Of a stretch of 64,000 nt of DNA, positions 1 through 64,000 are shown piece after piece (the stretch's first letter is position 1; every line of letters begins with the position of its first letter). A model generated the notes under the pieces. It had not been told where the DNA came from. It did not search any database and was given only the letters and a program-made list of their open reading frames with translations. This DNA is from an uncultured Phycisphaerales bacterium. Its GTDB lineage: Bacteria > Planctomycetota > Phycisphaerae > Tepidisphaerales > Tepidisphaeraceae. A program made the translations under genes and the position numbers. The stretch is taken from assembly GCA_963844715.1 (NCBI GenBank), contig CAWJPJ010000006.1:1184001-1248000 (forward strand). The letters run 5' to 3'.

Positions 1-393
1 TGTCTCCGCCTGATCATCCTCATGATGCCCCAGCGCCACCCCAAGCAAATTCTCCCGGTTGATCACGCGAGAAAAAAGCTCCATCCGCATCGCCCGCCAC
101 CGCGCCGAAGGATTGGCCGGCGGGTCCCGCAGCGTGCCCTCCAATTCCTCGCGCCGCGCGATGGTGCATGGCAAGCGCATCGACCCGGCCAATTCGCGAA
201 CGAATCGCGCATCTCCCGCGCTGGCTTCCCCGCGAAGCTGATGATCCAAATGAATAACGTGAAGTGACAAATCCGCCCGGCGGGCGAGCAAAAGCAGCAG
301 CGCCACGCTGTCCGCCCCCCCGCTGACGGCAACTCCCCACGCGCCGGACGCCGGCGCTGGGCGCAATTCAATTGTCTGGGAAGTTTGGCTCAT
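1..393 (-). CDS. tilS: tRNA(Ile)-lysidine synthase, N-terminal part (runs off window start)
   Basis: Not in the ORF track. Manual translation from ATG at 393 gives MSQTSQ...WGVAVSGGADSVALL...HLDHQLRG...GHHEDDQAET, with the PP-loop SGGxDS and the HxDDQAET TilS motif. Confidence 0.93.
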   Translation of the reverse strand, partial: MSQTSQTIELRPAPASGAWGVAVSGGADSVALLLLLARRADLSLHVIHLDHQLRGEASAGDARFVRELAGSMRLPCTIARREELEGTLRDPPANPSARWRAMRMELFSRVINRENLLGVALGHHEDDQAET

Positions 394-416
394 CGGCAGG
401 TATGGTAACCTGCCGA
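393..416. terminator. Hairpin between clpX and tilS
   Basis: tcggcagg-tatggtaa-cctgccga, 8-bp perfect stem right after the clpX stop; no clear U-tract. Confidence 0.35.
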
Positions 417-421
417 ATTAG

Positions 422-1810
422 TTACGCCGATTCTTTTCGGCGTTCGGGTTTGAAATCGAAGAGTTGTCCGCGCCCTTCGACGATCTCCTCGTTGATGACG
501 TATTTCCCGGCCTGTTGCTGCTCGGGAAGGAGATACATCAATTCCATCATGATCTCTTCGCAAACCGCCCGCAGCGCCCGCGCCCCGGTATCCCGTTTCA
601 GGGCCCGCTCGGCGATCAGTTCCAGCGCCGCCGGGGTGAATTCCAGCTCGCTTCCCTCCAGGCGGAAGAACTTCTGATACTGCTTCACCAGCGCGTTCTT
701 CGGCTCGGTCAGGATGCTGATCAAGGTCTTGGTATCCAGCGGCTCCAGCGTCGCCACCACGGGCATGCGGCCCACGAATTCCGGAATCATGCCGTATTCG
801 ACGAGATCCTCCGGCTGAATCTGCCGCAAAATCTGGGCCCGATCCCGCGACGATTCCAGCGCCGTTGTCTCGCTGTTGAATCCGATCTGCCGTTTTCCGA
901 GCCGTTTGCGGATGATGTCTTCCACGCCGACAAACGTCCCGCCGCAGATGAACAGAATCTGGCTGGTGTCCATCTGGATGTACTGCTGTTCCGGATGTTT
1001 CCGGCCGCCCTGCGGGGGAATATTGGCGATCGTGCCTTCGAGCATTTTCAGCAGCGCCTGCTGGACGCCCTCGCCGGAAACGTCGCGCGTGATCGACACG
1101 TTATTCTGCGTCTTGCCGATCTTGTCGATTTCGTCGATGTAAACGATTCCGCGCTGCGCCGATTCCAGATCGTAATCCGCGTTCTGAAGCAGCTTGAGGA
1201 GGATGTTCTCGACGTCCTCGCCGACATATCCGGCCTCGGTCAGCGTGGTCGCGTCGCCGATGGCGAACGGAACGTTCAGGATTCTCGCCAGCGTCTTGGC
1301 CAGCAGGGTTTTCCCGCTGCCCGTCGGCCCGATGAGAAGCACGTTGCTCTTGTCGATTTCAACATCCGACGTCGAAGGCGTCGGGCTCGCCCCTTCCGGA
1401 TTGTTCACATTGCTCGATTCCGCCGTGCTGAGCCGCTTGTAATGATTATGCACCGCGACCGACAGAGCCTTCTTCGCGTAGCCCTGCCCGACAACGTATT
1501 GATCCAGGAAATCCTTGATTTGCCGGGGAGAGGGAATGCTGCTGAAGAGCGGCTGGCTAGCCGTCAGCTTGCGCTTTTCCTGGCGAATGATGTTGTGCGC
1601 CAGGTCGACGCAGTTGGCGCAGATGTAAACGTCGTTGGGACCCTCGACCATCGGGCCCACGTCCCGCGAAGACTTCCCGCAAAACGAGCACGTTGTAATG
1701 CGGCGACCGCGAAACCCACCCGGTGGATTTTGAGGATTGCCCGGCGGTGGAGGGTTACCAGGTCCGCCCGGTCCGCCTGTGCCTCCGCCCGTCCGATTGG
1801 TAGTGGCCAT
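422..1810 (-). CDS. clpX: ATP-dependent Clp protease ATP-binding subunit ClpX
   Basis: Zn finger CSFCGK...CANC, Walker [34 protein letters not shown] loop. Confidence 0.98.
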
Positions 1811-2116
1811 CGACTCTGCATCCTCACGGGCCCTCTGCCAGGCCCCGTATCTCGTTGCGACTCCCGCTCGCTAGCCTCCGCGCAAACAACCGGCCGACAG
1901 CGAGTTAACCAAAGTAGGTTATCGAACAACGCCCGGTATGGACTTGATCCCCAATCCATACCGCGACCCACATCTTACTAGAGATCGACGCGAAAAGGAA
2001 AATCAATTCCGAACGATATGGAAATTCTCCGTTATCAGTCACTTGCGTCAAAATTATCGGCCCCACCGGTCCGTGCCGGGCCCGCCCTCACGCCCCGCAG
2101 CCGCCGCATTGCCCCT

Positions 2117-2425
2117 TCAACCCTTGCCAGCCTCCTTGGGCTTGCCCCCACTCTCCTTCATGCGGACCTGCGCCGCCGCCACCACCCGCGCCTTGGCTTT
2201 TTCGAATTCCTCATCGCTGATATGCCCGCCCTTTTTCAATTCCCGAAGATCGCTCAATGAAAATCCGTCCGGCCCGGCCCCCGTGTCCTCCTCATCGCCC
2301 CACATCCGTTTGCGAATCGCCAAAACTCCCCACGCCCCCGCTACGACGATCGCCACCAGCGCCACGCATATAAACAGTATGGACGTCGCATCCACATCGG
2401 CGACCGTAACCCAAACCGGACGCAT
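2117..2425 (-). CDS. Small membrane protein with a SHOCT-like C-terminus
   Basis: N-terminal TM helix, then LRELKKGGHISDEEFEKAKA. Confidence 0.7.
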   Translation of the reverse strand: MRPVWVTVADVDATSILFICVALVAIVVAGAWGVLAIRKRMWGDEEDTGAGPDGFSLSDLRELKKGGHISDEEFEKAKARVVAAAQVRMKESGGKPKEAGKG

Positions 2426-2507
2426 TTAAGAAACTCCCGCAAAGCCAACAGAGGGCAATCCTTCGGCACAGCCGCGCCCGCCATGCGTGGGGAAGGTCAC
2501 GCGGCGA

Positions 2508-4065
2508 TTATTGACCACTCCCCTGCGTCGACGGAATTAGCCGGAAAATCTTTCCCGTCCCGTCGTAGACTTTAATCTTCCCGTCCACGATGCGTATGCG
2601 CCCAAAATCCAATATATAGAGCGACCCGTCCGGCCCGAATTTCACATCGATGGGCCGCTCCAGCGCGTATTCCGGGGAGTCGTGCAGTCCGCTCGCCGGT
2701 CCACCTGCCGTATTATATATGAAGTCCTGCACCTCGCGCCGATCCGGATCCACCCGCACGATCTTGAACCCCGTGGGCGTGCCCATCAGCGGCTGATCCG
2801 CGTTCGAAAACGGGGACCGATCCCCCCATAACGCCACGACCAAATCCCCCGCATACTCGCGAAACGGCCCGTTCGACGGCACAAAATCCATCTTCGACGC
2901 GCCCGCCTGCGAGGGGAATTGCGCCGCCATCCATCGCATATCCGGATCGGTCAGGCCGCTTGCCTCGTGGTCGATTACAAATCCAACGTCGGGATAACCG
3001 GTGGGGATCACCATCCAACTCGGCGGCTGAAACTCCGCCTCGCCCACGGGATGCAAACTCCGGCTGAAATCCGGCCACCCGTACCACGCATCCGTCACCA
3101 GGCGAAACAGTCCGTCCGGATCATGCGAAATCGGCCGCGTCCCGCGAAGCTCCATCCCCTGATCCGTAAAATAAACCCGCCCGAATTCGTTCACGATCAA
3201 CCCGACCGGATTTCTCACGCCCCACGCCTCGAGCCGCAAATCTCCCCCCTCCGGCGAAATGCTGTAAATCGCGCCCGTAGGCTTCGACATCGGCGACGCC
3301 GGTATTCGCGTAATGTCGCTGACGCCGAACGGCTCGAACGGCACGGTCACCGTCGTGTCCGATGAGAAAATGCTGGCCTTCGGATTCTGGGCGTCAAACC
3401 GATATCCCAGCAGCTTCAACGGCTTGGCCGGCAAATCGCACGCACCCGGATGGTCCCGCACCCAGCCCGTCTCCCAGTTGTCCAGCCCCACCACGCCGCT
3501 GTTCGTCGTCTGCGCCGACCCCGAAATACAGCCGCTCGTGAATCGACGAGACGGCGATGTCCGTCATCCCGTAATCCCCCTGCGTCGGCAAATCCGCCAC
3601 CACCGTCACGTGCGACCCGTCATATCCGAACGACGTAATCACGCCCCGGTCGTGGGCGTCCCGGTGGGAAACGAAAATCCGCCCTCGATAGCAGACGATT
3701 CCCCCGACCGGACCGTAAACTCGAAACCCGGGCTTGATGATCGGTATCCGGGTCTCGATCGGATAAATGTCAAACCGCGTCCCGTTGGGGCGAATCCCGA
3801 AAATGCGCGGGTCTTCGCCATCGTAACCGCCTTCGGTCACGATCATGTTCCCAAGTTCGTCAAAGCAAAACCCCGTCGGATTGTTCAGATTGTAAACGTA
3901 GGGCTGAAGTTCGAAATTGCTGGGATACTCCGTCGTCTTGCGATCAATCACCGTTTGCTGATCCGGCGGCAGGACCCGCGGTCCGACCACGCATCCCCCG
4001 GCAACCAACAGCCCGGCAAGGCCTACGAATCTTCCCAACCATCCGATCGATCTTGAGCTAATCAT
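2508..4065 (-). CDS. Lipoprotein, glucose/sorbosone dehydrogenase-like beta-propeller (frameshift near 3500)
   Basis: Lipobox LLVAGGC; GVRNPVGL, WYGWPDF, RPIDVKFGPDGSLYILDFG; two ORFs join into one gene. Confidence 0.8.
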
Positions 4066-4112
4066 GGATTGGCTTCATCTATACCGCCGGGCGGCCCGGC
4101 TGTCACGATCCT

Positions 4113-5052
<940 letters not shown>

Positions 5053-5185
5053 TCATCTTCCTTTCCGTTTCGGACGATTTGATTATGAACAAACCGGCAG
5101 GAGATTCAAATTCCCTTGATGGTAAGCCCACGCACTGCCATGGGTGGGCGTTTGACGGAGATCGGACCTACCATACTCCCGAACC

Positions 5186-6586
5186 ATGGCCCGCGCCGAC
5201 TACTATCCCCGCCCCCGCGCTGCTCGATTCGCCCTCCGAATCCAACGCTCAACTCCTGCGCCAAGTCCTCGCCCTGGCCCTCCCCGTCCTGGCCGAGCAG
5301 GTTCTCAACATGCTGGTCGGCATCAACGACACTTATCTGGCCAACCATCTCCCCCAGCATGCCCCCGACGCCGGCGCGGCCGTGGGAACCATCACCTACT
5401 TCATCTGGTTCATCGGATTGCTGGTCGCTTCCATCGGCACGGGGAGCACCGCCATCATCGCCCGCGCCAAAGGCGCGCGCCACAAATCGCTGGCTAACAA
5501 AGTTACCGGGCAATCCATCTCCGCCGCTTTGATTGTCGGCGTCGCCGTCGGCGTCCTGATGTACGCCTTCGCTCCCGAAACCGCCGCCGCCACGCGCCTC
5601 CAGGGGCTGGCCCGGCCGATGGCTTTCTATTACCTCCGCCTCCTCAGTTGGTCGCTTCCACCTTACATGCTCATGTTCGTCGCCAACGCCTGCCTGCGCG
5701 GCGGCGGAGACACCGTCACACCCGCGGTGAGCATGATCTTCGTCAACCTCCTCAACATGGTCGCCAGCTTCGCTCTAACCCGCGGCTGGTGGGGTCTCCC
5801 CGTCCTCGGCTTCCAGGGCATCGCGCTGGGAACCATGATCGCCTACATCACCGGCGGCGTTCTCCAATTCGTCGTCCTCTGCATCGGAACCCGCGGCGCA
5901 AAGCTCTATCTGCACCGCCTGCCGCCACATTGGCACACCATCAAACGCCTCCTGAAAATCGGCATCCCCGCCGGCATGGAGGGGCTGATCGCCTGGGCGC
6001 GAACTTCGCGGTGATTGCGGTCATTAACGCGATGGACTCGACGAACATCTCGTCGGCCGCCCACATGAACACGATCCGCCTGGAGAGTCTCAGTTTCATG
6101 TCCGGCATCGCCTTCGCGACCGCCGCGGCGACGCTCGTCGGCATGAGCCTGGGGCAGAAAAATCCCCGCCGGGCAATCCGCGCCGCTTATCTCTCCTATG
6201 CCGTCGGGGGCGGACTCATGACTTTCTGCGGAATCCTCATGATCACCCTCGGCCGTTACCCTGCTGAGTGGCTCTCCTCCGGCGACCCCCAGATCGTCCA
6301 TCTCACCACCCGCTGCCTCTTCATCACCGGCTTCATCCAATCCGGATTCGCCGCCAACCTCATCTTCGGCGGCGCCCTCCGCGGCGCGGGCGACACCCTG
6401 GTCGTCATGATCCTCAACCTCTCGACCCAACTCACGCTCCGCTGCATGGGCGTCATCGTTGTCGGCCTCTGGTTTCATCTCGGCCTGGCCGCAGTTTGGA
6501 TGGTCCTGGCCGGCGAACTCTTCATCCGAGGATGCCTGACGTACGCCCGCTTCCGTCAAGGCGGATGGATGACGATTCAAGTCTGA
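5186..6586 (+). CDS. MATE-family efflux transporter (frameshifted; start uncertain)
   Basis: LALPVLAEQVLNMLVGINDT, LRGGGDT, LRGAGDT; multiple TM segments over two ORFs. Confidence 0.9.
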
Positions 6587-6615
6587 TCCGGATTGTCCTT
6601 CCAGCTCGGACGGTA

Positions 6616-6727
6616 AAAAGCATTAGCACGGAGGACACAGAGATCACAGAGAGCACAGAGAAAAAATTCTTGTTTTGTTTTTCTCTGTGCTCTCTGTGAT
6701 CTCTGTGTCCTCCGTGCTAATGCTTTT
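6616..6727. repeat. Long perfect palindrome built of cacagag-type 9-mers
   Basis: aaaagcattagcacggaggacacagagatcacagagagcacagagaaaaa ... tttttctctgtgctctctgtgatctctgtgtcctccgtgctaatgctttt, between convergent genes. Confidence 0.95.
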
Positions 6728-7898
6728 GAGACAAGCCCACAGGAAATAAAACCGGGAGAAGTTTTTCCACCGCGTGCCGCCAGGTGTAATTCTTCTGCAC
6801 GATTGCCGGGCCCGTCTGATGCGCTTGCCGGCGAATTTCCGGGTCCTCGATCACTTGGCACATCAAATCCGCCAGGTGATCCACATCCGGCTCAAGATAC
6901 GTCCCCGTCTCACCGTGATAATCCGTTTTCTCCGTCAGTTTGCTTTTGATCCGCATCGCAAAATCGTCGCGCATAAAATCATCGGTCGGGCCGCCTGCCG
7001 TGCAGATCACCGGCGCTCCGCACGCCGCCGCTTCCAGGGCGGGAAGACAGAATCCCTCCGCGCGGTACGGCGCCACGTAGGCGTCGGCCAGCCGGTATAG
7101 CATCGCCACGTCTTCAAACGGCGCGGCACCGCCTCGGTAATGCAGCGAATTCCCGACTCTCTGCGCGTCTTCCGCCGGCAGTCCCGCCATCCGCGCGGCA
7201 AGCGCCTGATCGGAGTGGTAAAGCTCGTCCAGGCCCTTGACCATCAGACGCGTATTGGGATGTTTCCGCGTGACGATCGCCATCGCCTTGAGCAACACGT
7301 CGATCCCCTTGTTCATCGTCCCCGCGCCGACGGTGAGAAATACCGTCCCATCCCACCGCATCGCGCGGCGCATCTCCTCGCGCAGCGTTTCATCCATCGG
7401 CGAAAAGACCTGCGCATCCACTCCGTGGGGGACGACCACCACCCGCTCGGGCGGCGCGCCGCTGGCGAGCAGACCCTGCGCGACCAATTCGACGGCGTGA
7501 CGATCGTCGCCGCGCTCTCGGCAAGGGTTTCGGCGATCGACCGATTATCAAACGTATATTCCCTGGGAATCATGCGAAATTCGGCGGTCGTGAAGACAAC
7601 CGTGCGATCCGCCTGCGGCGAATCGCCGCAGGTCAATCCTCCCGCCGATGCGATACAGCGCGTCGAACCTTTCCCCCTCCCCCGGCATACGAATCGCGGC
7701 AATTTGCCTTTCCTGCTCGACCGAAAACAGACCTCCCACAGGCTTCCAGTGCGGCGCCAAATAAGGAAGGTCCCGATGCGCGATGGAAATTTCCGGCCGC
7801 TTTAGCAGTTCCAAAATCTGGAACTGATTCACCATCGCATAAGAATGCGGCAGCCCCCGCCACCCCTCGATCAGTAATTTCTTCTGCCCTTGGGCCAT
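6717..7898 (-). CDS. Glycosyltransferase family 4 (frameshifted)
   Basis: VVPHGVD, NKGIDVLL, PYRAEGFCLPALEAAACGAPVI. Confidence 0.88.
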
Positions 7899-8690
7899 TT
7901 ACCGATTCCGATTTAGACGCGCCGTCACCGCGGCCGCAAAGCGCCGCGGCACCAGCCGCGGAATCGACGCGAGAATTTTATTCGTCCATCCCGTCGCCAC
8001 CGCCCGCTTGCCCCGCATGGTCGCGGCGTATGCGATCTCCGCCACTCTCCGCGACGTCATGGATGTCGCCATCAATTTTGACGACGTCATCCCCGCGCGT
8101 TTCCCAAACTCCGTCGCCGTCGGCCCGGGGCAGACCACCGTCACGGTCACGCCCGTCCCCTTGAGTTCCGTCGCCAGCGCTTCGGAATAGGAAAGCACAA
8201 ACGCCTTGGTCGCGTAATACACCGCCATCCCCGGCCCCGGCATGAACCCCGCCACCGATCCCAGATTCATCACCCGCCCGCTCTTGCGCTGAATCATCGG
8301 CGGCAAAAACAGCCGCGTCAGATGCACCAGCGCCCCGATGTTCACCTGCACCATCCCAAGCTGCACCATCGGATCGCTTTCGGCAAACGCCCCCACGCTC
8401 CCGAACCCCGCGTTGTTCACCAGGAAATCCACCGCGATCCCCGCGGCCCCGACCTGATCGTAAACTTCCTGCCCCGCCCCCGGCAGCGCCAGGTCCTTGA
8501 CGATCACTCTCACATTCACGCCACGCTCCCCGCGAATCTTCTCCGCCAGCGCATGAAGCTGATTCTCGCTCCGCGACACCAGCACGAGATCGTGCCCCTC
8601 GCGGGAAAAAATTTCCGCCAGATCGCGCCCGATCCCCACCGATGCCCCCGTCACCAGCGCGGTCTTACCCGAGCGATTGGCCATACCCAT
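7899..8690 (-). CDS. Short-chain dehydrogenase/reductase
   Basis: TGASVGIG, NNAGFG, YYATK (YxxxK). Confidence 0.95.
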   Translation of the reverse strand: MGMANRSGKTALVTGASVGIGRDLAEIFSREGHDLVLVSRSENQLHALAEKIRGERGVNVRVIVKDLALPGAGQEVYDQVGAAGIAVDFLVNNAGFGSVGAFAESDPMVQLGMVQVNIGALVHLTRLFLPPMIQRKSGRVMNLGSVAGFMPGPGMAVYYATKAFVLSYSEALATELKGTGVTVTVVCPGPTATEFGKRAGMTSSKLMATSMTSRRVAEIAYAATMRGKRAVATGWTNKILASIPRLVPRRFAAAVTARLNRNR

Positions 8691-8693
8691 ACT

Positions 8694-9335
8694 CTACGGC
8701 GAAAGCCGCTGGATCGTCCACGTCCCGTCCGGTTGCAATGAATAAAGCAACCGATCGTGCAACCGGCTCGCGCGCCCCTGCCAGAATTCGATCTTCTCCG
8801 GCTTCAGCCGATATCCACCCCAAAAATCCGGCACCGGCACCTTCCCCACGGCGTATTTAAGCACCGCCTTCGCCGCCGCCTTATCCAATTCCAGCCGCGA
8901 GGAAATCGGAGTGCTCTGCTTTGAAAACCAGGCCCCGATCTGCGAAAGCCGGGGACGAGAATGAAAATACTCTTCTGTCTCCTCGCGGGTCACTCGCGCG
9001 ATCGTCCCTTCCACGCGCACCTGTCTCTCGAGACTTTCCCAAAAGAATACCATTGCCGCGTGCGGATTTACCTCCAGATCGCATCCCTTGCGGCCGTCGT
9101 AATTCGTGTAAAAAACAAAGCCGCGGGAATCGAACCCCTTCAGCAGCATCACCCGCGCGGAAGGCTTCCCCGACGGATCGGCGGTGGCCAGGACCATCGC
9201 GTTGGCCTCCCCCGTCTTCGCAGCCACCGCTTCTTCCAGCCACTTCGCAAACTGCGCCATCGGCTCGGACAACGTGGACGAGTCGTCCAAGTGCCCTTTG
9301 CCGTATTCGACGCGCAAGTCACGTGGATCGATCAT
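8694..9335 (-). CDS. pdxH: Pyridoxamine 5'-phosphate oxidase
   Basis: PSARVMLLKG, FYTNY, EFWQGRASRLHDR, RLSP. Confidence 0.97.
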   Translation of the reverse strand: MIDPRDLRVEYGKGHLDDSSTLSEPMAQFAKWLEEAVAAKTGEANAMVLATADPSGKPSARVMLLKGFDSRGFVFYTNYDGRKGCDLEVNPHAAMVFFWESLERQVRVEGTIARVTREETEEYFHSRPRLSQIGAWFSKQSTPISSRLELDKAAAKAVLKYAVGKVPVPDFWGGYRLKPEKIEFWQGRASRLHDRLLYSLQPDGTWTIQRLSP

Positions 9336-9630
9336 GGCCTTTCCTTTTGCGCGGCCACAATGGGGGCCAACTATGATCTTTGCGCCACTTCGCTTCGGCG
9401 CGATCTTCCTTTTCCTTAAGCTTTGAAAATTCGGCCAGCGTCATGCATTGCATCGTGCGCTCGATTGGCCGGGATAGGGCCTCGGCGCCATATCTTGCCA
9501 ATCGCACCAATTCGAGCAATTCGATTCGCTGCTGACCCGTAAGCGAATGTACCCAATTCGATTCTTCTTGCTCGTTCCTAAAATTCGGAACCGGAATCGA
9601 AAATAACGAGCGGTCGAAGGGATCGAGCAT
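9319..9630 (-). CDS. Small hypothetical protein
   Basis: MLDPFDRSLFS...NWVHSLTGQQRIELLELVR; AT-richer than flanking genes. Confidence 0.55.
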   Translation of the reverse strand: MLDPFDRSLFSIPVPNFRNEQEESNWVHSLTGQQRIELLELVRLARYGAEALSRPIERTMQCMTLAEFSKLKEKEDRAEAKWRKDHSWPPLWPRKRKGHDRST

Positions 9631-9759
9631 GGCAGTGTCTCCAGTTCGCTCGCTCGTCGAAATCAATCCCCGATTACGCCGCACAAAATTGGACGTCCTC
9701 GGCCTCCAAATCGGTGAGCGCCACAAATCCAAACCGCGACTTGTCCAGCTTCTCTTCGA

Positions 9760-10774
9760 TCATTGCTTATAAAACTTCGGCTCCGGCTTACCGAGCTTCT
9801 CCCATTGCTTATTGATCTCATCCATCTTCCCAGCGCTATTCAGCACGTGCAGCTTCCTCTGCACCATCTTTGTGATCGCCTCGCGGGCCGGGCCGAGGTA
9901 ATTCCGTGGATCGAACTCCGCCGGCTTGGTCGCGAAGACCTCGCGAATCTTGGCGGTCATGGCCAGGCGGAGATCGGTGTCGATGTTCACCTTGCAGACC
10001 CCGTAATTCCGCACCGCCATCGAAATCTGGTCCTCCGGCACGCCGCTGCGCGTTCGGCATCGCGCCGCCGTACTTGTTCACCAGGTCGATGAACTCCTGC
10101 GGCACGCTGCTGCTCCCATGCATCACCAGCGGCAAGCCCGGGCACGTCTTCATGATCTGCTCGATCCGATTGAACGCGAGCTTCGCCTCGTGCTTGAACT
10201 TGTATGCCCCATGGCTCGTTCCGATGGCAACGGCCAAACTGTCGATCCCCGCCCTCTCAGAAAAATCCGCCGCCTGCTCCGGGTCGGTCAAAAACTTCTC
10301 GACGTTCTTCTCATATTCCGCGGCGTCCAGTCCGACCACGTCTTCCTCGATCCCGCCGAGCATTCCCAGCTCTGCTTCAACGACCACGCCCGCCGCGTGC
10401 GAAATCTTCACCGCCTCGGCGGACAACTTGATGTTCTCCTCGAGCGGATGATGGCTCCCGTCGATCATGACGCTGGTGTATCCGTCATTGATGCAGGTCT
10501 GGATCAGATCGATCGTATCTCCATGATCGCAGTGAATCGCGATCGGCAGTTCCGGATGCTCCTCCACCGCCGCATCGATAATGTGCTTCAAATACCGGAT
10601 GTTCGCGTACTTCCTCGCCCCCTTGCTGATCTGCAAAATCAGCGGCGATTTCTCCCTGAAGCAGGCGTCGATAATCGCCTGCGCCAGCTCCATGTTGTTG
10701 ACATTAAAAGCCCCAACGGCAAACCCGCCGCCATAGGCCAGATCAAACATCGGTTTCGTCGTCATTAAAGGCAT
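9760..10774 (-). CDS. fba: Class II fructose-bisphosphate aldolase (frameshift near 10045)
   Basis: AVGAFNVNN, HCDHG, SVMIDGS, AIGTSHGAYKF, VMHGSSSV, KVNIDTDLR. Confidence 0.95.
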
Positions 10775-10847
10775 TTCTTTGTTCCTTTCGAGCGCAGAAC
10801 AAGCATTTTAGTGAGGGGAAGCGAAGACGCAAATGAGAGCGAGTGGT

Positions 10848-10978
10848 GAAACCAGAAGCCCGAAGCCAGAAACCAGAATCCATGCCCAAATGCTCAAATG
10901 ACCGAATCGGCCCTTCGGTCATTCGGTCATTCGGGTTTGATTCTGGTTTCGGGTTTCTGGTTTCTGGTTTCGGATTTT
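10848..10978. repeat. Composite heptamer inverted repeat (aaaccag/ctggttt and aatgacc/ggtcatt units)
   Basis: Left arm gaaaccagaagcccgaagccagaaaccagaatc...aatgaccgaa; right arm ttcggtcattcggtcattcggg...ttctggtttcgggtttctggtttctggtttcgg. Confidence 0.9.
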
Positions 10979-10981
10979 CGC

Positions 10982-12035
10982 TCACGCAACCGTTATCGAA
11001 GAATCGAGATAAATATCCTGAATCAAATTCAGCAACTTCACCCCATCCGTCATCGGCCGCTGAAACGCCTTGCGGCCGCTGATGAGTCCCATCCCACCGG
11101 CGCGCTTATTGATGACCGCCGTCTTCGCGGCTTCGGCGAAATCATTCGCACCGCTTGCTCCGCCGCTGTTGATCAGCGGGCTGCGGCCCATATAGCAATT
11201 CGCCACCTGATACCGGCACAGCTCGATCGGGTGATCGCCTGGCGTCAGTTCCGAATAAACGCGCTTGTCCGTCTTCCCGAATTTCAGGGCGGTAAATCCG
11301 CCGTTGGTCTCGGGCAGTTTTTGTTTGATGATGTCCGCCTGGATCGTCACGCCAAGATGATTCGCCTGCCCGGTTAGATCGGCGGCGACATGATAATCCT
11401 TCTCCGCCGTCTTGAACGCGGGATTGCGCAGGTAGCACCAGAGCACGGTCACCAATCCCAGCTCGATGCGCCGCGGCAAACATCTTGGACACTTCCTGAA
11501 TCTGCCGCGACGACTCGTCCGATCCGAAGTAAATCGTCGCCCCCACCGCCACCGCGCCCATGTCGAACGCCTGCTTGACGCTCCCGAACATGATTTGATC
11601 GAACTTGTTCGGATAAGTCAGAAATTCGTTGTGATTCAGTTTCACCAGGAAGGGAATCCTGTGCGCATATTTGCGCGAGCACGATCCCAGGACGCCCAGC
11701 GTCGACGCCACCGCGTTGCAGCCGCCTTCGACGGCCAGCTTGATGATATTCTGCGGATCGAAGTACAAGGGATTGGCCGCGAAGCTCGCCCCGGCCGAGT
11801 GCTCGATCCCCTGATCCACCGGGAGAATCGAAACATATCCCGTCCCCGACAGCCGCCCGTGGTTGATAATCTGATTGAAATTGCGCAGAACGTTCGGACA
11901 CCGATCCGTCTGAGCAACAATTCGATCCACAAAATCCGGCCCCGGAAGATGAAGTGATTCCTTCTTGAATCCCTTGGCCGTGTAATTCAACAATTTGTCC
12001 GCGTCATTTCCCAAAAGATCTGTAATCGCGCTCAT
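10982..12035 (-). CDS. fbaB: Class I fructose-bisphosphate aldolase, DhnA/FbaB type (frameshift near 11470)
   Basis: [43 protein letters not shown]. Confidence 0.95.
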
Positions 12036-12175
12036 AGTTCTCCTTCATGGAATGCGAATTCTAGCCACTATGATTAGAATTCGTCCCCGAAGTAATAGGG
12101 AAATCGCCCTATTTTTTGTCGATAAATGATTTTTCGCACTCCAAACGCCCGCCGCGCCGTCGTGGGCCATTTTAT

Positions 12176-12532
12176 TTATATCGAAGACTGATTCCCCGCC
12201 CCGCGAAGCAGTTCAGGAAGGATTTGCACAAACCGGCTCCGCGCCACGATATCCCGAATCCCCATCCCCCTGGCGGCGTTAATGGTTTCTTCATCAACAT
12301 GCGAAACGAACCCGACGACCTTTCCTCCCCCCTTCTGCCATTCCGCCGCCGCTTCCGACGCCCCGGCCAGATTCAAATCAACGATGAGGAGCCGTCCCCC
12401 CGGCGGCAATTTCCCGGCCTCGCGCACAATCTGGCACTCGACCCCCGCCGCCCGAGCCTCAGCCATAATCCGCCCCGAAAACATCAGGTCGCGAACCAGC
12501 GCAAGGATTGGATATGTAATGCTTTCCGCCAC
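12176..12532 (-). CDS. Stand-alone receiver-like protein
   Basis: DLMFSGRI...LLIVDLNL...VGFVSHVD; resembles a CheY-like fold. Confidence 0.6.
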   Translation of the reverse strand: MAESITYPILALVRDLMFSGRIMAEARAAGVECQIVREAGKLPPGGRLLIVDLNLAGASEAAAEWQKGGGKVVGFVSHVDEETINAARGMGIRDIVARSRFVQILPELLRGAGNQSSI

Positions 12533-12588
12533 AGTGTGAAATTCTATTCCAAACGATTGAAAACATCGCGTCGAAAAGCGCGCCTCCC

Positions 12589-12640
12589 CATTCGGTCATT
12601 CGGTCATTGATTCGTCATTCGGATTTCGTCATTCGGATTT
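12589..12640. repeat. tcattcgg / ttcggatt repeat arm
   Basis: cattcggtcattcggtcattgattcgtcattcggatttcgtcattcggattt. Confidence 0.85.
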
Positions 12641-13749
12641 CCCGCCATCCTTCCCCTTCGGATGCTCCACAGGATAAAACTCCCCCGTAAATTCCTTGTT
12701 CACCCTTTCCTCCTGCGTCGGCCCAGCCGCGGCTGTCTCCGCCGTCCCCGCCAATTTCTTGATGGGCGTCGGCCCCGCCGCCGGCCCCGTTGGCACAGCC
12801 GCCGCGTTCTGCCCACCCAGCGCCCCGAAGTGCGCAGAGACTCTTCCATATTCGTCGCCAGATCGTGTACTTGCTGAATACCCGCCGCCGTAATGCCCAC
12901 GGCCTCTTTCACTGGCTCCGATCCCGATCCGGACGTCGCCTTTGCCGGCTTAAACCGGCTCAAATCGTATGTCGCCGTATGCACCCGCCCAAGCCCGCCC
13001 TTCTTCATCGCCAGCAGCAGGCCCGGCCAGATAATTCCAATCACCAAAACCGATCCCCCGATCCAGGCCTCGTAAACATACTGCGGCGCTTCCCACCAAG
13101 CCGTGTGATAGGTGACCTGAATCCCCTCCTTGCTCGCATCGTTCAAGAAGTCGACGACGGTCCGGTTCAACGCCGGGTTGTAAGGAACGAAATACATGAA
13201 AAATGGGCGAAACCGGATCATCCCCCGGCTGGGCGCCGTCCGCAGCAGCTCATTGGCATTGATGATCGCATCCTCCCCCTCCGGCGTGTCCTTGCCGTAA
13301 TGGTCCTTCGTCACCGACGCCAGCGTATCCCCTCTTTTTGCGAGATAGATCATCGCCCCGGGATACGCCCGATCCCCGTACGCCCCCACCGCCCATCGCG
13401 GCGCGGCCTCGTAGGGAATCGGCGCGACCATCGTGAACGACTGAACCCCCGCGTCCTTCGGATGATCCTCCGGCACGACCAGGCAGTTGAATGTCACCAC
13501 CTGCTTCAATACCGTCCCATCCCCATACTGAAACGGCGCCGGCGGATAAATCATCACGTTGGTAATCCAAGGCTGACGATTCGGCCCCACCGGCGATTTA
13601 ATCAAATTCCTCTCAAAATCCGTCGTATCCATCGAAGCATACGTCGGGGGAAGATCCCGCATGTTCGCATTGATATACGCCAGCGCAGTCCCCACCACCA
13701 CGCTCACCACCACCCAATGCCACCACTTCATGTCCTCAACAAATCCCAT
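12629..13749 (-). CDS. Membrane protein with a LysM-like segment (frameshift near 12820)
   Basis: N-terminal TM, YLAKRGDTLASVTKDHYG...IINAN, second TM; the shifted frame ends FTGEFYPVEHPKGKDGGKSE*. Confidence 0.65.
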
Positions 13750-13796
13750 AACGTCCCCGGCTATCGCGCTATACCGCGCACAAACCGCTGAAGAAC

Positions 13797-13833
13797 TTTC
13801 CCCTCTCCCCATGTAATCATGGGGAGAGGGAAA
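13797..13833. repeat. REP-like hairpin
   Basis: tttcccctctccccatg-taat-catggggagagggaaa; related copy at 15007-15045. Confidence 0.8.
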
Positions 13834-13923
13834 AAAAGCCACCGCAAAAAAAGTAATTGTTCCACCATATAAAACGACGCTCTCATCGCGCGGCGCTCGG
13901 TCCCACTCTCAACCGCGCGGCCG

Positions 13924-14916
13924 TCATTCTTTCTTCCGCGTCTCGTCATCCGAGGCCAGCTCCGCCACCTGCTGCTCCAGATGCCTGATCCGTTCCAGCA
14001 ACTCCGGCAATTGCATCGTCAGCGACAGAACCTTCCGCCCATGCGGCGCCTCCGTTGCCGGCGAACCCATCATCAGCGCCTGATCCGGCACATCTTCCAT
14101 TACCCCCGCCTGCGCCGCGATGATCACGCTGTCGCCGATATTCAAATGCCCGACGACTCCGGCCTGCCCGCCGATCGTCACGTGATGTCCGATCTTTGTG
14201 CTTCCGGCGATTCCAACCAGCGAAACCAAAAGCCCCGCCGGCCCGATCTTCGCCCCATGCCCGATGCTGATCAGGTCGCTCATCTTCGTCCCCTTACCGA
14301 TGACGGTGCTCCCCATCGTCGCCCGCTGGATGGCCACATTGGCCCCGATCTCGACATCGTCTTCCAATATGACGTTGCCGACGGTCGGAATTTTATAATG
14401 CACGCCCTTATGCGTTGAATATCCGAACCCGTCCTGCCCGATGACCGCCCCCGCATGCAGCGTGACCCGATCCCCCAGCACGCAATCGTCGTAAACCACC
14501 GCGTTAGGATACAAAATGCAATCCTTCCCCAGCACCGCCCGCGGCCCCACGTAAACGCCGGGATAAAGCACCGACCCCGCGCCGATCTTCGCAGTCGAAT
14601 CGATAGCTGCCGACGGATGAATCCCCCGATGCGGATGCTGCCGATGCCCATGCAGCAAAACCACGGCTTGCATAAACGCGTAATACGGGTCGGCCGTATG
14701 CAGAAGCGTCACGCGATCGCTTCGCGCAGCGCACGGCGCGATCACGGCCGACGCATTCGTCGTCGCCAAAAGCTTCGCGTATTTCGGATTGGACAGAAAG
14801 CTGACCTGCCCCGGCATGGCGTCCTCTAGCGTCTGCGCCGACGAAATCACCCCCGACCCGTCCCCGATCACCACCGCGCCGATCTTTTCCGCCAGTTCCG
14901 CGATCGTCACACTCAT
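13924..14916 (-). CDS. lpxD: UDP-3-O-acyl-glucosamine N-acyltransferase
   Basis: MSVTIAELAEKIG..., SFLSNPKY, hexapeptide repeats, GQDGFGY, GNVILEDDVEIGAN. Confidence 0.95.
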   Translation of the reverse strand: MSVTIAELAEKIGAVVIGDGSGVISSAQTLEDAMPGQVSFLSNPKYAKLLATTNASAVIAPCAARSDRVTLLHTADPYYAFMQAVVLLHGHRQHPHRGIHPSAAIDSTAKIGAGSVLYPGVYVGPRAVLGKDCILYPNAVVYDDCVLGDRVTLHAGAVIGQDGFGYSTHKGVHYKIPTVGNVILEDDVEIGANVAIQRATMGSTVIGKGTKMSDLISIGHGAKIGPAGLLVSLVGIAGSTKIGHHVTIGGQAGVVGHLNIGDSVIIAAQAGVMEDVPDQALMMGSPATEAPHGRKVLSLTMQLPELLERIRHLEQQVAELASDDETRKKE

Positions 14917-15006
14917 GCTGCCTCGCTTTGCATTCGCCGCCCCGTTTCGGTTCAATGACCGCGTGCGAGACAGCGCCTTCGTCCCTCGCCGGCGTCCCCC
15001 CGTTTT

Positions 15007-15045
15007 CCCCCTCTCCCGGTACTCCGGGGGAGGGCAAGGGAGGGG
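15007..15045. repeat. REP-like hairpin
   Basis: ccccctctcccggtactccgggggagggcaagggagggg, between the divergent lpxD and xylB. Confidence 0.75.
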
Positions 15046-15126
15046 AGCGCGTTCCGTCATCGGGCGCGTTTCTCGCCCCAGGAGCGGCAGCACCATTAAC
15101 GCTCCAAACCCAAACGGAATCAACCC

Positions 15127-16662
15127 ATGAGCCATCTTCTCGGCATCGACGTCGGCACCAGCGGCACCAAAACCCTCATCGCCGCCCCCAGCGGCAAAGT
15201 TCTCGCCACCGCCATGGCCGAGCATCCCATCTCTTCCCCCAGGCCCGGCTGGTCCGAACAAAACCCGCGCGACTGGTGGAAAGCCGCGGTCATCGCCACC
15301 CACGCCGTCCTCAAAAAATCCAAAATCAAACCCACCGAAATCGCCGCCATCGGGCTCTCCGGGCAAATGCACGGCAGCGTCTTTCTCGCCGACGGACCCA
15401 AGCCGCTTCGGCCGGCCCTCCTCTGGAACGATCAGCGGACAACGGAGGAGTGCCGACAGATCGAATCCATCGCAGGCGGCCGAGCGGCTTTGGTGGACCT
15501 GGTCGCAAACCCCGCCTTGACGGGATTCACCGCGCCCAAAATCCTCTGGGTCCGCAAGCACGAGCCCAAGATTTACGAACGAACCAAACACATCCTTCTC
15601 CCAAAAGACTATTTGCGCTTCCTTCTCACCGGCGAGTACGCCACCGAAGTCAGCGACGCCAGCGGCACGCTCCTCCTCGACGTCGCCAATCGCCGCTGGT
15701 CCACTCGATTGCTCGATCTCCTGCAAATAGACGCCGCTCTCCTCCCGCGCGTGCACGAATCTCCGGAAATCACCGGCACGCTCACCAAATCCGCCGCCAG
15801 GGAACTCGGCCTCCCCCCGGGCATCCCCGTCGTGGGCGGCGCGGGCGACCAGGCGGCCGGCGCCGTCGGCAACGGCGTCGTCTCCCCGGGCGTCCTCAGC
15901 GCCGCGCTCGGGACCAGCGGCGTCATGTTCGCCCACAGCGAATCGCCTGTCCGCGATCCCCAGGGCCGCGTCCACACTATGTGCCACGCCGTCCCCGGGA
16001 AATGGTGCGTCTTCGGCTGCATGCTCTCCGCCGGGGGGTCCCTCCAATGGTTCCGCAACAATCTCGGCCAAGCGGAGGTCGCCGCCGCCAAGAAACGCCG
16101 CATCGACCCATACGAACTCATCACCGCCCAAGCAGAAATGTCCCCACCCGGCTCCGAGGGGACATTTTTTCTCCCTTATCTCACCGGCGAACGCTGCCCC
16201 TACCCCGACCCCCAGGCCCGAGGCGGCTGGATTGGCGTCACCTCCAGAACCACACGCCCCATGCTCATTCGCTCCCTATTGGAAGGGGTCACCTTCGGCA
16301 TGCGCGACGCGCTGGAAATCATGCAGGAAATGAACATCCCCATGACCCAAATCCGAGCCACCGGCGGCGGCGCCCGCAGCCGATTCTGGCGACAACTCCA
16401 GGCCGACATCTACCGCCAACCCATCATCTCGACGAATGCCGCCGAAGGCCCCGCCTACGGCGCAGCCATCCTCGCCGGCATCGGAGCAAGAGTCTGGAAT
16501 TCAGTTGAGGAAGCCTGCCAGTGCTCGATCAGGCAAATCAACCGATCGACCCCAAACAAAAAACTCGCGGATTTCTACGACCGCGCGTATGCGGTTTATC
16601 ACAAGCTTTATGGCGATTTGAAAAATCGATTCCCGGAAATGTCAACACTGACTGTCAATTGA
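15127..16662 (+). CDS. xylB: Xylulokinase
   Basis: [48 protein letters not shown]. Confidence 0.95.
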
Positions 16663-16803
16663 AAATACACCTGTCAGTCACATCGCCTAATCATCGTTGG
16701 ACTGAAGCCCCCCCAAAATCCTTGCTCAGCGGTATCATGGCGGCTAGAAAAGCTTAAATGCAGATGACAGCGGGTTGCTCTTTATTCACAGTGGACGTTC
16801 CAA

Positions 16804-18613
16804 ATGCCTGACGTTGAACTAATTCAGCTTTTAAATCGACTTGAGAGCTCGGCCGAGCCGCTGGAAGAGTGGACGATCTATACAGAAATCTTGCGAATAC
16901 GGCCCGAAATCGCACACCATATTATCCACCCAGATTTCTTCGAGGCTAGTGCGGAAGCCCTAGCCTTCGCGATTTGCGAGCCGTTGGACGAATCTGACAG
17001 GGAAGGTTTATTTTTGAACTTTCGCGAAAACGGCGCATGGGCAGCGGTTGCGCAAGATCAGCAAAGAGTTTTGCAGTATTGGGCCGAGCGTGCCGGCGCG
17101 ACAGCCCACCCCGTACTACGCGCGAGGTACGCCGGTCTCGTATGGGAGCTTGAAAATCCACCGTCCGTCGAGATGGCGCGGGCGTACATCGATGCCGCGG
17201 TGGCGATGAGCCAGGCGAGTTGCCATAAGTATGAAGGCGACGTGATGTTCAGGCTGGAGTATGGACTCGGGCTCGCCATTCGGATCAACGACGGCGCGCG
17301 CATTGACGCCGTCCGTAACGCCATCATTGGATTTGAAAAGCAAATCGGCGATGACGGGGCGATCGGAACTTGGGGTCGCGCCTTTGACTTGCTCTGCGAG
17401 AACAAAAAAAGCCGAATCACGGACGAGCAACGGCGAAATCTAATCGTCGATCTCGAAGATCGCCTCGAGCCGCATTTCCAATCCCGCGGTCGAGGGAGGT
17501 GGGCTGGATCCCCATGGATCTGAAGCGGCTGCTCGCCGCCTGGCACGCTATTATCGCAAGGCCGAGCAATTGGGAGACGTTGAGCGCGTACTCATAAAGG
17601 TTGGCCGCGCTTTCGAGGCGTTTGCAGCTACCGCAGATCCCTTACTTGCGCAGGCGTGGTTTGCCGACGTCGAACGACTTTACCGCGAATTCGGCCTCAT
17701 AGAAAACGCTTCACGGCTGCGAACGAAAATCCGCGATCTGGGACCAAGCGCAGTTCGTCGGCTCGTTCCTTTTCGACAAGAGATCGAGATCAAGCAAGAG
17801 GACATCGATCGATACGTATCTAACATAGTTGAGGGCAACGATGACACCGTCGTCGCGCAGTTTATTATCTACCACATTCCCCGTCGTCGCAAGACAGAGA
17901 AGCGCCTGAAGAAAATCTCTTCCAAAACGCCGGAGATGTTAGTCGGTCATCAGACGATCGTTGATCCGGCAGGCAGGCCCGTCGTTTCGCTCGGGTCCCT
18001 CGAGAGCGACATCGACGGACACATAATGATCCACACGAAGCGCGAGATCGGATTTGTGTCGATTTATATGCGAGCCGTTATTGAGGCGATGATTTCACGC
18101 CGCATCATCGATACTGAAAAGGTGCTAGCGCGAGTGGACGGCTCGCCGCTTTTCGATAGCAGTAAGCGACCAATTATTGAGCAAGCTCTAAAATTCTATT
18201 TCGATAAAAAGCCCATGTTGTTTCTTCATTTGGCGATCCCACAAATTGAATCCGCGGTCCGCAAATTGGCGGAGTTGTTAGGGGTAGATACATACCGACC
18301 TAATCGCGTAGGTGGAATGGATCTGCGCAGCATGGACGATCTTTTACGCGAGCAAACAGTCGTAGAAACATTGAAAAGCGACGTCACAGATTATTTTCGC
18401 ATGCTTTACACAGACAAGCGGGGTATCAATTTGCACAACGATTTATGTCATGGGATGTTGCCGACGGAAACGTTTGGAATCGGCTTGGCCGACCGTGTTT
18501 TTCACACGCTCCTGCTCCTCACGCTAATTAAGGCCGCACCCAACGAGGGCTCCCATGCGGGCTCGGAGACGACGGACCGCAGCAGAATTGTGTCATCGGG
18601 AGAGCAAAAATGA
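16804..18613 (+). CDS. DUF4209-like (HEPN-type C-terminal domain) protein (frameshift near 17470)
   Basis: HPVLRARYAGLVWE N-terminal motif; HLAIPQIESAVR and GINLHNDLCHG C-terminal motifs; AT-richer than the host. Confidence 0.75.
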
Positions 18614-19002
18614 ACAAACGCCCTAATCGACGCAGGAAATCCAGCAGAAACGATACGAGGATCGTCGTCGGAAGCACCAACGTCTTCGCCGATTTGGGAA
18701 TCCCCGACGCCGACAAACGATTCGCTAAGGTCCAACTCGCCTACCGAATTCATTTGTTGATTGACAACCTAGGCCTGAGGCAAACCGCCGCCGCCAAGGT
18801 GCTGGGAACAGATCGCGCGAGTATCTCCAATCTCGAGCGCGGGCGACTCGCGGAATTTTCCATCGGCCGCCTGGGTCGGATGCTACGTCTTCTTGAAGAG
18901 ACCGTGGATGCGAAAGCGGCCCAATCAGCACTGGCCGAAATGCGGCGAAATAAGCAGAAGCCAATCCCGTGGGAACGGGTCAAAGCAAAGTTGGCCCTCT
19001 AG
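18610..19002 (+). CDS. XRE-family HTH protein, HigA-like antitoxin
   Basis: GSTNVFADLG...LRQTAAAKVLGTDRASISNLERGRLAEFSIGRL; ATGA overlap with the upstream gene. Confidence 0.85.
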   Translation: MNKRPNRRRKSSRNDTRIVVGSTNVFADLGIPDADKRFAKVQLAYRIHLLIDNLGLRQTAAAKVLGTDRASISNLERGRLAEFSIGRLGRMLRLLEETVDAKAAQSALAEMRRNKQKPIPWERVKAKLAL

Positions 19003-19004
19003 TC

Positions 19005-19943
19005 CTACCCCACCAGCGCCTTCCCGCAATGCGCCTCCAGCACCCTCAGCGGGCACCGCTCCGGCGTCACCATCGCCTCCAGCGGCACGATAAACGTCTG
19101 CTCCGTCATGAACTGCCCCGAAATCGCCGCATGCGGAACCTGGTCGGTATATACCATCCACGTCGCCCCCGGTGCGAACTCCAGGTGAATCCTCTCCCAC
19201 TTGTTCTGATATTCCTGGCTCTCCTTGAGGAAGTCGTGGAAATTCAGCATGAACTCGTCGTAAGCCGAGCGGTCCAGCCCCTTCACGCCGACCGACTTCA
19301 TCACCGGCGCAAACGTGTGGCGGAGCTTTTCGCCGACCGATCCTGATCTGGCCGCGAACTTCGGCAATCCCGCGTCGTCCGCGAAGGTCTTCACCAATTT
19401 GTCGAACTTATCCGTCGTCTCCCAAACTCGAGGCCGCGATGGATTGATATTCGTAAACACGCGCAAAATGCGGTCCCCGTGCGTCGGCCGGCTCGGGAAC
19501 GCGTCCACGTGCATCAAATCGTTCCGCTTGTGCACCGACAGATCCCGCCCCTTCTCCTCCAGCGGCCGGAAGCTGGCAAAATCCAGCTTCCGCAATCTTG
19601 AATACGGTTCAAAAAACGTGTCCACGAACTTGGTCACCTGTTGCGAATACCGCCGCATGATGTCGTGCAGCTTCTCATTGTCTTCCTGCGTCTCGCACGC
19701 GTCCCCGCGCAGCGTGTCCTCCTTCGGCCGATACGAAACATTCTTATGAACCTTCAATCCGCTTTGTTTTTGCGAGAGCAGAAATTCCCGATCCGCGGCC
19801 GGAAAATCGAAAGGCGGCGTATCGAACACCAAAATCTCGCCGTCCTCGAGCATCGAGCAAAAATGCCTCGACAGCTCGACCCCGCGTCCCGCTTCGCGCC
19901 AGCCGCCGGGAAACCCGAATTCAGTCACTTTCAGCATACCCAT
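19005..19943 (-). CDS. Kdo hydroxylase family protein (KdoO-like)
   Basis: KNVSY, ASFRP, LMHVDAFPSRPTHGDRILRVFTNINP, TDQVPHAAISGQFMTEQTF. Confidence 0.85.
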   Translation of the reverse strand: MGMLKVTEFGFPGGWREAGRGVELSRHFCSMLEDGEILVFDTPPFDFPAADREFLLSQKQSGLKVHKNVSYRPKEDTLRGDACETQEDNEKLHDIMRRYSQQVTKFVDTFFEPYSRLRKLDFASFRPLEEKGRDLSVHKRNDLMHVDAFPSRPTHGDRILRVFTNINPSRPRVWETTDKFDKLVKTFADDAGLPKFAARSGSVGEKLRHTFAPVMKSVGVKGLDRSAYDEFMLNFHDFLKESQEYQNKWERIHLEFAPGATWMVYTDQVPHAAISGQFMTEQTFIVPLEAMVTPERCPLRVLEAHCGKALVG

Positions 19944-20027
19944 GACAAGCCTCCTGATCTCTGCAACAACCAAACCGGCCCGCCGCGTCCTTTGCGGCCG
20001 CCGCCCCAATCAATCTATATTATTTGC

Positions 20028-20489
20028 ATGCTTCGCTCAATCGCACCCCCGCTGGTCTGCCTCGCCTGGGCCCTTTGGCTCGGCGGCCTGGGCGCCACCT
20101 TCCTCTTCGTAACCCGCCTGTTCATCTATGACTACGCCTTGGGCGTCCAGGCGGTCCCCGTCCTGTTCCACGCCTTCGAGAAATATCAGCTTATCCTCGC
20201 CGCCCTGGCCCTGATTGCCGCCGCCCTGCTGCGCATCGCCCGCCGCTCCCGCTCGACAACCCTCCTCTTCTGGATGTTCGGCGTATCCGCCTTCCTCGCC
20301 GCCGCCCAACCCATCGCCCTCACTCCCCCAATGGAAGCCCTCCGCCACGCCGGCGAAACCCACACCCCCGCCTTCCAGCGCCTCCACACCGAAGCCTCCA
20401 CGCTCTATTTCACAGAAACCCTCATCCTTCTCGCGGCAGGATGCGTAATCCCCGCCGCGATTCGGCCGCCCTCAAAATTAAAAACTTAA
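20028..20489 (+). CDS. DUF4149-like membrane protein
   Basis: LWLGGL, four TM helices, LTPPMEALR, AFQRLHTEAS. Confidence 0.7.
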   Translation: MLRSIAPPLVCLAWALWLGGLGATFLFVTRLFIYDYALGVQAVPVLFHAFEKYQLILAALALIAAALLRIARRSRSTTLLFWMFGVSAFLAAAQPIALTPPMEALRHAGETHTPAFQRLHTEASTLYFTETLILLAAGCVIPAAIRPPSKLKT

Positions 20490-20584
20490 ATTGAACCGCA
20501 GAGACCGCAGAGATTAAGTTCAGAATTGATTTCGCAATTTTCTGCGCATTATCCGTGTTATCCGCGAAATCCGCGGTTAAATTT
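20488..20584. repeat. Imperfect inverted repeat (ccgcaga/tccgcg units)
   Basis: aaattgaaccgcagagaccgcagag ... tctgcgcattatccgtgttatccgcgaaatccgcggttaaattt, between convergent genes. Confidence 0.75.
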
Positions 20585-20593
20585 CTTTAAGGA

Positions 20594-22195
20594 TTAGGTC
20601 GAAAGCACTTCCGGATTTTCCCCAGCCAGCGCCGCCGCAGCCGCAGCCGCAGCAGCCTCCGCCGCCTCGGCCAATTCTCCCGCCTGGCGATGCATCTTCA
20701 GCAAAACGTGCATGCTGTTGAACCCCACATAGAAATACCCGCCCGCGAAGATGCACAAAAATGGCACGCTCGAAATGCAGAAACTGTAATACACGCTGAT
20801 AAAAATCCAGCACGACATGTAACACCCGAACGCCACTTCGATGATCGGCAGCGCCATCCGGCGCAGCGTCAGGAATCCCGCGCTCCGCCACATCTCGTTC
20901 ACGCGCCCCGCCGCGCCATACTTCGGCGTCCGCACAAACTCGCTCGGCTTGCGCCGGATCGCGCCCCAGACCGCTTCCAAAACCGCCTTGCAATTGTTCA
21001 GGCTCATCCCCACGCCCAGGGCCATCAGCATCGGCATGTATAAAATCGCCTTGACTACGCCCTCCGCGCCCAACAGCTCCCGCTGGCTGTACACGAAAAA
21101 CGTGCTCGCCGAGCAGGTCGCCAGCACAAACAGCGAAATCGCAAACAGCGACTGCGCCCAGTGAATATGTTCCTTCAGCGGGCTGTAAAAGCTCAAAAAC
21201 GCCGGATACATCAGCAGCGTCAGCGCCACCATCAGCACATAAACGATCGTGTTCGTGAGGTGGAAAAACGCCTCGGTCTTGATCCGCCCGGACAGATGTT
21301 TCGAGCGCAGCACCTTCGGCAGCAGCTTGATCGCCGTCTGGCACGACCCCTTTGTCCAACGATGCGCCTGCTGCTTGAACCCGATCATCTCCGGCGGCAA
21401 TTCAGCCGGGGCGCAAAACTGCGGCAAATAGACGAACTGCCATCCCCTCATCTGGGCCCGATAGCTCAAATCCAAATCTTCCGTCAGCGTGTCGTGTTCC
21501 CAACCCCCGGCGTCGTTGATCGTCTTCCTGCGCCAAACTCCGGCGGTCCCGTTGAAGTGCATGAACCGCCCGCTGCGGTTCCGCGCCGTGTGTTCGATCA
21601 CGAAGTGCCCGTCCAGAAAGATCGCCTGGCAATTCGTCAGCAGCGAAGCATCCCGGTTCAGGTGGTCCCAGCGAACCTGAACCATTCCGACCTTCTCGTC
21701 CGTGAAATAATCCAGCACGTTGTAAAGAATGTCCCGCGGCGGAACGAAATCCGCGTCGAAGATCGCGATGAATTCCCCCGTCGCCTGCGGGAGTCCGTCG
21801 GCCAGGGCGCCGGCCTTGTATCCCACTCGATTGGTGCGATGAACGTACTTGACGGGGAACCCCTTGGCCGCCCATTTCTCGCACGCGAGCCGCGCGATAT
21901 CCGCCGAGTGATCCGTACTGTCGTCCAGAACCTGGATCTCCAGCTTCTCCAGCGGATAGTCGATCCGGCAACTCGCCTCGATGATCCGCTCCGCGACAAC
22001 ATCTTCGTTGTACATCGGGAGCTGCACCGTCACCTTGGGAAGCTCGACAAATTGCCCCTTGGGCTTGTAACCCTTGTGCCGGTGTTTGACGTAGAGATAG
22101 AGCAGCACGTACCGGTGGAACCCGTACAGTGCCACCAGGGTAAGAACGCAGATATAAACGTAAACGGTAAGGTTATCGGATAACCGGTCCAGCAT
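20594..22195 (-). CDS. Processive family 2 glycosyltransferase (CslA/CesA-like)
   Basis: QLPMYNE, DDSTD, KAGAL, FDADF, TEDLDLS, QAHRW (QxxRW), C-terminal TMs. Confidence 0.93.
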   Translation of the reverse strand: MLDRLSDNLTVYVYICVLTLVALYGFHRYVLLYLYVKHRHKGYKPKGQFVELPKVTVQLPMYNEDVVAERIIEASCRIDYPLEKLEIQVLDDSTDHSADIARLACEKWAAKGFPVKYVHRTNRVGYKAGALADGLPQATGEFIAIFDADFVPPRDILYNVLDYFTDEKVGMVQVRWDHLNRDASLLTNCQAIFLDGHFVIEHTARNRSGRFMHFNGTAGVWRRKTINDAGGWEHDTLTEDLDLSYRAQMRGWQFVYLPQFCAPAELPPEMIGFKQQAHRWTKGSCQTAIKLLPKVLRSKHLSGRIKTEAFFHLTNTIVYVLMVALTLLMYPAFLSFYSPLKEHIHWAQSLFAISLFVLATCSASTFFVYSQRELLGAEGVVKAILYMPMLMALGVGMSLNNCKAVLEAVWGAIRRKPSEFVRTPKYGAAGRVNEMWRSAGFLTLRRMALPIIEVAFGCYMSCWIFISVYYSFCISSVPFLCIFAGGYFYVGFNSMHVLLKMHRQAGELAEAAEAAAAAAAAALAGENPEVLST

Positions 22196-22378
22196 GTTTT
22201 ACGCTCTTAACGCTGTGGCGACGGATTCCTTTCCGCCCGTGAAACTTTCGACCAACCCACAAATCTGATTTCGTCGCCGTTTCACTCTTCGATTCTAAAG
22301 CGAAAGAGTCGAAGTACGTTGCCCGGTTGATTCCCATCGACCCAACTCCCCCCTCTCGGGGATCAAAGGTCAATCGCG

Positions 22379-22408
22379 ATTCTAAGCCATTGCAACGAAA
22401 AGTGTCAA
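22379..22408 (-). promoter_or_regulatory. Sigma70-like promoter for the GT2 gene
   Basis: Minus strand reads TTGACA-18 nt-TAGAAT. Confidence 0.55.
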
Positions 22409-22460
22409 CAACTGTCTGTCCGGCAAACAATTATGCCTCTAAAGCATCCTAAAACCCATA

Positions 22461-22494
22461 AAGAAAAAACCGCGCTGCTTCACAACGCGGTTTT
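22461..22494 (-). terminator. Rho-independent terminator after rplQ
   Basis: Minus strand: aaaaccgcgttg-tgaag-cagcgcggtttttt, a GC stem followed by a U-tract. Confidence 0.75.
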
Positions 22495-22586
22495 CATCTT
22501 CGATTCCCGTAAATTTCGTCGTCAATGTAATTTCGCTCACTCGAACGCCGCCGGCGCTGCCGTGCGGGCGTTCGCGCGTCGCAGAA

Positions 22587-23162
22587 TCAGCTCCCCGAAC
22601 CCTCCGTCGCCTTCTCCGAACTCTCCGCGCCTTCCTTCTTCGCCTCTCCCTCGACAGATTCCCCTTTCGCCTTCTTCAAAACCCGCGTCGCAAACTGATG
22701 CTTTCGTTCGTTGCGCTTGCGGCGCAATCCCGCGCTGCGGCGGATCGTCCCTCGCGGCGCCGCCTTTTCCGTCAGAAGCTGCAGAAGCACGAGGCTCCCG
22801 CCGTCTCCGATCCGGAAATCGCTCAGCTTGATGATTCGCGTGTAGCCCCCCTGCCGATCGGCGAACTGCGGCGCGATATCCGCGAAGAGTTTCTGCACGA
22901 CTGTCTGCCCGGTGAATTCCTGGTCTTCATCCGTCAGGCGCCGGTCGCGTAAAATCGCCGTCGCGCGCCGCCGCGCGTTGACGTTGTTCTGCCGGGCCAG
23001 GGTGATGAGCTTTTCCGCCATCGCCTTGACTTCCAGCGCCTTCGGCCGGGTCGTGCGAACCTGCCCATGCTCGAACAAACTCTGCACCAGATTGCGCCGC
23101 ATCGCCAGCCGATGCTCGCTATCCCGGCTCAACTGCCTGCCAAATATCCGATGACTACTCAT
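22587..23162 (-). CDS. rplQ: 50S ribosomal protein L17 with C-terminal extension
   Basis: LSRDSEHRLAMRRNL, TTRPKA, GGYTRIIK. Confidence 0.97.
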   Translation of the reverse strand: MSSHRIFGRQLSRDSEHRLAMRRNLVQSLFEHGQVRTTRPKALEVKAMAEKLITLARQNNVNARRRATAILRDRRLTDEDQEFTGQTVVQKLFADIAPQFADRQGGYTRIIKLSDFRIGDGGSLVLLQLLTEKAAPRGTIRRSAGLRRKRNERKHQFATRVLKKAKGESVEGEAKKEGAESSEKATEGSGS

Positions 23163-23223
23163 GACTCATCTCCATCCCACAAACGCCGAAGCGCCTCCCG
23201 CCGCCAAAGCCGACGGATCGCTT

Positions 23224-23244
23224 GCCCTGAGCTTGTTGAAGGGC
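23224..23244. repeat. Short REP-like element
   Basis: gccctgagcttgttgaagggc; near-identical copy gccctgagcttcgtcgaagggc at 42796-42817. Confidence 0.65.
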
Positions 23245-23280
23245 CATCCGTCGGGCCCCAACCAAGAGCGGAAGGACCCA

Positions 23281-24410
23281 TTAACTAATGGTCCCGCCCC
23301 CCGTCGTCCCGCTCTCCTGCGGCTCCGGCGTCGGTTCCGGCTCCATAGCTTCGGGCTCCGCAGCCCCAAGGTCCGTAGCCGCCGCCAATCCCGCCGCCGC
23401 GCCGGCCGCGGCATCCAGATCCATCCCAAGGCTCAAGCCCAGATCGGCCAGCTTGCGCTTCACTTCGCGCAGGCTCGTCTTTCCAAAGCTTCGAACCTTC
23501 AGCAGATCGGAGTCGGTCTTCTTGACCAGTTCGCGAACGGTGCCGATTTTCGCCGATTCCAGGCAGTTGTTGGCCCGAACCGACAGATCCAGCTCCTGGA
23601 TCGTCATGTTCAATTTCTGCTGTAAATCCGGGTCGATCATCGCCTTGGAAGCGTCGCGCAGGGCCGCGATGGCATCGTCGTTGGCCGTTTCGCTGCCCAG
23701 CTCGAAATATTGCACGAACGGATTGAGGTGCTTGCGCAGAATCTTGCTGGCTTCGACCAGCGCCATCTCCGGCGAAAGCGTCCCGTTCGTCCAGATTTCC
23801 AGGATCAGCCGGTCGTAGTCCGTCTTTTGGCCCACGCGCGCGTCTTCGGTGCTGTACCGCACGCGCGTCACCGGCGAATAAATGCTATCCACCGCGATCA
23901 GCCCGATCTCCTGCTCCTCGGTGTCTTCAATATTGTCCGCCGCCGTCACATATCCGCGGCCTTTGGACACCGTCAGAGTCATGTCGAACTCGAGGTTCTC
24001 GGTCAGCGTCGCGATCACCAGGTCCTTGTTCACGATCGTGATCGACGGATCCGCCTGGATCATGCCCGCCGTGATCGGCCCCGCCTTGTTCGCCGTCAGC
24101 TTCATCTCTTTGTTGTCGTCGCTGTCCAGCTTCACGATCAGGCTCTTGACGTTCAGGATGATGTCCGTGACATCCTCCATCACGCCCGGCAGGCTCGAGA
24201 ATTCGTGCTCCGCCCCTTTGAGGCGAATGTGCGTCACCGCCGCCCCTTCGAGCGACGAGAGCAAAATACGCCGCAGCGAGTTCCCCACGGTGGTTCCGAA
24301 CCCGCGTTCAAACGGCTCGGCGATAAACCGCGCATAAGTCTCTGTCGAAACCTGTTCATCGCGCACGCCACGCGCGACGGCAATTCCAATCCACGCCATC
24401 GAATTCTCAT
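23281..24410 (-). CDS. rpoA: RNA polymerase alpha subunit (indel near 24362)
   Basis: True start MRIRWRGLELP at 24410; EPFERGFGTTVGNSLRR, LSVRANNCL. Confidence 0.97.
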
Positions 24411-24523
24411 AACATTCTCCGATCAAAGGTCTCGTCCGGATCGCGAAAGTTTGCCGCCCCAACCATTAGGGGCCATCTATCTCCCGCCTCGCCGAAACGA
24501 GCCACTGGTTTAAATTCATTTGC

Positions 24524-24624
24524 AACCGCCAAGACGCCAAAACGCCAAGAAATACAAAAACCAATTATCTTTTATCCCTTTATTCCGACTCTTCTTATCT
24601 TGGCGTCTTGGCGTCTTGGCGGTT
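24524..24624. repeat. Inverted repeat of cgccaaga 9-mers between rpsK and rpoA
   Basis: aaccgccaagacgccaaaacgccaaga ... tcttggcgtcttggcgtcttggcggtt. Confidence 0.92.
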
Positions 24625-24635
24625 TAAATTTCTTA

Positions 24636-25061
24636 TTACACGCGCCGCTTCTTCGGCGGCCGACATCCGTTATGCGGCAGCGGCGTCACATCCTCGATCC
24701 CCGTCACGCGCAAGCCCGCGTTCTGAAGATTCAAGATCGCCTGCTCCCGTCCCGCTCCCGGCCCTTTCACCTTGACTTCAATTTCAATCATCCCGGCCTT
24801 GCGCGCCTGCTGCGCCGCGGCTTCCGCCGCGCGACCCGCCGCGAAAGGCGTGCTCTTCCTGGCCCCCTTGAATCCGGCAGTCCCTGCCGACGCCCAGGCG
24901 ATCGTCTCCCCCGCCGGATCGGTGATCGTCACCATCGTGTTATTGAAGGTCGCCTGAATATGCGCCACCCCGCGCGTAACGCCCTTGCGAATCTTCTTCT
25001 TCGCCGCCGGTTTCCCAGCCGGTGCCGCCCCACTCGCCGTCTTACCTGTTTGTTCCGCCAT
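24636..25061 (-). CDS. rpsK: 30S ribosomal protein S11
   Basis: [31 protein letters not shown]. Confidence 0.99.
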
Positions 25062-25116
25062 CGAAAAACTCCTTCAAACGTTCGATGAACTCACTTCATC
25101 GTTCATCATTCATCGT

Positions 25117-25503
25117 TTACTTACTCAGTTCCTTCACGCCCTTCTTACCGGCTACCGTCTTCCTCGGCCCTTTGCGAGTCCGGGCGTTCGACCTTGTCCT
25201 TTGTCCGCGCACAGGCAAAGACCTTCGATGCCGATTCCCGCGATAAGACCCGATATCGCGCAGCCGCGCCACGTTCTGCGTAACGGCGCGCCGCAGCGCC
25301 CCTTCCACAAGAAAATCCCGATCGATGATGGCGATGATCTTCGCCAATTCCTCTTCGCTCAGTTCCTTCGTGCGCCGCTGCGGATCGATCCCGACCTCTT
25401 TCAAAATCGCGCGGCTGTTGGTCCGCCCGATTCCATATAAATAGGTCAGGCTGATCCAGATCACTTTGTCCGGCGGAATGTCAACGCCCGATATACGCGG
25501 CAT
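25117..25503 (-). CDS. rpsM: 30S ribosomal protein S13
   Basis: [27 protein letters not shown]. Confidence 0.99.
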
Positions 25504-25558
25504 GTGGCTCCTCTAAAACTTTGCTATAGCTTGGGGCTGGAACAAACAGTTACAACGC

Positions 25559-25672
25559 TCAGCCTTGCTTCTGTTTGTGTTTTGTATTCGTGCAAATCAC
25601 CCGGACGACGCCTTTGCGACGCACAATCTTGCAGTTCTCACAAATCCGACGAACGCTGGCGCGAACTTTCAT
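25559..25672 (-). CDS. rpmJ: 50S ribosomal protein L36 (Zn-binding form)
   Basis: Manual translation: [37 protein letters not shown]. Confidence 0.97.
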
Positions 25673-25787
25673 AGCCGTATCACCTTCCACAATCCGGGTT
25701 TACAAACCGAAGAATCCAGAATAATAGCATATCCAAGCGCGAGACTCAAGTTTGACCAGACTTATTTTGGTGGCTATCTTATTCTAG

Positions 25788-26054
25788 GTGCGCTATCGAT
25801 GGAACGATTGGAACAAAGAGCACATCGCCGAACACGGAATGACGGCACCCGATGCGGAATATGTTGTTGATCACGCACGCGCCCCTTATCCCAAAACCAT
25901 TGGCGATGGCAAGCGGTTGGTCATCGGACAGACCTCCAATGGGCGATACGCCCAAGTCATTTACGTATTCGATGATGATGGCACCGCATTCGTTATCCAT
26001 TGCCGCCCTCTAACCGACGTGGAGAAGCGACGTTACCGTCGCAAACGCAAATGA
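25788..26054 (+). CDS. BrnT-like toxin
   Basis: WNDWNKEHIAEHG...RLVIGQTSNGRYAQVIY...VIHCRPLTDVEKRRYR. Confidence 0.75.
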   Translation: MRYRWNDWNKEHIAEHGMTAPDAEYVVDHARAPYPKTIGDGKRLVIGQTSNGRYAQVIYVFDDDGTAFVIHCRPLTDVEKRRYRRKRK

Positions 26055-26349
26055 GTCGCCATAAGAAATATTGGGAAATGACCAAAGCCGAACTCGCCGA
26101 ATCCACCAAGGAATTCGACCAGGAATTCGTCGCCGACAAAGCCCGCCCAATGACTGCCGCCGAGGCGCCGAAGAAAAGCGGGCTCGCCGGGGCCGGCCAA
26201 AAATCGGCAAAGGCTCGCGAAAGATTCATATCACCCTCGAGCGAGGCCTCCTCGCCGAGGCCGACAAATTCGCCCGTCAACAAGGCTTAGCTCGATCCGA
26301 ACTGATCGCTCAAGCCCTGGCAAGCATCGTCGCGAGAAAAGCCGGATAG
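26051..26349 (+). CDS. Cognate antitoxin with an RHH-like C-terminus (frameshift near 26165)
   Basis: ATGA overlap; MTKAELAESTKEFD ... RRGRPKIGKGSRKIHITLERGLLAEADKFARQQGLARSELIA. Confidence 0.72.
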
Positions 26350-26366
26350 GCGCGCCGCGCCCCAAA

Positions 26367-27153
26367 TCACCCCAGCAAATCCCCCATCGAATACCTCCCC
26401 GCCTTCTGCTTCACCAGCCATTTCGCGGCCCTCAGCGCCCCCAGCGCAAAGGTATCCCGCGTGGTCGCCACGTGCCCGATCTCCACTCTTTCCCCCAGGG
26501 CCGCGAAGTAAACCGTGTGTCTCCCCACTTCATCCCCCAGCCGCAGGGAGTGCATTCCGATCTGCCCGCGCTGGCGAGTCTCTTCCGCTCCATGCCTGCC
26601 ATACACCAGGGCCTTGCGCGATTTTCCGGTTGCCTTCAAAATCGCATCAGCGATCGCCGCCGCCGTCCCGCTCGGCGCATCTTTCTTGAATCGGTGGTGC
26701 CCCTCGACGATTTCCACGTCGTAATCGTCCCCCAATCGTTCCGCCACTTCCGCCGCGACTTTCAGCAGTACATTCACCCCCAGGCTCGTATTCGGCGCCT
26801 GCAAAACCGGAATTTTCGCCGACGCCACATCGATCGCCGCATGATCCTTCTCCTTCAATCCCGTCGTCCCGATGACCATGGGAATTCCCCGATCCCGGCA
26901 AGTCTTCAGCCAATGCCGGGTCGACGCCGGGAGTCGAAAAATCGATCAGCACATCCGGCCGCGGCCGCAAATCAAACGTGATCGGCAGCCCTATATTTCC
27001 AATCCCCGCCATCTCCCCCGCATCATGCGAAAGATGCGGCGTCTCCGGCTTATCGATCGCCGCCACCAACTTGAAATCCGCATCCGCCTTGGCCAGCGCA
27101 ATCAATCTCATCCCCATGCGCCCGCACGCCCCGGTGATCGCCAGTTTGATCAT
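26367..27153 (-). CDS. dapB: 4-hydroxy-tetrahydrodipicolinate reductase (frameshift near 26925)
   Basis: GACGRMG, IDFS, VIGTTG, EGHHRFKKDAPSGTA. Confidence 0.95.
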
Positions 27154-28592
27154 TTCAGCACCCCGCGGTTTTTCAATTTCGAAGGATCTTCTCCCATCGC
27201 CCGCAAAATCGCGCCCAGATCATCCTCCACCGGCACCGGCCGATTCGACAACTTCCCCGTCGGCTCCGACCGCGGCGCCAAATCCTGCACCGCCTTCATG
27301 TCCACACCCGTGTGATATTTCACCGTCACGTTGGGATCTTTCAGTTCATGCCCAGTGAGTATGCACACCGCCGTCTCATCCGCGCAAATCGTCTGGTTGT
27401 CCAGAAGCTGATGCAATCCCGCCACGCTCGCCGCGCTCGCCGGTTCGCAGCCGAATCCCCACCGCGCCACCATCGCCCGATGCTCCAGAATAATCTCATC
27501 GCTCACTTCCGCCGTCACCCCGTTCATCACCTCCAGCGCCCGCAGCGCCTTGGGCAAATTCACAGGCCGGCTGATCTCAATCGCGCTGGCAACCGTATGC
27601 GCATGATAATTCGCCTCATCCATCGCGGCATAAAGTTTTTGCACCGCCGTCGCGTCGTACTTCCCCCCATTCCACCTCACGCCGCGCCGGCCATATAACT
27701 CATGCAGCGTATTCGCCCCCGTCGCATTGATGATCGCCAATCGCGGAATCTTCTTGATCAGCCCAAGCTGCTTCAATTCCGCGAACGCCTTCCCAAACGC
27801 CGAGCAATTCCCCAAATTCCCACCCGGCACGATGATCCAATCCGGGCTCTGCCAATCCAAAGCCTCGAGCACCCGCAGCATGATGCTCTTCTGCCCCTCG
27901 AGCCGGAACGGATTCACGCTGTTCATCAGATAGATTCCCAGTTCCGGAATATCCATCGCGATCTGCCGAATCCGCCGCAGGCAATCGTCAAAATCCCCGT
28001 GGATTTGCAGCGTCATGGCCCCGTAATCCAAAGCCTGGCTCAGTTTCCCCAGCGCGATCTTCCCTGTCCCGATGAAAACGATCCCCTGCATTTGCGCCAG
28101 ACTCGCGAACATCGCCAATGACGCGCTGGTATTCCCCGTCGAAGCGCACGCCACTTTCCGCGCCCCCACCATCTTCGCGTGCGTGAACGCGGCAGTCATC
28201 CCGTTGTCTTTAAAACTTCCGCTGGGATTCAAACCTTCGTATTGCAGAAGGAGTTTCCCCTCTTTCATCCCCAGATGTTTCCCGAGCAAATCCGCCTGCT
28301 GGAGACACGTCCGACCCTCCCCGATCGTCACGATCTGATCTTCTTCCCGATAAAACGGCAGCAGCTCGCGGAACCGCCAAACCCCCGAAAAATCCAGCCT
28401 TCCCTCGACCCCGCTCCCCTTGGTGCTCCACCGATGCTCGAAAAACGACAGCCCCTTGATCTTCGGCAGCTTCTCCCAGTCATACTGCACATCCAGCAAG
28501 CTCCCACATTGCGGGCATGCAACCAGAACCTGCCCGACGTCAAACGTCGCCGCGCAAGCAGAATTGATGCACTGCTGAAATGCCGCACTCAT
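27150..28592 (-). CDS. thrC: Threonine synthase
   Basis: NPSGSFKDNG, CASTGNTSAS, PGGNLGN, EPASAA. Confidence 0.95.
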   Translation of the reverse strand: MSAAFQQCINSACAATFDVGQVLVACPQCGSLLDVQYDWEKLPKIKGLSFFEHRWSTKGSGVEGRLDFSGVWRFRELLPFYREEDQIVTIGEGRTCLQQADLLGKHLGMKEGKLLLQYEGLNPSGSFKDNGMTAAFTHAKMVGARKVACASTGNTSASLAMFASLAQMQGIVFIGTGKIALGKLSQALDYGAMTLQIHGDFDDCLRRIRQIAMDIPELGIYLMNSVNPFRLEGQKSIMLRVLEALDWQSPDWIIVPGGNLGNCSAFGKAFAELKQLGLIKKIPRLAIINATGANTLHELYGRRGVRWNGGKYDATAVQKLYAAMDEANYHAHTVASAIEISRPVNLPKALRALEVMNGVTAEVSDEIILEHRAMVARWGFGCEPASAASVAGLHQLLDNQTICADETAVCILTGHELKDPNVTVKYHTGVDMKAVQDLAPRSEPTGKLSNRPVPVEDDLGAILRAMGEDPSKLKNRGVLK

Positions 28593-28751
28593 GCAACAGA
28601 TTATTGCAGAAAAAGGGCCAGTTGCCAGCTAACCCCGCGCACCCCCGCGCCTCCCGCGAAGCCGGTAGTGCTTGCACTACCGGACCTTGCCTTGCGCCCG
28701 TGATTTATCCCCTAGCAACTCGCAACTTCTTCCCTACAATGCCCATCGCTT

Positions 28752-29767
28752 ATGCCCGATCCACGTCCCGCGCGTTCGCGCTCTCAGACGCCCCCCTCGG
28801 CCATGGACCAGGTCGCCCACTGTGTCGCCGCCGAGATGATGCAGGTCGAACTCCTCTTCGACGAGGAACTCGGCAGCCAACTCTCCTGCGTCAACCAGCT
28901 GGTCCGTCATGTCAGCCGCTTCCGCGGAAAAATGCTCCGCCCGCTGCTGCTTTTATTGACCGGCAAAGCCTGCGGCTCCCTCGAAGCGCGACCACGTCGT
29001 CCTCGCCACCGTCGTCGAAATGGTCCACATGGCGACTCTCGTCCACGACGATGTCCTCGACGAAGCCGAACTCCGCCGCCGCGGCGCGACGATCAATCAT
29101 CTCCGCGGAAACGAAGCCGCCGTCCTCCTCGGCGACTATCTCATCAGCCACTCTTTCCATCTCTGCTCCAGCCTCGACTCCCAATTCGCCTCCCGCATCA
29201 TCGGCAAAACCACCAACGAAGTCTGCGAAGGCGAACTCCTCCAAATTCACAACCGCAACAATCTCGATCTGGAAGAAGAAACCTACATCCAGATCGTCAC
29301 CCAAAAAACCGCCGCCCTGTGCGCCGCCTGCTGCCTCCTGGGCGCCTATTCCTCCGGCGCGGGAGAAAGCACCGTCGAATCGATGCGCCTCTACGGCCTC
29401 TCCCTGGGCACCGCCTTCCAAATCCAGGACGACATCCTCGACATCGTCGGCGACCAAACCACCGTAGGAAAAACCCTCGGCATCGACGTCCAAAAAGGCA
29501 AGCTCACGCTCCCCATGATTCATTTCATGAACACCGCTCCGCGCGAGCACCGCACGCTGTTGCGTTCCCTGCTCCTCAGTAGAGAAGCCGACAAGGTCGA
29601 GCGCATCCGCAACCTGATTCTCCCCAGCGATTCCGTCCAGTACGCCACCGCAAGAGCCCGCCGGCTAGTCGATCGCGCCGACCGCATGCCTAAAACCCCT
29701 CCCCGACTCCCGCGCCAAGGAATTCCTGGCCCAACTAGCCGAGTTCGTAATCAGCCGCCCGCTTTAG
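28752..29767 (+). CDS. Polyprenyl diphosphate synthase (frameshifts near 28990 and 29685)
   Basis: GKMLRP, LVHDDVLD, FQIQDDILD, GKTLGID..GKLTLP. Confidence 0.92.
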
Positions 29768-29879
29768 AGGTAAGCTTCGTCCTACCTTTTCCCACCCGCA
29801 TCCCCACCCGACGCGCCTCTTCCAACCATTCCACTTACTCCCCATAAAACAATTTCGCCAACGCCACAATTCCAAAATC

Positions 29880-29929
29880 AAAGGGGTCGGGAGTCGTTTA
29901 CAGAAAACGACTCCCGACCCCTTTTTTTT
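29880..29929. repeat. REP-like hairpin, probably also a terminator
   Basis: aaaggggtcgggagtcgttt-acaga-aaacgactcccgacccctttttttt. Confidence 0.8.
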
Positions 29930-29967
29930 CGCCCCTCGCGGCCGGGAACTGGGGCGCGGCTTGGCTA

Positions 29968-30171
29968 TCATTCCGACGACCCGCCTGCATCCCTCCGCGA
30001 GCTCGCTTCCCTCGATTTCTGAAGCTGCAGCACCAGCCAATGCGCCTCTTCCAGCCAGGCCAGCTTCTCCGCCAGCGGGAGCTTCGCCATCCGCTCCATT
30101 TGCTGCTGCCGATGGCCCTCCCATCCGACTTCCCAGACCTCTTCCGATTCGGGTTCGTTCGATGAATTCAT
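29968..30171 (-). CDS. Small hypothetical protein
   Basis: WEGHRQQQMERMAKLPLAEKLAWLEEAH. Confidence 0.55.
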   Translation of the reverse strand: MNSSNEPESEEVWEVGWEGHRQQQMERMAKLPLAEKLAWLEEAHWLVLQLQKSREASSRRDAGGSSE

Positions 30172-30256
30172 GGTGTGCCCCCCATTATACCCCACCCCTT
30201 GCGGCCCCCCACTGGACATCCGCTACAATATATATGGACGCAAACGAGGATCCTGA

Positions 30257-31526
30257 ATGAAAAAAGTTGCCAGTTGCCAGTTGCCAGTTGCCAGTACCAG
30301 CAGTAGTAACGGCAAAAGGCAAGCCCCTGTCTTTACTGGCAACTCGCAATTAACAACTGGCAACTATTCCCGCGGCTTCACCGTCCTCGAACTCCTCGTC
30401 GTCATCGGCATCATCCTCGTCCTCCTCGGCATCCTTCTCCCCGTCATCAGCAAGGTAAAAACCGCCAGCTACTCCGCCGACACCCAGCAGGAAGTCAGCC
30501 AGCTCTCCACCGCCATCAACGAGTATTACTCCATCTTCCACGCCTATCCCGGCCCCTTCACCAACGACCAGATCGAAGCCGAAACCAGCGGAGCCACCAG
30601 CGGCATTCCCCTCGGCATCGCAAATTTTGAGATTTACACCGACGGCGCAACCAACCCCTACGGCACTCCATCCACCACCCCCTGGACCGTCACAGGCACC
30701 GAAAACCTCGTCCTCGGACTCCTCGGCGGACTTCGCATCGATACCACCGGGTCGCCGCCAACCAACAACCCCGTCTTCGCTCCCAGTGAAGTCGGTCTAG
30801 GCCCCTTGAGCCTCAACCCCGCAAATCCACGCCGCTACAGTCCCTTCATCGACACAAAAAATATACTCTGGTGCAGCCTCAGCGGACCGACCACTGCCCC
30901 GCAAGTCAGTCAATCGAATCTCATGCCCACCAACCCCTCCAACTTTCACGATCTCGCCGGCGTCTCCGCCTACGATTCCGAAATCCCGGAATTCGTCGAT
31001 CGCTTCCCCGTGCCCTTGCCCATCCTTTATCTCAGGGCCCGCACCGGCGCCAAAAGGCATCATCAGTGACGGAACAACCGTCGGCATACCCCCCATCAGC
31101 CAAACGGTTCCGCCTCTTCGCGCCTACCAATACGACATCCGTGACATTTACGCGTACGTCACCAACACCACGAGGCTAGCCACCAGCTCCGAGAATGAGG
31201 GAATCGGCCTGCCCTTGGGCCGCTACCACAATCTCGGGCAACTCGCCCTCCCGAGCACCATCACATCCTGGCCCCCGGCGAACCCCGCAAAAGCGGGGCA
31301 ATACAGCACCGATACCATTTCGAACTATGATGCCTTCGCCTACTTCGCCAACTTCTCTTCGGTCCCCCCAAGCCTTAGCCAGACCGGCGACGTTCCCGCG
31401 AACGCCTGGGCCAATTACACCGGCCAGCCCCGCTCCGTCGATCAATTCATCCTCATCACCGCCGGCCCCGACAGAATTTACGGAACCACAGACGACATAA
31501 CGAGTTTCGGCGATGTCGCCCAGTAA
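30257..31526 (+). CDS. Prepilin/pseudopilin 1, GspG-like (frameshifted near 31055-31200)
   Basis: RG|FTVLELLVVIGII N-methylation motif; the shifted frame ends FILITAGPDRIYGTTDDI. Confidence 0.85.
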
Positions 31527-31568
31527 AATCATTCCCCCCAGCCATTGGACAAAGCGAATAATCAATTG

Positions 31569-32741
31569 ATGCGAGGCACGAAGGCACATAGGCACGAAGG
31601 CACGAAGGGAAATCCTTCCGAATTCACTCCGTGCCGAAGCGCGCTCGCCCCGGCGAGGGCCTCCGTGCCTCCGTGCCTCTCTTCCCCCCCCACTGGCAAC
31701 TCTCCCCCCATTCGTCCCGCCACGGCGGATGCTGGCGCACATTCGGATTTCGGATTTGGTTCGGATTTCGGGTTTCGGGCTTCGGGTTTCCGCGCCCGCC
31801 GCGGCTTCACCGTCATCGAACTCCTCGTCGTCATGGGCATCATCATCGTCCTGGCGACCTTCCTCTTCTACGCCTATCAGAAGGTCGTCCTCGACCGAAA
31901 AATCAGCGACACCAAAACCGCCCTGCAATCCGCCAAGGCGCTCCTCGCCAACTACGAGCAAGCCACTCACTACCGCCGTCCTCCGCCAACTCTCTTCTGC
32001 TCTCTGTGGGGCAACGCCCAATGGCCCCCGATGGGCACTTCCTTCAGTTCCAGTTTTTGGACCGCGGGCATCACCAGTATCGCCAACGCCCCAGGCGCCG
32101 GCGAACCCGCCGCCACCGCAATCAACCCCGATATCTTCAACAACACAAATGCGAGCTTCTGTCCCGTTCAGCTTGCCGACACCATCTGCGCCATGTACGC
32201 CATTCAATCCATCCCCGAAAACCAGGCCATCCTGAATAGTCTGCCGACGAATCTGAAAAAGACCGTCCAGGTCACACAATCTCAAGTAACGGGAAACAAC
32301 GCGCCGGTCGAGACCGTCACCCTCATCCTGGACGGCTGGGGAAACCCGCTCCTCTTCGCCCCCGCCGACGGCTTGTACGGAGTCGAAACTTCCGCCGACT
32401 CAACAACGACCCCTCCCGCCGGCACCTACCCGCAGGGTCAGCAACTCTTCTATCGCAAGCTCGGTTCAAACGAGCCCTTCATTTACACCGCCATCCTGCC
32501 AAACGGCGCGTCGGGAGCACCGCCCTATCCTCCGCCATCCTTCGTCATGTTCGTTGGAACAACAACCTCGTTTCCGCTGACTATCACGGCTCAGGGTTGG
32601 GGCGGCCTCTGCGATCCCACCGGCCTACGCCCCTATTGGGTCTCCGGCGGCCCCGACGGCGACGTCAGCAATACCCACTATCCCCAGTTCCCAGAGTTGA
32701 CCCGTCACGACGACGACAACATTTATTCGTTTAATAATTGA
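31569..32741 (+). CDS. Prepilin/pseudopilin 2, GspG-like
   Basis: RG|FTVIELLVVMGII, LDGWGNPL, SGGPDG...DDNIYSF. Confidence 0.88.
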   Translation: MRGTKAHRHEGTKGNPSEFTPCRSALAPARASVPPCLSSPPTGNSPPIRPATADAGAHSDFGFGSDFGFRASGFRARRGFTVIELLVVMGIIIVLATFLFYAYQKVVLDRKISDTKTALQSAKALLANYEQATHYRRPPPTLFCSLWGNAQWPPMGTSFSSSFWTAGITSIANAPGAGEPAATAINPDIFNNTNASFCPVQLADTICAMYAIQSIPENQAILNSLPTNLKKTVQVTQSQVTGNNAPVETVTLILDGWGNPLLFAPADGLYGVETSADSTTTPPAGTYPQGQQLFYRKLGSNEPFIYTAILPNGASGAPPYPPPSFVMFVGTTTSFPLTITAQGWGGLCDPTGLRPYWVSGGPDGDVSNTHYPQFPELTRHDDDNIYSFNN

Positions 32742-32743
32742 GC

Positions 32744-33863
32744 ATGAAAATGCCAGTTGCCAGTTGCCAGTTGCTAGTTGCCAGTAAATACGGGAGCCGC
32801 CGTCCCCCCGTCTTCACTGGCAACTGGCAACTGGCAACTCGCAACTATTCTTCCGGCTTTACTCTGGTCGAAATGCTCACCGTCCTGGCCATCATTGTTC
32901 TCGTCCTGGCCAGCGCCGTGCCCGTCTTCAATTCCCTGACCGGCAATCACAGTCTCGCCGCCGCTCAGAACCAGATTGCCTCCTTGCTCCAGACCGCCCG
33001 GCAGGACGCCATCTATAACCGCCAGACCATGGGCATCTTCTTTTATATCGATCCCGCCACCGACGCCGTCGCCATGGCAGAAGTCCAACTCGATCAGCAG
33101 CAAGGCGGTGGAACGACCTATTCCCCCTCCGAGATTTATGTCAGTCCCACCAATACACAATCAACCGCTCCCCCGCAGGGTCAAGTCAACGCCATCGAAA
33201 TGGCCAACTATTGGGACCCCTCATTGACCGCTCCCGGCCAGGTGGGTACCGGCGAATTCGTCTACTACCGCGACGTCGTCACACTCCCCGCGAATGTAGG
33301 CATCGCCCTTTACAACAACTCGGTGCCCTATCCGGCCAACGGCGACATACACGCCCCCCATCATCGACCGCTACGTCCGCACCGGCGCGATTTTCTTCGA
33401 TTCCACGGGGGCCCTGGCCTCCATCCCCTATGCCGTCCAGCAAACGCGAATTACGCCATACGGCACCTTTCAGAACCATCTCGGAATCCGGCTCGGCCTC
33501 CGCGGCGCCGGCGATCCCAGCGGCTTAAATGCAACGGGCGATCTCGCCAGCGACATCAATGATTATGCCGTCAGCGGAACCCCCGTCTATTATTTCCCCC
33601 TCATCTCCCAGGTCGGCCTCCTCTTCTACGACCGCAGCGCCTACTTTAACCAGCGAACCACCAACCCAGCCGACGTCAACGGCCCCCGCGCCTTCACCGA
33701 TCAGGACCTTCAATACACGCTTCCTCCACTGTCCAGTCCCCCCAATAACAGTCCGCTGGCCTATTTCCAGGCCGACAAATCCGATGAAGAAATCTGGCTC
33801 GACCAAAACGGCCAGGCCGTCATGGTCAACCCCTTCAACGGCGCCCTGATCTTCGCAAAATAA
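32744..33863 (+). CDS. Prepilin 3, GspH/FimT-like (frameshift near 33355)
   Basis: SG|FTLVEMLTVLAII, AAAQNQIASLLQTARQDAI; ends VMVNPFNGALIFAK*. Confidence 0.85.
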
Positions 33864-33865
33864 CC

Positions 33866-35159
33866 ATGCCCACGCGCCATTCCATCCCGACCGCCCCCTT
33901 AACCGCCAAGACGCGAAGAGCGCGGAGCCAAAACTGGCAACTGGCAACTGGCAACTGGCAACTATTGCGCCATCGCGGCTTCAACTTCATCGAAATCCTC
34001 TTCGCCGTCATCCTCCTGGGCCTGGGCTTTATCATGATCGCCGGCGTGTTCCCCGTCGCCCTGAAACAAACCACGCAAACCGCCACCGAAACCACCGCTG
34101 CCCTCGTCGTCCGAGACGCCCTGCGCGACATCCAAAACGCCGCCGACGTCGAAGGCGCGGGCACAACTTTCGCCCAAACGCCAAACGGCTTCACCCCAAT
34201 CCCAGCGTCAACTATTGCCGCCGTCGGCGGAAATCAGTTCTATGCCTCCGATCCCCGCTACGCTTGGGTCGCCTTCTATCGAAGAATCAACGCCACCGAC
34301 CCCTACGCCCAGGTCGTCGTCATCGTGCTCCAAAACCCCAACTTCGCCGATCCCACCTACCCCCTAAACCCCCTCCACGAACCCGGCAGCATCACCCCCT
34401 ACAACATCCCCGGCACTCCAACCCCCACATTCAATCCCCTCCCGCCACCCATCCCGTCCAATTATGCTGGCGGTGGCACCGCCACAATCAGCAACACCGC
34501 GCCTCAGCAAACCGTCCCTTCCGGCTTTTACGTGAATAACTCGGGCACTCCCCCATATCAAGTCGTCGAATCTGGTAACCCGCCAGGCCTCTCTCCCATC
34601 AACGCCAATCTCTTTTTCTCCCCCAGCACTGGAAACAGCTACATCTTCCTCAACAACGACCCCAACATCCGCAACGGCGCCGACCCCGTCCCCAACGCCG
34701 TCACCGGCGCATTCGTCTTAATCGCAAACGACACCGGAAACGCCGCGCCCAGCGCAGGCTATCTCGCCAGACCCGCCAATGAAATGACCGGTCGCGTTCT
34801 CCGCCTCGGCGCCTTCATCGGCTACAGCGACGACTCGACCCTCCGCCTCCCCGGCGACCTCAATCTTTTCCCCCCGGATTTTCCCAAGCCGCCCACGCTC
34901 CACTCGCAGATTTTCGCCCTCGCGCCCGGCTGGGACCTCACCCCCGGCGGAACCGCGGGAGGCACAACCCAATACGGCATGGAAAATACCGGCGCAGGCC
35001 TCAAATTCGGCCGACACCCCCGCGCCACTCCCCGTTTACATTATGGGCGCAGCCCCAGAATGGACCGGCTCCATAACCAACACCACAGGCCTCTACACAG
35101 GCCCCAACCAGGACGTCGCCGCCGTCTCCTCCTACATCCGAATCAATACGGCAAATTAA
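33866..35159 (+). CDS. Prepilin 4, GspI/PilV-like (frameshifts near the C-terminus)
   Basis: RG|FNFIEILFAVILLGLGFIMIAGVFPVA; the shifted frame ends VSSYIRINTAN*. Confidence 0.83.
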
Positions 35160-35160
35160 A

Positions 35161-37272
35161 ATGCGAAGACGAGTTACCAGTTGCCAGTTGCCAGTTGCCA
35201 GCCAATGCGGGAACCGCTCCCCCATTCGTGATTCGGATTTCGGACTTCGTCATTCGGGTTTCCGCCCTCGCGGCGGCTTCACCCTCGTCGAACTCATGAT
35301 CTCCATCGCCATCGTCCTGGTCCTCATGGTCGGCGTGAACTACGTCTTCAAGAAAACCGCCGACGCCGTCGTCGCCGGACAAACCACCAATACCATGTCC
35401 CGCGACTCCCAGTCTGTTCAGACCGCCCTCTTCGACGATTTCTCCCACATCAACAAAAATCCCCCCTGCTTCATCATCGCCTCGCAGATGGTGGATCAAT
35501 TCCTCAACTCCGCCGACGCCGAGACCGGCAGCGATCCCACCATCGTCGTCCTCGACAACGGCAGCAGCGGCGCAACCCCCACTAAAGTCATCGCCGGCCT
35601 CTACAACTACCGCTGCCACCGCGTCGACATGCTCAAATATTTCGTCCGCGGAAACTATCAGCGCCGCTCCGCCAACGACGGCTCCTTCACCAGCCAGACC
35701 ACCTCCAACGACGCCTTCGTCACGCTCGGCCACGCCCTCCTCCCCACCAACGACTCCATGGATTTCCTCGGCCCCGTGAGCGACAACCTCAACCCCTCCC
35801 TCGCCCCCTTCGGCCAGCTCGCCTCCAACAGCACCACCTCCGGCCTCTGGACCCCCCAGGTCTTCACCACCGGCGCAGGCCCCCAGCAGCGCCTCGGCGC
35901 CTACGCCTCCGATTGGGTCCTCGCCCGCAGCGTCACCCTGCTAAAAGATGTCAACACCAATTACACTTACGTCACCAACTCCAACACCCCCAACGGCTTC
36001 ATCGAACACTTTTACCCGCGCTATCCATACCTTTCCTACACCGCCAGCAGCCCGGGCGTACCGACAACCGTCAACTTTCCTCCCACATACCAGACCACCT
36101 TCGCCTACCCCTACGCCGCAAACGGCTGCAACATGACGCCCCTCGCCTATTACACCCCCGACGACCAAAACTTCACCAACAACCAGCTCACCACCGTCTC
36201 CCATTCCTCCCGCTACGATCTCGCCTGCATTACCCCCGACCAATTCCGCCGCGCCATCGCCGATGAAATTCTCCAGTACCAGCACGCCGGCTACACCGGC
36301 CCCACCGCGTTCCCCTCCCAATTTCATCTCTGGTGGAACCCTCTCATCTACAACCTCCCGGTAACCCAGCAATACGCCGCCGTAATACCCACAACCGTCT
36401 CCCCAACCGTCACCTACTACACCGTGCCCAGCGGCCTCTCCAGTTCGACCGCCCTCTATACCTTCTCCGGCGCCAACGGCGTCACCAGCGGGACCGGCCC
36501 CAACCCCGATCTCGCCCGCGTAGCCGTCAATCCCCAAATTCAAACCCCGCTCACCAGCGCCATGGTCGCCCAGGTTGCCCCCTATCTCCTCCAGCACTGC
36601 TCTCAGTTCATCGTCGAGTACGCCGGCGACTATCTCCAGCAGGACCCCGCCTCGGGCAACCTCACCGGCATCGGACAGGACGGACAAATCGACTACTACA
36701 TCGACGGCAGCGGCAACCACCAAATCCGCTGGTACGGAATGCCCCGCAGCAACTCCGGCGCATCCACCATCTACGGCGTCCCCAATCCCAGTGACACCAA
36801 CGAGCCCTGGAGCACTTATCTCCCCAACGTCGGCACCGCCACCAGCCCAAGCATCGCCATCAATTATCGCCAGATCGCCACCAGCATAACCCAATACACC
36901 TATTACCCCGGCCTCCCCGACGTCATCCCCCTGCGCGATTATTACACCCTCTTTTATAACACCGTCAACGGAACCACCGGCAACCCGTTCATCTACTCTC
37001 CCCCCTGGGAAGTCGACGTGAATTTCGACAATTGCGCCTTCTACGCCAATGCCACCAATCCAAACCTGGGACCCCTGGCAAACACCGCCGGAAACGGCCT
37101 CGGCAACCCCTTCCAGATGAATGACTCCCTCAACCCCCAGGACAACGCCCGTTACGTCGCCGCCTGGTACAACGACATGCCCGCCATGATTCGTATTCTC
37201 ATCAAGGTGGACGACCCGAATGATAAGTTAAAGGACGGACCCTGGTACGAATATGTGTTCAAGTTGAAATGA
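35161..37272 (+). CDS. Prepilin 5, GspJ/PilW-like, 703 aa
   Basis: GG|FTLVELMISIAIVLVLM; C-terminal PAMIRILIKVDDP. Confidence 0.87.
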   Translation: MRRRVTSCQLPVASQCGNRSPIRDSDFGLRHSGFRPRGGFTLVELMISIAIVLVLMVGVNYVFKKTADAVVAGQTTNTMSRDSQSVQTALFDDFSHINKNPPCFIIASQMVDQFLNSADAETGSDPTIVVLDNGSSGATPTKVIAGLYNYRCHRVDMLKYFVRGNYQRRSANDGSFTSQTTSNDAFVTLGHALLPTNDSMDFLGPVSDNLNPSLAPFGQLASNSTTSGLWTPQVFTTGAGPQQRLGAYASDWVLARSVTLLKDVNTNYTYVTNSNTPNGFIEHFYPRYPYLSYTASSPGVPTTVNFPPTYQTTFAYPYAANGCNMTPLAYYTPDDQNFTNNQLTTVSHSSRYDLACITPDQFRRAIADEILQYQHAGYTGPTAFPSQFHLWWNPLIYNLPVTQQYAAVIPTTVSPTVTYYTVPSGLSSSTALYTFSGANGVTSGTGPNPDLARVAVNPQIQTPLTSAMVAQVAPYLLQHCSQFIVEYAGDYLQQDPASGNLTGIGQDGQIDYYIDGSGNHQIRWYGMPRSNSGASTIYGVPNPSDTNEPWSTYLPNVGTATSPSIAINYRQIATSITQYTYYPGLPDVIPLRDYYTLFYNTVNGTTGNPFIYSPPWEVDVNFDNCAFYANATNPNLGPLANTAGNGLGNPFQMNDSLNPQDNARYVAAWYNDMPAMIRILIKVDDPNDKLKDGPWYEYVFKLK

Positions 37273-37277
37273 GAAAG

Positions 37278-37515
37278 GAAAACCCGAATGACGAAGCCCG
37301 AAACCAGAATCAATGACCCAAGCCCGAATGAGTTACCCGATGCTCATCGCGGGTCTTTCTGAGGCCTCCGCCCACGGTACCCCGCGGGTGGAGAAAGGAT
37401 CCGGTCATTCGGATTTGTCGCCACGGCGACTCGCCTGCGGAGAGATTCGTCATTCTGGTTTCTGGTTTCGGATTTCCCGTTGATTCGTCATTCGGATTTC
37501 GTCATTCGGATTTTC
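37278..37515. repeat. Composite inverted-repeat element (aatgac/gtcatt, aaaccag/ctggttt) with a nested cgccacggcg
   Basis: gaaaacccgaatgacgaagcccgaaaccagaatcaatgac ... gtcattctggtttctggtttcggatt...ttcgtcattcggatttcgtcattcggattttc. Confidence 0.88.
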
Positions 37516-37533
37516 AAAGCCGGGTAAAAGAGT

Positions 37534-40500
37534 ATGAAGCTCGCTCATTTAACTTCACGCCGCTGGAAAAAAGGATCAGTCCTCCTATTGGTCATCGTCC
37601 TGCTCCTCCTCCTCTCCATCCTCGGCACCGCCTTCATCTCCACCAGCCACAATGACCGAATCAACTCCCAGCAAAATATCCTCAACGTCCAAAGCGAAGC
37701 CAACTTCGACGGCCTATCAAAAATCATCGGGGGGTTGTTTGTCGATGATCTTAACGATGCCCTGGGCAACTTCCGTGGAATGATGACTTCGTCGTTCCCG
37801 CCAGGTTATCTCGGCCAATGGAACGCCGCGCAAACATACTCCGCAGGCAATACCGTAAACGACCCGGCTAATCCCGCTAACTTCTACACCTGCATAAAAA
37901 ATACCCTCACGCCGGGAATCTTACTCACCAACACGACCTATTGGTCCGCGCCCTTTCCGTGGTCGAATCCACGCTCAACTTTCCGCGGAGTATGGTCGCC
38001 CCTCCTAACCTACGGCTATGGAGACACCGTGGCGTACGAGGGAAACCCGGCCGTCGTCGGCGGCGGAGTTATCCCGGTCTTTTATTACGCCAATAACCCA
38101 ACTACGCCGCCCGTCACCGGAACCGCCCCCCCAAACCCGGCGGCGCATGGACTTTGGCTACTCACCTTCCCTTCACCGCCATGGGACCTGCTCAACCCTG
38201 GCTTGCTGATCGAATTCCATCCGTTGCGGATCCGTCGCAGCCGCTCGAGGGCACCGCCTCAGGGGGTACCGTAAATCAGCCTTATTGGCAGAATATCTCT
38301 CACTCGGGAACAGCCGGCGCATTATCCGTCCTCGGTTTGCCGTTCGAATCGCCTGATGGCAGCGCGATGTTCGGAACCCTTCCAAGCACGGGGCTTTATC
38401 CCGGCTATGCAACTCTCGCTAACGTGACCGTCCCGACCCTGAGTGATACATCCCTCGACACATTTCCGGAAACGTCGCCATTACCCGCCCTTCCGTTGCA
38501 AGCCGCATACGACGGTATCAATACCGGCGGGCATATAGTGATAGCCGCCGACGCCGACGGCGACGGCATCGCCGATTCTCTCCTCTTCCGAATCCCTGGC
38601 GCCAATTTTGACGGCCTCACCTGGTATGCCGCCGTCCGCATCATCGACAACAACTCCGCCATCAACGTCAACACCGCCTGGACCCGCGACAACGAATACT
38701 CCTACCCCGCCGGCGGCAACGTCTCGCAGCTCACCAACTGGGGCTTCTTCCAGTCCGGCGTCGGACTTTTGGAAATGCTCAATGACGGAAATCTCGGCAT
38801 GCGCCCCGGCGGCGATCTCGCCACAGTTCCTGCTGGCTGGGGGGCGACTGCCGTGCAGATTAACCCCGCCTTCAACCAGTACCGCTTCAACGTCCCCGCC
38901 ACCGAAAATCCCCCCATGGCCGGACGTGTCTCTGGACTTTACGCTCAGTCCGGCGGCATCCCCCTGGACGAGACCTGGCAAACGACCTTCACGGCACCAC
39001 AGGACGTCACCGCCCGTGATGGAGATTTCGTTTACGTCTCGCCCGGCGACGCCTTTGAACACCAGCTCATCGACCGTCTTGATAACCCGGGCTTCAACAC
39101 CTACACCGCCGGCAACCCCGCGGTAGGAAACAACCGGTTCCAGGCCATCCCCTTCAGCGATGAGGCGGCCCTCGCCTATCATTTCGGCATCCCCAATTCC
39201 AACACCGGCCAAACCCTTCTCGAAAGCCTTCTTCCCTACTCGCTGAGCTACTACCAGAACAACCGCGTCATCACGGGCTCGGCCTCTCCATTCAGCGATT
39301 ACAATATTTCGATAGGCGGCTCAAACACGACGCTCGCGACAACCACGGATGAAAACAAAAACGTCCCCGCGACCCCGGCGAACGCCACGACGACCAACGT
39401 CCTCCCCACCGCGCCCTACGGCGCTTTTCCCGTCTCGGACGTCGGAACCTGGTGGTATCAGAACTTCGATTACAACACCCTCGCCAACTGGCAGGCCGCC
39501 GGTGGAAATCCCAGCTATATGCCCCTTCGCCCTCTGCTCGTCACCCGAAACCCCGTCTCCAACTACATCGATCCCGTCTACGACTCCGGCATCTGCGATC
39601 CCCAGCAGCCTATGGACACTCTGCCGCAGTCCTCATTTCCCGGGGAGGGCGAGCCGCTCGGGCAAGTGATGCTCCCTTACTACGGGACCGTCGCCGGCAA
39701 CCAGTACCAAGGCACCTGGTCCGCCACCCCGCCCGCCGGCGCTTACAAGTTGTACGACGTCGTCTCCTACAACGGCTACTACTTCTACTGCTTAACTCCG
39801 CCCGGAACCGGCGCTGCCGCCGGCTTCGGGCACCATGGTCAACGGCAACTTCGTCATCACCGGCTACGACGCGAACTGGGGAACCTGGGGACAATATAAA
39901 GGTCTTTGGAACACCGCTGCACTCTACCGCTTCAACGACCTCGTCACCGAGACCGACCCGGCCACGGGCGATACTTACACCTATGTCAGCGTCGACGATG
40001 CGAACCAGAACTTTAATCCCGTTACTACAGTGGCTGGCGCCCCGCTCAGCGGGTATCCCCAAAACCTGCAACACTGGCAGCTTCAGCCCATTAGCCGGCA
40101 CCCCGTCAAGACCAACATCAACACAGCCACCTTCCGTGAACTCTATCGCGCATTCTGGTCCGTCATGGCCGGAAATCCCGCCAATTCGTGTCCTTTCGCC
40201 CCAACCCCTGCCGGGCCCGCCGCCCCCAACTATCAGAACGCCAGTACCTACGATAGCCCTTACACTCTAGCCAACGCAGGTGCGTTAAATATCCCGTGGC
40301 ACATGTTCCGTTCCGTCCTGCGCGATCCAACGGCGCCCGCCGCCCCAGCAACACCGAATACTTTCATGGACCCCACCAACGTCGCAGCCCTGCGCGCGGC
40401 GTTGGCCGCAGTGAACGCCTTAGGCCTGCGCGATCAGACCCAGACGATCATCAGCCGAACCATCTGGCTCGCCGCCTATGTGAACAATGTCGCCTCCGTG

Positions 40501-42754
40501 GTTGAGGCGCGCGTCTGACAGCGCCATCCCACAGCCGATTATCAGCGAAGTCTACGCCGACAATGACATTTCCACCGGGAACCTGAAAGGTTACGTCGCC
40601 ATCGAGCTTTACAATCCCTACAACACGCCTATCACGATGAACAATTGGCAGGCGGGGATCATTAATCGCCAAAACCCCGGTGTTTATCCCGCCATGAGCT
40701 TGACGCCTGTAGCGGCCAATGCCCTCCTCTACACGGAAATGTTCCCTGAAAATACCGCACCCCTCCCCTCCGACGCGACCAATGTCGCCTCGCCAGCCTT
40801 AACGGAAAACCAAAACGCGATCGCCATTCCCGCGCATGGCTATGCTCTCCTAGAGAATTACGACGCCAGCGCTTCACATGGCGGCAACGCCGACCTCGTT
40901 TATGACGCCAAGACCCGCGCGCCAAATTGCACGATACCGACCGGAGCCCCCTGGACTGGCTCAGGAGCCACCAACAATACCGTGGACGTATACATTCCAG
41001 GATTGTCAAAGGTAATCCAGGACGTCGCGCCCGTCACCGGCGGCGAATTCGTCCTCCTTCGCCCGCGCCGTGCGGACGGGACGTACACCCAAAACATTAC
41101 GACTAATCAGACTTACGACCCATTGAATGACTACAACGAAGGAGCGCCGTCGCCCGGCACGCCCAACCTTTACGACCTGGTCCCCGTCGATTCATACGAC
41201 TTCACAGGTTTTCAAACCACAGCCATCACGCCTTATACCGCGTGGAGCTACCTCCGCGCGAAAAGCCAGAATAACGGCTTCTTTGCCTTCAATCCTGGAC
41301 CCTACGTCGGCACCAATGCCGGAATTACTTTCCCCCGCCAATACCCAGGCACCGACGCGGAACAATTCGGTGGTGCGGGCTTCCCCGCTACTCCCCAATG
41401 GCGAGCAGCGGCTCCCCCGCTGGGAGCATCCACCCCAAACTTCGGACCCATATACACGGCATCGTCTGCGGCAAGCTATTTGGACGTACCGACGGTACCA
41501 ATCCAAATCTATAACCAGGGAATGCCCGGACCAAACCCAACGGTGACCCCGGCCAATCCACCCACGGTTGCCAGCGGGACCACGACTTCCCCGCCCCAGC
41601 AGTTCCCGTTTGGCAGCTTCGCCCGCAACGGCGACATCCTCAACGTCCCTTACATCGGCGCTTATCGCCTGCGCGTCGTCATCCAGGCATCTAAGGTCAT
41701 CCCATTCACGCCAACCAACCCTGTGGCGGATTTCCTTGAACTGAATTCTCTTCCGATGGATGCGTCTCTCGCCGACGATGGAGATACGAACGATGACGGG
41801 TACGAGAACGTGGGACGCTTCGGGCCAATGGAAAGCAGCGCCAATCCCGACGCACCGTCATGGTACGACTGGACGGCCCGGCTGTTTGACTACCTGACCG
41901 TCCAGTCCAACAGCAGCAATTTGACGCCCAACTTTGATCCCGGATTCAACGATCCGGGCACCAATACGGCCGGGGGTGCACAGCCGACGTATCCGTATGC
42001 ACAGAAGTACTGGCCCGCGTCTCAGTCGGGTAATCCGACGTCATACGGATTCGCGCCGTACTCCGTAGGCCCTCCGGCATCCGGTTATGCCAACCCAACC
42101 GGGGCCACTGCTCAGCCGACCCCCGTGTTTAGCCCCGATGCCACGGCCACCAACCAAATGAGTCAGGACAACGCCGGCGTTGACGGCCTCATCAACATCA
42201 ACACCGCCAGTTGGAAAGTCCTCAGCATGTTGCCCTTCGTAACTGCCGCCGACGATGCAAACTATGCTATCGACGATGAAACGATTGCCCAGGCCATTGT
42301 CACCTATCGCAATGGCAACGGTCCCTTCACATCCATCTTTGATCTAAACAAGGTTCCCGGTTTCCAAACCGGGAACGGCAAATTCGCTCTGGGACAGGAT
42401 CCGACCCAAATGGGCATCACGGGAACCCCCGATACGGTCTTTACCGCCGCAAAGGGCGCCGGCGTCCTCACCAATGTCAATTTTGCCAATGAGTATCGCT
42501 CCGCCAACATGGTCCTAAACCGCATCAGCAACCTCATCACCACGCGCTCCGACACCTTCACCGTTTACATCGTCGTCGAAGGCTGGCAAAACGCCATCCT
42601 CCCCGGCCAAGTCGCCTACAATCCAACCACCCCGACCGGCCCGCCCCCCATCCTCAAAGTCACCAAGCGTTTTTCCTTCATCGCCGATCGAAGCCAGATC
42701 AATTCCGACCTCAACACCCGTTTCCTAAAAACCCTGGTCATTCAAAATAATTGA
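37534..42754 (+). CDS. Giant GspK/PilX-like pilus tip protein, about 1700 aa (indels near 38150, 39830, 40515)
   Basis: KKG|SVLLLVIVLLLLLSILGTAF; DADGDGIADS; IIDNNSAINVNTA; HhH-like ININTAS...GPFTSIFDL; NLITTRSDTFTVYIVV. Confidence 0.82.
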
Positions 42755-42794
42755 TTGCGAGTTGGCCGCCACGGCGGCTCTGCGACCAGTTGCC
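42755..42794. repeat. Left 40-bp arm, inverted partner of 58309-58348
   Basis: ttgcgagttggccgccacggcggctctgcgaccagttgcc; 35/40 match to the reverse complement of 58309-58348 by manual alignment. Confidence 0.8.
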
Positions 42795-43061
42795 CGCCCT
42801 GAGCTTCGTCGAAGGGCCAGCCCGAGCCCGATCCTTCTACTCTCCACCTTCTACTTTCCACCCTGTACGTGCAGCTCGCCATCCTCTAGCGCAGCTCCCC
42901 ACTCTCTAGCGCAGCTCGCCAACCTGACGCACCACAAGACGAATTGACGCAGCCAGCGCACCATGACCCACCCACGCCTCGCCTCGTCCCGATTTTGTGC
43001 GCTGCGGCTTACGCCCCCGCGGAACTAGATTCACCTCAGGCGGGTCCGCACAGGGTCCGAC

Positions 43062-45389
43062 ATGAAGCGAATCGCAATCGTTGTCGATGGCATCGTTCAA
43101 GGCGTCGGCTTCCGGCCCTTTGTGTATGGGTTAGCAACGAAATACCAACTGGGCGGCTTCGTCAGAAACAACGCCGGCAGCGTTGAGATCGAAGCCGAGG
43201 GGACGCCCGCCGATCTCGACCAGTTTATGCGGGCGATCACCGCCAGTCCCCCGCCGCTGGCGAGCATCCAGAACATTTCCTCCCGCTCGCAACCGCCCCG
43301 CGGCCAAACCCAGTTCCAGATCGTACCAAGCCAAAGAAACGATTCGCCCAACCGCGAGATTTTCATTTCCCCCGACGTCGCGACCTGCGACGAATGCCTG
43401 CTCGATCTGTTCGATCCGCGAAACCGCCGGCATCTTTATCCATTCGTCAACTGCACCAATTGCGGCCCGCGACTCACGATCGTCCAAGGCGCTCCCTATG
43501 ACAGAAACCGCACGACGATGGCGTCCTTTGAGATGTGCCCCGATTGCCGCCGCGAATATGAAAATCCGTCCGACCGCCGATTTCACGCCCAGCCCACGTG
43601 TTGCCCCGTCTGCGGGCCGCGCCTGGAGATTTTGGATGCAGCCGGGAAGAGAATTGCGACGGCCGATCCGATCCGCGATCTCTCCGACGCCTTGAAAAAC
43701 GGAAGAATCGCCGCGATCAAAGGCCTCGGCGGTTATCACCTCGCCTGCGATGCGCGAAATGAAGAGACGGTTGCCGAACTTCGCCGCCGCAAGCATCGCG
43801 AGGAAAAACCCCTGGCGATCATGGTCCGCGACATCGCCACGGCACGGCTGTTGTGCGAAGTAAATCAAGCCGAAGAAAAGCTCCTGAATTCCTGGCGGCG
43901 TCCAATCGTTTTATTGCGAAAAAAGACCGAAATTTCAGCCCAAATCGCCGCCTCCGTCGCGCCGAATAATCCCTGGCTTGGCGTGATGCTTCCATACACG
44001 CCCGTGCATCATCTCCTGCTCAAGGCTATGGATGGAATCCCCCTTGTGATGACGAGCGGGAATAGTTCGGACGAGCCGATTGCGTTCATCGATGACGATG
44101 CGGTCGCGCGCCTGGGAACGATTGCGGACGTGTTCTTAACTCACAATCGCCCGATTCACGTCCGCTGTGACGATTCGGTGACACGGATTGTCGAGGGGCG
44201 TGAGCTTCCGATTCGCCGTTCCCGCGGCTACGCCCCCCAGCCGATTCATTTGCCCACAAAATGCCCGGTCCCAACTCTCGCCACGGGCAGCCAGCTCAAA
44301 GCGACATTTGCCCTCGCGAATGCGGATCACGCCTTCATCAGTCATCACCTGGGCGATTTGGATCATCTCGAAGCGGCCCGGGCGTTTGAGCGGGACGTCG
44401 CCCTATATGAGGACCTGTTCGAGATTCGGCCGCGATTAATCGCCCACGATATGCATCCGGATTACGTTTCAACGCATTACGCGGCCCGGCGCGCAAAGCA
44501 GGAGGGGCTGGAACTCCTGGCGATACAGCATCATCACGCGCACATGGCCAGTTGCATGGCGGAAAATGGATTGGATGAAAGAGTCATTGGCGTCTCGTTC
44601 GACGGCACCGGCTTCGGAACCGACGAAACCGTTTGGGGCGGCGAATTCCTGCTGGGCGATTATCACGGATTCGAAAGAGCCGCCCATTTGCGCTGCGTCG
44701 GAATGCCCGGAGGCGAAAAGGCCATCCACGAGCCCTGGCGAATGGCGGTTTCCCATCTGACGGACGCCGGGTGTGACGATTCCTCCATCGCGGCGCGGGT
44801 TGGAGGGATTTCGATCAAAGCCGTTCGGCGAATGATATCGCGGCAATTCAACACGCCGCAGACAAGCAGCGCGGGGCGATTATTTGACGCGGTTGCCTCC
44901 CTGGCGGGAATTAGAGACCGAGTCAGCTATGAGGGGCAGGCCGCCATCGAGATGGAACATTTGGCGACGGGGCTCGAAGTGAATGGAAGTTATCCGTTCG
45001 AAATCTCCGGCGACGGTCCCTGGGTGGTGGATACCCGCCCCCTGATTGGCGCGGTTCTTGCTGATGTGAACAAAGGAACGAAATCCGGCGTTATGGCGCG
45101 GCGGTTTCATTCGACCGTGGCGGTCATGATCGCGTCCGCGTGCCGGAAGATTGCCAAATCGAGCGGCGTCACGACCGTCGTGCTTAGCGGCGGAGTGTTT
45201 CTGAACGCGTTGCTCACCGGAGAATGCGCAGCGCGGCTGGAATCGGAAGGATTCCAGGTGTTCCGCCACAAGCTCGTCCCGCCAAACGACGGCGGATTGA
45301 GCCTCGGGCAATTGGCGATCGCCGCGGCGTTGGGGAAGGCCTCTCACGGCCAGGAGTCGATATGTGCCTCGCTATCCCGGGCAAAGTAA
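43062..45389 (+). CDS. hypF: Carbamoyltransferase HypF
   Basis: GIVQGVGFRPFVY, Zn fingers NCTNCGPR and RRFHAQPTCCPVCGP, QHHHAH, PPNDGGLSLGQ. Confidence 0.98.
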   Translation: MKRIAIVVDGIVQGVGFRPFVYGLATKYQLGGFVRNNAGSVEIEAEGTPADLDQFMRAITASPPPLASIQNISSRSQPPRGQTQFQIVPSQRNDSPNREIFISPDVATCDECLLDLFDPRNRRHLYPFVNCTNCGPRLTIVQGAPYDRNRTTMASFEMCPDCRREYENPSDRRFHAQPTCCPVCGPRLEILDAAGKRIATADPIRDLSDALKNGRIAAIKGLGGYHLACDARNEETVAELRRRKHREEKPLAIMVRDIATARLLCEVNQAEEKLLNSWRRPIVLLRKKTEISAQIAASVAPNNPWLGVMLPYTPVHHLLLKAMDGIPLVMTSGNSSDEPIAFIDDDAVARLGTIADVFLTHNRPIHVRCDDSVTRIVEGRELPIRRSRGYAPQPIHLPTKCPVPTLATGSQLKATFALANADHAFISHHLGDLDHLEAARAFERDVALYEDLFEIRPRLIAHDMHPDYVSTHYAARRAKQEGLELLAIQHHHAHMASCMAENGLDERVIGVSFDGTGFGTDETVWGGEFLLGDYHGFERAAHLRCVGMPGGEKAIHEPWRMAVSHLTDAGCDDSSIAARVGGISIKAVRRMISRQFNTPQTSSAGRLFDAVASLAGIRDRVSYEGQAAIEMEHLATGLEVNGSYPFEISGDGPWVVDTRPLIGAVLADVNKGTKSGVMARRFHSTVAVMIASACRKIAKSSGVTTVVLSGGVFLNALLTGECAARLESEGFQVFRHKLVPPNDGGLSLGQLAIAAALGKASHGQESICASLSRAK

Positions 45390-45620
45390 TTCAAACCTAC
45401 GCGGAACACGACGTCCTGATGGGCAAAGTTGACTTCAGCGGCGTCACCAAGCGCGTCTGCCTCGCCCACGTGCCGACCGCCAAGGTTGGAGACTACGTGC
45501 TCGTGCACGTCGGTTTTGCGACTCCAGGCGATCGACGAAGACGAAGCGCACAAGGTCTTTGAGTTTCTGGAAAAGATGAACCAGCTTGACGAAATCAACG
45601 AGCCGCAACCCACCCCATGA
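45362..45620 (+). CDS. hypC: Hydrogenase chaperone HypC (frameshift near 45520)
   Basis: [19 protein letters not shown]. Confidence 0.95.
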
Positions 45621-46762
45621 AATATCTCGACGAATATCGCGACGCGACAGCGGCCTCGAAGCTGGCCGACGCGATCGCGCACACTGTGACCCGCCCATGG
45701 ACGATCATGGAAGTCTGCGGCGGGCAGACCCATACGATCGTGAAATACGGCATCGACGAAATCCTGCCCCAGGAAATCGAGCTGGTTCATGGCCCCGGCT
45801 GCCCGGTTTGCGTCACCAGCCTGGAGATGATCGATCGAGCCCACGCAATCGCCGCCCGACCGGAGGTAACCTTCTGTTCCTTTGGCGACATGCTCCGCGT
45901 CCCGGGAAGTCGCGGGGATCTCCTCTCGCTCAAATCGCAGGGCGCCGATGTGCGCACGGTCTATTCCCCCCTGGATGCCGTGAATCTCGCGGCGGCGAAT
46001 CCAAATCGCAAGGTGGTCTTTTTCGCCATCGGTTTTGAGACGACGGCCCCGCCGAATGCCATGGCGGTTTGGATGGCGCACCAAAGGAAGTTGATGAATT
46101 TCAGCGTCCTGGTGTCGCACGTAACGGTGCCGCAGTCGATGACTTCGATTTTACAGGCGGAAGGAAACCGGGTCCGCGGTTTTCTGGGACCCGGGCATGT
46201 CTGCACCGTGATGGGATACGAGGAATACGAACCGATCGCCAGGCATTATCGAGTGCCGATCGTCATCACCGGATTCGAGCCGGTGGACATGCTGGAGGGC
46301 GTGCTGATGACGGTCAGGCAGTTGGAAAGCGGCCGGGCCGAGGTGGAGAACCAGTATAGCCGAGCGGTCTTGCGCGAGGGGAATGTGCATTCCCGGAAGC
46401 TGATCGACGAGGTCTTCGAGATTTGCGATCGCAAATGGCGCGGCGTGGGTCTGATCCCGAAAAGCGGCTACAAGCTCCGCCACGAATATCGCGACCACGA
46501 CGCCGAGCGGATTTTCGAAGTCGAGAACATCTCGACCGAGGAGTCGTCCATTTGCATCAGCGGGCAGGTCTTGCGGGGCTTGAAGAAACCGCACCAGTGC
46601 CCGGCCTTTGGGAAGACGTGCACTCCGCAAACCCCGCTGGGGGCCACAATGGTTTCGGCCGAAGGCGCATGCGCCGCTTACTACCACTACGGCCGGCATC
46701 TCGATGCAAATCGCAATCGATCCACAATCTCACTGCCGGTCACGGCGGGAGCGCACGCATGA
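45617..46762 (+). CDS. hypD: Hydrogenase maturation protein HypD
   Basis: [39 protein letters not shown]. Confidence 0.98.
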
Positions 46763-47391
46763 CCGCCGCATCCGCGACCATCCCGACCCCGACTTTCACA
46801 CTGGACGAATTGCAGGCCAAAGTCATGCCCAGGCCCGCGAAGCGATCCAGACGAAAGAAACATTCTTTTCAGAAAACGCGGGTCAGATCGCGCGATGCTG
46901 CGCAAGTTTGGCCCACGCGTTTGACGAAGGCGCGCGGCTCTTTGTTTTCGGCAACGGCGGAAGCTGCTGCGATGCGGCTCCACATGGCCGTCGAGTGCAT
47001 GCACCCGATCATTCAAAAACGCCCGCCCCTCCCCGCGATTGCGCTCACGACCGATGTGGCGACGCTCACAGCCATCGGCAACGACCTCGATTTTTCAATG
47101 GCCTACGCCGCGCAGCTCCACGTCCTGGCCAGACCCGGCGACATCGCCATGGGTTTCTCCACCAGCGGGAAATCATCCAACGTGAACCGGGCCCTCCAGG
47201 CCGCGAGACAATTGAAAATGTTCACAGTCGGATTCGCCGGACGCGATGGCGGGAAAATGCCCGAGTTTTGCGATTTTTGCTTCGTGGTGCGGAGTTTCAG
47301 CATTCCCCGGATTCAAGAAACCCAGGAGACCCTGCTGCACATTGTCTGGGATTTGATTCACGTCATTCGCGGCGAGGAGGATGTCCTATGA
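46759..47391 (+). CDS. SIS-domain GmhA-like protein (two indels)
   Basis: [31 protein letters not shown] spread over two frames. Confidence 0.85.
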
Positions 47392-48464
47392 CCAGCGCCG
47401 CCGAGCCGATCAATGTGGAAATGTTCGGCACCTGCCCGACCCCGAAATACGACTACGACCGCATTCTCCTCGGACACGGAAGCGGCGGCGGCCTCACCGC
47501 CGACCTGATCCGCCGCGTCTTCATGCCGGAATTCCAAAACAAAACGCTCATGGCGATGGAGGATCAGGCGACCCTTAGCCTCGGCACAAAATCGCCAAGG
47601 CTCGCGTTTACAACCGACTCCTTCGTCGTGCAGCCGCTCTTCTTCCCGGGCGGGGATATCGGCAGGCTCGCCGTGCATGGAACAGTCAATGACCTGGCGG
47701 TGGGCGGCGCCAAGCCGATGTTTTTGTCCGCGGCTTTCATTTTGGAGGAGGGATTGCCGCTTGAAGACCTGAAGCGAATCGTCGCCTCGATGCGGCAAAG
47801 CTGCGAAGAAGCCGGAGTTCAACTCGTCACCGGCGACACCAAAGTCGTCGATCGCGGCAAGGGAGATCAGATCTTTATCGCCACTTCCGGAATTGGCGTG
47901 GTCCCGGCGGGCCGCGACCTTTCAATACACAACGCCAAGCCCGGCGATCGAATCTTGGTATCCGGAACCATCGGCGATCACGGAATCGCCATCATGTCCG
48001 TGCGCGAAGGAATCGAATTTGAAACCGTTTTGGAAAGCGACAGCGCGCCGCTAGGGACCCTGACGGAAGCAATGCTCGAGGCGGTCCCTTCAATTCGCTG
48101 CATGCGCGATCCAACCCGCGGCGGCGTTTCCAGCACGCTAAACGAACTGGCCGACGCATCGGCAGTAGGAGTGAAGATCACGGAGGCAAGGCTTCCGGTG
48201 CGCGGGGAAGTGCGGGCGGCGTGTGAAATGCTTGGATTGGATCCATTGTACGTCGCCAACGAGGGCAAGTTGATAGCCGTCTGCCCCGCCGGCGATGCGG
48301 ACCGCCTGCTTGTGGCGATGCGTTCCCATCCCCTGGGAAAAAACGCCGCCATCATCGGAGAAATCGTGGATGAGCACGCCGGAATGGTGGTCTTGAAATC
48401 GCTGGTCGGCGGCGAGCGCGTGGTGACGATGCTCGCCGGCGAGCAACTGCCGAGGATTTGCTGA
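47388..48464 (+). CDS. hypE: Hydrogenase maturation protein HypE
   Basis: GHGSGG, TTDSFVVQPLFFPGGDIG, RDPTRGG, GEQLPRIC*. Confidence 0.98.
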   Translation: MTSAAEPINVEMFGTCPTPKYDYDRILLGHGSGGGLTADLIRRVFMPEFQNKTLMAMEDQATLSLGTKSPRLAFTTDSFVVQPLFFPGGDIGRLAVHGTVNDLAVGGAKPMFLSAAFILEEGLPLEDLKRIVASMRQSCEEAGVQLVTGDTKVVDRGKGDQIFIATSGIGVVPAGRDLSIHNAKPGDRILVSGTIGDHGIAIMSVREGIEFETVLESDSAPLGTLTEAMLEAVPSIRCMRDPTRGGVSSTLNELADASAVGVKITEARLPVRGEVRAACEMLGLDPLYVANEGKLIAVCPAGDADRLLVAMRSHPLGKNAAIIGEIVDEHAGMVVLKSLVGGERVVTMLAGEQLPRIC

Positions 48465-48466
48465 TC

Positions 48467-49282
48467 ATGACTTCCGATATCTCCGTCAGCACGATCGACG
48501 ATCAGCCGCCCAAGAAGGCGCGCGGCCAGATTCTGCGCAGCGAGATCGAGGAGGGCGTCGAGTCCCAGCAGCGCCCCCTCAGCGGGCTCTTTTTCTCCGG
48601 ATTGTCGGCGGGTTTGGACATCGGATTCAGCGCCCTGCTCATGGCTGTCATGTGGACGCTGACCGACGGGCATCTCCCCCAGGCCATTTCGCGGCTGCTC
48701 ATCGCCAATATGTATGCGGTGGGCTTTGTCTTCGTGGTGGTGGGACGATCGGAACTATTCACCGAGCAGACGACGTTGGCGGTGCTGCCCATGCTGAGCC
48801 GCGAGACGACGTTCGCGTCGCTGCTTCGATTATGGGGAATTGTGTATGTGTCGAATCTCCTCGGCGCGACGGCGTTCGCCTTTTTGGCCGCGACGATCGC
48901 GCCGGACATGGGCGTGGCGTCCGCGCGGGCTTTCGGCGCCATCGCCGAGCGCATGACCGCGCATGGAAGCCAGACGATCTTCCTCAGCGCCATGCTCGCC
49001 GGCTGGCTCATGGGATTGATGTCCTGGCTGGTCGCGGCGGCGCACGACACCATCAGCCAGATCATGTTCGTCTGGTTGATCGCAACCTGCATCGGATTTG
49101 TCGGACTGCATCACGTTGTGCTGGGCTCGGTGGAAGTGCTCGCGGGTATTTTTGCGCATCAGGGAATCCCAACAACCGAATTCGGCCGCTTTCTGCTTTG
49201 GACCACGCTGGGAAACATCGTGGGCGGCTCCATTTTCGTGGGCCTGCTCAAATACAGCCATTCCAAACCGGAAGGCGCATAA
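48467..49282 (+). CDS. Formate/nitrite transporter (FNT/YfdC-like)
   Basis: GFVFVVVGRSELFTEQT, AGWLMG, GLHHVV, TLGNIVGG. Confidence 0.9.
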   Translation: MTSDISVSTIDDQPPKKARGQILRSEIEEGVESQQRPLSGLFFSGLSAGLDIGFSALLMAVMWTLTDGHLPQAISRLLIANMYAVGFVFVVVGRSELFTEQTTLAVLPMLSRETTFASLLRLWGIVYVSNLLGATAFAFLAATIAPDMGVASARAFGAIAERMTAHGSQTIFLSAMLAGWLMGLMSWLVAAAHDTISQIMFVWLIATCIGFVGLHHVVLGSVEVLAGIFAHQGIPTTEFGRFLLWTTLGNIVGGSIFVGLLKYSHSKPEGA

Positions 49283-49297
49283 GAAAGGATCGCCATC

Positions 49298-50371
49298 ATG
49301 ACTCAGACAGACGCTCCATACGGAAGAAAGACGCAGCGCCCATCGCCGGTGAAGGAAATCCACATCCTCTGGATCACCGCGGGCCTCGGTTGCGACGGTG
49401 ATTCGGTCTCCATCACGGCGGCAACACAGCCCAGTGTGGAAGATGTCTTGCTCGGAGCGATCCCCGGATTGCCTAAGGTGCATCTGCACAATCCCGTGCT
49501 CGCGTACGAGGTGGGGGATGAGTTCATGCAATTTTGGTATCAGGCCGAGGAGGGACGGCTCGATCCGTTCGTGCTGGTGATCGAGGGGTCCATCCCCAAC
49601 GAAAAAATCAAGGAAGAGGGATACTGGGCAGCGCTGGGAACGGATAAGAAGACCGGTCAACCGATCACCACCTGCGAATGGATCGACCGCCTGGCGCCCA
49701 AGGCGCTGGCGGTTGTGGCCTGCGGAACATGCGCCACCTATGGCGGCATTCACGCCATGGAGGGAAATCCAACCGGCTGCATGGGCCTGGCGGATTACCT
49801 GGGATGGAGTTGGAAATCCAAGGCCGGCCTCCCCATCGTCAACGTGCCCGGGTGCCCCGTGCAGCCCGACAACTTCATGGAAACGCTCCTCTATCTGCTT
49901 TATCAGGTGGCTGGACTTGCGCCGATGATTCCGCTCGACGAGCAGCTCAGGCCCAAGTGGCTGTTCGGCGCGACCGTTCACGACGGTTGCGATCGAGCGG
50001 GCTATTACGAGCAGGCGGATTTCACCAAAGAGTATGGCTCGCCCAAGTGCCTGGTGAAGATCGGGTGCTGGGGCCCCGTGGTGAATTGCAATGTTCCAAA
50101 ACGCGGCTGGATGGCGGGAATTGGCGGGTGCCCCAACGTCGGCGGCATCTGCATCGGTTGCACCATGCCCGGTTTCCCCGACAAATTCATGCCGTTCATG
50201 GACGAGCCCCCCGGGGCGGCCGTCTCCACCAAGGGTATCGCGATCTATGGCAGAACCATCCGCACCCTTCGCAGTTTCACGAATCATACGGTGAACCAGG
50301 AGCCGAAGTGGCGCCATCGCCGCCCCGCCCTCACCACCGGTTATCACCCCGTCAGTTATTCACGCCCGTAA
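49298..50371 (+). CDS. hhyS: Group 1h [NiFe]-hydrogenase small subunit
   Basis: WITAGLGCDGDS, CGTCATYGG, PGCP, HDGCDR, GCWGP, ICIGC; no Tat signal. Confidence 0.93.
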   Translation: MTQTDAPYGRKTQRPSPVKEIHILWITAGLGCDGDSVSITAATQPSVEDVLLGAIPGLPKVHLHNPVLAYEVGDEFMQFWYQAEEGRLDPFVLVIEGSIPNEKIKEEGYWAALGTDKKTGQPITTCEWIDRLAPKALAVVACGTCATYGGIHAMEGNPTGCMGLADYLGWSWKSKAGLPIVNVPGCPVQPDNFMETLLYLLYQVAGLAPMIPLDEQLRPKWLFGATVHDGCDRAGYYEQADFTKEYGSPKCLVKIGCWGPVVNCNVPKRGWMAGIGGCPNVGGICIGCTMPGFPDKFMPFMDEPPGAAVSTKGIAIYGRTIRTLRSFTNHTVNQEPKWRHRRPALTTGYHPVSYSRP

Positions 50372-50388
50372 CTTGAAAGGAATATGTC

Positions 50389-52187
50389 ATGACCACCACC
50401 GCCGCACCGGCACGAGACACTTCGACCAGCAATCGGAAACTCGTCGAGATGTCCTGGGACCCCATTACCCGCATCGTCGGGAGCCTGGGGATTTACACCA
50501 AGCTCGACTTTGAAAAAAAGGTTGTCGCCGAGTGTCACAGCACCTCTTCGATTTTCCGCGGGTACAGCATCTTTATGAAAGGCAAAGACCCGCGCGATGC
50601 GCATTTCATCACCAGCCGCATCTGCGGAATCTGCGGGGACAATCACGCGACCTGCGCCTGTTACGCGCAAAACATGGCGTTTGGAATCAAGCCCCCGGCG
50701 ATCGCCGAATGGATCGTGAATCTCGGCGAAGCGGCGGAATACATGTTCGACCACAACATATTCCAGGACAACCTGGTCGGCGTGGATTTCTGCGAGCAGA
50801 TGGTCAAGGAGACCAATCCATCCGTCTGGGCCAAAGCGCAGAAGACGGCGGCTCCGCACGCGGATATCCATCACTTTCGCACCATCGCGGACATCATGAC
50901 CTCGCTGAATCCGTTCACCGGGACTTTCTACCGCGAGGCGTTGTCGATGAGCCGGATGACGCGGGAAATGTTCTGCCTGATGGAAGGCAGGCACGTGCAT
51001 CCCTCGACGCTCTATCCGGGCGGCGTCGGGACCGTGCCGACGGTGCAGTTATTCACCGATTATCTCGTGCGCCTGATGAAATACGTCGAGTTCATGAAGA
51101 AAGTCGTGCCCATGCACGATGATCTGTTCGATTTCTTCTACCAGGCCCTCCCCGGCTACGAAAAAGTGGGCCAGCGGCGCGTCCTGCTGGGATGCTGGGG
51201 ATCGTTCAATAACCCCGACGTGTGCGACTACACCTACAAGAACATGAGCAAATGGGGCAAGGCGATGTACGTCACGCCCGGCGTAATCGTCGATGGCAAA
51301 CTCGTCACCAACGATCTGATCGACATCAATCTGAACATCCGCATCCTGCTGGGAAGTTCCTATTACGATGATTGGAACGACCAGGAGATGTTCGTCAAGG
51401 AAGATCCGCTCGGGAACCCGGTGGATCGGCGCCATCCCTGGAACCAGACCACAACGCCGCGCCCGCAGAAGCGCGATTTCAGCGACAAATACAGCTGGGT
51501 GATGTCCCCGCGCTGGTTCGACAAGCGGACGGGCGACCATCTGGCGCTCGATACCGGCGGCGGGCCGATCGCGCGGCTCTGGTCCACGGCGTTATCCGGG
51601 CTCGTCGATATCGGCTACATCAAGGCGACCGGCAGCAGCGTCAAGATCTATCTGCCCAAAACGATGTCCATGCCGGAAGTGGAATTCGAATGGAAGATCC
51701 CCAAATGGAGCAACTGCATCGAGCGCGATCGGGCCCGGACCTATTTCCAGGCGTATGCCGCCGCGGCGGCGCTTTATTTCGTCGAAAAGGCGCTGACGGA
51801 AGTACACGCGGGAAATACCAAGACCTGGACCGAGTTCAAGGTTCCGGACGAAGCGATTGCCTGCGGGTTCCATGAGGCGGTGCGCGGCGTGCTTTCGCAT
51901 CACGTCGTAATTCGCGGCGGAAAGATCGCCAACTATCACCCCTACCCCCCCACTCCCTGGAACGCGAATCCCCGCGATTCGTTTGGGACGCCGGGACCGT
52001 ACGAGGATGCAGTTCAAAACACGCCGATTTTCGAGGAAAATGGGCCGGATAAGTTCAAAGGGATCGACATCATGCTGCGCGGTGCGAAGCTTCGATCCGT
52101 GTTTGCCGTGCGGCGTGCACATGTACCTCGGTGGCGGCAAGACCCTCGAGGTCCACCATCAGCCCATGTTCGGGTCGCAGCGCGTAA
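50389..52187 (+). CDS. hhyL: Group 1h [NiFe]-hydrogenase large subunit (indel near 52078; end approximate)
   Basis: L1 TSRICGICGDNH; L2 VRSFDPCLPCGVH in the shifted frame. Confidence 0.93.
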
Positions 52188-52200
52188 ACAAGGAGCGAAG

Positions 52201-52761
52201 ATGGCCAACGCGACGGAAGACCTTCGCCTGCGCGAGCGGATCAGACGGATCGATACGCTGTTGCAGGAAATCGACAAGTTCCCCGACCCGCAGGCGAAGG
52301 GGCGCATGAGGGAAATCGTTCAGTGCGTCATGGACATGCACGGCGCCGTTTTGGAACGGATTTTCGATCAGGTCGCCGAAAGCCCCGAATCCGGAACCAC
52401 GCTGATCGATTCCCTGGCCAAGGATGACCTCATCGCGAGTTTGCTGATTTTGTACGGCTTGCATCCGCTCGATATCGAGACGCGCGTCGCCGAGGCGCTG
52501 GAAAAAGTCCGGCCGTATCTGCACTCCCACGGTGGAAACGTCGAATTGCTCGGCCTCGACGACGGCGTTGTGCGGCTGCGGCTCCAAGGAAGCTGCCACG
52601 GATGCCCCTCTTCGGCGATGACCCTCAAGAGCACCATCGAAGAGGCTATCATGGAAAAGGCGCCGGATGTGGCGGGCATTGACGTGGAGGGCCAAACCAC
52701 TGAATCGGTCGCCGGCGAGGCGGAACACAAGGGCCTGGCGCTGCCGGTGATTTCCGGGTGA
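52201..52761 (+). CDS. NifU/NfuA-like Fe-S carrier
   Basis: Own RBS aaggag; RPYLHSHGGNVE, GSCHGCPSS. Confidence 0.9.
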   Translation: MANATEDLRLRERIRRIDTLLQEIDKFPDPQAKGRMREIVQCVMDMHGAVLERIFDQVAESPESGTTLIDSLAKDDLIASLLILYGLHPLDIETRVAEALEKVRPYLHSHGGNVELLGLDDGVVRLRLQGSCHGCPSSAMTLKSTIEEAIMEKAPDVAGIDVEGQTTESVAGEAEHKGLALPVISG

Positions 52762-52768
52762 GGCGCGT

Positions 52769-53405
52769 ATGTCAATCACCGACACATCATCGCAACAACC
52801 GCTGCCAGGCCTGCGTGGCTTTGTGCGGCCGCGCAAAAATGTGGAAACCTGCGAGCTGTGCGGGGCCGCCCTTGAACGGCCGGCACCAGCACTTGCTGGA
52901 AGTGAATGCCCGTCGCCTGGTGTGCAGTTGCGATGCGTGCGCGATTTTGTTCAGCGGACGCGGCGTGCGATATCGCCGGGTGCCGCGACGGATCGAATGC
53001 CTCGAGGATTTTCGCATCACCGATGAGCAATGGGAGGGGCTGCATCTGCCGATCAATCTCGCCTTCTTTTATTTCAGCACGCCGGCGGGAAAAGTCGTCG
53101 CGATGTTTCCCAGCCCGGCCGGGGCAACCGAATCGCTTTTGACTTTGCAAACCTGGGACGAGCTGGTCGAGGCCAATCCGGTGCTCAAGGAATTGGAGCC
53201 GGATGTCGAGGCCCTGCTCGTCAATCGAGTCGGAAAAGCCCGGGATTATTGCCGGGCCCCGATCGATGAATGTTACAAACTGGTCGGGCTGATCCGAACC
53301 TATTGGCGCGGACTGTCGGGCGGCAATGAAGTATGGGAACAACTCGCCGCTTTCTTCGCGGAGGTGAGAAATAAATCCGGCTCCAAGGGAGGACCCAATG
53401 CCTGA
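52769..53405 (+). CDS. DUF5947-like hhy-associated protein (frameshift near 52872)
   Basis: CELC...HQHL...CSCDAC, FPSPAGATESLL, PIDECYKLVG. Confidence 0.8.
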
Positions 53406-54045
53406 TCTCTCGTTCGACATTTTAGGGGCTGAACCCGTGCAATTCGCGGCTTCGCCCATGATCCATTTCGCCCTCAAGGTCAAAGATGCGGAACTCGGCA
53501 AAATTCACGCCGTCGCGCTGCGATGCCAGATTCGCATCGAACCCGCGCAGCGGAGATACGACGCGGGGGAAAAAGCTCGCCTCCGCGATCTCTTTGGCGA
53601 GCCGTCCCGATGGGGACAAACCATGCGCACGATGCTCTGGGCCCATACCACGGCGGTCGTTCCCCCCTTTGAAGGGACCACGACGGTTCAACTTCCGGTC
53701 GCCTGCACCTATGATTTCAATATCGCCGCGGCGAAATACTTTTATGGATTGGATGAGGGTGAAGTCCCGCTCTGCTTCCTGTTCAGTGGAACAATCTTCT
53801 TTTCCAGCGAAGACGGAAACATGCAAATTTCCCAAATTCCGTGGGAAAAGGAGGCAAATTTCAGGCTGCCCGTGAAGGTCTGGCGGGAAATGATGGCGTT
53901 TTATTATCCGAACACCGCGTGGCTGCCGCTGCGCAAGGATGTCTTCGATCAGCTCTACGAATTCAAAACCCGCCATTCCCTCCCGACCTGGGAAGCGGCG
54001 ATGGAGAAGCTGATCGGCTCACAAATTGAACAGGTGGAAACGTGA
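53398..54045 (+). CDS. DUF6084-like hhy-associated protein
   Basis: LRCQIRIEP, DLFGEPSRWGQT, CTYDFN, YYPNTAW. Confidence 0.8.
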   Translation: MPDLSFDILGAEPVQFAASPMIHFALKVKDAELGKIHAVALRCQIRIEPAQRRYDAGEKARLRDLFGEPSRWGQTMRTMLWAHTTAVVPPFEGTTTVQLPVACTYDFNIAAAKYFYGLDEGEVPLCFLFSGTIFFSSEDGNMQISQIPWEKEANFRLPVKVWREMMAFYYPNTAWLPLRKDVFDQLYEFKTRHSLPTWEAAMEKLIGSQIEQVET

Positions 54046-55103
54046 ATCGCGGCTTCGTCGACAGAATCACCCGCGCTCTGCTTTACGAGGGATACGTTCT
54101 TTATCCGTACCGCAAGTCCGTGAAAAACTCCCATCGCTGGACGTTCGGCGGCATTTACCCCCAGGCATGGAGCAAAGCGCAAACCGGCGCCGATGCCTGG
54201 ATGATGCAGACCGAATGCCTGATCCACGGCACCGGCCGAACGCGCCTGCGGACGATCGTGCGGTTTTTGCAATTGGTCAATCGCCAGGTGGGAGAAATCG
54301 ATCCTCCGCTGGACGAACTCCCCGCCGAGGGCGAGCCCGAATATCGAACCACGCCCTCCCTGCGCATCGGCGAAAAGTTATATCAAAGCTGGCAGGAAGC
54401 CGAGGAACGAGAAGTCGATTTTGGGATGGTTCAGATCGCCGATCTGGTCCGCCAGTCCTATCGAACCTTCGTTCAATATCCGCTTCGGCGAACGATCGAG
54501 CCTCTGCGCGAAGAGTTCGGCAAGATCGCCGGACTATTGATCCGCGACCAGCGCGCCATTGAAGGCACGATCGAGATTTTCGCGGCGCCGGTCGCCGATG
54601 ATCTATTCAGGCTCACCGTCCGGATCACAAATCAAACCGAATTGCCCGATGCGCAAGACCGGAACGAGGCGCTCCTGCGATCGTTTGTATCCACGCACAC
54701 GATATTGGGAGCCGAGGAAGGAGAGTTCGTCTCCCAAACCGATCCCCTGGCAATATGGAAAACCCAATCCGCCGACTGCCGCAACCTGGGGGCTTGGCCG
54801 GTGCTGGTCGGCGAAGAAGGAACTCGCGACACGGTCTTGTCTTCCCCGATCATTTTAAGCGACTACCCGCAGCTCGCCCCCGAGAGCCCCGGCGATTTGT
54901 TCGACTCAACCGAGATCGACGAGATTCTGACCCTGCGCATTCTGACGCTGACGGACGAAGAAAAACGCGCCGCCGCCGGCATGGACGAACGCGTCCGCCA
55001 TCTGCTGGAACGAACCGAAGCGCTGGCCCGCGATCAACTGATGAATCTGCACGGAACGATTCGCGGACTAAAGCCCGTGGCCCAGGAGCAATCCAATGGA
55101 TGA
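54042..55103 (+). CDS. Conserved hhy-associated protein
   Basis: LLYEGYVLYPYR, LSSPIILSDYPQLAPESPGDLFDSTEIDEIL. Confidence 0.8.
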   Translation: MNRGFVDRITRALLYEGYVLYPYRKSVKNSHRWTFGGIYPQAWSKAQTGADAWMMQTECLIHGTGRTRLRTIVRFLQLVNRQVGEIDPPLDELPAEGEPEYRTTPSLRIGEKLYQSWQEAEEREVDFGMVQIADLVRQSYRTFVQYPLRRTIEPLREEFGKIAGLLIRDQRAIEGTIEIFAAPVADDLFRLTVRITNQTELPDAQDRNEALLRSFVSTHTILGAEEGEFVSQTDPLAIWKTQSADCRNLGAWPVLVGEEGTRDTVLSSPIILSDYPQLAPESPGDLFDSTEIDEILTLRILTLTDEEKRAAAGMDERVRHLLERTEALARDQLMNLHGTIRGLKPVAQEQSNG

Positions 55104-55422
55104 ATTCCCCTCATTTCCCGGCGATCTCCACACCGAGCGGAAACTCGACCGCGTCTTCGCGGACGGCGTCGAAATCAAACCCGGCGATCAGGTCGTCCTG
55201 CGACCCGTCGCCCGCGCCGATATTTTCGATCTCGCCCTTGAGGGCAAAGTCGCCACCGTTGTTTCCATTGAACAAGACTATGAAGACCGCATCCATCTGG
55301 CCGTCACCGTCGACCAGGACCCGGGCTGGGAACTCGGTTGCGACGGCATGATCGGCCATCGCTTTTTCTTCGGCGTGGACGAAGTCGTCCCCGCCGCCAG
55401 GCACAATGATCCACGCATTTGA
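55096..55422 (+). CDS. Conserved hhy-associated small protein
   Basis: GDQVVLRP, ADIFDLAL, HLAVTVDQDPG, HRFFFGVDEV. Confidence 0.75.
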   Translation: MDEFPSFPGDLHTERKLDRVFADGVEIKPGDQVVLRPVARADIFDLALEGKVATVVSIEQDYEDRIHLAVTVDQDPGWELGCDGMIGHRFFFGVDEVVPAARHNDPRI

Positions 55423-55438
55423 TTGGAGGTCCTTTATC

Positions 55439-55674
55439 ATGAAATCCGAGCACGAATTATCCGACGACGGCGAAACGCGTGACGTCCTCTTTTTAGCCGG
55501 CGGCGCCGCCCTGATTCTCCTGGGCACGGATTGATGATGGCGCATCCCGTCCTTCGGCGTAATGCCAAGGCTGCCCTGGCAACGTTCATGCCCGACCTGG
55601 AAGGACCCGTCAAGGCCGGCATCAAGGGGGTTATTCCCGACCTCGAGCGCTATCTCAAGCTGAAAGCGATGTAG
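55439..55674 (+). CDS. Small membrane protein, DUF6893-like (frameshift near 55528)
   Basis: RBS ggaggt; TM segment, then IPDLERYLKLKAM*. Confidence 0.65.
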
Positions 55675-55679
55675 ATCGG

Positions 55680-56249
55680 ATGTCCCCATCGACATTGGCT
55701 ACCCGTTACCTCCTCGATACATCCCGAAGCCGGTTCACCGTTCAGGCTTTCGCCTCCGGACTCCTCGCTGGCTTCGGGCACAATCCGATCTTCGTCGTCC
55801 GCGACTTTGCCGGCGAGTTGATCTTTTCCCCCGACCAACCCGGCGATTGTTCCTATTCCATGACGGTCCAGTCCCCATCCTTGCAACTCAGCGACGGCCT
55901 GACCGAGCACGAACGCCAGGAAATCCAGCGCATCGCCATGGATGAAGTTCTCGAAGTCGCCAAATATCCCGACATCGCCTTCCGCAGCACCAAAATCCTC
56001 GCGACCAACATTACGCCCGGCTGGTTCCGCGCCCAAATCAAAGGCCTGCTCCGATTGCACGGAATCATCCGCCACTTGCCCATCGACGCCCAACTCCGAT
56101 TTGCCGATCGCACCATGCAACTAAGCGGCGATTTCACGATCAATTTCCGCGACTTCAACATCAAAGCCGTCGCCGGCACCGCGGGTTTGATCAAGGTAAA
56201 GGATGAACTCAAATTCCAGTTCAACCTCCTGGGCCAGGAAAAAAGATGA
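55680..56249 (+). CDS. YceI-family lipid/polyisoprenoid-binding protein, copy 1
   Basis: VLEVAKYPDIAFRS, GLLRLHG, IKVKDEL. Confidence 0.88.
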   Translation: MSPSTLATRYLLDTSRSRFTVQAFASGLLAGFGHNPIFVVRDFAGELIFSPDQPGDCSYSMTVQSPSLQLSDGLTEHERQEIQRIAMDEVLEVAKYPDIAFRSTKILATNITPGWFRAQIKGLLRLHGIIRHLPIDAQLRFADRTMQLSGDFTINFRDFNIKAVAGTAGLIKVKDELKFQFNLLGQEKR

Positions 56250-56839
56250 GCGGTCCGCCGGCAAATCCCCTTTCCACCAGCGCAACGCGCTACGTCCTGG
56301 ACGTACCGAACAGCCGCTTCACCGTCCAGGCGTTCGCCGCCGGTTTCCTGGCGGCCTTCGCCCACAGCCCCACATTCGCCGTTCGCGATTTTTCCGGCGA
56401 ATTTCGATTTTCCCCCGACGGCGCCGGCCAATCTTCTTTTGAAATGACCGTGCAAGCCCAATCGCTCCAATTGACCGACGATGTGAAGGAAAGCGATCGG
56501 CAAGAGATTCAAAAGACCGCTCTCGACGATGTCCTCGAGGTCGGCAAGTTTCCCCAGATCTCCTTTCGCAGCGCCCAAATCGTAATCACCAAAATCACCG
56601 AAGCCTGGTATCGCGCCGAAATCCGCGGCGACATGCGCCTGCACGGAGCGACCAGGCCGCTGTCCATCGATACCCAGGTGCGCCTCGCCGAACGCGCCAT
56701 GAGAGTCAGCGGCGAATTCACCATCAAGTTCCCCGATTACCAAATTAAACGCGTCACCGGTCTGGCCGGCCTCATCAAGATCAAGGATGAGCTGAAATTC
56801 TCTTTCGATCTATCCGGCCGCCAGGAGCCAGAGGCTTAA
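56246..56839 (+). CDS. YceI-family protein, copy 2
   Basis: Clear paralogue of the preceding gene: SRFTVQAFAAG, VLEVGKFPQISFRS, IKIKDELKF. Confidence 0.88.
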   Translation: MSGPPANPLSTSATRYVLDVPNSRFTVQAFAAGFLAAFAHSPTFAVRDFSGEFRFSPDGAGQSSFEMTVQAQSLQLTDDVKESDRQEIQKTALDDVLEVGKFPQISFRSAQIVITKITEAWYRAEIRGDMRLHGATRPLSIDTQVRLAERAMRVSGEFTIKFPDYQIKRVTGLAGLIKIKDELKFSFDLSGRQEPEA

Positions 56840-56842
56840 ATC

Positions 56843-57388
56843 ATGTCCCCTCCCCGCATTCTCATCGCCGGCATCGGCAACATTTTCCTCGGCGACGACG
56901 CCTTCGGTGTAGAAGTCGCGCAAAAACTCGCCAAACGTAAGATGCCCGAGGGCGTATGCGTCACTGACTTCGGAATCCGCGGCCTCGATCTGGCATACTC
57001 GTTGCTTGATGAACATGCCATGGTCGTCCTCATCGATGCAGTCTCACGCGGCAATGCGCCCGGCACGCTTTATCTCATCGAGCCCGACATTTCGTCGCTT
57101 CAGTCCGGCGATCAGCCCCTCACTCTCGACGCCCACGGCATGCATCCCGAAAAAGTCCTGCGCCATGCCGCCTCGATGGGCGCCAAGTTCGGCCGTGTCC
57201 TCCTGGTCGGATGCGAGCCCACCCCATTCAATCCCGACCTGGACATGCAGATGGACTTGAGCGAGCCCGTCCGCGCCGCCGTCGATGAGGCGGTCCAAAT
57301 GGTCGAATCACTCGTGTCAGATTTTTTGAACAATCGACATTTCGCCGGCGCCCCCAACGCAGGCGCGGCGAAGTCGAACTTTTCCTAA
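56843..57388 (+). CDS. Hydrogenase maturation endopeptidase (HyaD/HybD family)
   Basis: AGIGNIFLGDDAFG, LIDAV, DAHGMHP, VGCEP. Confidence 0.93.
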   Translation: MSPPRILIAGIGNIFLGDDAFGVEVAQKLAKRKMPEGVCVTDFGIRGLDLAYSLLDEHAMVVLIDAVSRGNAPGTLYLIEPDISSLQSGDQPLTLDAHGMHPEKVLRHAASMGAKFGRVLLVGCEPTPFNPDLDMQMDLSEPVRAAVDEAVQMVESLVSDFLNNRHFAGAPNAGAAKSNFS

Positions 57389-57400
57389 AGGAGTTGTCCC

Positions 57401-57508
57401 ATGAATACGAAAACAGTTTTGGAAGTCGTCGGAATCGCCGTGGTTGCCGTATTGGCCGCCGCAATGGTGCCCTCGCTCATTCGCTACATCAAGATGACCC
57501 TGATGTAA
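57401..57508 (+). CDS. 35-aa membrane peptide, DUF6893-like
   Basis: RBS aaggag; MNTKTVLEVVGIAVVAVLAAAMVPSLIRYIKMTLM*. Confidence 0.72.
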   Translation: MNTKTVLEVVGIAVVAVLAAAMVPSLIRYIKMTLM

Positions 57509-57667
57509 AAAAGACCAGGCGCGATTCGCACTTTGCCAGGCGATTGCCGTTGCGGCGCACGTTCTTTCTTCCCCAACGCACCACGCCGCAGCGCTCGCCT
57601 CAGGCATTCGGCCGCCGCACTCGGCCCCCGCACTCGCCCTGGCCCAAATCGCGACGGAGACCCTCCC

Positions 57668-58108
57668 ATGAACACGCGCCGCCGCATCGCGCCGATCTAT
57701 TTTCCGCTCGTGTTCCTGAATTTGGCCGCTTGGGCCTGGTCCCTCGCCGCGTCCCATCACGTCCCCGCATTGCTTACAATAGCCTTCCTCGCTTGTCTTG
57801 CCTGGGCGATGCTGAACCCCCTCCGCAAGCTCCGTTTTAACATGACGATCGCTTTCGTCTCCCTAACCCTCGCCCTCGCCGCAGCCGCAATCGAATCCCC
57901 AGCCGTCATCCCATCCCACCTCAACTCAACCGCCTCATTCCACCGGCTGATCGACGCCCTAAACGATCATCTCAGCACCATCGGCCTCGTGATCGTATCC
58001 CTATTCGCCATCACCTGGACCCTCACGGCCATCCTCTACCGAATCAAATGGTACGCCCGCCTCGAACTAGACGATTCCAGGATGTACCCCCCGGAAGCCG
58101 AGGCCTAA
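57668..58108 (+). pseudogene. Internally deleted HoxN/NiCoT nickel permease
   Basis: HoxN-like N-terminus (LNLAAWAWSLAASHHVPALL) joined to a HoxN-like C-terminus (WAMLNPLRKLRFNMTI...ALNDHL..IG); no RHAxDADH motif. Confidence 0.65.
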
Positions 58109-58181
58109 CGACCGACGAAACGCCCCTCTACTATCGATTTTCGACTATCCACCCTCTCCGGAATCGCCCCCTCCGCCATTC

Positions 58182-58396
58182 TGTCATTAAGTCATTGACC
58201 TGGCCTGGTCGCCGCGGCGACTCATTTATCACCAGTCATTCGTCATTCCGCCCCCATCCCCCTCCTCACTAGCAACTTACGACCATCCACGCATTTCCAC
58301 TGGCAACTGGCAACTAGTCGAAGAGCCGCCGTGGTGGCCAACCAGCAACCATCCCCGCATTTCCACTGGCAACTGGCAACTAACAACTGGCAACTA
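58182..58396. repeat. Cluster of repeat arms (gtcatt, ggcaact) including the right 40-bp arm at 58309-58348
   Basis: cactggcaactggcaactagtcgaagagccgccgtggtggccaaccagcaa; gcatttccactggcaactggcaacta occurs twice. Confidence 0.85.
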
Positions 58397-58519
58397 TTCC
58401 CACATTTGCACCTACTTTCCACCGCCCCAAAAATCCGATAACATACCGTCCTTACTTATAGTGACGGATCGATCAGCGGCCGACTACCGCTGCCTGCCCG
58501 GCACGGAGGCCTCCGTCCC

Positions 58520-59523
58520 ATGTCAACTCTCAATGCGTCAAAAAGTCCCACACTCGCCCCTCCTCTAGCCGACGAATCCCTCTATTGGGCCGCCGTGCGC
58601 CCGCGCAAAATTGTCATGCGCAAAATGCTCGCCGGCCTTTTCTGGCGAGCCCTCAATCCCATCCATCTCCTAAAAGCCGCGCACCTCCACTGCAATCGCA
58701 AGGCCAACCGCCACGCCTTCGTCGACGCTCAACTCGCCCTCGTCACCAAAATTCTCCCCAGCGATTTTCTTCACTACGGCTACTTCGACGACCCCGACCT
58801 CATCCCCGAGGAAATGAAACTCGCCGACATCTCGCGCGCCCAGCTCCGCTACGCCGAACTCCTCATCGACCAGATGACCAACCCCAACGATCCTGTCCTC
58901 GACGTCGGCTGCGGCATGGGCGGAATCTCCCGCCTGCTCCACAAACGTGGCTTCACCCCCACCGCACTCACCCCCGACCGCGTCCAGGCCGCTCACATCG
59001 CCGCCACGCACCCCGGCGTCCCCCTCGTTCGCTGCAAACTCGAGCGCCTCCCCGTCGCCGACCACGCCCAAAATATGGCACCGTCCTCACCTCCGAATCC
59101 TTACAATATTTGCGGCTCGACAAATCCCTCCCCATCATCGACGCCATCCTAAAACCCGGCGGCCGCTGGATCGCCGCCGATTATTTCCAGCGCCACGCCA
59201 GCGACGACAACACCTGCCACAACTGGGAAGAATTTCAAACCCTCCTCCCCCGCCACGGCTGGCGAATCGCCCACCAACGCGACATCTCCAAAAACGTCCT
59301 CCCCATGCTCGCCTACGTGAACATGTGGTCCAACCGAGCCTTCCGCCCCGCGGCACACATGACCCAACTCCGCCTCCAACGCAAACAACCCGGCCTGCAT
59401 TATCTACTCGAAGGCGTCATTACCTATCTGAACGATTTCCTGGACAATAACCTGGACCGCGTAGACCCGGCTTGGTTCCTACGACACAGGCTGTATATGA
59501 TGTTAGTCATAGAACGCGCCTGA
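58520..59523 (+). CDS. SAM-dependent methyltransferase (sterol/tocopherol MT-like; frameshift near 59070)
   Basis: FLHYGYF, VLDVGCGMGG, ESLQY, LKPGGRW. Confidence 0.85.
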
Positions 59524-59797
59524 AGACCCCCGCATCGTCTACTCTCTACTTGCTACCCTCGACTTTCTCGCGCAGCTCCGTATGACGGTAGTGATTGAGC
59601 GAGCCTGAAAACCCCCAGGATCGACGACGCCCCCTTGCGAGCGTCGCGAATCGAACCGCCGGGCGTGACGCACTCAACCGTGCCCCAATTTATAGAAGGG
59701 CCTGCGTTGCGGCTAGACGGGCTGGCCGCAACCTCGCGTTCGAGAACACTCTTCCGTATAATTTGATTGTACTTGCCTTAACTTAAGGACCCTTCCA

Positions 59798-60940
59798 ATG
59801 AGTAATCCGTCGCGGCGGGAACGCACCCAACTTCGGCGACTAATCGAAGATTCATTGCGGCGACAGGGCTTTAAGGTCCGAGACGACCAAATCGTCGTTT
59901 CAAAAAGAGCGGGCAAGCGCAAACTCCGTAGCCTACACCACCTTTCCGTGCAACACCGCGTCGACGATGCGCGGTGCCGGCTCGGGCGCTATGAAAGCGA
60001 CCTGATTCAGCGCATCGCGTCGGGGTCTGAGGTGCAACCAGATCGGATATCCCCGAGACTCGTAGAAGTACTCCCGGAATCGGAGAACGAACTTCTTTTT
60101 CGTTTTGCCAGCCTGCATTGGAGCATTCCCACGTCATCCGGTTATGGTCGAAGACTACGCTTCCTTGTCGAAGACGCGAGCAATGGAAAATTGATAGGGC
60201 TTTTCGGCCTTTGCGATCCAGTCTTCAGTGTCGCAGCGCGCGATGCGTGGGTCGGTTGGGATTTACAGACGCGCAAAGCGCGATTACGCAACGTGATGGA
60301 GGCCTTTATTCTGGGGGCGGTCCCGCCGTATTCGATGCTCCTTGCGGGGAAGCTTATCGCCATGCTGTGTTGCAGCGAGGAAGTGCGACAGGCGTTTCGC
60401 CGCAAATACAGCCGTGGTGAATCTCTGATCGCGAATGGCGCCGCGGACGGCCGATTAGCGATGCTCGCCACGACCTCTGCACTCGGCCGCTCATCCGTAT
60501 ACAACCGCGTTAGGTTCGGTGAACGGCTTTTGATGGTTCCCGTGGGATACACCAGCGGGTGGGGTGAGTTCCAGTTCACCGACGGAGCTTACTCGCGGCT
60601 GCGCGAATACGCCGAGGATTACTGTGATAAAACAGCGAAGCACAAATCATGGGGCACGGGTTTTCGCAATCGACGCGAGGTCGTCCGCCGCGTTCTGGCA
60701 CATGTTGGGCTTTCGACGCAGTTGATGAACCACGGAATCCGCCGCCAATTGTTCGTGATGCCGCTTGCGAAGAACACCCGAGAGTTTCTGCGAGGCGATC
60801 AAACACGTCTGCACTGGTATTGCCAATCGGCCGAGGACCTGTCAGCGTATTTCTTGCAGCGATGGCTACTTCCTCGCGCGGCCCGAAATGCGGAATATTT
60901 AAATTACTCTAATGAGTCGTTTCGGCTGTGGCCGGAATGA
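59798..60940 (+). CDS. DUF4338 / Druantia DruA-like protein
   Basis: WSIPTSSGYGRRLRFLV, ARDAWVGW, GAVPPYSMLLAGKLIAML, TTSALGRSSVYNR. Confidence 0.8.
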   Translation: MSNPSRRERTQLRRLIEDSLRRQGFKVRDDQIVVSKRAGKRKLRSLHHLSVQHRVDDARCRLGRYESDLIQRIASGSEVQPDRISPRLVEVLPESENELLFRFASLHWSIPTSSGYGRRLRFLVEDASNGKLIGLFGLCDPVFSVAARDAWVGWDLQTRKARLRNVMEAFILGAVPPYSMLLAGKLIAMLCCSEEVRQAFRRKYSRGESLIANGAADGRLAMLATTSALGRSSVYNRVRFGERLLMVPVGYTSGWGEFQFTDGAYSRLREYAEDYCDKTAKHKSWGTGFRNRREVVRRVLAHVGLSTQLMNHGIRRQLFVMPLAKNTREFLRGDQTRLHWYCQSAEDLSAYFLQRWLLPRAARNAEYLNYSNESFRLWPE

Positions 60941-60955
60941 CATGAAAGTTACGCC

Positions 60956-62070
60956 TTGGAAGCATTTGCCGATCTCCCCGATGCGCTGGTACAAGACCTT
61001 TTGGCGAAGGCTATGCCGGTAGCGGAGGGAGTTAACCGGAATCTCCGATTACTTAAAGAGGCGAAAGCCCCCTTACGTGCCGAGGCTGAGCGGCGCGGCT
61101 GGATAAGGCGAAAAGCCGACCTCGACGTTCCGCGTGAGCCATCTGTAGTCGGAATCGACGGCTCGTATCAGGTCCACCGCCTCACCGCACTCGACTTGTG
61201 CGCGGCCGCGTCGGTCGCGGTCGAAGGAACCTCGAAGGAGGTCGCCATTGGGAGAAGCCGCACCATCGAATGTGGGTCGAATGCCTCGAACACAGCAAGA
61301 ACGTAACCAATACGCTACGCGGCCTAATGATTTCGATGGAACTCGACGTGGCCGCAAAATCACCACACGACCTGGTTCTTTTGGACGGCTCGTTCATTAT
61401 TCTCCTTATCTACCTCAATCAAGGGCTAACGAGCGAGATGGAAGCTCCAAAGGTACTCCGAGATGAATTCCGAAGCCGGTGGCATGAGGAGAATGTGCTC
61501 GATCGATTTGTGACGCTGCTGGGCAGCGATCGCACCGTCGCAGTTCCCAAGTATTCCGGCCGAAATGAGTTGTCCGGTCTGCTCCAACGCAATCTGCCGG
61601 AGACCGACGGCAAGACGTTGGCGACCCTGATTCTTATGCCCGGCGAGTACACGGCACCGATGGAAATTTATCACTTTGGAAGCGAAGATCAGGAGTACCA
61701 CTTACCAAGGGGCAGTTGTCCGGAGGCGACTCAGACAATCATTAATCAGCAGCTCGCGGACATGCGCGTTGTATTTTTCCGGCCGTTCGGCTGGGCGCCC
61801 GCCGTGCGCCTGGAACTCCCGAAACCAATCGCCACGTCACTGCCGCGCTTATCTCTGGCGCTGCATGGTATTGAGAGACAGTTCTTCAGCCCTGCCGTAA
61901 TTGAGCCTTACCCGTTGTTTCTCGCGGATCGAATGGTCAAGAGTTTGGGCGCTGGTGTGTCGGTGATAGAACAAACCGTCGCCCAGCATGTCGCCGGCGA
62001 ATCCGTCGACGTTGAGACGACATTATTGTGTCTTCAAAACTACCGCACGGAAGGCGGGCGTGGAGGCTAG
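60956..62070 (+). CDS. NurA-family nuclease (frameshift near 61242)
   Basis: VVGIDGS, LVLLDGS, EPYPLFLADRMVK. Confidence 0.8.
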
Positions 62071-62076
62071 TCATCT

Positions 62077-63376
62077 ATGAGTGGGGAACACGATAAAGAC
62101 GTTGCTGTAATTGGCAGTCCGTCAAGCAATACCGAGTTGACTCTCGATTTGTTACTGGAAGCGACCGAGGAGCGGATAGTCGGTGTCGCTTACTGCGTTT
62201 CGCGCTAGTCAGAACGGGACACCCATCGTCTCCGTGGGTCAGGTCGTGGGAATCGAACTTCGAAACCGGTGGCACGAAGATTCTGTTTTTCGGAATCTCG
62301 TAAAGCGAACGGGAGAAATACCACCCATCACAAATCGACAGGATACGCGGATCGCCGACCTCGTCGTCGGGGCAACATTCCGTAAGGAAAGCGGGGGCTA
62401 CGCGCCGGAAGTTCTCGGGATGGTCCCGCCCACCGGCACCCGCGTCTTTCGGGTAGATCAACCCCTGTTGGATAGCATGCTGTCAGCGTACCAGCAGGAG
62501 ATTGTTTATTTGGGGCGGGCATACGCGAACGACATACTCTATCCGATGTGGTTCAAGCACTTTGGCAGCGGACCGGGGGGCGCGGGTGAAGCGTACCATA
62601 TCGGCGTCTTCGGAAAGACCGGTTCAGGAAAGTCCGGCTTGGCCAAAATGATGCTTTGCGCGTATGCGCAACACCCTCAGATGGGGGTTCTCATTATCGA
62701 TCCTCAGGGTGAGTTCTCGGACGAACTTCGCGGCCAGCGCCGTGGACACCAGGGTCTTGCCGTAGATCAAGTGGTCTTGGCAATGGGCCGCAAGATACAG
62801 CACTACCGCATCGTCGACTTGCAACTCGATACTTGGGACTTGTTCCAAGACCTAATAAGCGCGCGACGCTTTGTCCAAGACCGCCTCGACGTTCGAGGAG
62901 CCGAGAATGTGCCCTTAGCCGCGGAATATATGCGCGAGGGTCTTGAACGCTCGGGTACTAAGCTGACTGAATTGGGGAGCGAAGAGGCTTTCCGCACGGC
63001 ACTGAATAGCGTAAAAGAGCGAGCGAATAGGATCTACACGGGGGCGGCACGCGCGGCGCAACTGCAGGAACGTGTCGATTCCATTCTTGGAGCGGAATTT
63101 GAGATGACGTTCCGTGACGGTTGGTCGCCCATAGCCAATTTATTTCGGGCAGGGCAAGGGCGCAGGACGCTGTATGGAATCGTTGGGGATTTGATTCAAA
63201 GCGAAGGATCAGGCGCCGCCCGTCCCGTAGTTGTGATTGATATATCTGAGGAAGGAAATCCCAACCTTTGGGCCGAGGAAATTGAGCTCAGGGTTATGGC
63301 GAGACTGCTGAATGTCCTCGTTGTTCAAGCAGCACACCGATCAAGGCGATTCGAACCAGGGACCAAGGGTTTATGA
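62077..63376 (+). CDS. HerA-like ATPase, C-terminally truncated (indel near 62185)
   Basis: HAS-like start VIGSPSSN; HIGVFGKTGSGKS; IIDPQGEF; lacks the C-terminal Walker B (xEAH) and R-finger (GRKxG) region. Confidence 0.82.
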
Positions 63377-63384
63377 GACCCCTG
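63348..63384 (-). tRNA. tRNA(CAT; Met/Ile2) fragment, att-site-like scar, not a complete gene
   Basis: Minus strand: CAGGGGT-CTCATAA-ACCCT-TGGTC-CCTGG-TTCGAATC, i.e. anticodon arm, variable loop and the 5' T-stem with T-loop. Confidence 0.8.
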
Positions 63385-63579
63385 AACGCTATTCACAACA
63401 ATATGGAGAAACAACAACTTGCACGGAGCCCCGGAGATTGCTTGTCACCTGACTTGTCACTGATTCTGCGAAAACACCCCGAACTGGCTGGATTCATTCA
63501 GGCATGGCCGAAATTGTCTGAGGTGGTCCGAGTGGGCATTTTGGCAATGGTGAACGCGTCGAAGGTCGGATGTTCATAG
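63373..63579 (+). mobile_element. Small ORF resembling those at the ends of planctomycete integrative elements
   Basis: PELAGFIQAWPKLSEVVRVGILAMV directly after the tRNA fragment; family association recalled, not searched. Confidence 0.5.
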
Positions 63580-63661
63580 CCGGCCGCCGGAAATGCAGAA
63601 GATTCACCTGGAGACAATTTTGTCGGGTCGGGGCTACGTGTTGACATTTCGCAAGGCAAAA

Positions 63662-63898
63662 TTACTTGCCGTCGCCGGGAAACAATCGGAGATGCCGTCC
63701 GGGATTTCGTGAGCAGGCTGAATCTTGGGACGGCGTCGAGCGGGCGGCGCACTTTCCATGCAGCGGACAACCTCGCGCACAGCAGGAGCCCAATCGACTC
63801 TTGCGGCCAAAGAACACGCCGATGCCTTGCCAGGCGACATAAACAGCGCACGCCAAGATGGCGAATGCCACGAGCAGGTTTTGCAGCCAAATCGGCAT
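63662..63898 (-). CDS. FeoB-associated Cys-rich membrane protein
   Basis: TM helix, then GSCCARGC; lies directly downstream of feoB. Confidence 0.7.
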   Translation of the reverse strand: MPIWLQNLLVAFAILACAVYVAWQGIGVFFGRKSRLGSCCARGCPLHGKCAARSTPSQDSACSRNPGRHLRLFPGDGK

Positions 63899-63905
63899 GT
63901 GAACC

Positions 63906-64000
63906 TTAAGCAATGCACTGGCTCATTTGGAAAATGAACAAGCAAACGACATACGCCAGCGCATTCATGTAAATCAGCATAAAGATTGGCCAGCCCCAGC
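63906..64000 (-). CDS. feoB: Ferrous iron transporter FeoB, C-terminal end
   Basis: Manual translation: WGWPIFMLIYMNALAYVVCLFIFQMSQCIA*. Confidence 0.75.
   Translation of the reverse strand, partial: WGWPIFMLIYMNALAYVVCLFIFQMSQCIA

Follow-up and report, generated by a model that had tools for sequence, protein, structure and literature searches.

Repeat arms lie in the leaders of five consecutive prepilin genes of a minor-pilin operon, all on the (+) strand, and these leaders are probably tolerated landing sites for small dispersed palindromic elements. The operon belongs to an uncultured Phycisphaerales bacterium (genome G000) and was analysed within a window of 64,000 nt, the whole stretch of DNA studied; its features are collected in Table 1. 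All of the genes and arms named in the sequence-only reading of this DNA were recovered where it had placed them, and the leaders, for which it gave about 35-80 aa, measured 36-79 aa from the first ATG to the G.

Table 1. Features of the prepilin operon, in window positions
Feature	Position	Strand	Description
REP-like hairpin, 5' of operon	29875..29929		type flanking a Y1/RAYT-type transposase gene at C6:877904
Prepilin gene 1	30257..31526	+	GspG-like N-terminus; window's ORF ends at 31069, one extra base at 31050
Leader 1	30257..30376	+	40 aa; complete hairpin of (AGTTGCC)x4 (30265-30295) and an inverted GGCAACT-type arm (30334-30368) around a spacer
Prepilin gene 2	31569..32741	+	PF07963 above cut-off
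Leader 2	31569..31805	+	79 aa, composite
Prepilin gene 3	32744..33863	+	GspH/FimT-like; window's ORF truncated by extra base at 33345
Leader 3	32744/32750..32857	+	38 or 36 aa; complete hairpin formed by arms 32755-32794 and 32807-32846
Prepilin gene 4	33866..35159	+	PilV-like, score below cut-off; extra base at 34997
Leader 4	33866..33979	+	38 aa; arms AACCGCCAAGACGC (about 33901-33927) and lone (GGCAACT)x4 (33933-33963); no hairpin
Prepilin gene 5	35161..37272	+	703 aa; PilW/GspJ-like by position
Leader 5	35161..35277	+	39 aa; AGTTGCC arm 35172-35201, unrelated TTCGGAT/CGTCATT arm 35229-35261; no hairpin
Full element, same system, between genes 5 and 6	37278..37515		untranslated; each frame has a stop ahead of ATG 37534
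Large gene 6	37534..42754	+	short leader, C-terminal HHH_3 motif; split into several ORFs

By motif, all five genes encode a leader ending in Gly or Ala followed by a hydrophobic stretch with Glu5; four of them exceed the PF07963 cut-off and gene 4 (G|FNFIE) is recognised by motif only. The genome also encodes a prepilin peptidase (PF01478 at C6:1166415, E 2e-20). Gene 6 may be PilX/GspK-like, judging from its position and missing Glu5, and its ORF breaks are probably further assembly indels (the contig check reached 37700). The genes were called with a home-made procedure, and indel errors are present in the assembly. The extra base in gene 1 is not present in contigs from three runs, and the intact form of gene 3 is represented by P0002 (370 aa). 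Real OFF states were weighed as an explanation for the frameshifts at 31050, 33345 and 34997, but P0002 and the contig comparison mark them as assembly errors. The likeness of these pilins to the Verru_Chthon cassette is a resemblance only, with scores of 36 bits for TIGR02596 (cut-off 70) and 19 bits for TIGR02599 (cut-off 256).

The leader repeats had been described as palindromic heptamers sitting on the translation start. The palindrome holds for gene 1, the first half of gene 2 and gene 3 (folding z -6.5, -3.0 and -9.0, respectively), but not for the second half of gene 2, gene 4 and gene 5 (z +1.1, -0.4 and +0.15), where arms are lone or mismatched. In genes 2 and 4, some arms are built of 8-mers or longer units instead of heptamers. 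The first part of leader 2 (about 31574-31681) carries 8-mer AGGCACGA arms and an inverted GTGCCTCC arm, and the remainder consists of one GGCAACT unit, CCGCCACGGCGG and then a TTCGGAT/TTCGGGT arm at 31741-31790. The stems in genes 1 and 3 begin around 8-11 nt past the first AUG and leave it uncovered. The full element between genes 5 and 6 is a counter-example within the operon to in-frame reading.

Coupling to the preceding gene and the distribution of stop codons suggest that the leaders are translated and cleaved. As the sequence-only reading had assumed, the starts very probably lie upstream of the repeats rather than downstream: in genes 3-5 the ATG abuts the preceding stop at a distance of 1-2 nt (2 nt after the gene 2 stop for gene 3, and 1 nt after the gene 4 stop for gene 5). 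It seems scarcely credible, given this arrangement, that the repeats are intergenic, the true starts downstream or non-canonical, and the long leaders an annotation artefact. None of the five genes has an ATG between the repeat and G|F, and internal TTG/GTG codons occur only within repeats or, in gene 4, five codons ahead of the cut. Stop depletion is confined to the coding frame: stops were found in 0/5 coding frames and 7/10 other frames of these leaders, in 0/19 against 11/38 for the repeat-positive leaders of related operons (the 19 include L026, a poly-C tract, and L030, both probably not elements), and in 11/62 against 76/124 across phyla. In 40 of 52 cases the ATG falls -4 to +16 nt from the stop of an upstream long ORF. 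On the other side, the start sites are assigned by sequence logic only, one gene of the related genome G018 offers two ATGs, an upstream one and another 10 codons ahead of the motif, and untranslated elements occur at locus L065 and ahead of gene 6 of the window.

The arms belong to a genome-wide family, with 240 elements in the genome and four in the reversed genome used as control. Tandem loci number 164 at period 7 and 52 at period 8, compared with 1-6 at lags of 4, 5, 10, 11 and 13, so the repeats are not due to chance. Arm pairs face inward far more often than outward (67 versus 8), 112 of 201 element-to-stop distances fall between -15 and +20 nt, and just 12 of the 240 lie deep in confident coding sequence. 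Translated elements are concentrated in proteins with an N-terminal hydrophobic signal (10/12, versus 25/101 of the others; p 1.2e-4), and the pattern extends beyond prepilins to Sec and lipoprotein signal regions; in cytoplasmic genes of G000 and G018, an ATG restart follows shortly past the element. The predicted enrichment at prepilin leaders was borne out (7 of 30 prepilins, comprising 29 PF07963 matches and gene 4, versus 66 of 2,015 same-strand junctions; p 6e-5). Prepilins outside the operon showed no significant enrichment (2/25, p 0.20). The operon itself holds six elements in 7.5 kb, a density reached by none of 200 random placements, and a second cluster of six surrounds a four-helix-bundle gene.

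Comparison of orthologous operons revealed genome-specific units in the leaders. Those of G001, G002, G018 and G019 carry other units than the window's or none, and the units agree with the family resident in the respective genome: two unit patterns gave 137 and 0 matches in G018 and 0 and 66 in G000. Leaders are filled in 5/5 genes of G000, 4/5 of G002, 6/7 of G018 and 3/5 of G019, and the gene bearing the hairpin differs between species of one genus. By contrast, 12 of 20 related loci lack a period-7/8 repeat near any prepilin, and G021 has such a repeat in none of seven leaders despite 59 GCAACT-family matches. Outside the operon, the unit occurs in 5 of 11 fetched prepilins of G018, apparently one paralogous group, and in none of the G002 and G019 loci from a pattern search that missed four unit-bearing G018 loci. 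For one unit class alone we found 62 repeat leaders, from at least five phyla, of which 61 are in open frame; five matches lie within 6 kb in G401. A metagenome scan for the GGCAACT unit adjoining a prepilin motif returned nothing, so either the unit in this precise form has a restricted distribution or the search pattern was too strict. Protein searches with the leader alone were uninformative, giving three candidates with two matches, both to this gene, and in further searches six matches, five of them to unrelated repeat proteins.

One proposal of the sequence-only reading was that the leaders give a mobile repeat family a safe place to land. The genome-wide family, the enrichment at prepilin leaders, the genome-specific units in orthologous leaders and the recurrence in other phyla together support this well. 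Orthologous sites differ in the presence or absence of repeats and in their units, and the elements are putatively mobile. An element is a pair of arms that face each other across a short spacer, each arm being a tandem run of 7-8 bp units. Elements gather directly past stop codons, and in a tightly coupled operon this is where the following gene begins. An insertion at such a place should survive only if the frame is kept, no stop is introduced and the part of the protein that is hit is dispensable, as may be the case for the n-regions of Sec and lipoprotein signals and for the cytoplasmic prepilin leader removed by prepilin peptidase; prepilin leaders are described as cytoplasmic, cleaved and of variable length in the sections cited (PMC10191384). 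Neither 7 nor 8 shares a factor with 3, so a unit without stops yields one and the same peptide cycle, also without stops, whichever frame is read, and consequently only the total length has to fit. A leader lengthened in this way could accept further nested insertions, as may have happened in genes 2, 4 and 5, and in some lineages nearly the entire leader now consists of the repeat. Selection would keep the open frame and not the sequence, so that orthologous leaders turn over between species. As in-frame repeats appear to have settled repeatedly in discarded leaders, these would behave as non-coding DNA within genes. Sitting less easily with the landing-site reading are the density of the operon, above a neutral rate, the non-significant enrichment of prepilins outside it, the empty leaders of G021, the cross-phylum cassette link, seen in 1 of 10 genomes, and the lack of a reverse transcriptase match in G000.

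Arms of the leader type also bracket four-helix-bundle (PF05635) and GxxExxY genes. The AACCGCCAAGACGC arm of leader 4 is the type flanking a GxxExxY gene at C4:188058, and leader units match the arms of a four-helix-bundle gene of the same genome in G000, G002, G018 and G019; among 10 cross-phylum genomes, only one has the leader unit beside such a gene. Five arm pairs lie 300-600 nt apart, and four-helix-bundle genes are the only genes found inside them (three pairs; the other two enclose composite repeats). Inverted flanks were present in 27/42 cassettes and 0/74 controls, and heptamers on both sides in 21/42 and 1/74; the cassettes match TIGR02436. The sole match of the cassette protein was PDB 2rld, with no Avd entry. 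Two cassettes (L122 and L123) sit between protein genes and not in 23S rRNA, and the flanks of the five PF01797 (Y1) genes of G000 differ from the leader arms. Because the leader arms are also flanks of PF05635 and GxxExxY genes, the short elements resemble cassettes that have lost their gene, and would stand to them as REPINs do to RAYT. Retro-mobility was considered and is unsupported, with no PF00078 (reverse transcriptase) match in G000 (85% complete). More tentatively, the four-helix-bundle (PF05635/bS23, Avd-like) and GxxExxY genes might be helpers of small mobile palindromes that lack a known transposase and form a widespread class not described before, each helper having its own 7-9 bp arm unit and seeding hundreds of empty copies. 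Such copies might exploit discarded host parts, namely RNase III-cut rRNA helices, cleaved prepilin leaders and signal n-regions, and might supply the whole pilin leader in Patescibacteria and Nitrospirota.

A regulatory role was weighed against simple tolerance. Insertions that were neutral at first may have been retained in minor-pilin operons because hairpins just past the start codon, or their processing by RNase III, would lower translation or control how stable the mRNA is, and so hold the minor subunits at low copy number; the sequence-only reading had likewise suggested that hairpins could tune subunit stoichiometry. Random placement does not produce a hotspot like the operon, and as its density exceeds a neutral rate such co-option retains some likelihood; also in its favour are the strong stems of genes 1 and 3, the operon-wide filling with different units in separate lineages (G000, G002, G018, G019 and G401, as counted above), and a GspG-like prepilin (C7:384914) that keeps an 11-aa leader while other prepilins of its cluster carry elements. 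In Coxiella, the cited part of PMC4990558 describes cleavage by RNase III of the stem of a related four-helix-bundle cassette. Nevertheless, we consider co-option unlikely. Genes 4 and 5 and half of gene 2 show no folding, so that three of the five leaders form hairpins, the gene with the hairpin varies among species of one genus, the operon evidently works without repeats at the 12 repeat-free related loci, and the other cluster of six elements indicates that local spread alone can form clusters.

Phase variation, in which slippage of one 7-bp unit turns single pilins on or off, is poorly supported and seems highly improbable. It would suit units that are not multiples of 3 and lie within the coding sequence of surface proteins, and one leader of the 62 from the cross-phylum set (L119) is readable as a frame-shifted allele one unit short. 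Perfect runs in G000 reach at most four units. Known phase switches use longer pure tracts. A frame-blind search found the remaining 61 of 62 leaders open, with an in-frame ATG in 52 and GTG/TTG in nine, and all 18 leaders of a phylum sample were open. The gene 3 leader is identical in an independent assembly (P0002), two contigs spanning leader 5 show no difference there, and no unit-number change was listed for any leader in contigs from four runs of one study, which span the leaders partly and drop rare variants. In Coxiella, on the other hand, unit number upstream of the S23p gene varies between strains according to the sections cited (PMC4990558).

If leaders are landing sites, cleaved leaders would be neutral ground within genes, colonised over and over by small repeats, which would explain why so many predicted pilins have strange, repetitive N-termini; for annotators, repetitive pilin starts of this kind are probably real. 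They also offer a natural series of leaders, from 11 to over 100 aa, for probing the tolerance of prepilin peptidase. Dispersed heptamer palindromes, the origin of which is left open in a dedicated paper (PMC4692102), become tied to two protein families of unknown function, which makes their mobility testable. If the helper-gene reading is true, a large protein family of unknown function would gain a role, and the heptamer repeats long noted as over-abundant in bacteria would gain an origin.

Several known systems resemble the elements described here. As far as the cited parts of PMC3116915 and PMC3337134 go, REPIN-RAYT shares with them a pair of short repeats in inverted orientation with a spacer between, a copy number in the hundreds with most copies outside genes, a sequence specific to the lineage, and a single small partner gene that the same repeats flank. 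Our elements form inverted pairs in many extragenic copies but do not flank a cognate RAYT (Y1) gene; unlike REPINs, their arms are tandem 7-8 bp units, they are read in frame in export signals, and their partners are four-helix-bundle or GxxExxY proteins and not a tyrosine transposase. The S23p intervening sequence of 23S rRNA in Coxiella and Leptospira, as presented in the cited sections of PMC4990558, likewise has a four-helix-bundle gene in terminal inverted repeats, tandem heptamers of variable number and a site that tolerates an insert later cut away. A four-helix-bundle ORF within heptameric inverted repeats is found in our cassettes and not in the leaders; the two cassettes examined (L122 and L123) lie between protein genes, a genome has several cassettes that differ in unit and have many empty derivatives, and the tolerated site is a cleaved peptide rather than an rRNA helix. 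Heptamer repeats of Xanthomonas and Nostoc are also dispersed runs, often convergent inverted pairs, near stop codons and rare in coding regions, and their authors judge phase variation unlikely; unlike here, the cited passages report no tie to mobile elements, and the terms 'four helix' and 'in frame' are absent from the main text (PMC4692102). Rickettsia RPE, ERIC and YPAL are small palindromes that likewise fuse in frame to genes, sometimes as part of a signal peptide, but in the cited portion of PMC2229807 they are longer and either extend mature proteins or give rise to new ones, whereas the insert here stays within the part that is discarded and turns up again in a single protein class in different phyla. 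Long-leader type 4 prepilins share the class III signal and a variable-length leader ending in Gly or Ala; the cited sections of PMC10191384 do not give the origin of that length, and in the prepilins described here the extra length is repeat-element DNA.

The five consecutive genes all carry the prepilin motif (with a PF07963 match in four) and head a minor-pilin-like operon whose last gene is large and bears HHH_3. Inspection of their leaders, which run from the start codon to the cleavage site and measure 40, 79, 38/36, 38 and 39 aa in genes 1 to 5, recovered every repeat arm that the sequence-only reading had named. The palindromic character that it gave to all five holds for part of the set: the leaders of genes 1 and 3 fold as full hairpins (z -6.5 and -9.0), the hairpin of gene 2 is confined to the first half of its leader (z -3.0), and folding found no hairpin in the leaders of genes 4 and 5. 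Genes 1, 3 and 4 as assembled each carry one surplus base that shifts the ORF and is absent in short-read contigs, and gene 3 is intact, with an identical leader, in another assembly (protein P0002). Several genes broken into overlapping ORFs probably reflect single-base long-read assembly errors (the contig comparison covered 30000-37700).

From the sequence, we infer that these leaders are translated. True starts downstream of the repeats are unlikely: in none of the five genes does an ATG separate the repeat from the cleavage site, and stop codons are present in 0/5 coding frames versus 7/10 other frames. The ATG lies 2 nt after the previous stop in genes 3 and 4, 1 nt after it in gene 5 and 42 nt after it in gene 2. 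The sixth gene of the operon has an element that is untranslated.

The repeats belong to a family dispersed through the 4.55-Mb assembly, which holds 164 tandem loci at period 7 and 52 at period 8, compared with 1-6 at control lags. We counted 240 elements (inward-facing arms of tandem units around a short spacer) versus 4 in the reversed genome; 12 of the 240 sit deep within confident coding regions, and of 201 measured, 112 lie within -15 to +20 nt of a stop codon. Arm pairs are inward in 67 cases (59 with a spacer below 150 nt) and outward in 8. Among the five pairs 300-600 nt apart, three contain a four-helix-bundle gene (PF05635) and two contain further repeats. The PF05635 family resembles Avd, a DGR protein. 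A search of this genome, which is 85% complete, found no reverse transcriptase. All four GxxExxY genes have inverted or repeated flanks, judged by eye, and the arm seen in leader 4 is the flank of one of them. The REP-like hairpin 5' of the operon and a Y1/RAYT-type gene are a third repeat-plus-partner-gene system.

Coordinates of features in the window, elsewhere in its genome (contigs C4-C8) and at individual loci (L numbers)
Feature	Location	Observation
Surplus bases	window 31050, 33345, 34997	genes 1, 3 and 4, respectively
Split genes	window 26367-27153, 28580-29847, 37534-42754	last is PilX/GspK-like gene 6
REP-like hairpin	window 29875-29929	same sequence type as flanks of Y1/RAYT-type gene
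Y1/RAYT-type transposase gene	C6:877904
Hydrogenase region	window 43062-57388	from translations, presumably NiFe hydrogenase cluster with Hyp maturation genes, formate/nitrite-transporter-like gene, two tandem YceI-like genes
Possible defence locus	window 59798-63376	ORF of unknown type, then genes we take to be NurA-like and HerA-like
GxxExxY genes	C8:285363, C5:125272, C4:188058, C6:1180713	each with own repeated or inverted flanks, ~9-bp units
Composite element, ~350 nt	L120 (C7:1051333-1051717), L121, L133:2642-3421	at least 3 copies; heptamer arms enclose nested G/C-rich hairpins; in L120 in frame, 5' of signal-peptide-like stretch
Prepilin	C7:910389	62-aa leader without match to element library
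Gene 3 of relative G019	L021:5625-5699	repeat unit provides start codon; in-frame stops from preceding units just 5'

Enrichment at prepilin genes, which the sequence-only reading had proposed to count genome-wide, is borne out: 7/30 have a leader element, versus 66/2015 same-strand junctions (p 6e-5), but outside the window operon the excess is not significant (2/25, p 0.20). The leader of the PilX/GspK-like gene in a second cluster (L133), ~100 aa long, is formed by a composite element. By the calls of a crude gene caller, 113 genes have a 5' end facing an element and 12 have an ATG solely upstream of or inside it; ten of these 12 encode an N-terminal hydrophobic signal, compared with 25/101 others (p 1.2e-4). 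Judged by eye, this bias of translated elements to signal-bearing proteins is stronger than the automatic classes suggest: of the two exceptions, one is a substrate-binding protein resembling a lipoprotein, and three prepilins had been put down as ambiguous on account of a later Met within the mature helix. In the window genome, cytoplasmic genes restart at an ATG just 3' of the element, and the same holds for the 18 elements examined among the matches listed for G018. Long leaders can have another origin, since the one at C7:910389 matches no element.

Gene 5 was matched in 30 of the 41 genomes searched. In these relatives a period-7/8 repeat lies within 260 nt upstream in 19/95 prepilins, from 8 of 20 fetched loci, and inverted repeats occur in 13/98 leaders versus 1/98 mature-region controls, counts that take in five negative rows from G004, an unpublished genome on which none of the conclusions depend. 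The 19 repeats hold stops in 0/19 in-frame and 11/38 off-frame readings. Comparison of orthologous leaders, in line with the proposed alignment of operons, reveals turnover: repeat content in the same gene's leader differs between relatives, even within the genus. The gene 2 leader holds an AGTTGCC element in G001, half an element in G002, a composite in the window genome and none in G019; the gene 3 leader of G001 holds an 8-mer element. Repeat units are genome-specific, and in the window genome, G002, G018 and G019 the leader units are also the arms of a four-helix-bundle gene in that same genome. Different units at one orthologous gene point to separate insertions, though kin genomes are not independent. 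Other palindrome or repeat types, not heptamers, occur in leaders of L028 (G021) and L029 (G015), scored as REP-like inverted repeats, and of L038 (G008) and L024 (G020), judged by eye.

A frame-blind search of 185,579 species genomes for one unit class adjoining the prepilin motif, with no matched control in that collection, yielded 59 loci with 62 matches, whose record titles include Patescibacteria, Nitrospirota, Verrucomicrobiota, Planctomycetota, Desulfobacterota and others. This set may share members with the relatives' set, and the counts are kept apart. In 61 of the 62 leaders the reading frame stays open across the repeat and no later ATG occurs; they start with ATG (52) or GTG/TTG (9) and have a median length of 17 aa. 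A degenerate pattern run on a phylum sample matched 11/401 genomes (18 matches, 16 tandem, all 18 open, five of them in a single cluster of G401), versus 4/401 when placed in the mature region. Repeat-bearing prepilin leaders are, by these counts, a recurrent but uncommon trait. In 10 of the cross-phylum genomes, inverted flanks border four-helix-bundle genes in 27 of the 42 cases that were scored, after removal of 5 at contig edges, versus 0/74 controls, but the leader's own unit adjoins such a gene in only one of the ten.

Repeat-filled leaders are a real, recurrent pattern, and they most likely arose by neutral colonisation of discarded signal regions, in keeping with the landing-site idea of the sequence-only reading. 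An insertion at a stop-start junction would fall in the first codons of the next gene, and would survive where that N-terminal stretch gets discarded. The prepilin leader is cytoplasmic, cleaved and variable in length, according to PMC10191384, and the genome encodes a prepilin peptidase. The phase variation also proposed, in which gain or loss of one unit would switch a pilin off, has the least support among the functional readings. L119 can be taken as an allele that lacks one unit, but the other 61 of the 62 cross-phylum leaders are open, the longest perfect runs in the window genome have 4 units, the gene 3 leader is the same in an independent assembly, and among the differences listed for contigs from four runs of one study none alters the unit number of a leader.

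The operon is dense, with 6 elements in 7.5 kb versus a maximum of 5 in random placements, and the only other cluster as dense (6) surrounds a four-helix-bundle gene. Selection for damped minor-pilin expression could have filled it; under neutral colonisation, local spread or nesting within leaders already long could account for the same density. The four-helix-bundle and GxxExxY cassettes, in which such a gene is bracketed by repeat arms, hint at an as yet undescribed helper-gene system, a lead that can be tested.

Full-text searches, mainly of openly available papers, turned up no account of prepilin leaders that carry repeat elements and none of either cassette type as a source of dispersed repeats; the supplementary gene tables of PMC4692102 may bear on the latter. 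The single components have precedents, and the phenomenon is a variant of known small-palindrome biology. The intervening sequence of Coxiella combines heptamers with an S23p gene (PMC4990558), inverted heptamer pairs lie close to stops in Xanthomonas (PMC4692102), in-frame MITE fusions are a precedent for translated small elements (PMC2229807), and REPINs are a further precedent for small dispersed palindromes.

Follow-up and report, generated by a model that had tools for sequence, protein, structure and literature searches.

A druA–nurA–herA cassette, likely an unnamed anti-phage system, found as a broken copy in an uncultured Phycisphaerales bacterium

Why should a gene of the DruA (DUF4338) family stand directly in front of a nurA–herA pair, and what might the three genes do together? 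To our knowledge DruA has been without an assigned function since Druantia was described. We considered the question for a locus in a 64,000-nucleotide stretch of DNA from an uncultured Phycisphaerales bacterium (the whole stretch is called the window below), which had been read, from its letters, as a distinct defence module coupling the DUF4338 protein to an end-degrading machine. Our best explanation, to which we give a probability of roughly one half, is a restriction-modification-like defence cassette made of druA, nurA and herA. Judged from sequence, the cassette is likely an unnamed anti-phage system, horizontally spread and found here as a broken copy; that it serves defence of some kind seems to us quite probable.

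The window copy and its breaks

The three genes are co-oriented and tightly packed as predicted, with gaps of 15 bp between druA and nurA and 6 bp between nurA and herA (Table 1), and the TTG at 60956 is the nurA start also used in close relatives. Searches with HMMs matched DUF4338 and DUF87 in the window; the 3′ part of the window nurA falls slightly short of the Pfam NurA cut-off (E 3e-4), and the NurA of an intact relative, L001, passes it (E 1e-7). The codon style, described as foreign to the host, is indeed shifted, but only moderately: GC3 is 0.60–0.65 against a genome median of 0.72, and CAI lies among the lowest 7–13% of 1609 long ORFs. A TATAAT had also been pointed out upstream, and it is present, but a sigma-70 promoter scan gave no site where chance alone would give 1.9, so we regard it as a hexamer alone. 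As anticipated, no other dru genes were found, DruB–E giving no tblastn match in the genome (P. putida L237 queries; assembly 85% complete).

Table 1. Cassette genes and neighbouring features, in window coordinates
Feature	Position	Strand	Remarks
TATAAT hexamer, possible -10 box	59757-59762	+	no -35 partner
druA (DUF4338)	59798-60940	+	380 aa, intact, GNAT fold predicted; Pfam DruA (PF14236) E 4e-107; PADLOC DruA1 E 1e-112
nurA nuclease gene	60956-62070	+	TTG start; split through a 4-base loss near 61243
herA ATPase gene	62077-63347	+	ATG start; DUF87 E 1e-13; residues 1-430 of about 589
37-bp part-copy of tRNA-Met(CAT), spanning the anticodon arm through the T loop	63348-63384	-	identity 100% with G000:C1:47420-47456, which lies within a tRNA-Met gene
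68-aa ORF	63373-63579	+	three relatives elsewhere in the genome (tblastn: C3, C5, C6)

At its break the window nurA is 4 bases shorter than in six relatives, and its two frames match the L001 NurA at 73% and 85%; short-read contigs of runs X1 and X3 carry the window letters across this point. Because the window herA ends at residue 430 of a 589-aa relative, it keeps Walker A and is missing Walker B together with the C-terminal part. This end coincides with the tRNA-Met piece, which is likely the remnant of an att site; contigs of runs X2 and X4 bridge herA into the piece, and the sequence that lies beyond it in runs X1 and X2 is absent from the assembly. The 68-aa ORF at this junction belongs to no Pfam or NCBIfam family and probably represents an integrative-element end, outside the cassette. 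At 62186 herA has a second break, a frameshift that probably stems from the assembly; one X1 contig lacks that base. It is the only break that a contig contradicts, and the idea that all of the breaks are sequencing errors was therefore rejected. A search for the remainder of herA elsewhere in the genome gave no support to its survival, with no match in an assembly that is 85% complete and on a contig that ends 9 kb past the window.

The window copy, as its sequence reads, would be unable to make a full NurA or a full HerA, DruA alone being intact, and it is almost surely dead. The suggestion that it may be inactive through truncation of herA was right, and understated because nurA is also broken. 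With the window copy dead, the value of the locus lies in its intact relatives.

Conservation of the trio and exchange of DruA

A survey of neighbourhoods for the three-gene order showed that DUF4338 does co-occur with this NurA–HerA clade: druA adjoins nurA–herA in 55 of the 66 testable HerA-anchored GTDB loci, which come from many phyla, lying upstream in 53 (with one intervening gene in 2) and downstream in 2. At a HerA identity of at least 53% druA is present in 38 of 39 testable loci, and below 53% in 17 of 27. Seen from the other side, nurA lies next to druA in 63 of 73 testable DruA-anchored metagenome loci; 7 DruA-anchored and 6 HerA-anchored loci were left out as too short. When the L237 queries for DruB–E were run by tblastn across 236 loci, only L068 gave matches, and no druA is in view there. 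The trio is also distributed patchily, this HerA being present in only 2 of the 401 genomes sampled from the host phylum (G000 included; druA adjacent in both) and DruA finding no match in any of 30 relatives, a pattern unlike that of a housekeeping locus. Nor does it appear to be catalogued: no PADLOC 2.0 model fits NurA, the PADLOC HerA models reach at most 54 bits on a full-length HerA relative, and we found no description of the trio in the literature searched, though the primary papers or supplements on Mom-type, Tdp and Druantia systems could list the gene order.

The nuclease and the motor retain their catalytic residues in the full copies. All 81 full trios keep D68, E130, D145 and D327 of NurA and K185, D446, E447 and R475 of HerA (L001 numbering), and in all 81 the DUF87 domain carries both Walker motifs, A and B, as well as the arginine finger; of these, Walker A alone is left in the window copy. 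The NurA family features, an RNase H-like NurA fold with acidic catalytic residues, were found, the window gene itself being frameshifted. The L001 NurA model matches archaeal NurA at Z 21.3 (PDB ID: 2ygk; rmsd 4.5 over 297 residues) and 15.8, compared to 12.6 for chain G of a Tdp structure (PDB ID: 8wet), and is thus, as modelled, nearer to archaeal NurA than to TdpB. For HerA the best sequence match in the PDB is TdpA (E 5e-6); PDB sequence searches gave no match for DruA (with a profile) or NurA (with a single protein).

The three proteins do not share one history. Pairwise identities correlate closely between NurA and HerA (Spearman 0.86) and little between DruA and NurA (0.22). When DruA is more than 70% identical, NurA falls below 45% in 60 of 228 pairs, and when NurA is more than 70% identical, HerA falls below 45% in 0 of 294. 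On the DruA tree the partner type switches 11 times, no fewer than with shuffled labels, and a single-clade constraint is rejected (AU p 1e-54). By these sequence comparisons NurA and HerA evolve as a pair, and DruA is swapped between divergent NurA–HerA pairs. Such exchange points to a loose coupling, one that is more easily explained by a link through DNA than by a fixed complex. The original prediction of a distinct defence module stands as far as the trio is conserved and uncatalogued, but the coupling it proposed looks loose, with DruA exchanged between partners, and the anti-phage role is one that we infer. For a nesting of type I DruA among trio DruA the SH-aLRT is 90, but monophyly of trio DruA is not rejected (AU p 0.17), and a derivation of type I DruA from the trio is not established.

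The nuclease and motor can evidently be tolerated without DruA: ten loci from Dehalococcoidia form one clade with the NurA and HerA residues intact, the 9 of them with enough flank are without druA, and DruA was not found in the 4 genomes of this clade that were searched. The same search found no DruA in the genome of L013. As for decay, among 91 fully spanned loci druA is intact with nurA or herA broken in 7, both sides are broken in 2, and a broken druA with both others intact occurs in 0; this asymmetry is not significant (p ~0.2 when calculated for the five breaks of a single gene at HerA-anchored loci), and the counts are biased by the way the loci were found. L134 has a shifted druA and an intact nurA, with herA cut at the contig end. 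Automatic "broken" flags at terminal stops were dropped for L010, L038, L101 and L128, and L119 was left uncounted.

DruA as a possible DNA marker, and rival explanations

In the mechanism that we propose, DruA, a GNAT-fold protein and possibly distant kin of Mom, would place an acyl or aminoacyl group on a base (adenine being the probable one), and the mark would block or slow the HerA motor, so that the HerA ring and NurA would destroy unmarked DNA, presumably that of phages or plasmids, from its free ends. That DruA marks self DNA and NurA–HerA degrades unmarked ends is, in our estimation, an even bet. A HerA ring is described as passing double-stranded DNA to a dimer of NurA, which cuts the two strands, and the same account has the T. 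kodakarensis NurA–HerA cutting both strands and suggests an antiviral role (PMC12977600). Expression of Druantia type I is reported to give a PacBio m6A call at CAGCTGNC, an adenine mark on the host DNA that is not attributed to DruA (10.1101/2024.04.14.589459, preprint).

The model of the window DruA (pLDDT 83) finds GNAT matches at Z 7–9 in a fold search, with Mom, at 8.4, tied with other GNATs. The family has invariant residues of its own (R120, R150, D151, K187, T227, S229 and Y237 in L001 numbering), and in alignments read by eye trio DruA has no equivalents of the catalytic R111 and D149 of Mom. A weak connection runs through transposon-associated DUF4338 domains, whose match to the window DruA reaches 98.5% and whose match to Mom is weak (Pfam E 0.002 and 0.007). 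These domains are matched at E<10 by 57 of 77 Mom-like proteins compared to 0 of 16 ordinary GNATs, and on the whole they are tied to Mom only weakly (6%, E 0.006). When trio DruA was compared directly with Mom-like proteins by profile, on two occasions, the result was not significant (0.6–1.4%, against 4.9% for an ordinary GNAT control), and Mom PF25680 gave no direct match from DruA. In phages, DruA-like genes lie in replication modules; of 70 such loci, 47 include a sliding clamp and 17 a Mom-like gene. The only lead from the ESM Atlas was a phage GNAT-like cluster (0.81), and no family was found there for a 345-aa gene that often accompanies druA.

The strongest rival, which we consider unlikely, also makes the cassette a defence system and denies that DruA marks DNA: NurA–HerA alone would attack the ends of linear invaders, and DruA would be a GNAT effector or regulator acylating a protein or tRNA, as a second-line toxin or a nuclease switch. 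The Dehalococcoidia clade that keeps NurA–HerA without DruA fits this explanation, as do the copies of DruA that adjoin kinase–ATPase–CARF genes (with or without ThyX), the GNAT toxin TacT3 among the fold matches (Z 7.4), and the fusion of DUF4338 to DndF, which Rakesh et al. read as a possible suicidal co-effector acting on proteins (PMC10853773). However, relatives in phage replication modules and transposases better fit action on DNA, decayed copies that retain an intact druA are harder to reconcile with a toxin, and exchange among NurA–HerA pairs only 35–40% alike speaks against a specific protein target in a complex.

The neighbours of the trio bear on the marking cassette and on the next two explanations. 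By hand count over 66 flanked trio loci, the nearest neighbour is an RM or Hma gene in 17, toxin-antitoxin-like in 5 and a mobile-element gene in 3, which speaks for the marking cassette, and about 41 loci, a raw count without a background rate, lie between housekeeping or unknown genes, which speaks against it; no PT-synthesis gene is among the conserved neighbours. A helper in DNA donation or mobility, with RM cuts processed and pumped by NurA–HerA as in Thermus ICEth1 (restriction enzyme, NurA, TdtA, methylase), strikes us as improbable. Transjugation by ICEth1 is reported to require NurA and the HerA-like TdtA (PMC5365140), a type III Res gene lies immediately upstream in 10 of the 66 flanked loci, and L001 is located inside a recombinase-bearing element, but across 163 clustered loci genes for integrases, competence or conjugation are not among the conserved neighbours, an RM neighbour is missing from most copies, and the tie to DruA is left unexplained. 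Slightly less credible again is a mainly selfish addiction module, in which DruA protects and NurA–HerA kills cells that lose the cassette, phage defence being incidental or absent; the cassette is compact, mobile and often alone amid housekeeping genes, and druA is spared in decay, but intact NurA–HerA exists without DruA and the siting next to RM and Hma systems is recurrent. Least plausible of all is that the locus repairs double-strand breaks in the manner of archaeal NurA–HerA, with druA as a passenger. This is suggested by the closeness of the nuclease model to archaeal NurA, by the archaeal L072, where a NurA–HerA pair without druA precedes an Mre11-like gene, and by the flanking genes that the DruA-less Dehalococcoidia have in common, like inherited genes. 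Against it stand the rarity of this HerA in the phylum, the lack of any DruA match in the 30 relatives, the conserved neighbours of trio loci, which do not include Mre11/Rad50 (L072 alone has that context), and the keeping of druA beside both NurA–HerA types though it is swapped.

Returning to the marking cassette, we would tentatively extend it: DruA may be a portable self-marking module, a cellular enzyme related to Mom that puts a new mark, acyl or aminoacyl, on adenine and serves different effectors (NurA–HerA here, DruBCDE in Druantia type I). The trio would then be a restriction system in which a GNAT mark is read by the motor of an end-processing machine of archaeal type, put to a new use. 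This is possible, and less probable than the marking mechanism itself. With three genes in about 4 kb and two well-understood partners, the cassette offers a small setting for the question of DNA modification by DruA. If DruA does modify DNA, this would mean a new bacterial DNA mark and a new restriction logic, would explain the same domain in phages and transposons, and would give direct evidence for NurA–HerA in immunity.

Comparison with known systems

Druantia type I, summarised from Doron et al. 2018 as DruABCDE (PMC7251935), shares the DruA family, PF14236 being found in the window and the window DruA being 35–40% identical to annotated plasmid DruA; two such plasmid relatives head long operons that end in a helicase of DruE size. 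The trio differs in having no DruB–E, with NurA–HerA as effector instead of the DruE helicase with DUF1998. The Mom protein of phage Mu (PF25680; PDB ID: 8bv8) shares the GNAT fold and, through the transposon-associated domains, a motif-level likeness, whereas DruA has a length of about 380 aa, a set of invariant residues of its own and no significant direct match; Mom is described as protecting phage DNA (PMC13219725), and druA of the trio is a cellular gene.

On the effector side, archaeal and Deinococcus NurA–HerA (PDB IDs: 2ygk; 9x1l; 7f6d) have the same fold and acidic catalytic residues, but trio loci are without mre11/rad50, mobile, patchy and tied to druA. SIR2-HerA and DUF4297-HerA likewise put a HerA motor to work for a defence effector; the trio has druA and nurA, with no SIR2 or DUF4297 match in Pfam or PADLOC. 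In the tdtA operon of Thermus ICEth1 nurA directly precedes a HerA-family ATPase within a mobile unit carrying RM genes, but that operon serves DNA donation, and no DruA is reported for it (PMC5365140). As proposed for the trio, TdpABC, outlined in PMC12914056, joins one modification gene to a motor of the HerA type whose partner has a NurA fold. Its modifier, TdpC, is a sulfur-transfer enzyme, compared to the GNAT-fold DUF4338 protein of the trio, and the match of TdpA to the trio HerA is limited to the Walker A stretch; TdpABC is probably an analogue of the trio, not an orthologue.

Distribution and integrity of the cassette

The original prediction coupled a DUF4338 (DruA) gene to nurA and herA, and the association recurs well outside the window. 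Scanning GTDB with HerA as the anchor yielded 72 loci, 66 of them testable for druA, and druA lies beside nurA–herA in 55 of these (upstream of nurA in 53, after herA in 2; absent in 11). The titles of the 72 loci name Planctomycetota, Acidobacteriota, Verrucomicrobiota, Chloroflexota, Armatimonadota, Desulfobacterota, Nitrospirota, Actinomycetota, Bacillota and Spirochaetota, as well as archaea. In a DruA-anchored metagenome scan, using the best 80 of 402 matches and so tilted to close relatives, nurA is next to druA in 63 of 73 testable loci. The trio is thus a conserved unit, with an intact copy (L001; 382, 373 and 589 aa) inside a recombinase-bearing element, and no constant fourth gene appears among the neighbours of the collected trio loci. 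It is also sparse: an even sample of 401 genomes from the host's phylum, the host included, has HerA of this type in two, both with druA, and none of 30 relatives gives a DruA match. A trio already catalogued would have counted against the prediction; we found no description of this gene order in the literature searched and no model in PADLOC 2.0. At one locus (L100) a 338-aa ORF without a Pfam match stands in place of nurA.

All 81 dereplicated trios retain the four acidic residues of NurA and the Walker and arginine-finger residues of HerA, by which both proteins look active in full copies. Of the 91 loci spanned in full, 82 carry an intact trio, seven pair an intact druA with a broken nurA or herA, two have breaks on both sides, and in none is druA the only broken gene. 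The window copy follows this pattern, which fits the expectation for a protect-and-cut pair, though numbers are small and sampling is biased. Neighbours were assessed at the 66 trio loci that have 2.5 kb or more of sequence on one side (124 neighbours, 100 of them scanned and the rest named from clustering or domain matches or left without assignment). A hand count with no background rate gives the nearest gene as restriction-modification (RM) or Hma in 17, toxin-antitoxin-like in five and mobile-element in three, with none of these in about 41.

The broken copy in the window

As predicted, the three genes are co-oriented, on a contig of a genome that is 85% complete, and their codon use is shifted from that of the host; the TATAAT hexamer noted upstream is there, though a promoter scan does not score it. 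The druA gene is intact (Pfam match E 4e-107), and its top matches, in Tepidisphaeraceae, Gemmatales and Isosphaera, point to a planctomycete host. The nurA coding is split across two frames, with four bases fewer at the split than in six relatives, and the break looks real because short-read contigs from two sequencing runs (X1 and X3) carry identical letters across it. A frame shift in herA is likely an assembly error, since one X1 contig does not share it. The predicted truncation of herA stands: likeness to relatives ends at residue 430 of 589, ahead of Walker B, at the exact point where a 37-bp partial copy of the genome's tRNA-Met starts. Contigs from two further runs (X2 and X4) span herA into this piece; both runs come from the study of the best-matching data set, so they may not be independent of the assembly. 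The sequence beyond the piece differs among runs. In a same-genus genome, other genes follow the upstream methyltransferase gene, and a full tRNA-Met is found close to the feoB region. We infer that the cassette arrived close to a tRNA-Met integration site and that a subsequent rearrangement truncated it.

Hydrogenase-related regions flank the cassette on both sides; each is a hydrogenase gene cluster, and genes for nickel and iron transport accompany them (names from translations). Many of the genes there are frameshifted. The shift in the methyltransferase gene is missing from a short-read contig. The middle of HerA, the most variable part of the family, is a mosaic, with 71–74% identity to L149, L032 and L033 and far lower identity to the loci closest elsewhere in HerA. 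The same contig carries a tRNA gene array.

Coordinates of features in the window, the host genome (G000, contig C6) and related loci (L numbers)
Feature	Sequence	Position
druA–nurA–herA trio	Window	59798–63347
herA frame shift	Window	62186
HerA mosaic stretch	Window	62780–63330
Methyltransferase gene frame shift	Window	59069
Hydrogenase cluster	Window	49298–57388
Hydrogenase cluster	G000:C6	beyond 63600
24 tRNA genes in 3.5 kb	G000:C6	952626–956065
338-aa ORF between druA and herA	L100	1409–2422
Ordinary GNAT gene, opposite strand	L013	3450–4454
DruA–kinase–ATPase–CARF operon	L121	7740–13688
340–390 aa druA-associated protein	L006	7822–8871
340–390 aa druA-associated protein	L011	7821–8855
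340–390 aa druA-associated protein	L012	11667–12788
340–390 aa druA-associated protein	L069	1436–2518
340–390 aa druA-associated protein	L141	2267–3289
DUF4338–Tn5-type transposase fusion	L328	1207–3519
DUF4338–Tn5-type transposase fusion	L334	690–2999
DUF4338–Tn5-type transposase fusion	L347	22–2259
Viral DruA-like gene	L189	7788–9002

DruA and its partners

Across 3240 pairs from 81 trios, identities of NurA and HerA are correlated (Spearman 0.86), and those of DruA with its partners only at 0.22 and 0.24; as pairs are not independent, this was tested on trees. With partners labelled by NurA identity to L001 (above or below 50%), a 44-row DruA tree requires 11 changes of label, eight or more of which strong branches impose, a count not below that obtained with shuffled labels. 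Grouping one partner type in a single DruA clade is rejected in a 25-row test (p 1e-54). DruA is therefore loosely tied to NurA–HerA. Since it keeps its place yet is swapped between partners 35–40% alike, a substrate common to both is a likelier link between DruA and its partners than a fitted interface.

DruA of a different operon also falls among trio DruA. At L091, L121, L124, L141, L152–L154 and L163–L164, close relatives lead an operon of DruA, ThyX (three loci), a kinase–ORC/CDC6-like ATPase and a CARF-repeat protein, which may be a second unnamed DruA system. A protein of 340–390 aa that matches no family in Pfam, PADLOC or the Atlas turns up repeatedly within or next to druA operons, at about nine loci.

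NurA residues are also intact with no druA nearby in a Dehalococcoidia clade (10 loci), L013 and the archaeal L072, with HerA residues likewise kept in the first two, and none of five genomes searched from the Dehalococcoidia loci and L013 has a DruA match. Because intact NurA–HerA persists where druA is absent, DruA is not needed for tolerance of this nuclease–motor family, which speaks against a protect-and-cut pair. The druA-less pairs may have shifted to a repair role, or the lack of free ends in the chromosome may make NurA–HerA safe, with DruA then doing another job; HerA–NurA of T. kodakarensis cuts both strands from any end (PMC12977600), which fits either view. The Dehalococcoidia loci (L040, L043, L045–L047, L049, L051, L052, L056, L057) share a common chromosomal place and are possibly a domesticated form. 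Just upstream of nurA in L013, the sole close druA-less locus, lies an ordinary GNAT gene, which may be chance.

Relation to known families and systems

The DruA model (pLDDT 83) has a GNAT core. GNAT-type acyltransferases make up its top 50 fold matches, and the phage Mu DNA-modifying enzyme Mom is tied with others of this set (Z 8.4, rmsd 3.8, 161 residues); Rakesh et al. also class DUF4338 as GNAT (PMC10853773). Direct profile comparison of DruA with Mom-like proteins gave no significant match. A second DUF4338 group, with a Tn5-type transposase fusion confirmed in three members, gives 98.5% against window DruA and 6% (E 0.006) against Mom-like proteins, with HY, R, S, D and Y motifs aligned. 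Of 77 Mom-like proteins, its profile picks up 57 at E<10 and none at E<0.001, against none of 16 ordinary GNATs and seven unrelated ORFs among 10,713 decoys; the group forms a weak bridge between DruA and Mom. The fusions occur in several copies per genome and have weak Mom likeness.

DruA-like genes (23–29% identity) also lie inside replication modules at 70 viral loci (L165–L234), from large aquatic phages, where they adjoin sliding clamp and clamp loader genes. The modules hold a sliding clamp (47), clamp loader (48), glycosyltransferase-like gene (42), polymerase (40), NMAD1 (20) and Mom-like gene (17), the family names resting on one or two proteins of each cluster; the phages look related, so these may reflect a single event. 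Two closer viral copies are near PAPS-reductase/ParB genes, and giant-virus entries with DruA-like proteins also come up in a fold search. In kinetic data, a larger N6 group could be concealed behind an m6A call. A PacBio m6A call, at CAGCTGNC, is reported only in cells expressing Druantia type I, the enzyme not being named in the part of the preprint consulted (10.1101/2024.04.14.589459).

The trio is built wholly of known families, and systems joining modification to a nuclease and motor already exist. The local copy is almost surely dead and the mechanism a proposal; the trio is nevertheless a well-supported, uncatalogued cassette that makes the function of DruA testable. The NurA model (pLDDT 89.5) matches S. 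solfataricus NurA best (Z 21.3), then that of T. kodakarensis (Z 15.8), chain G of the TdpAB complex (Z 12.6) and Deinococcus (Z 12.2), and the best PDB sequence match of HerA is TdpA (E 5e-6), limited to the Walker A stretch. TdpABC is thus an analogue in layout, the trio nuclease being nearer to archaeal NurA. The Thermus ICEth1 operon is a point against the defence reading, for it shows that nurA paired with a HerA-like ATPase can have DNA donation as its role (PMC5365140).
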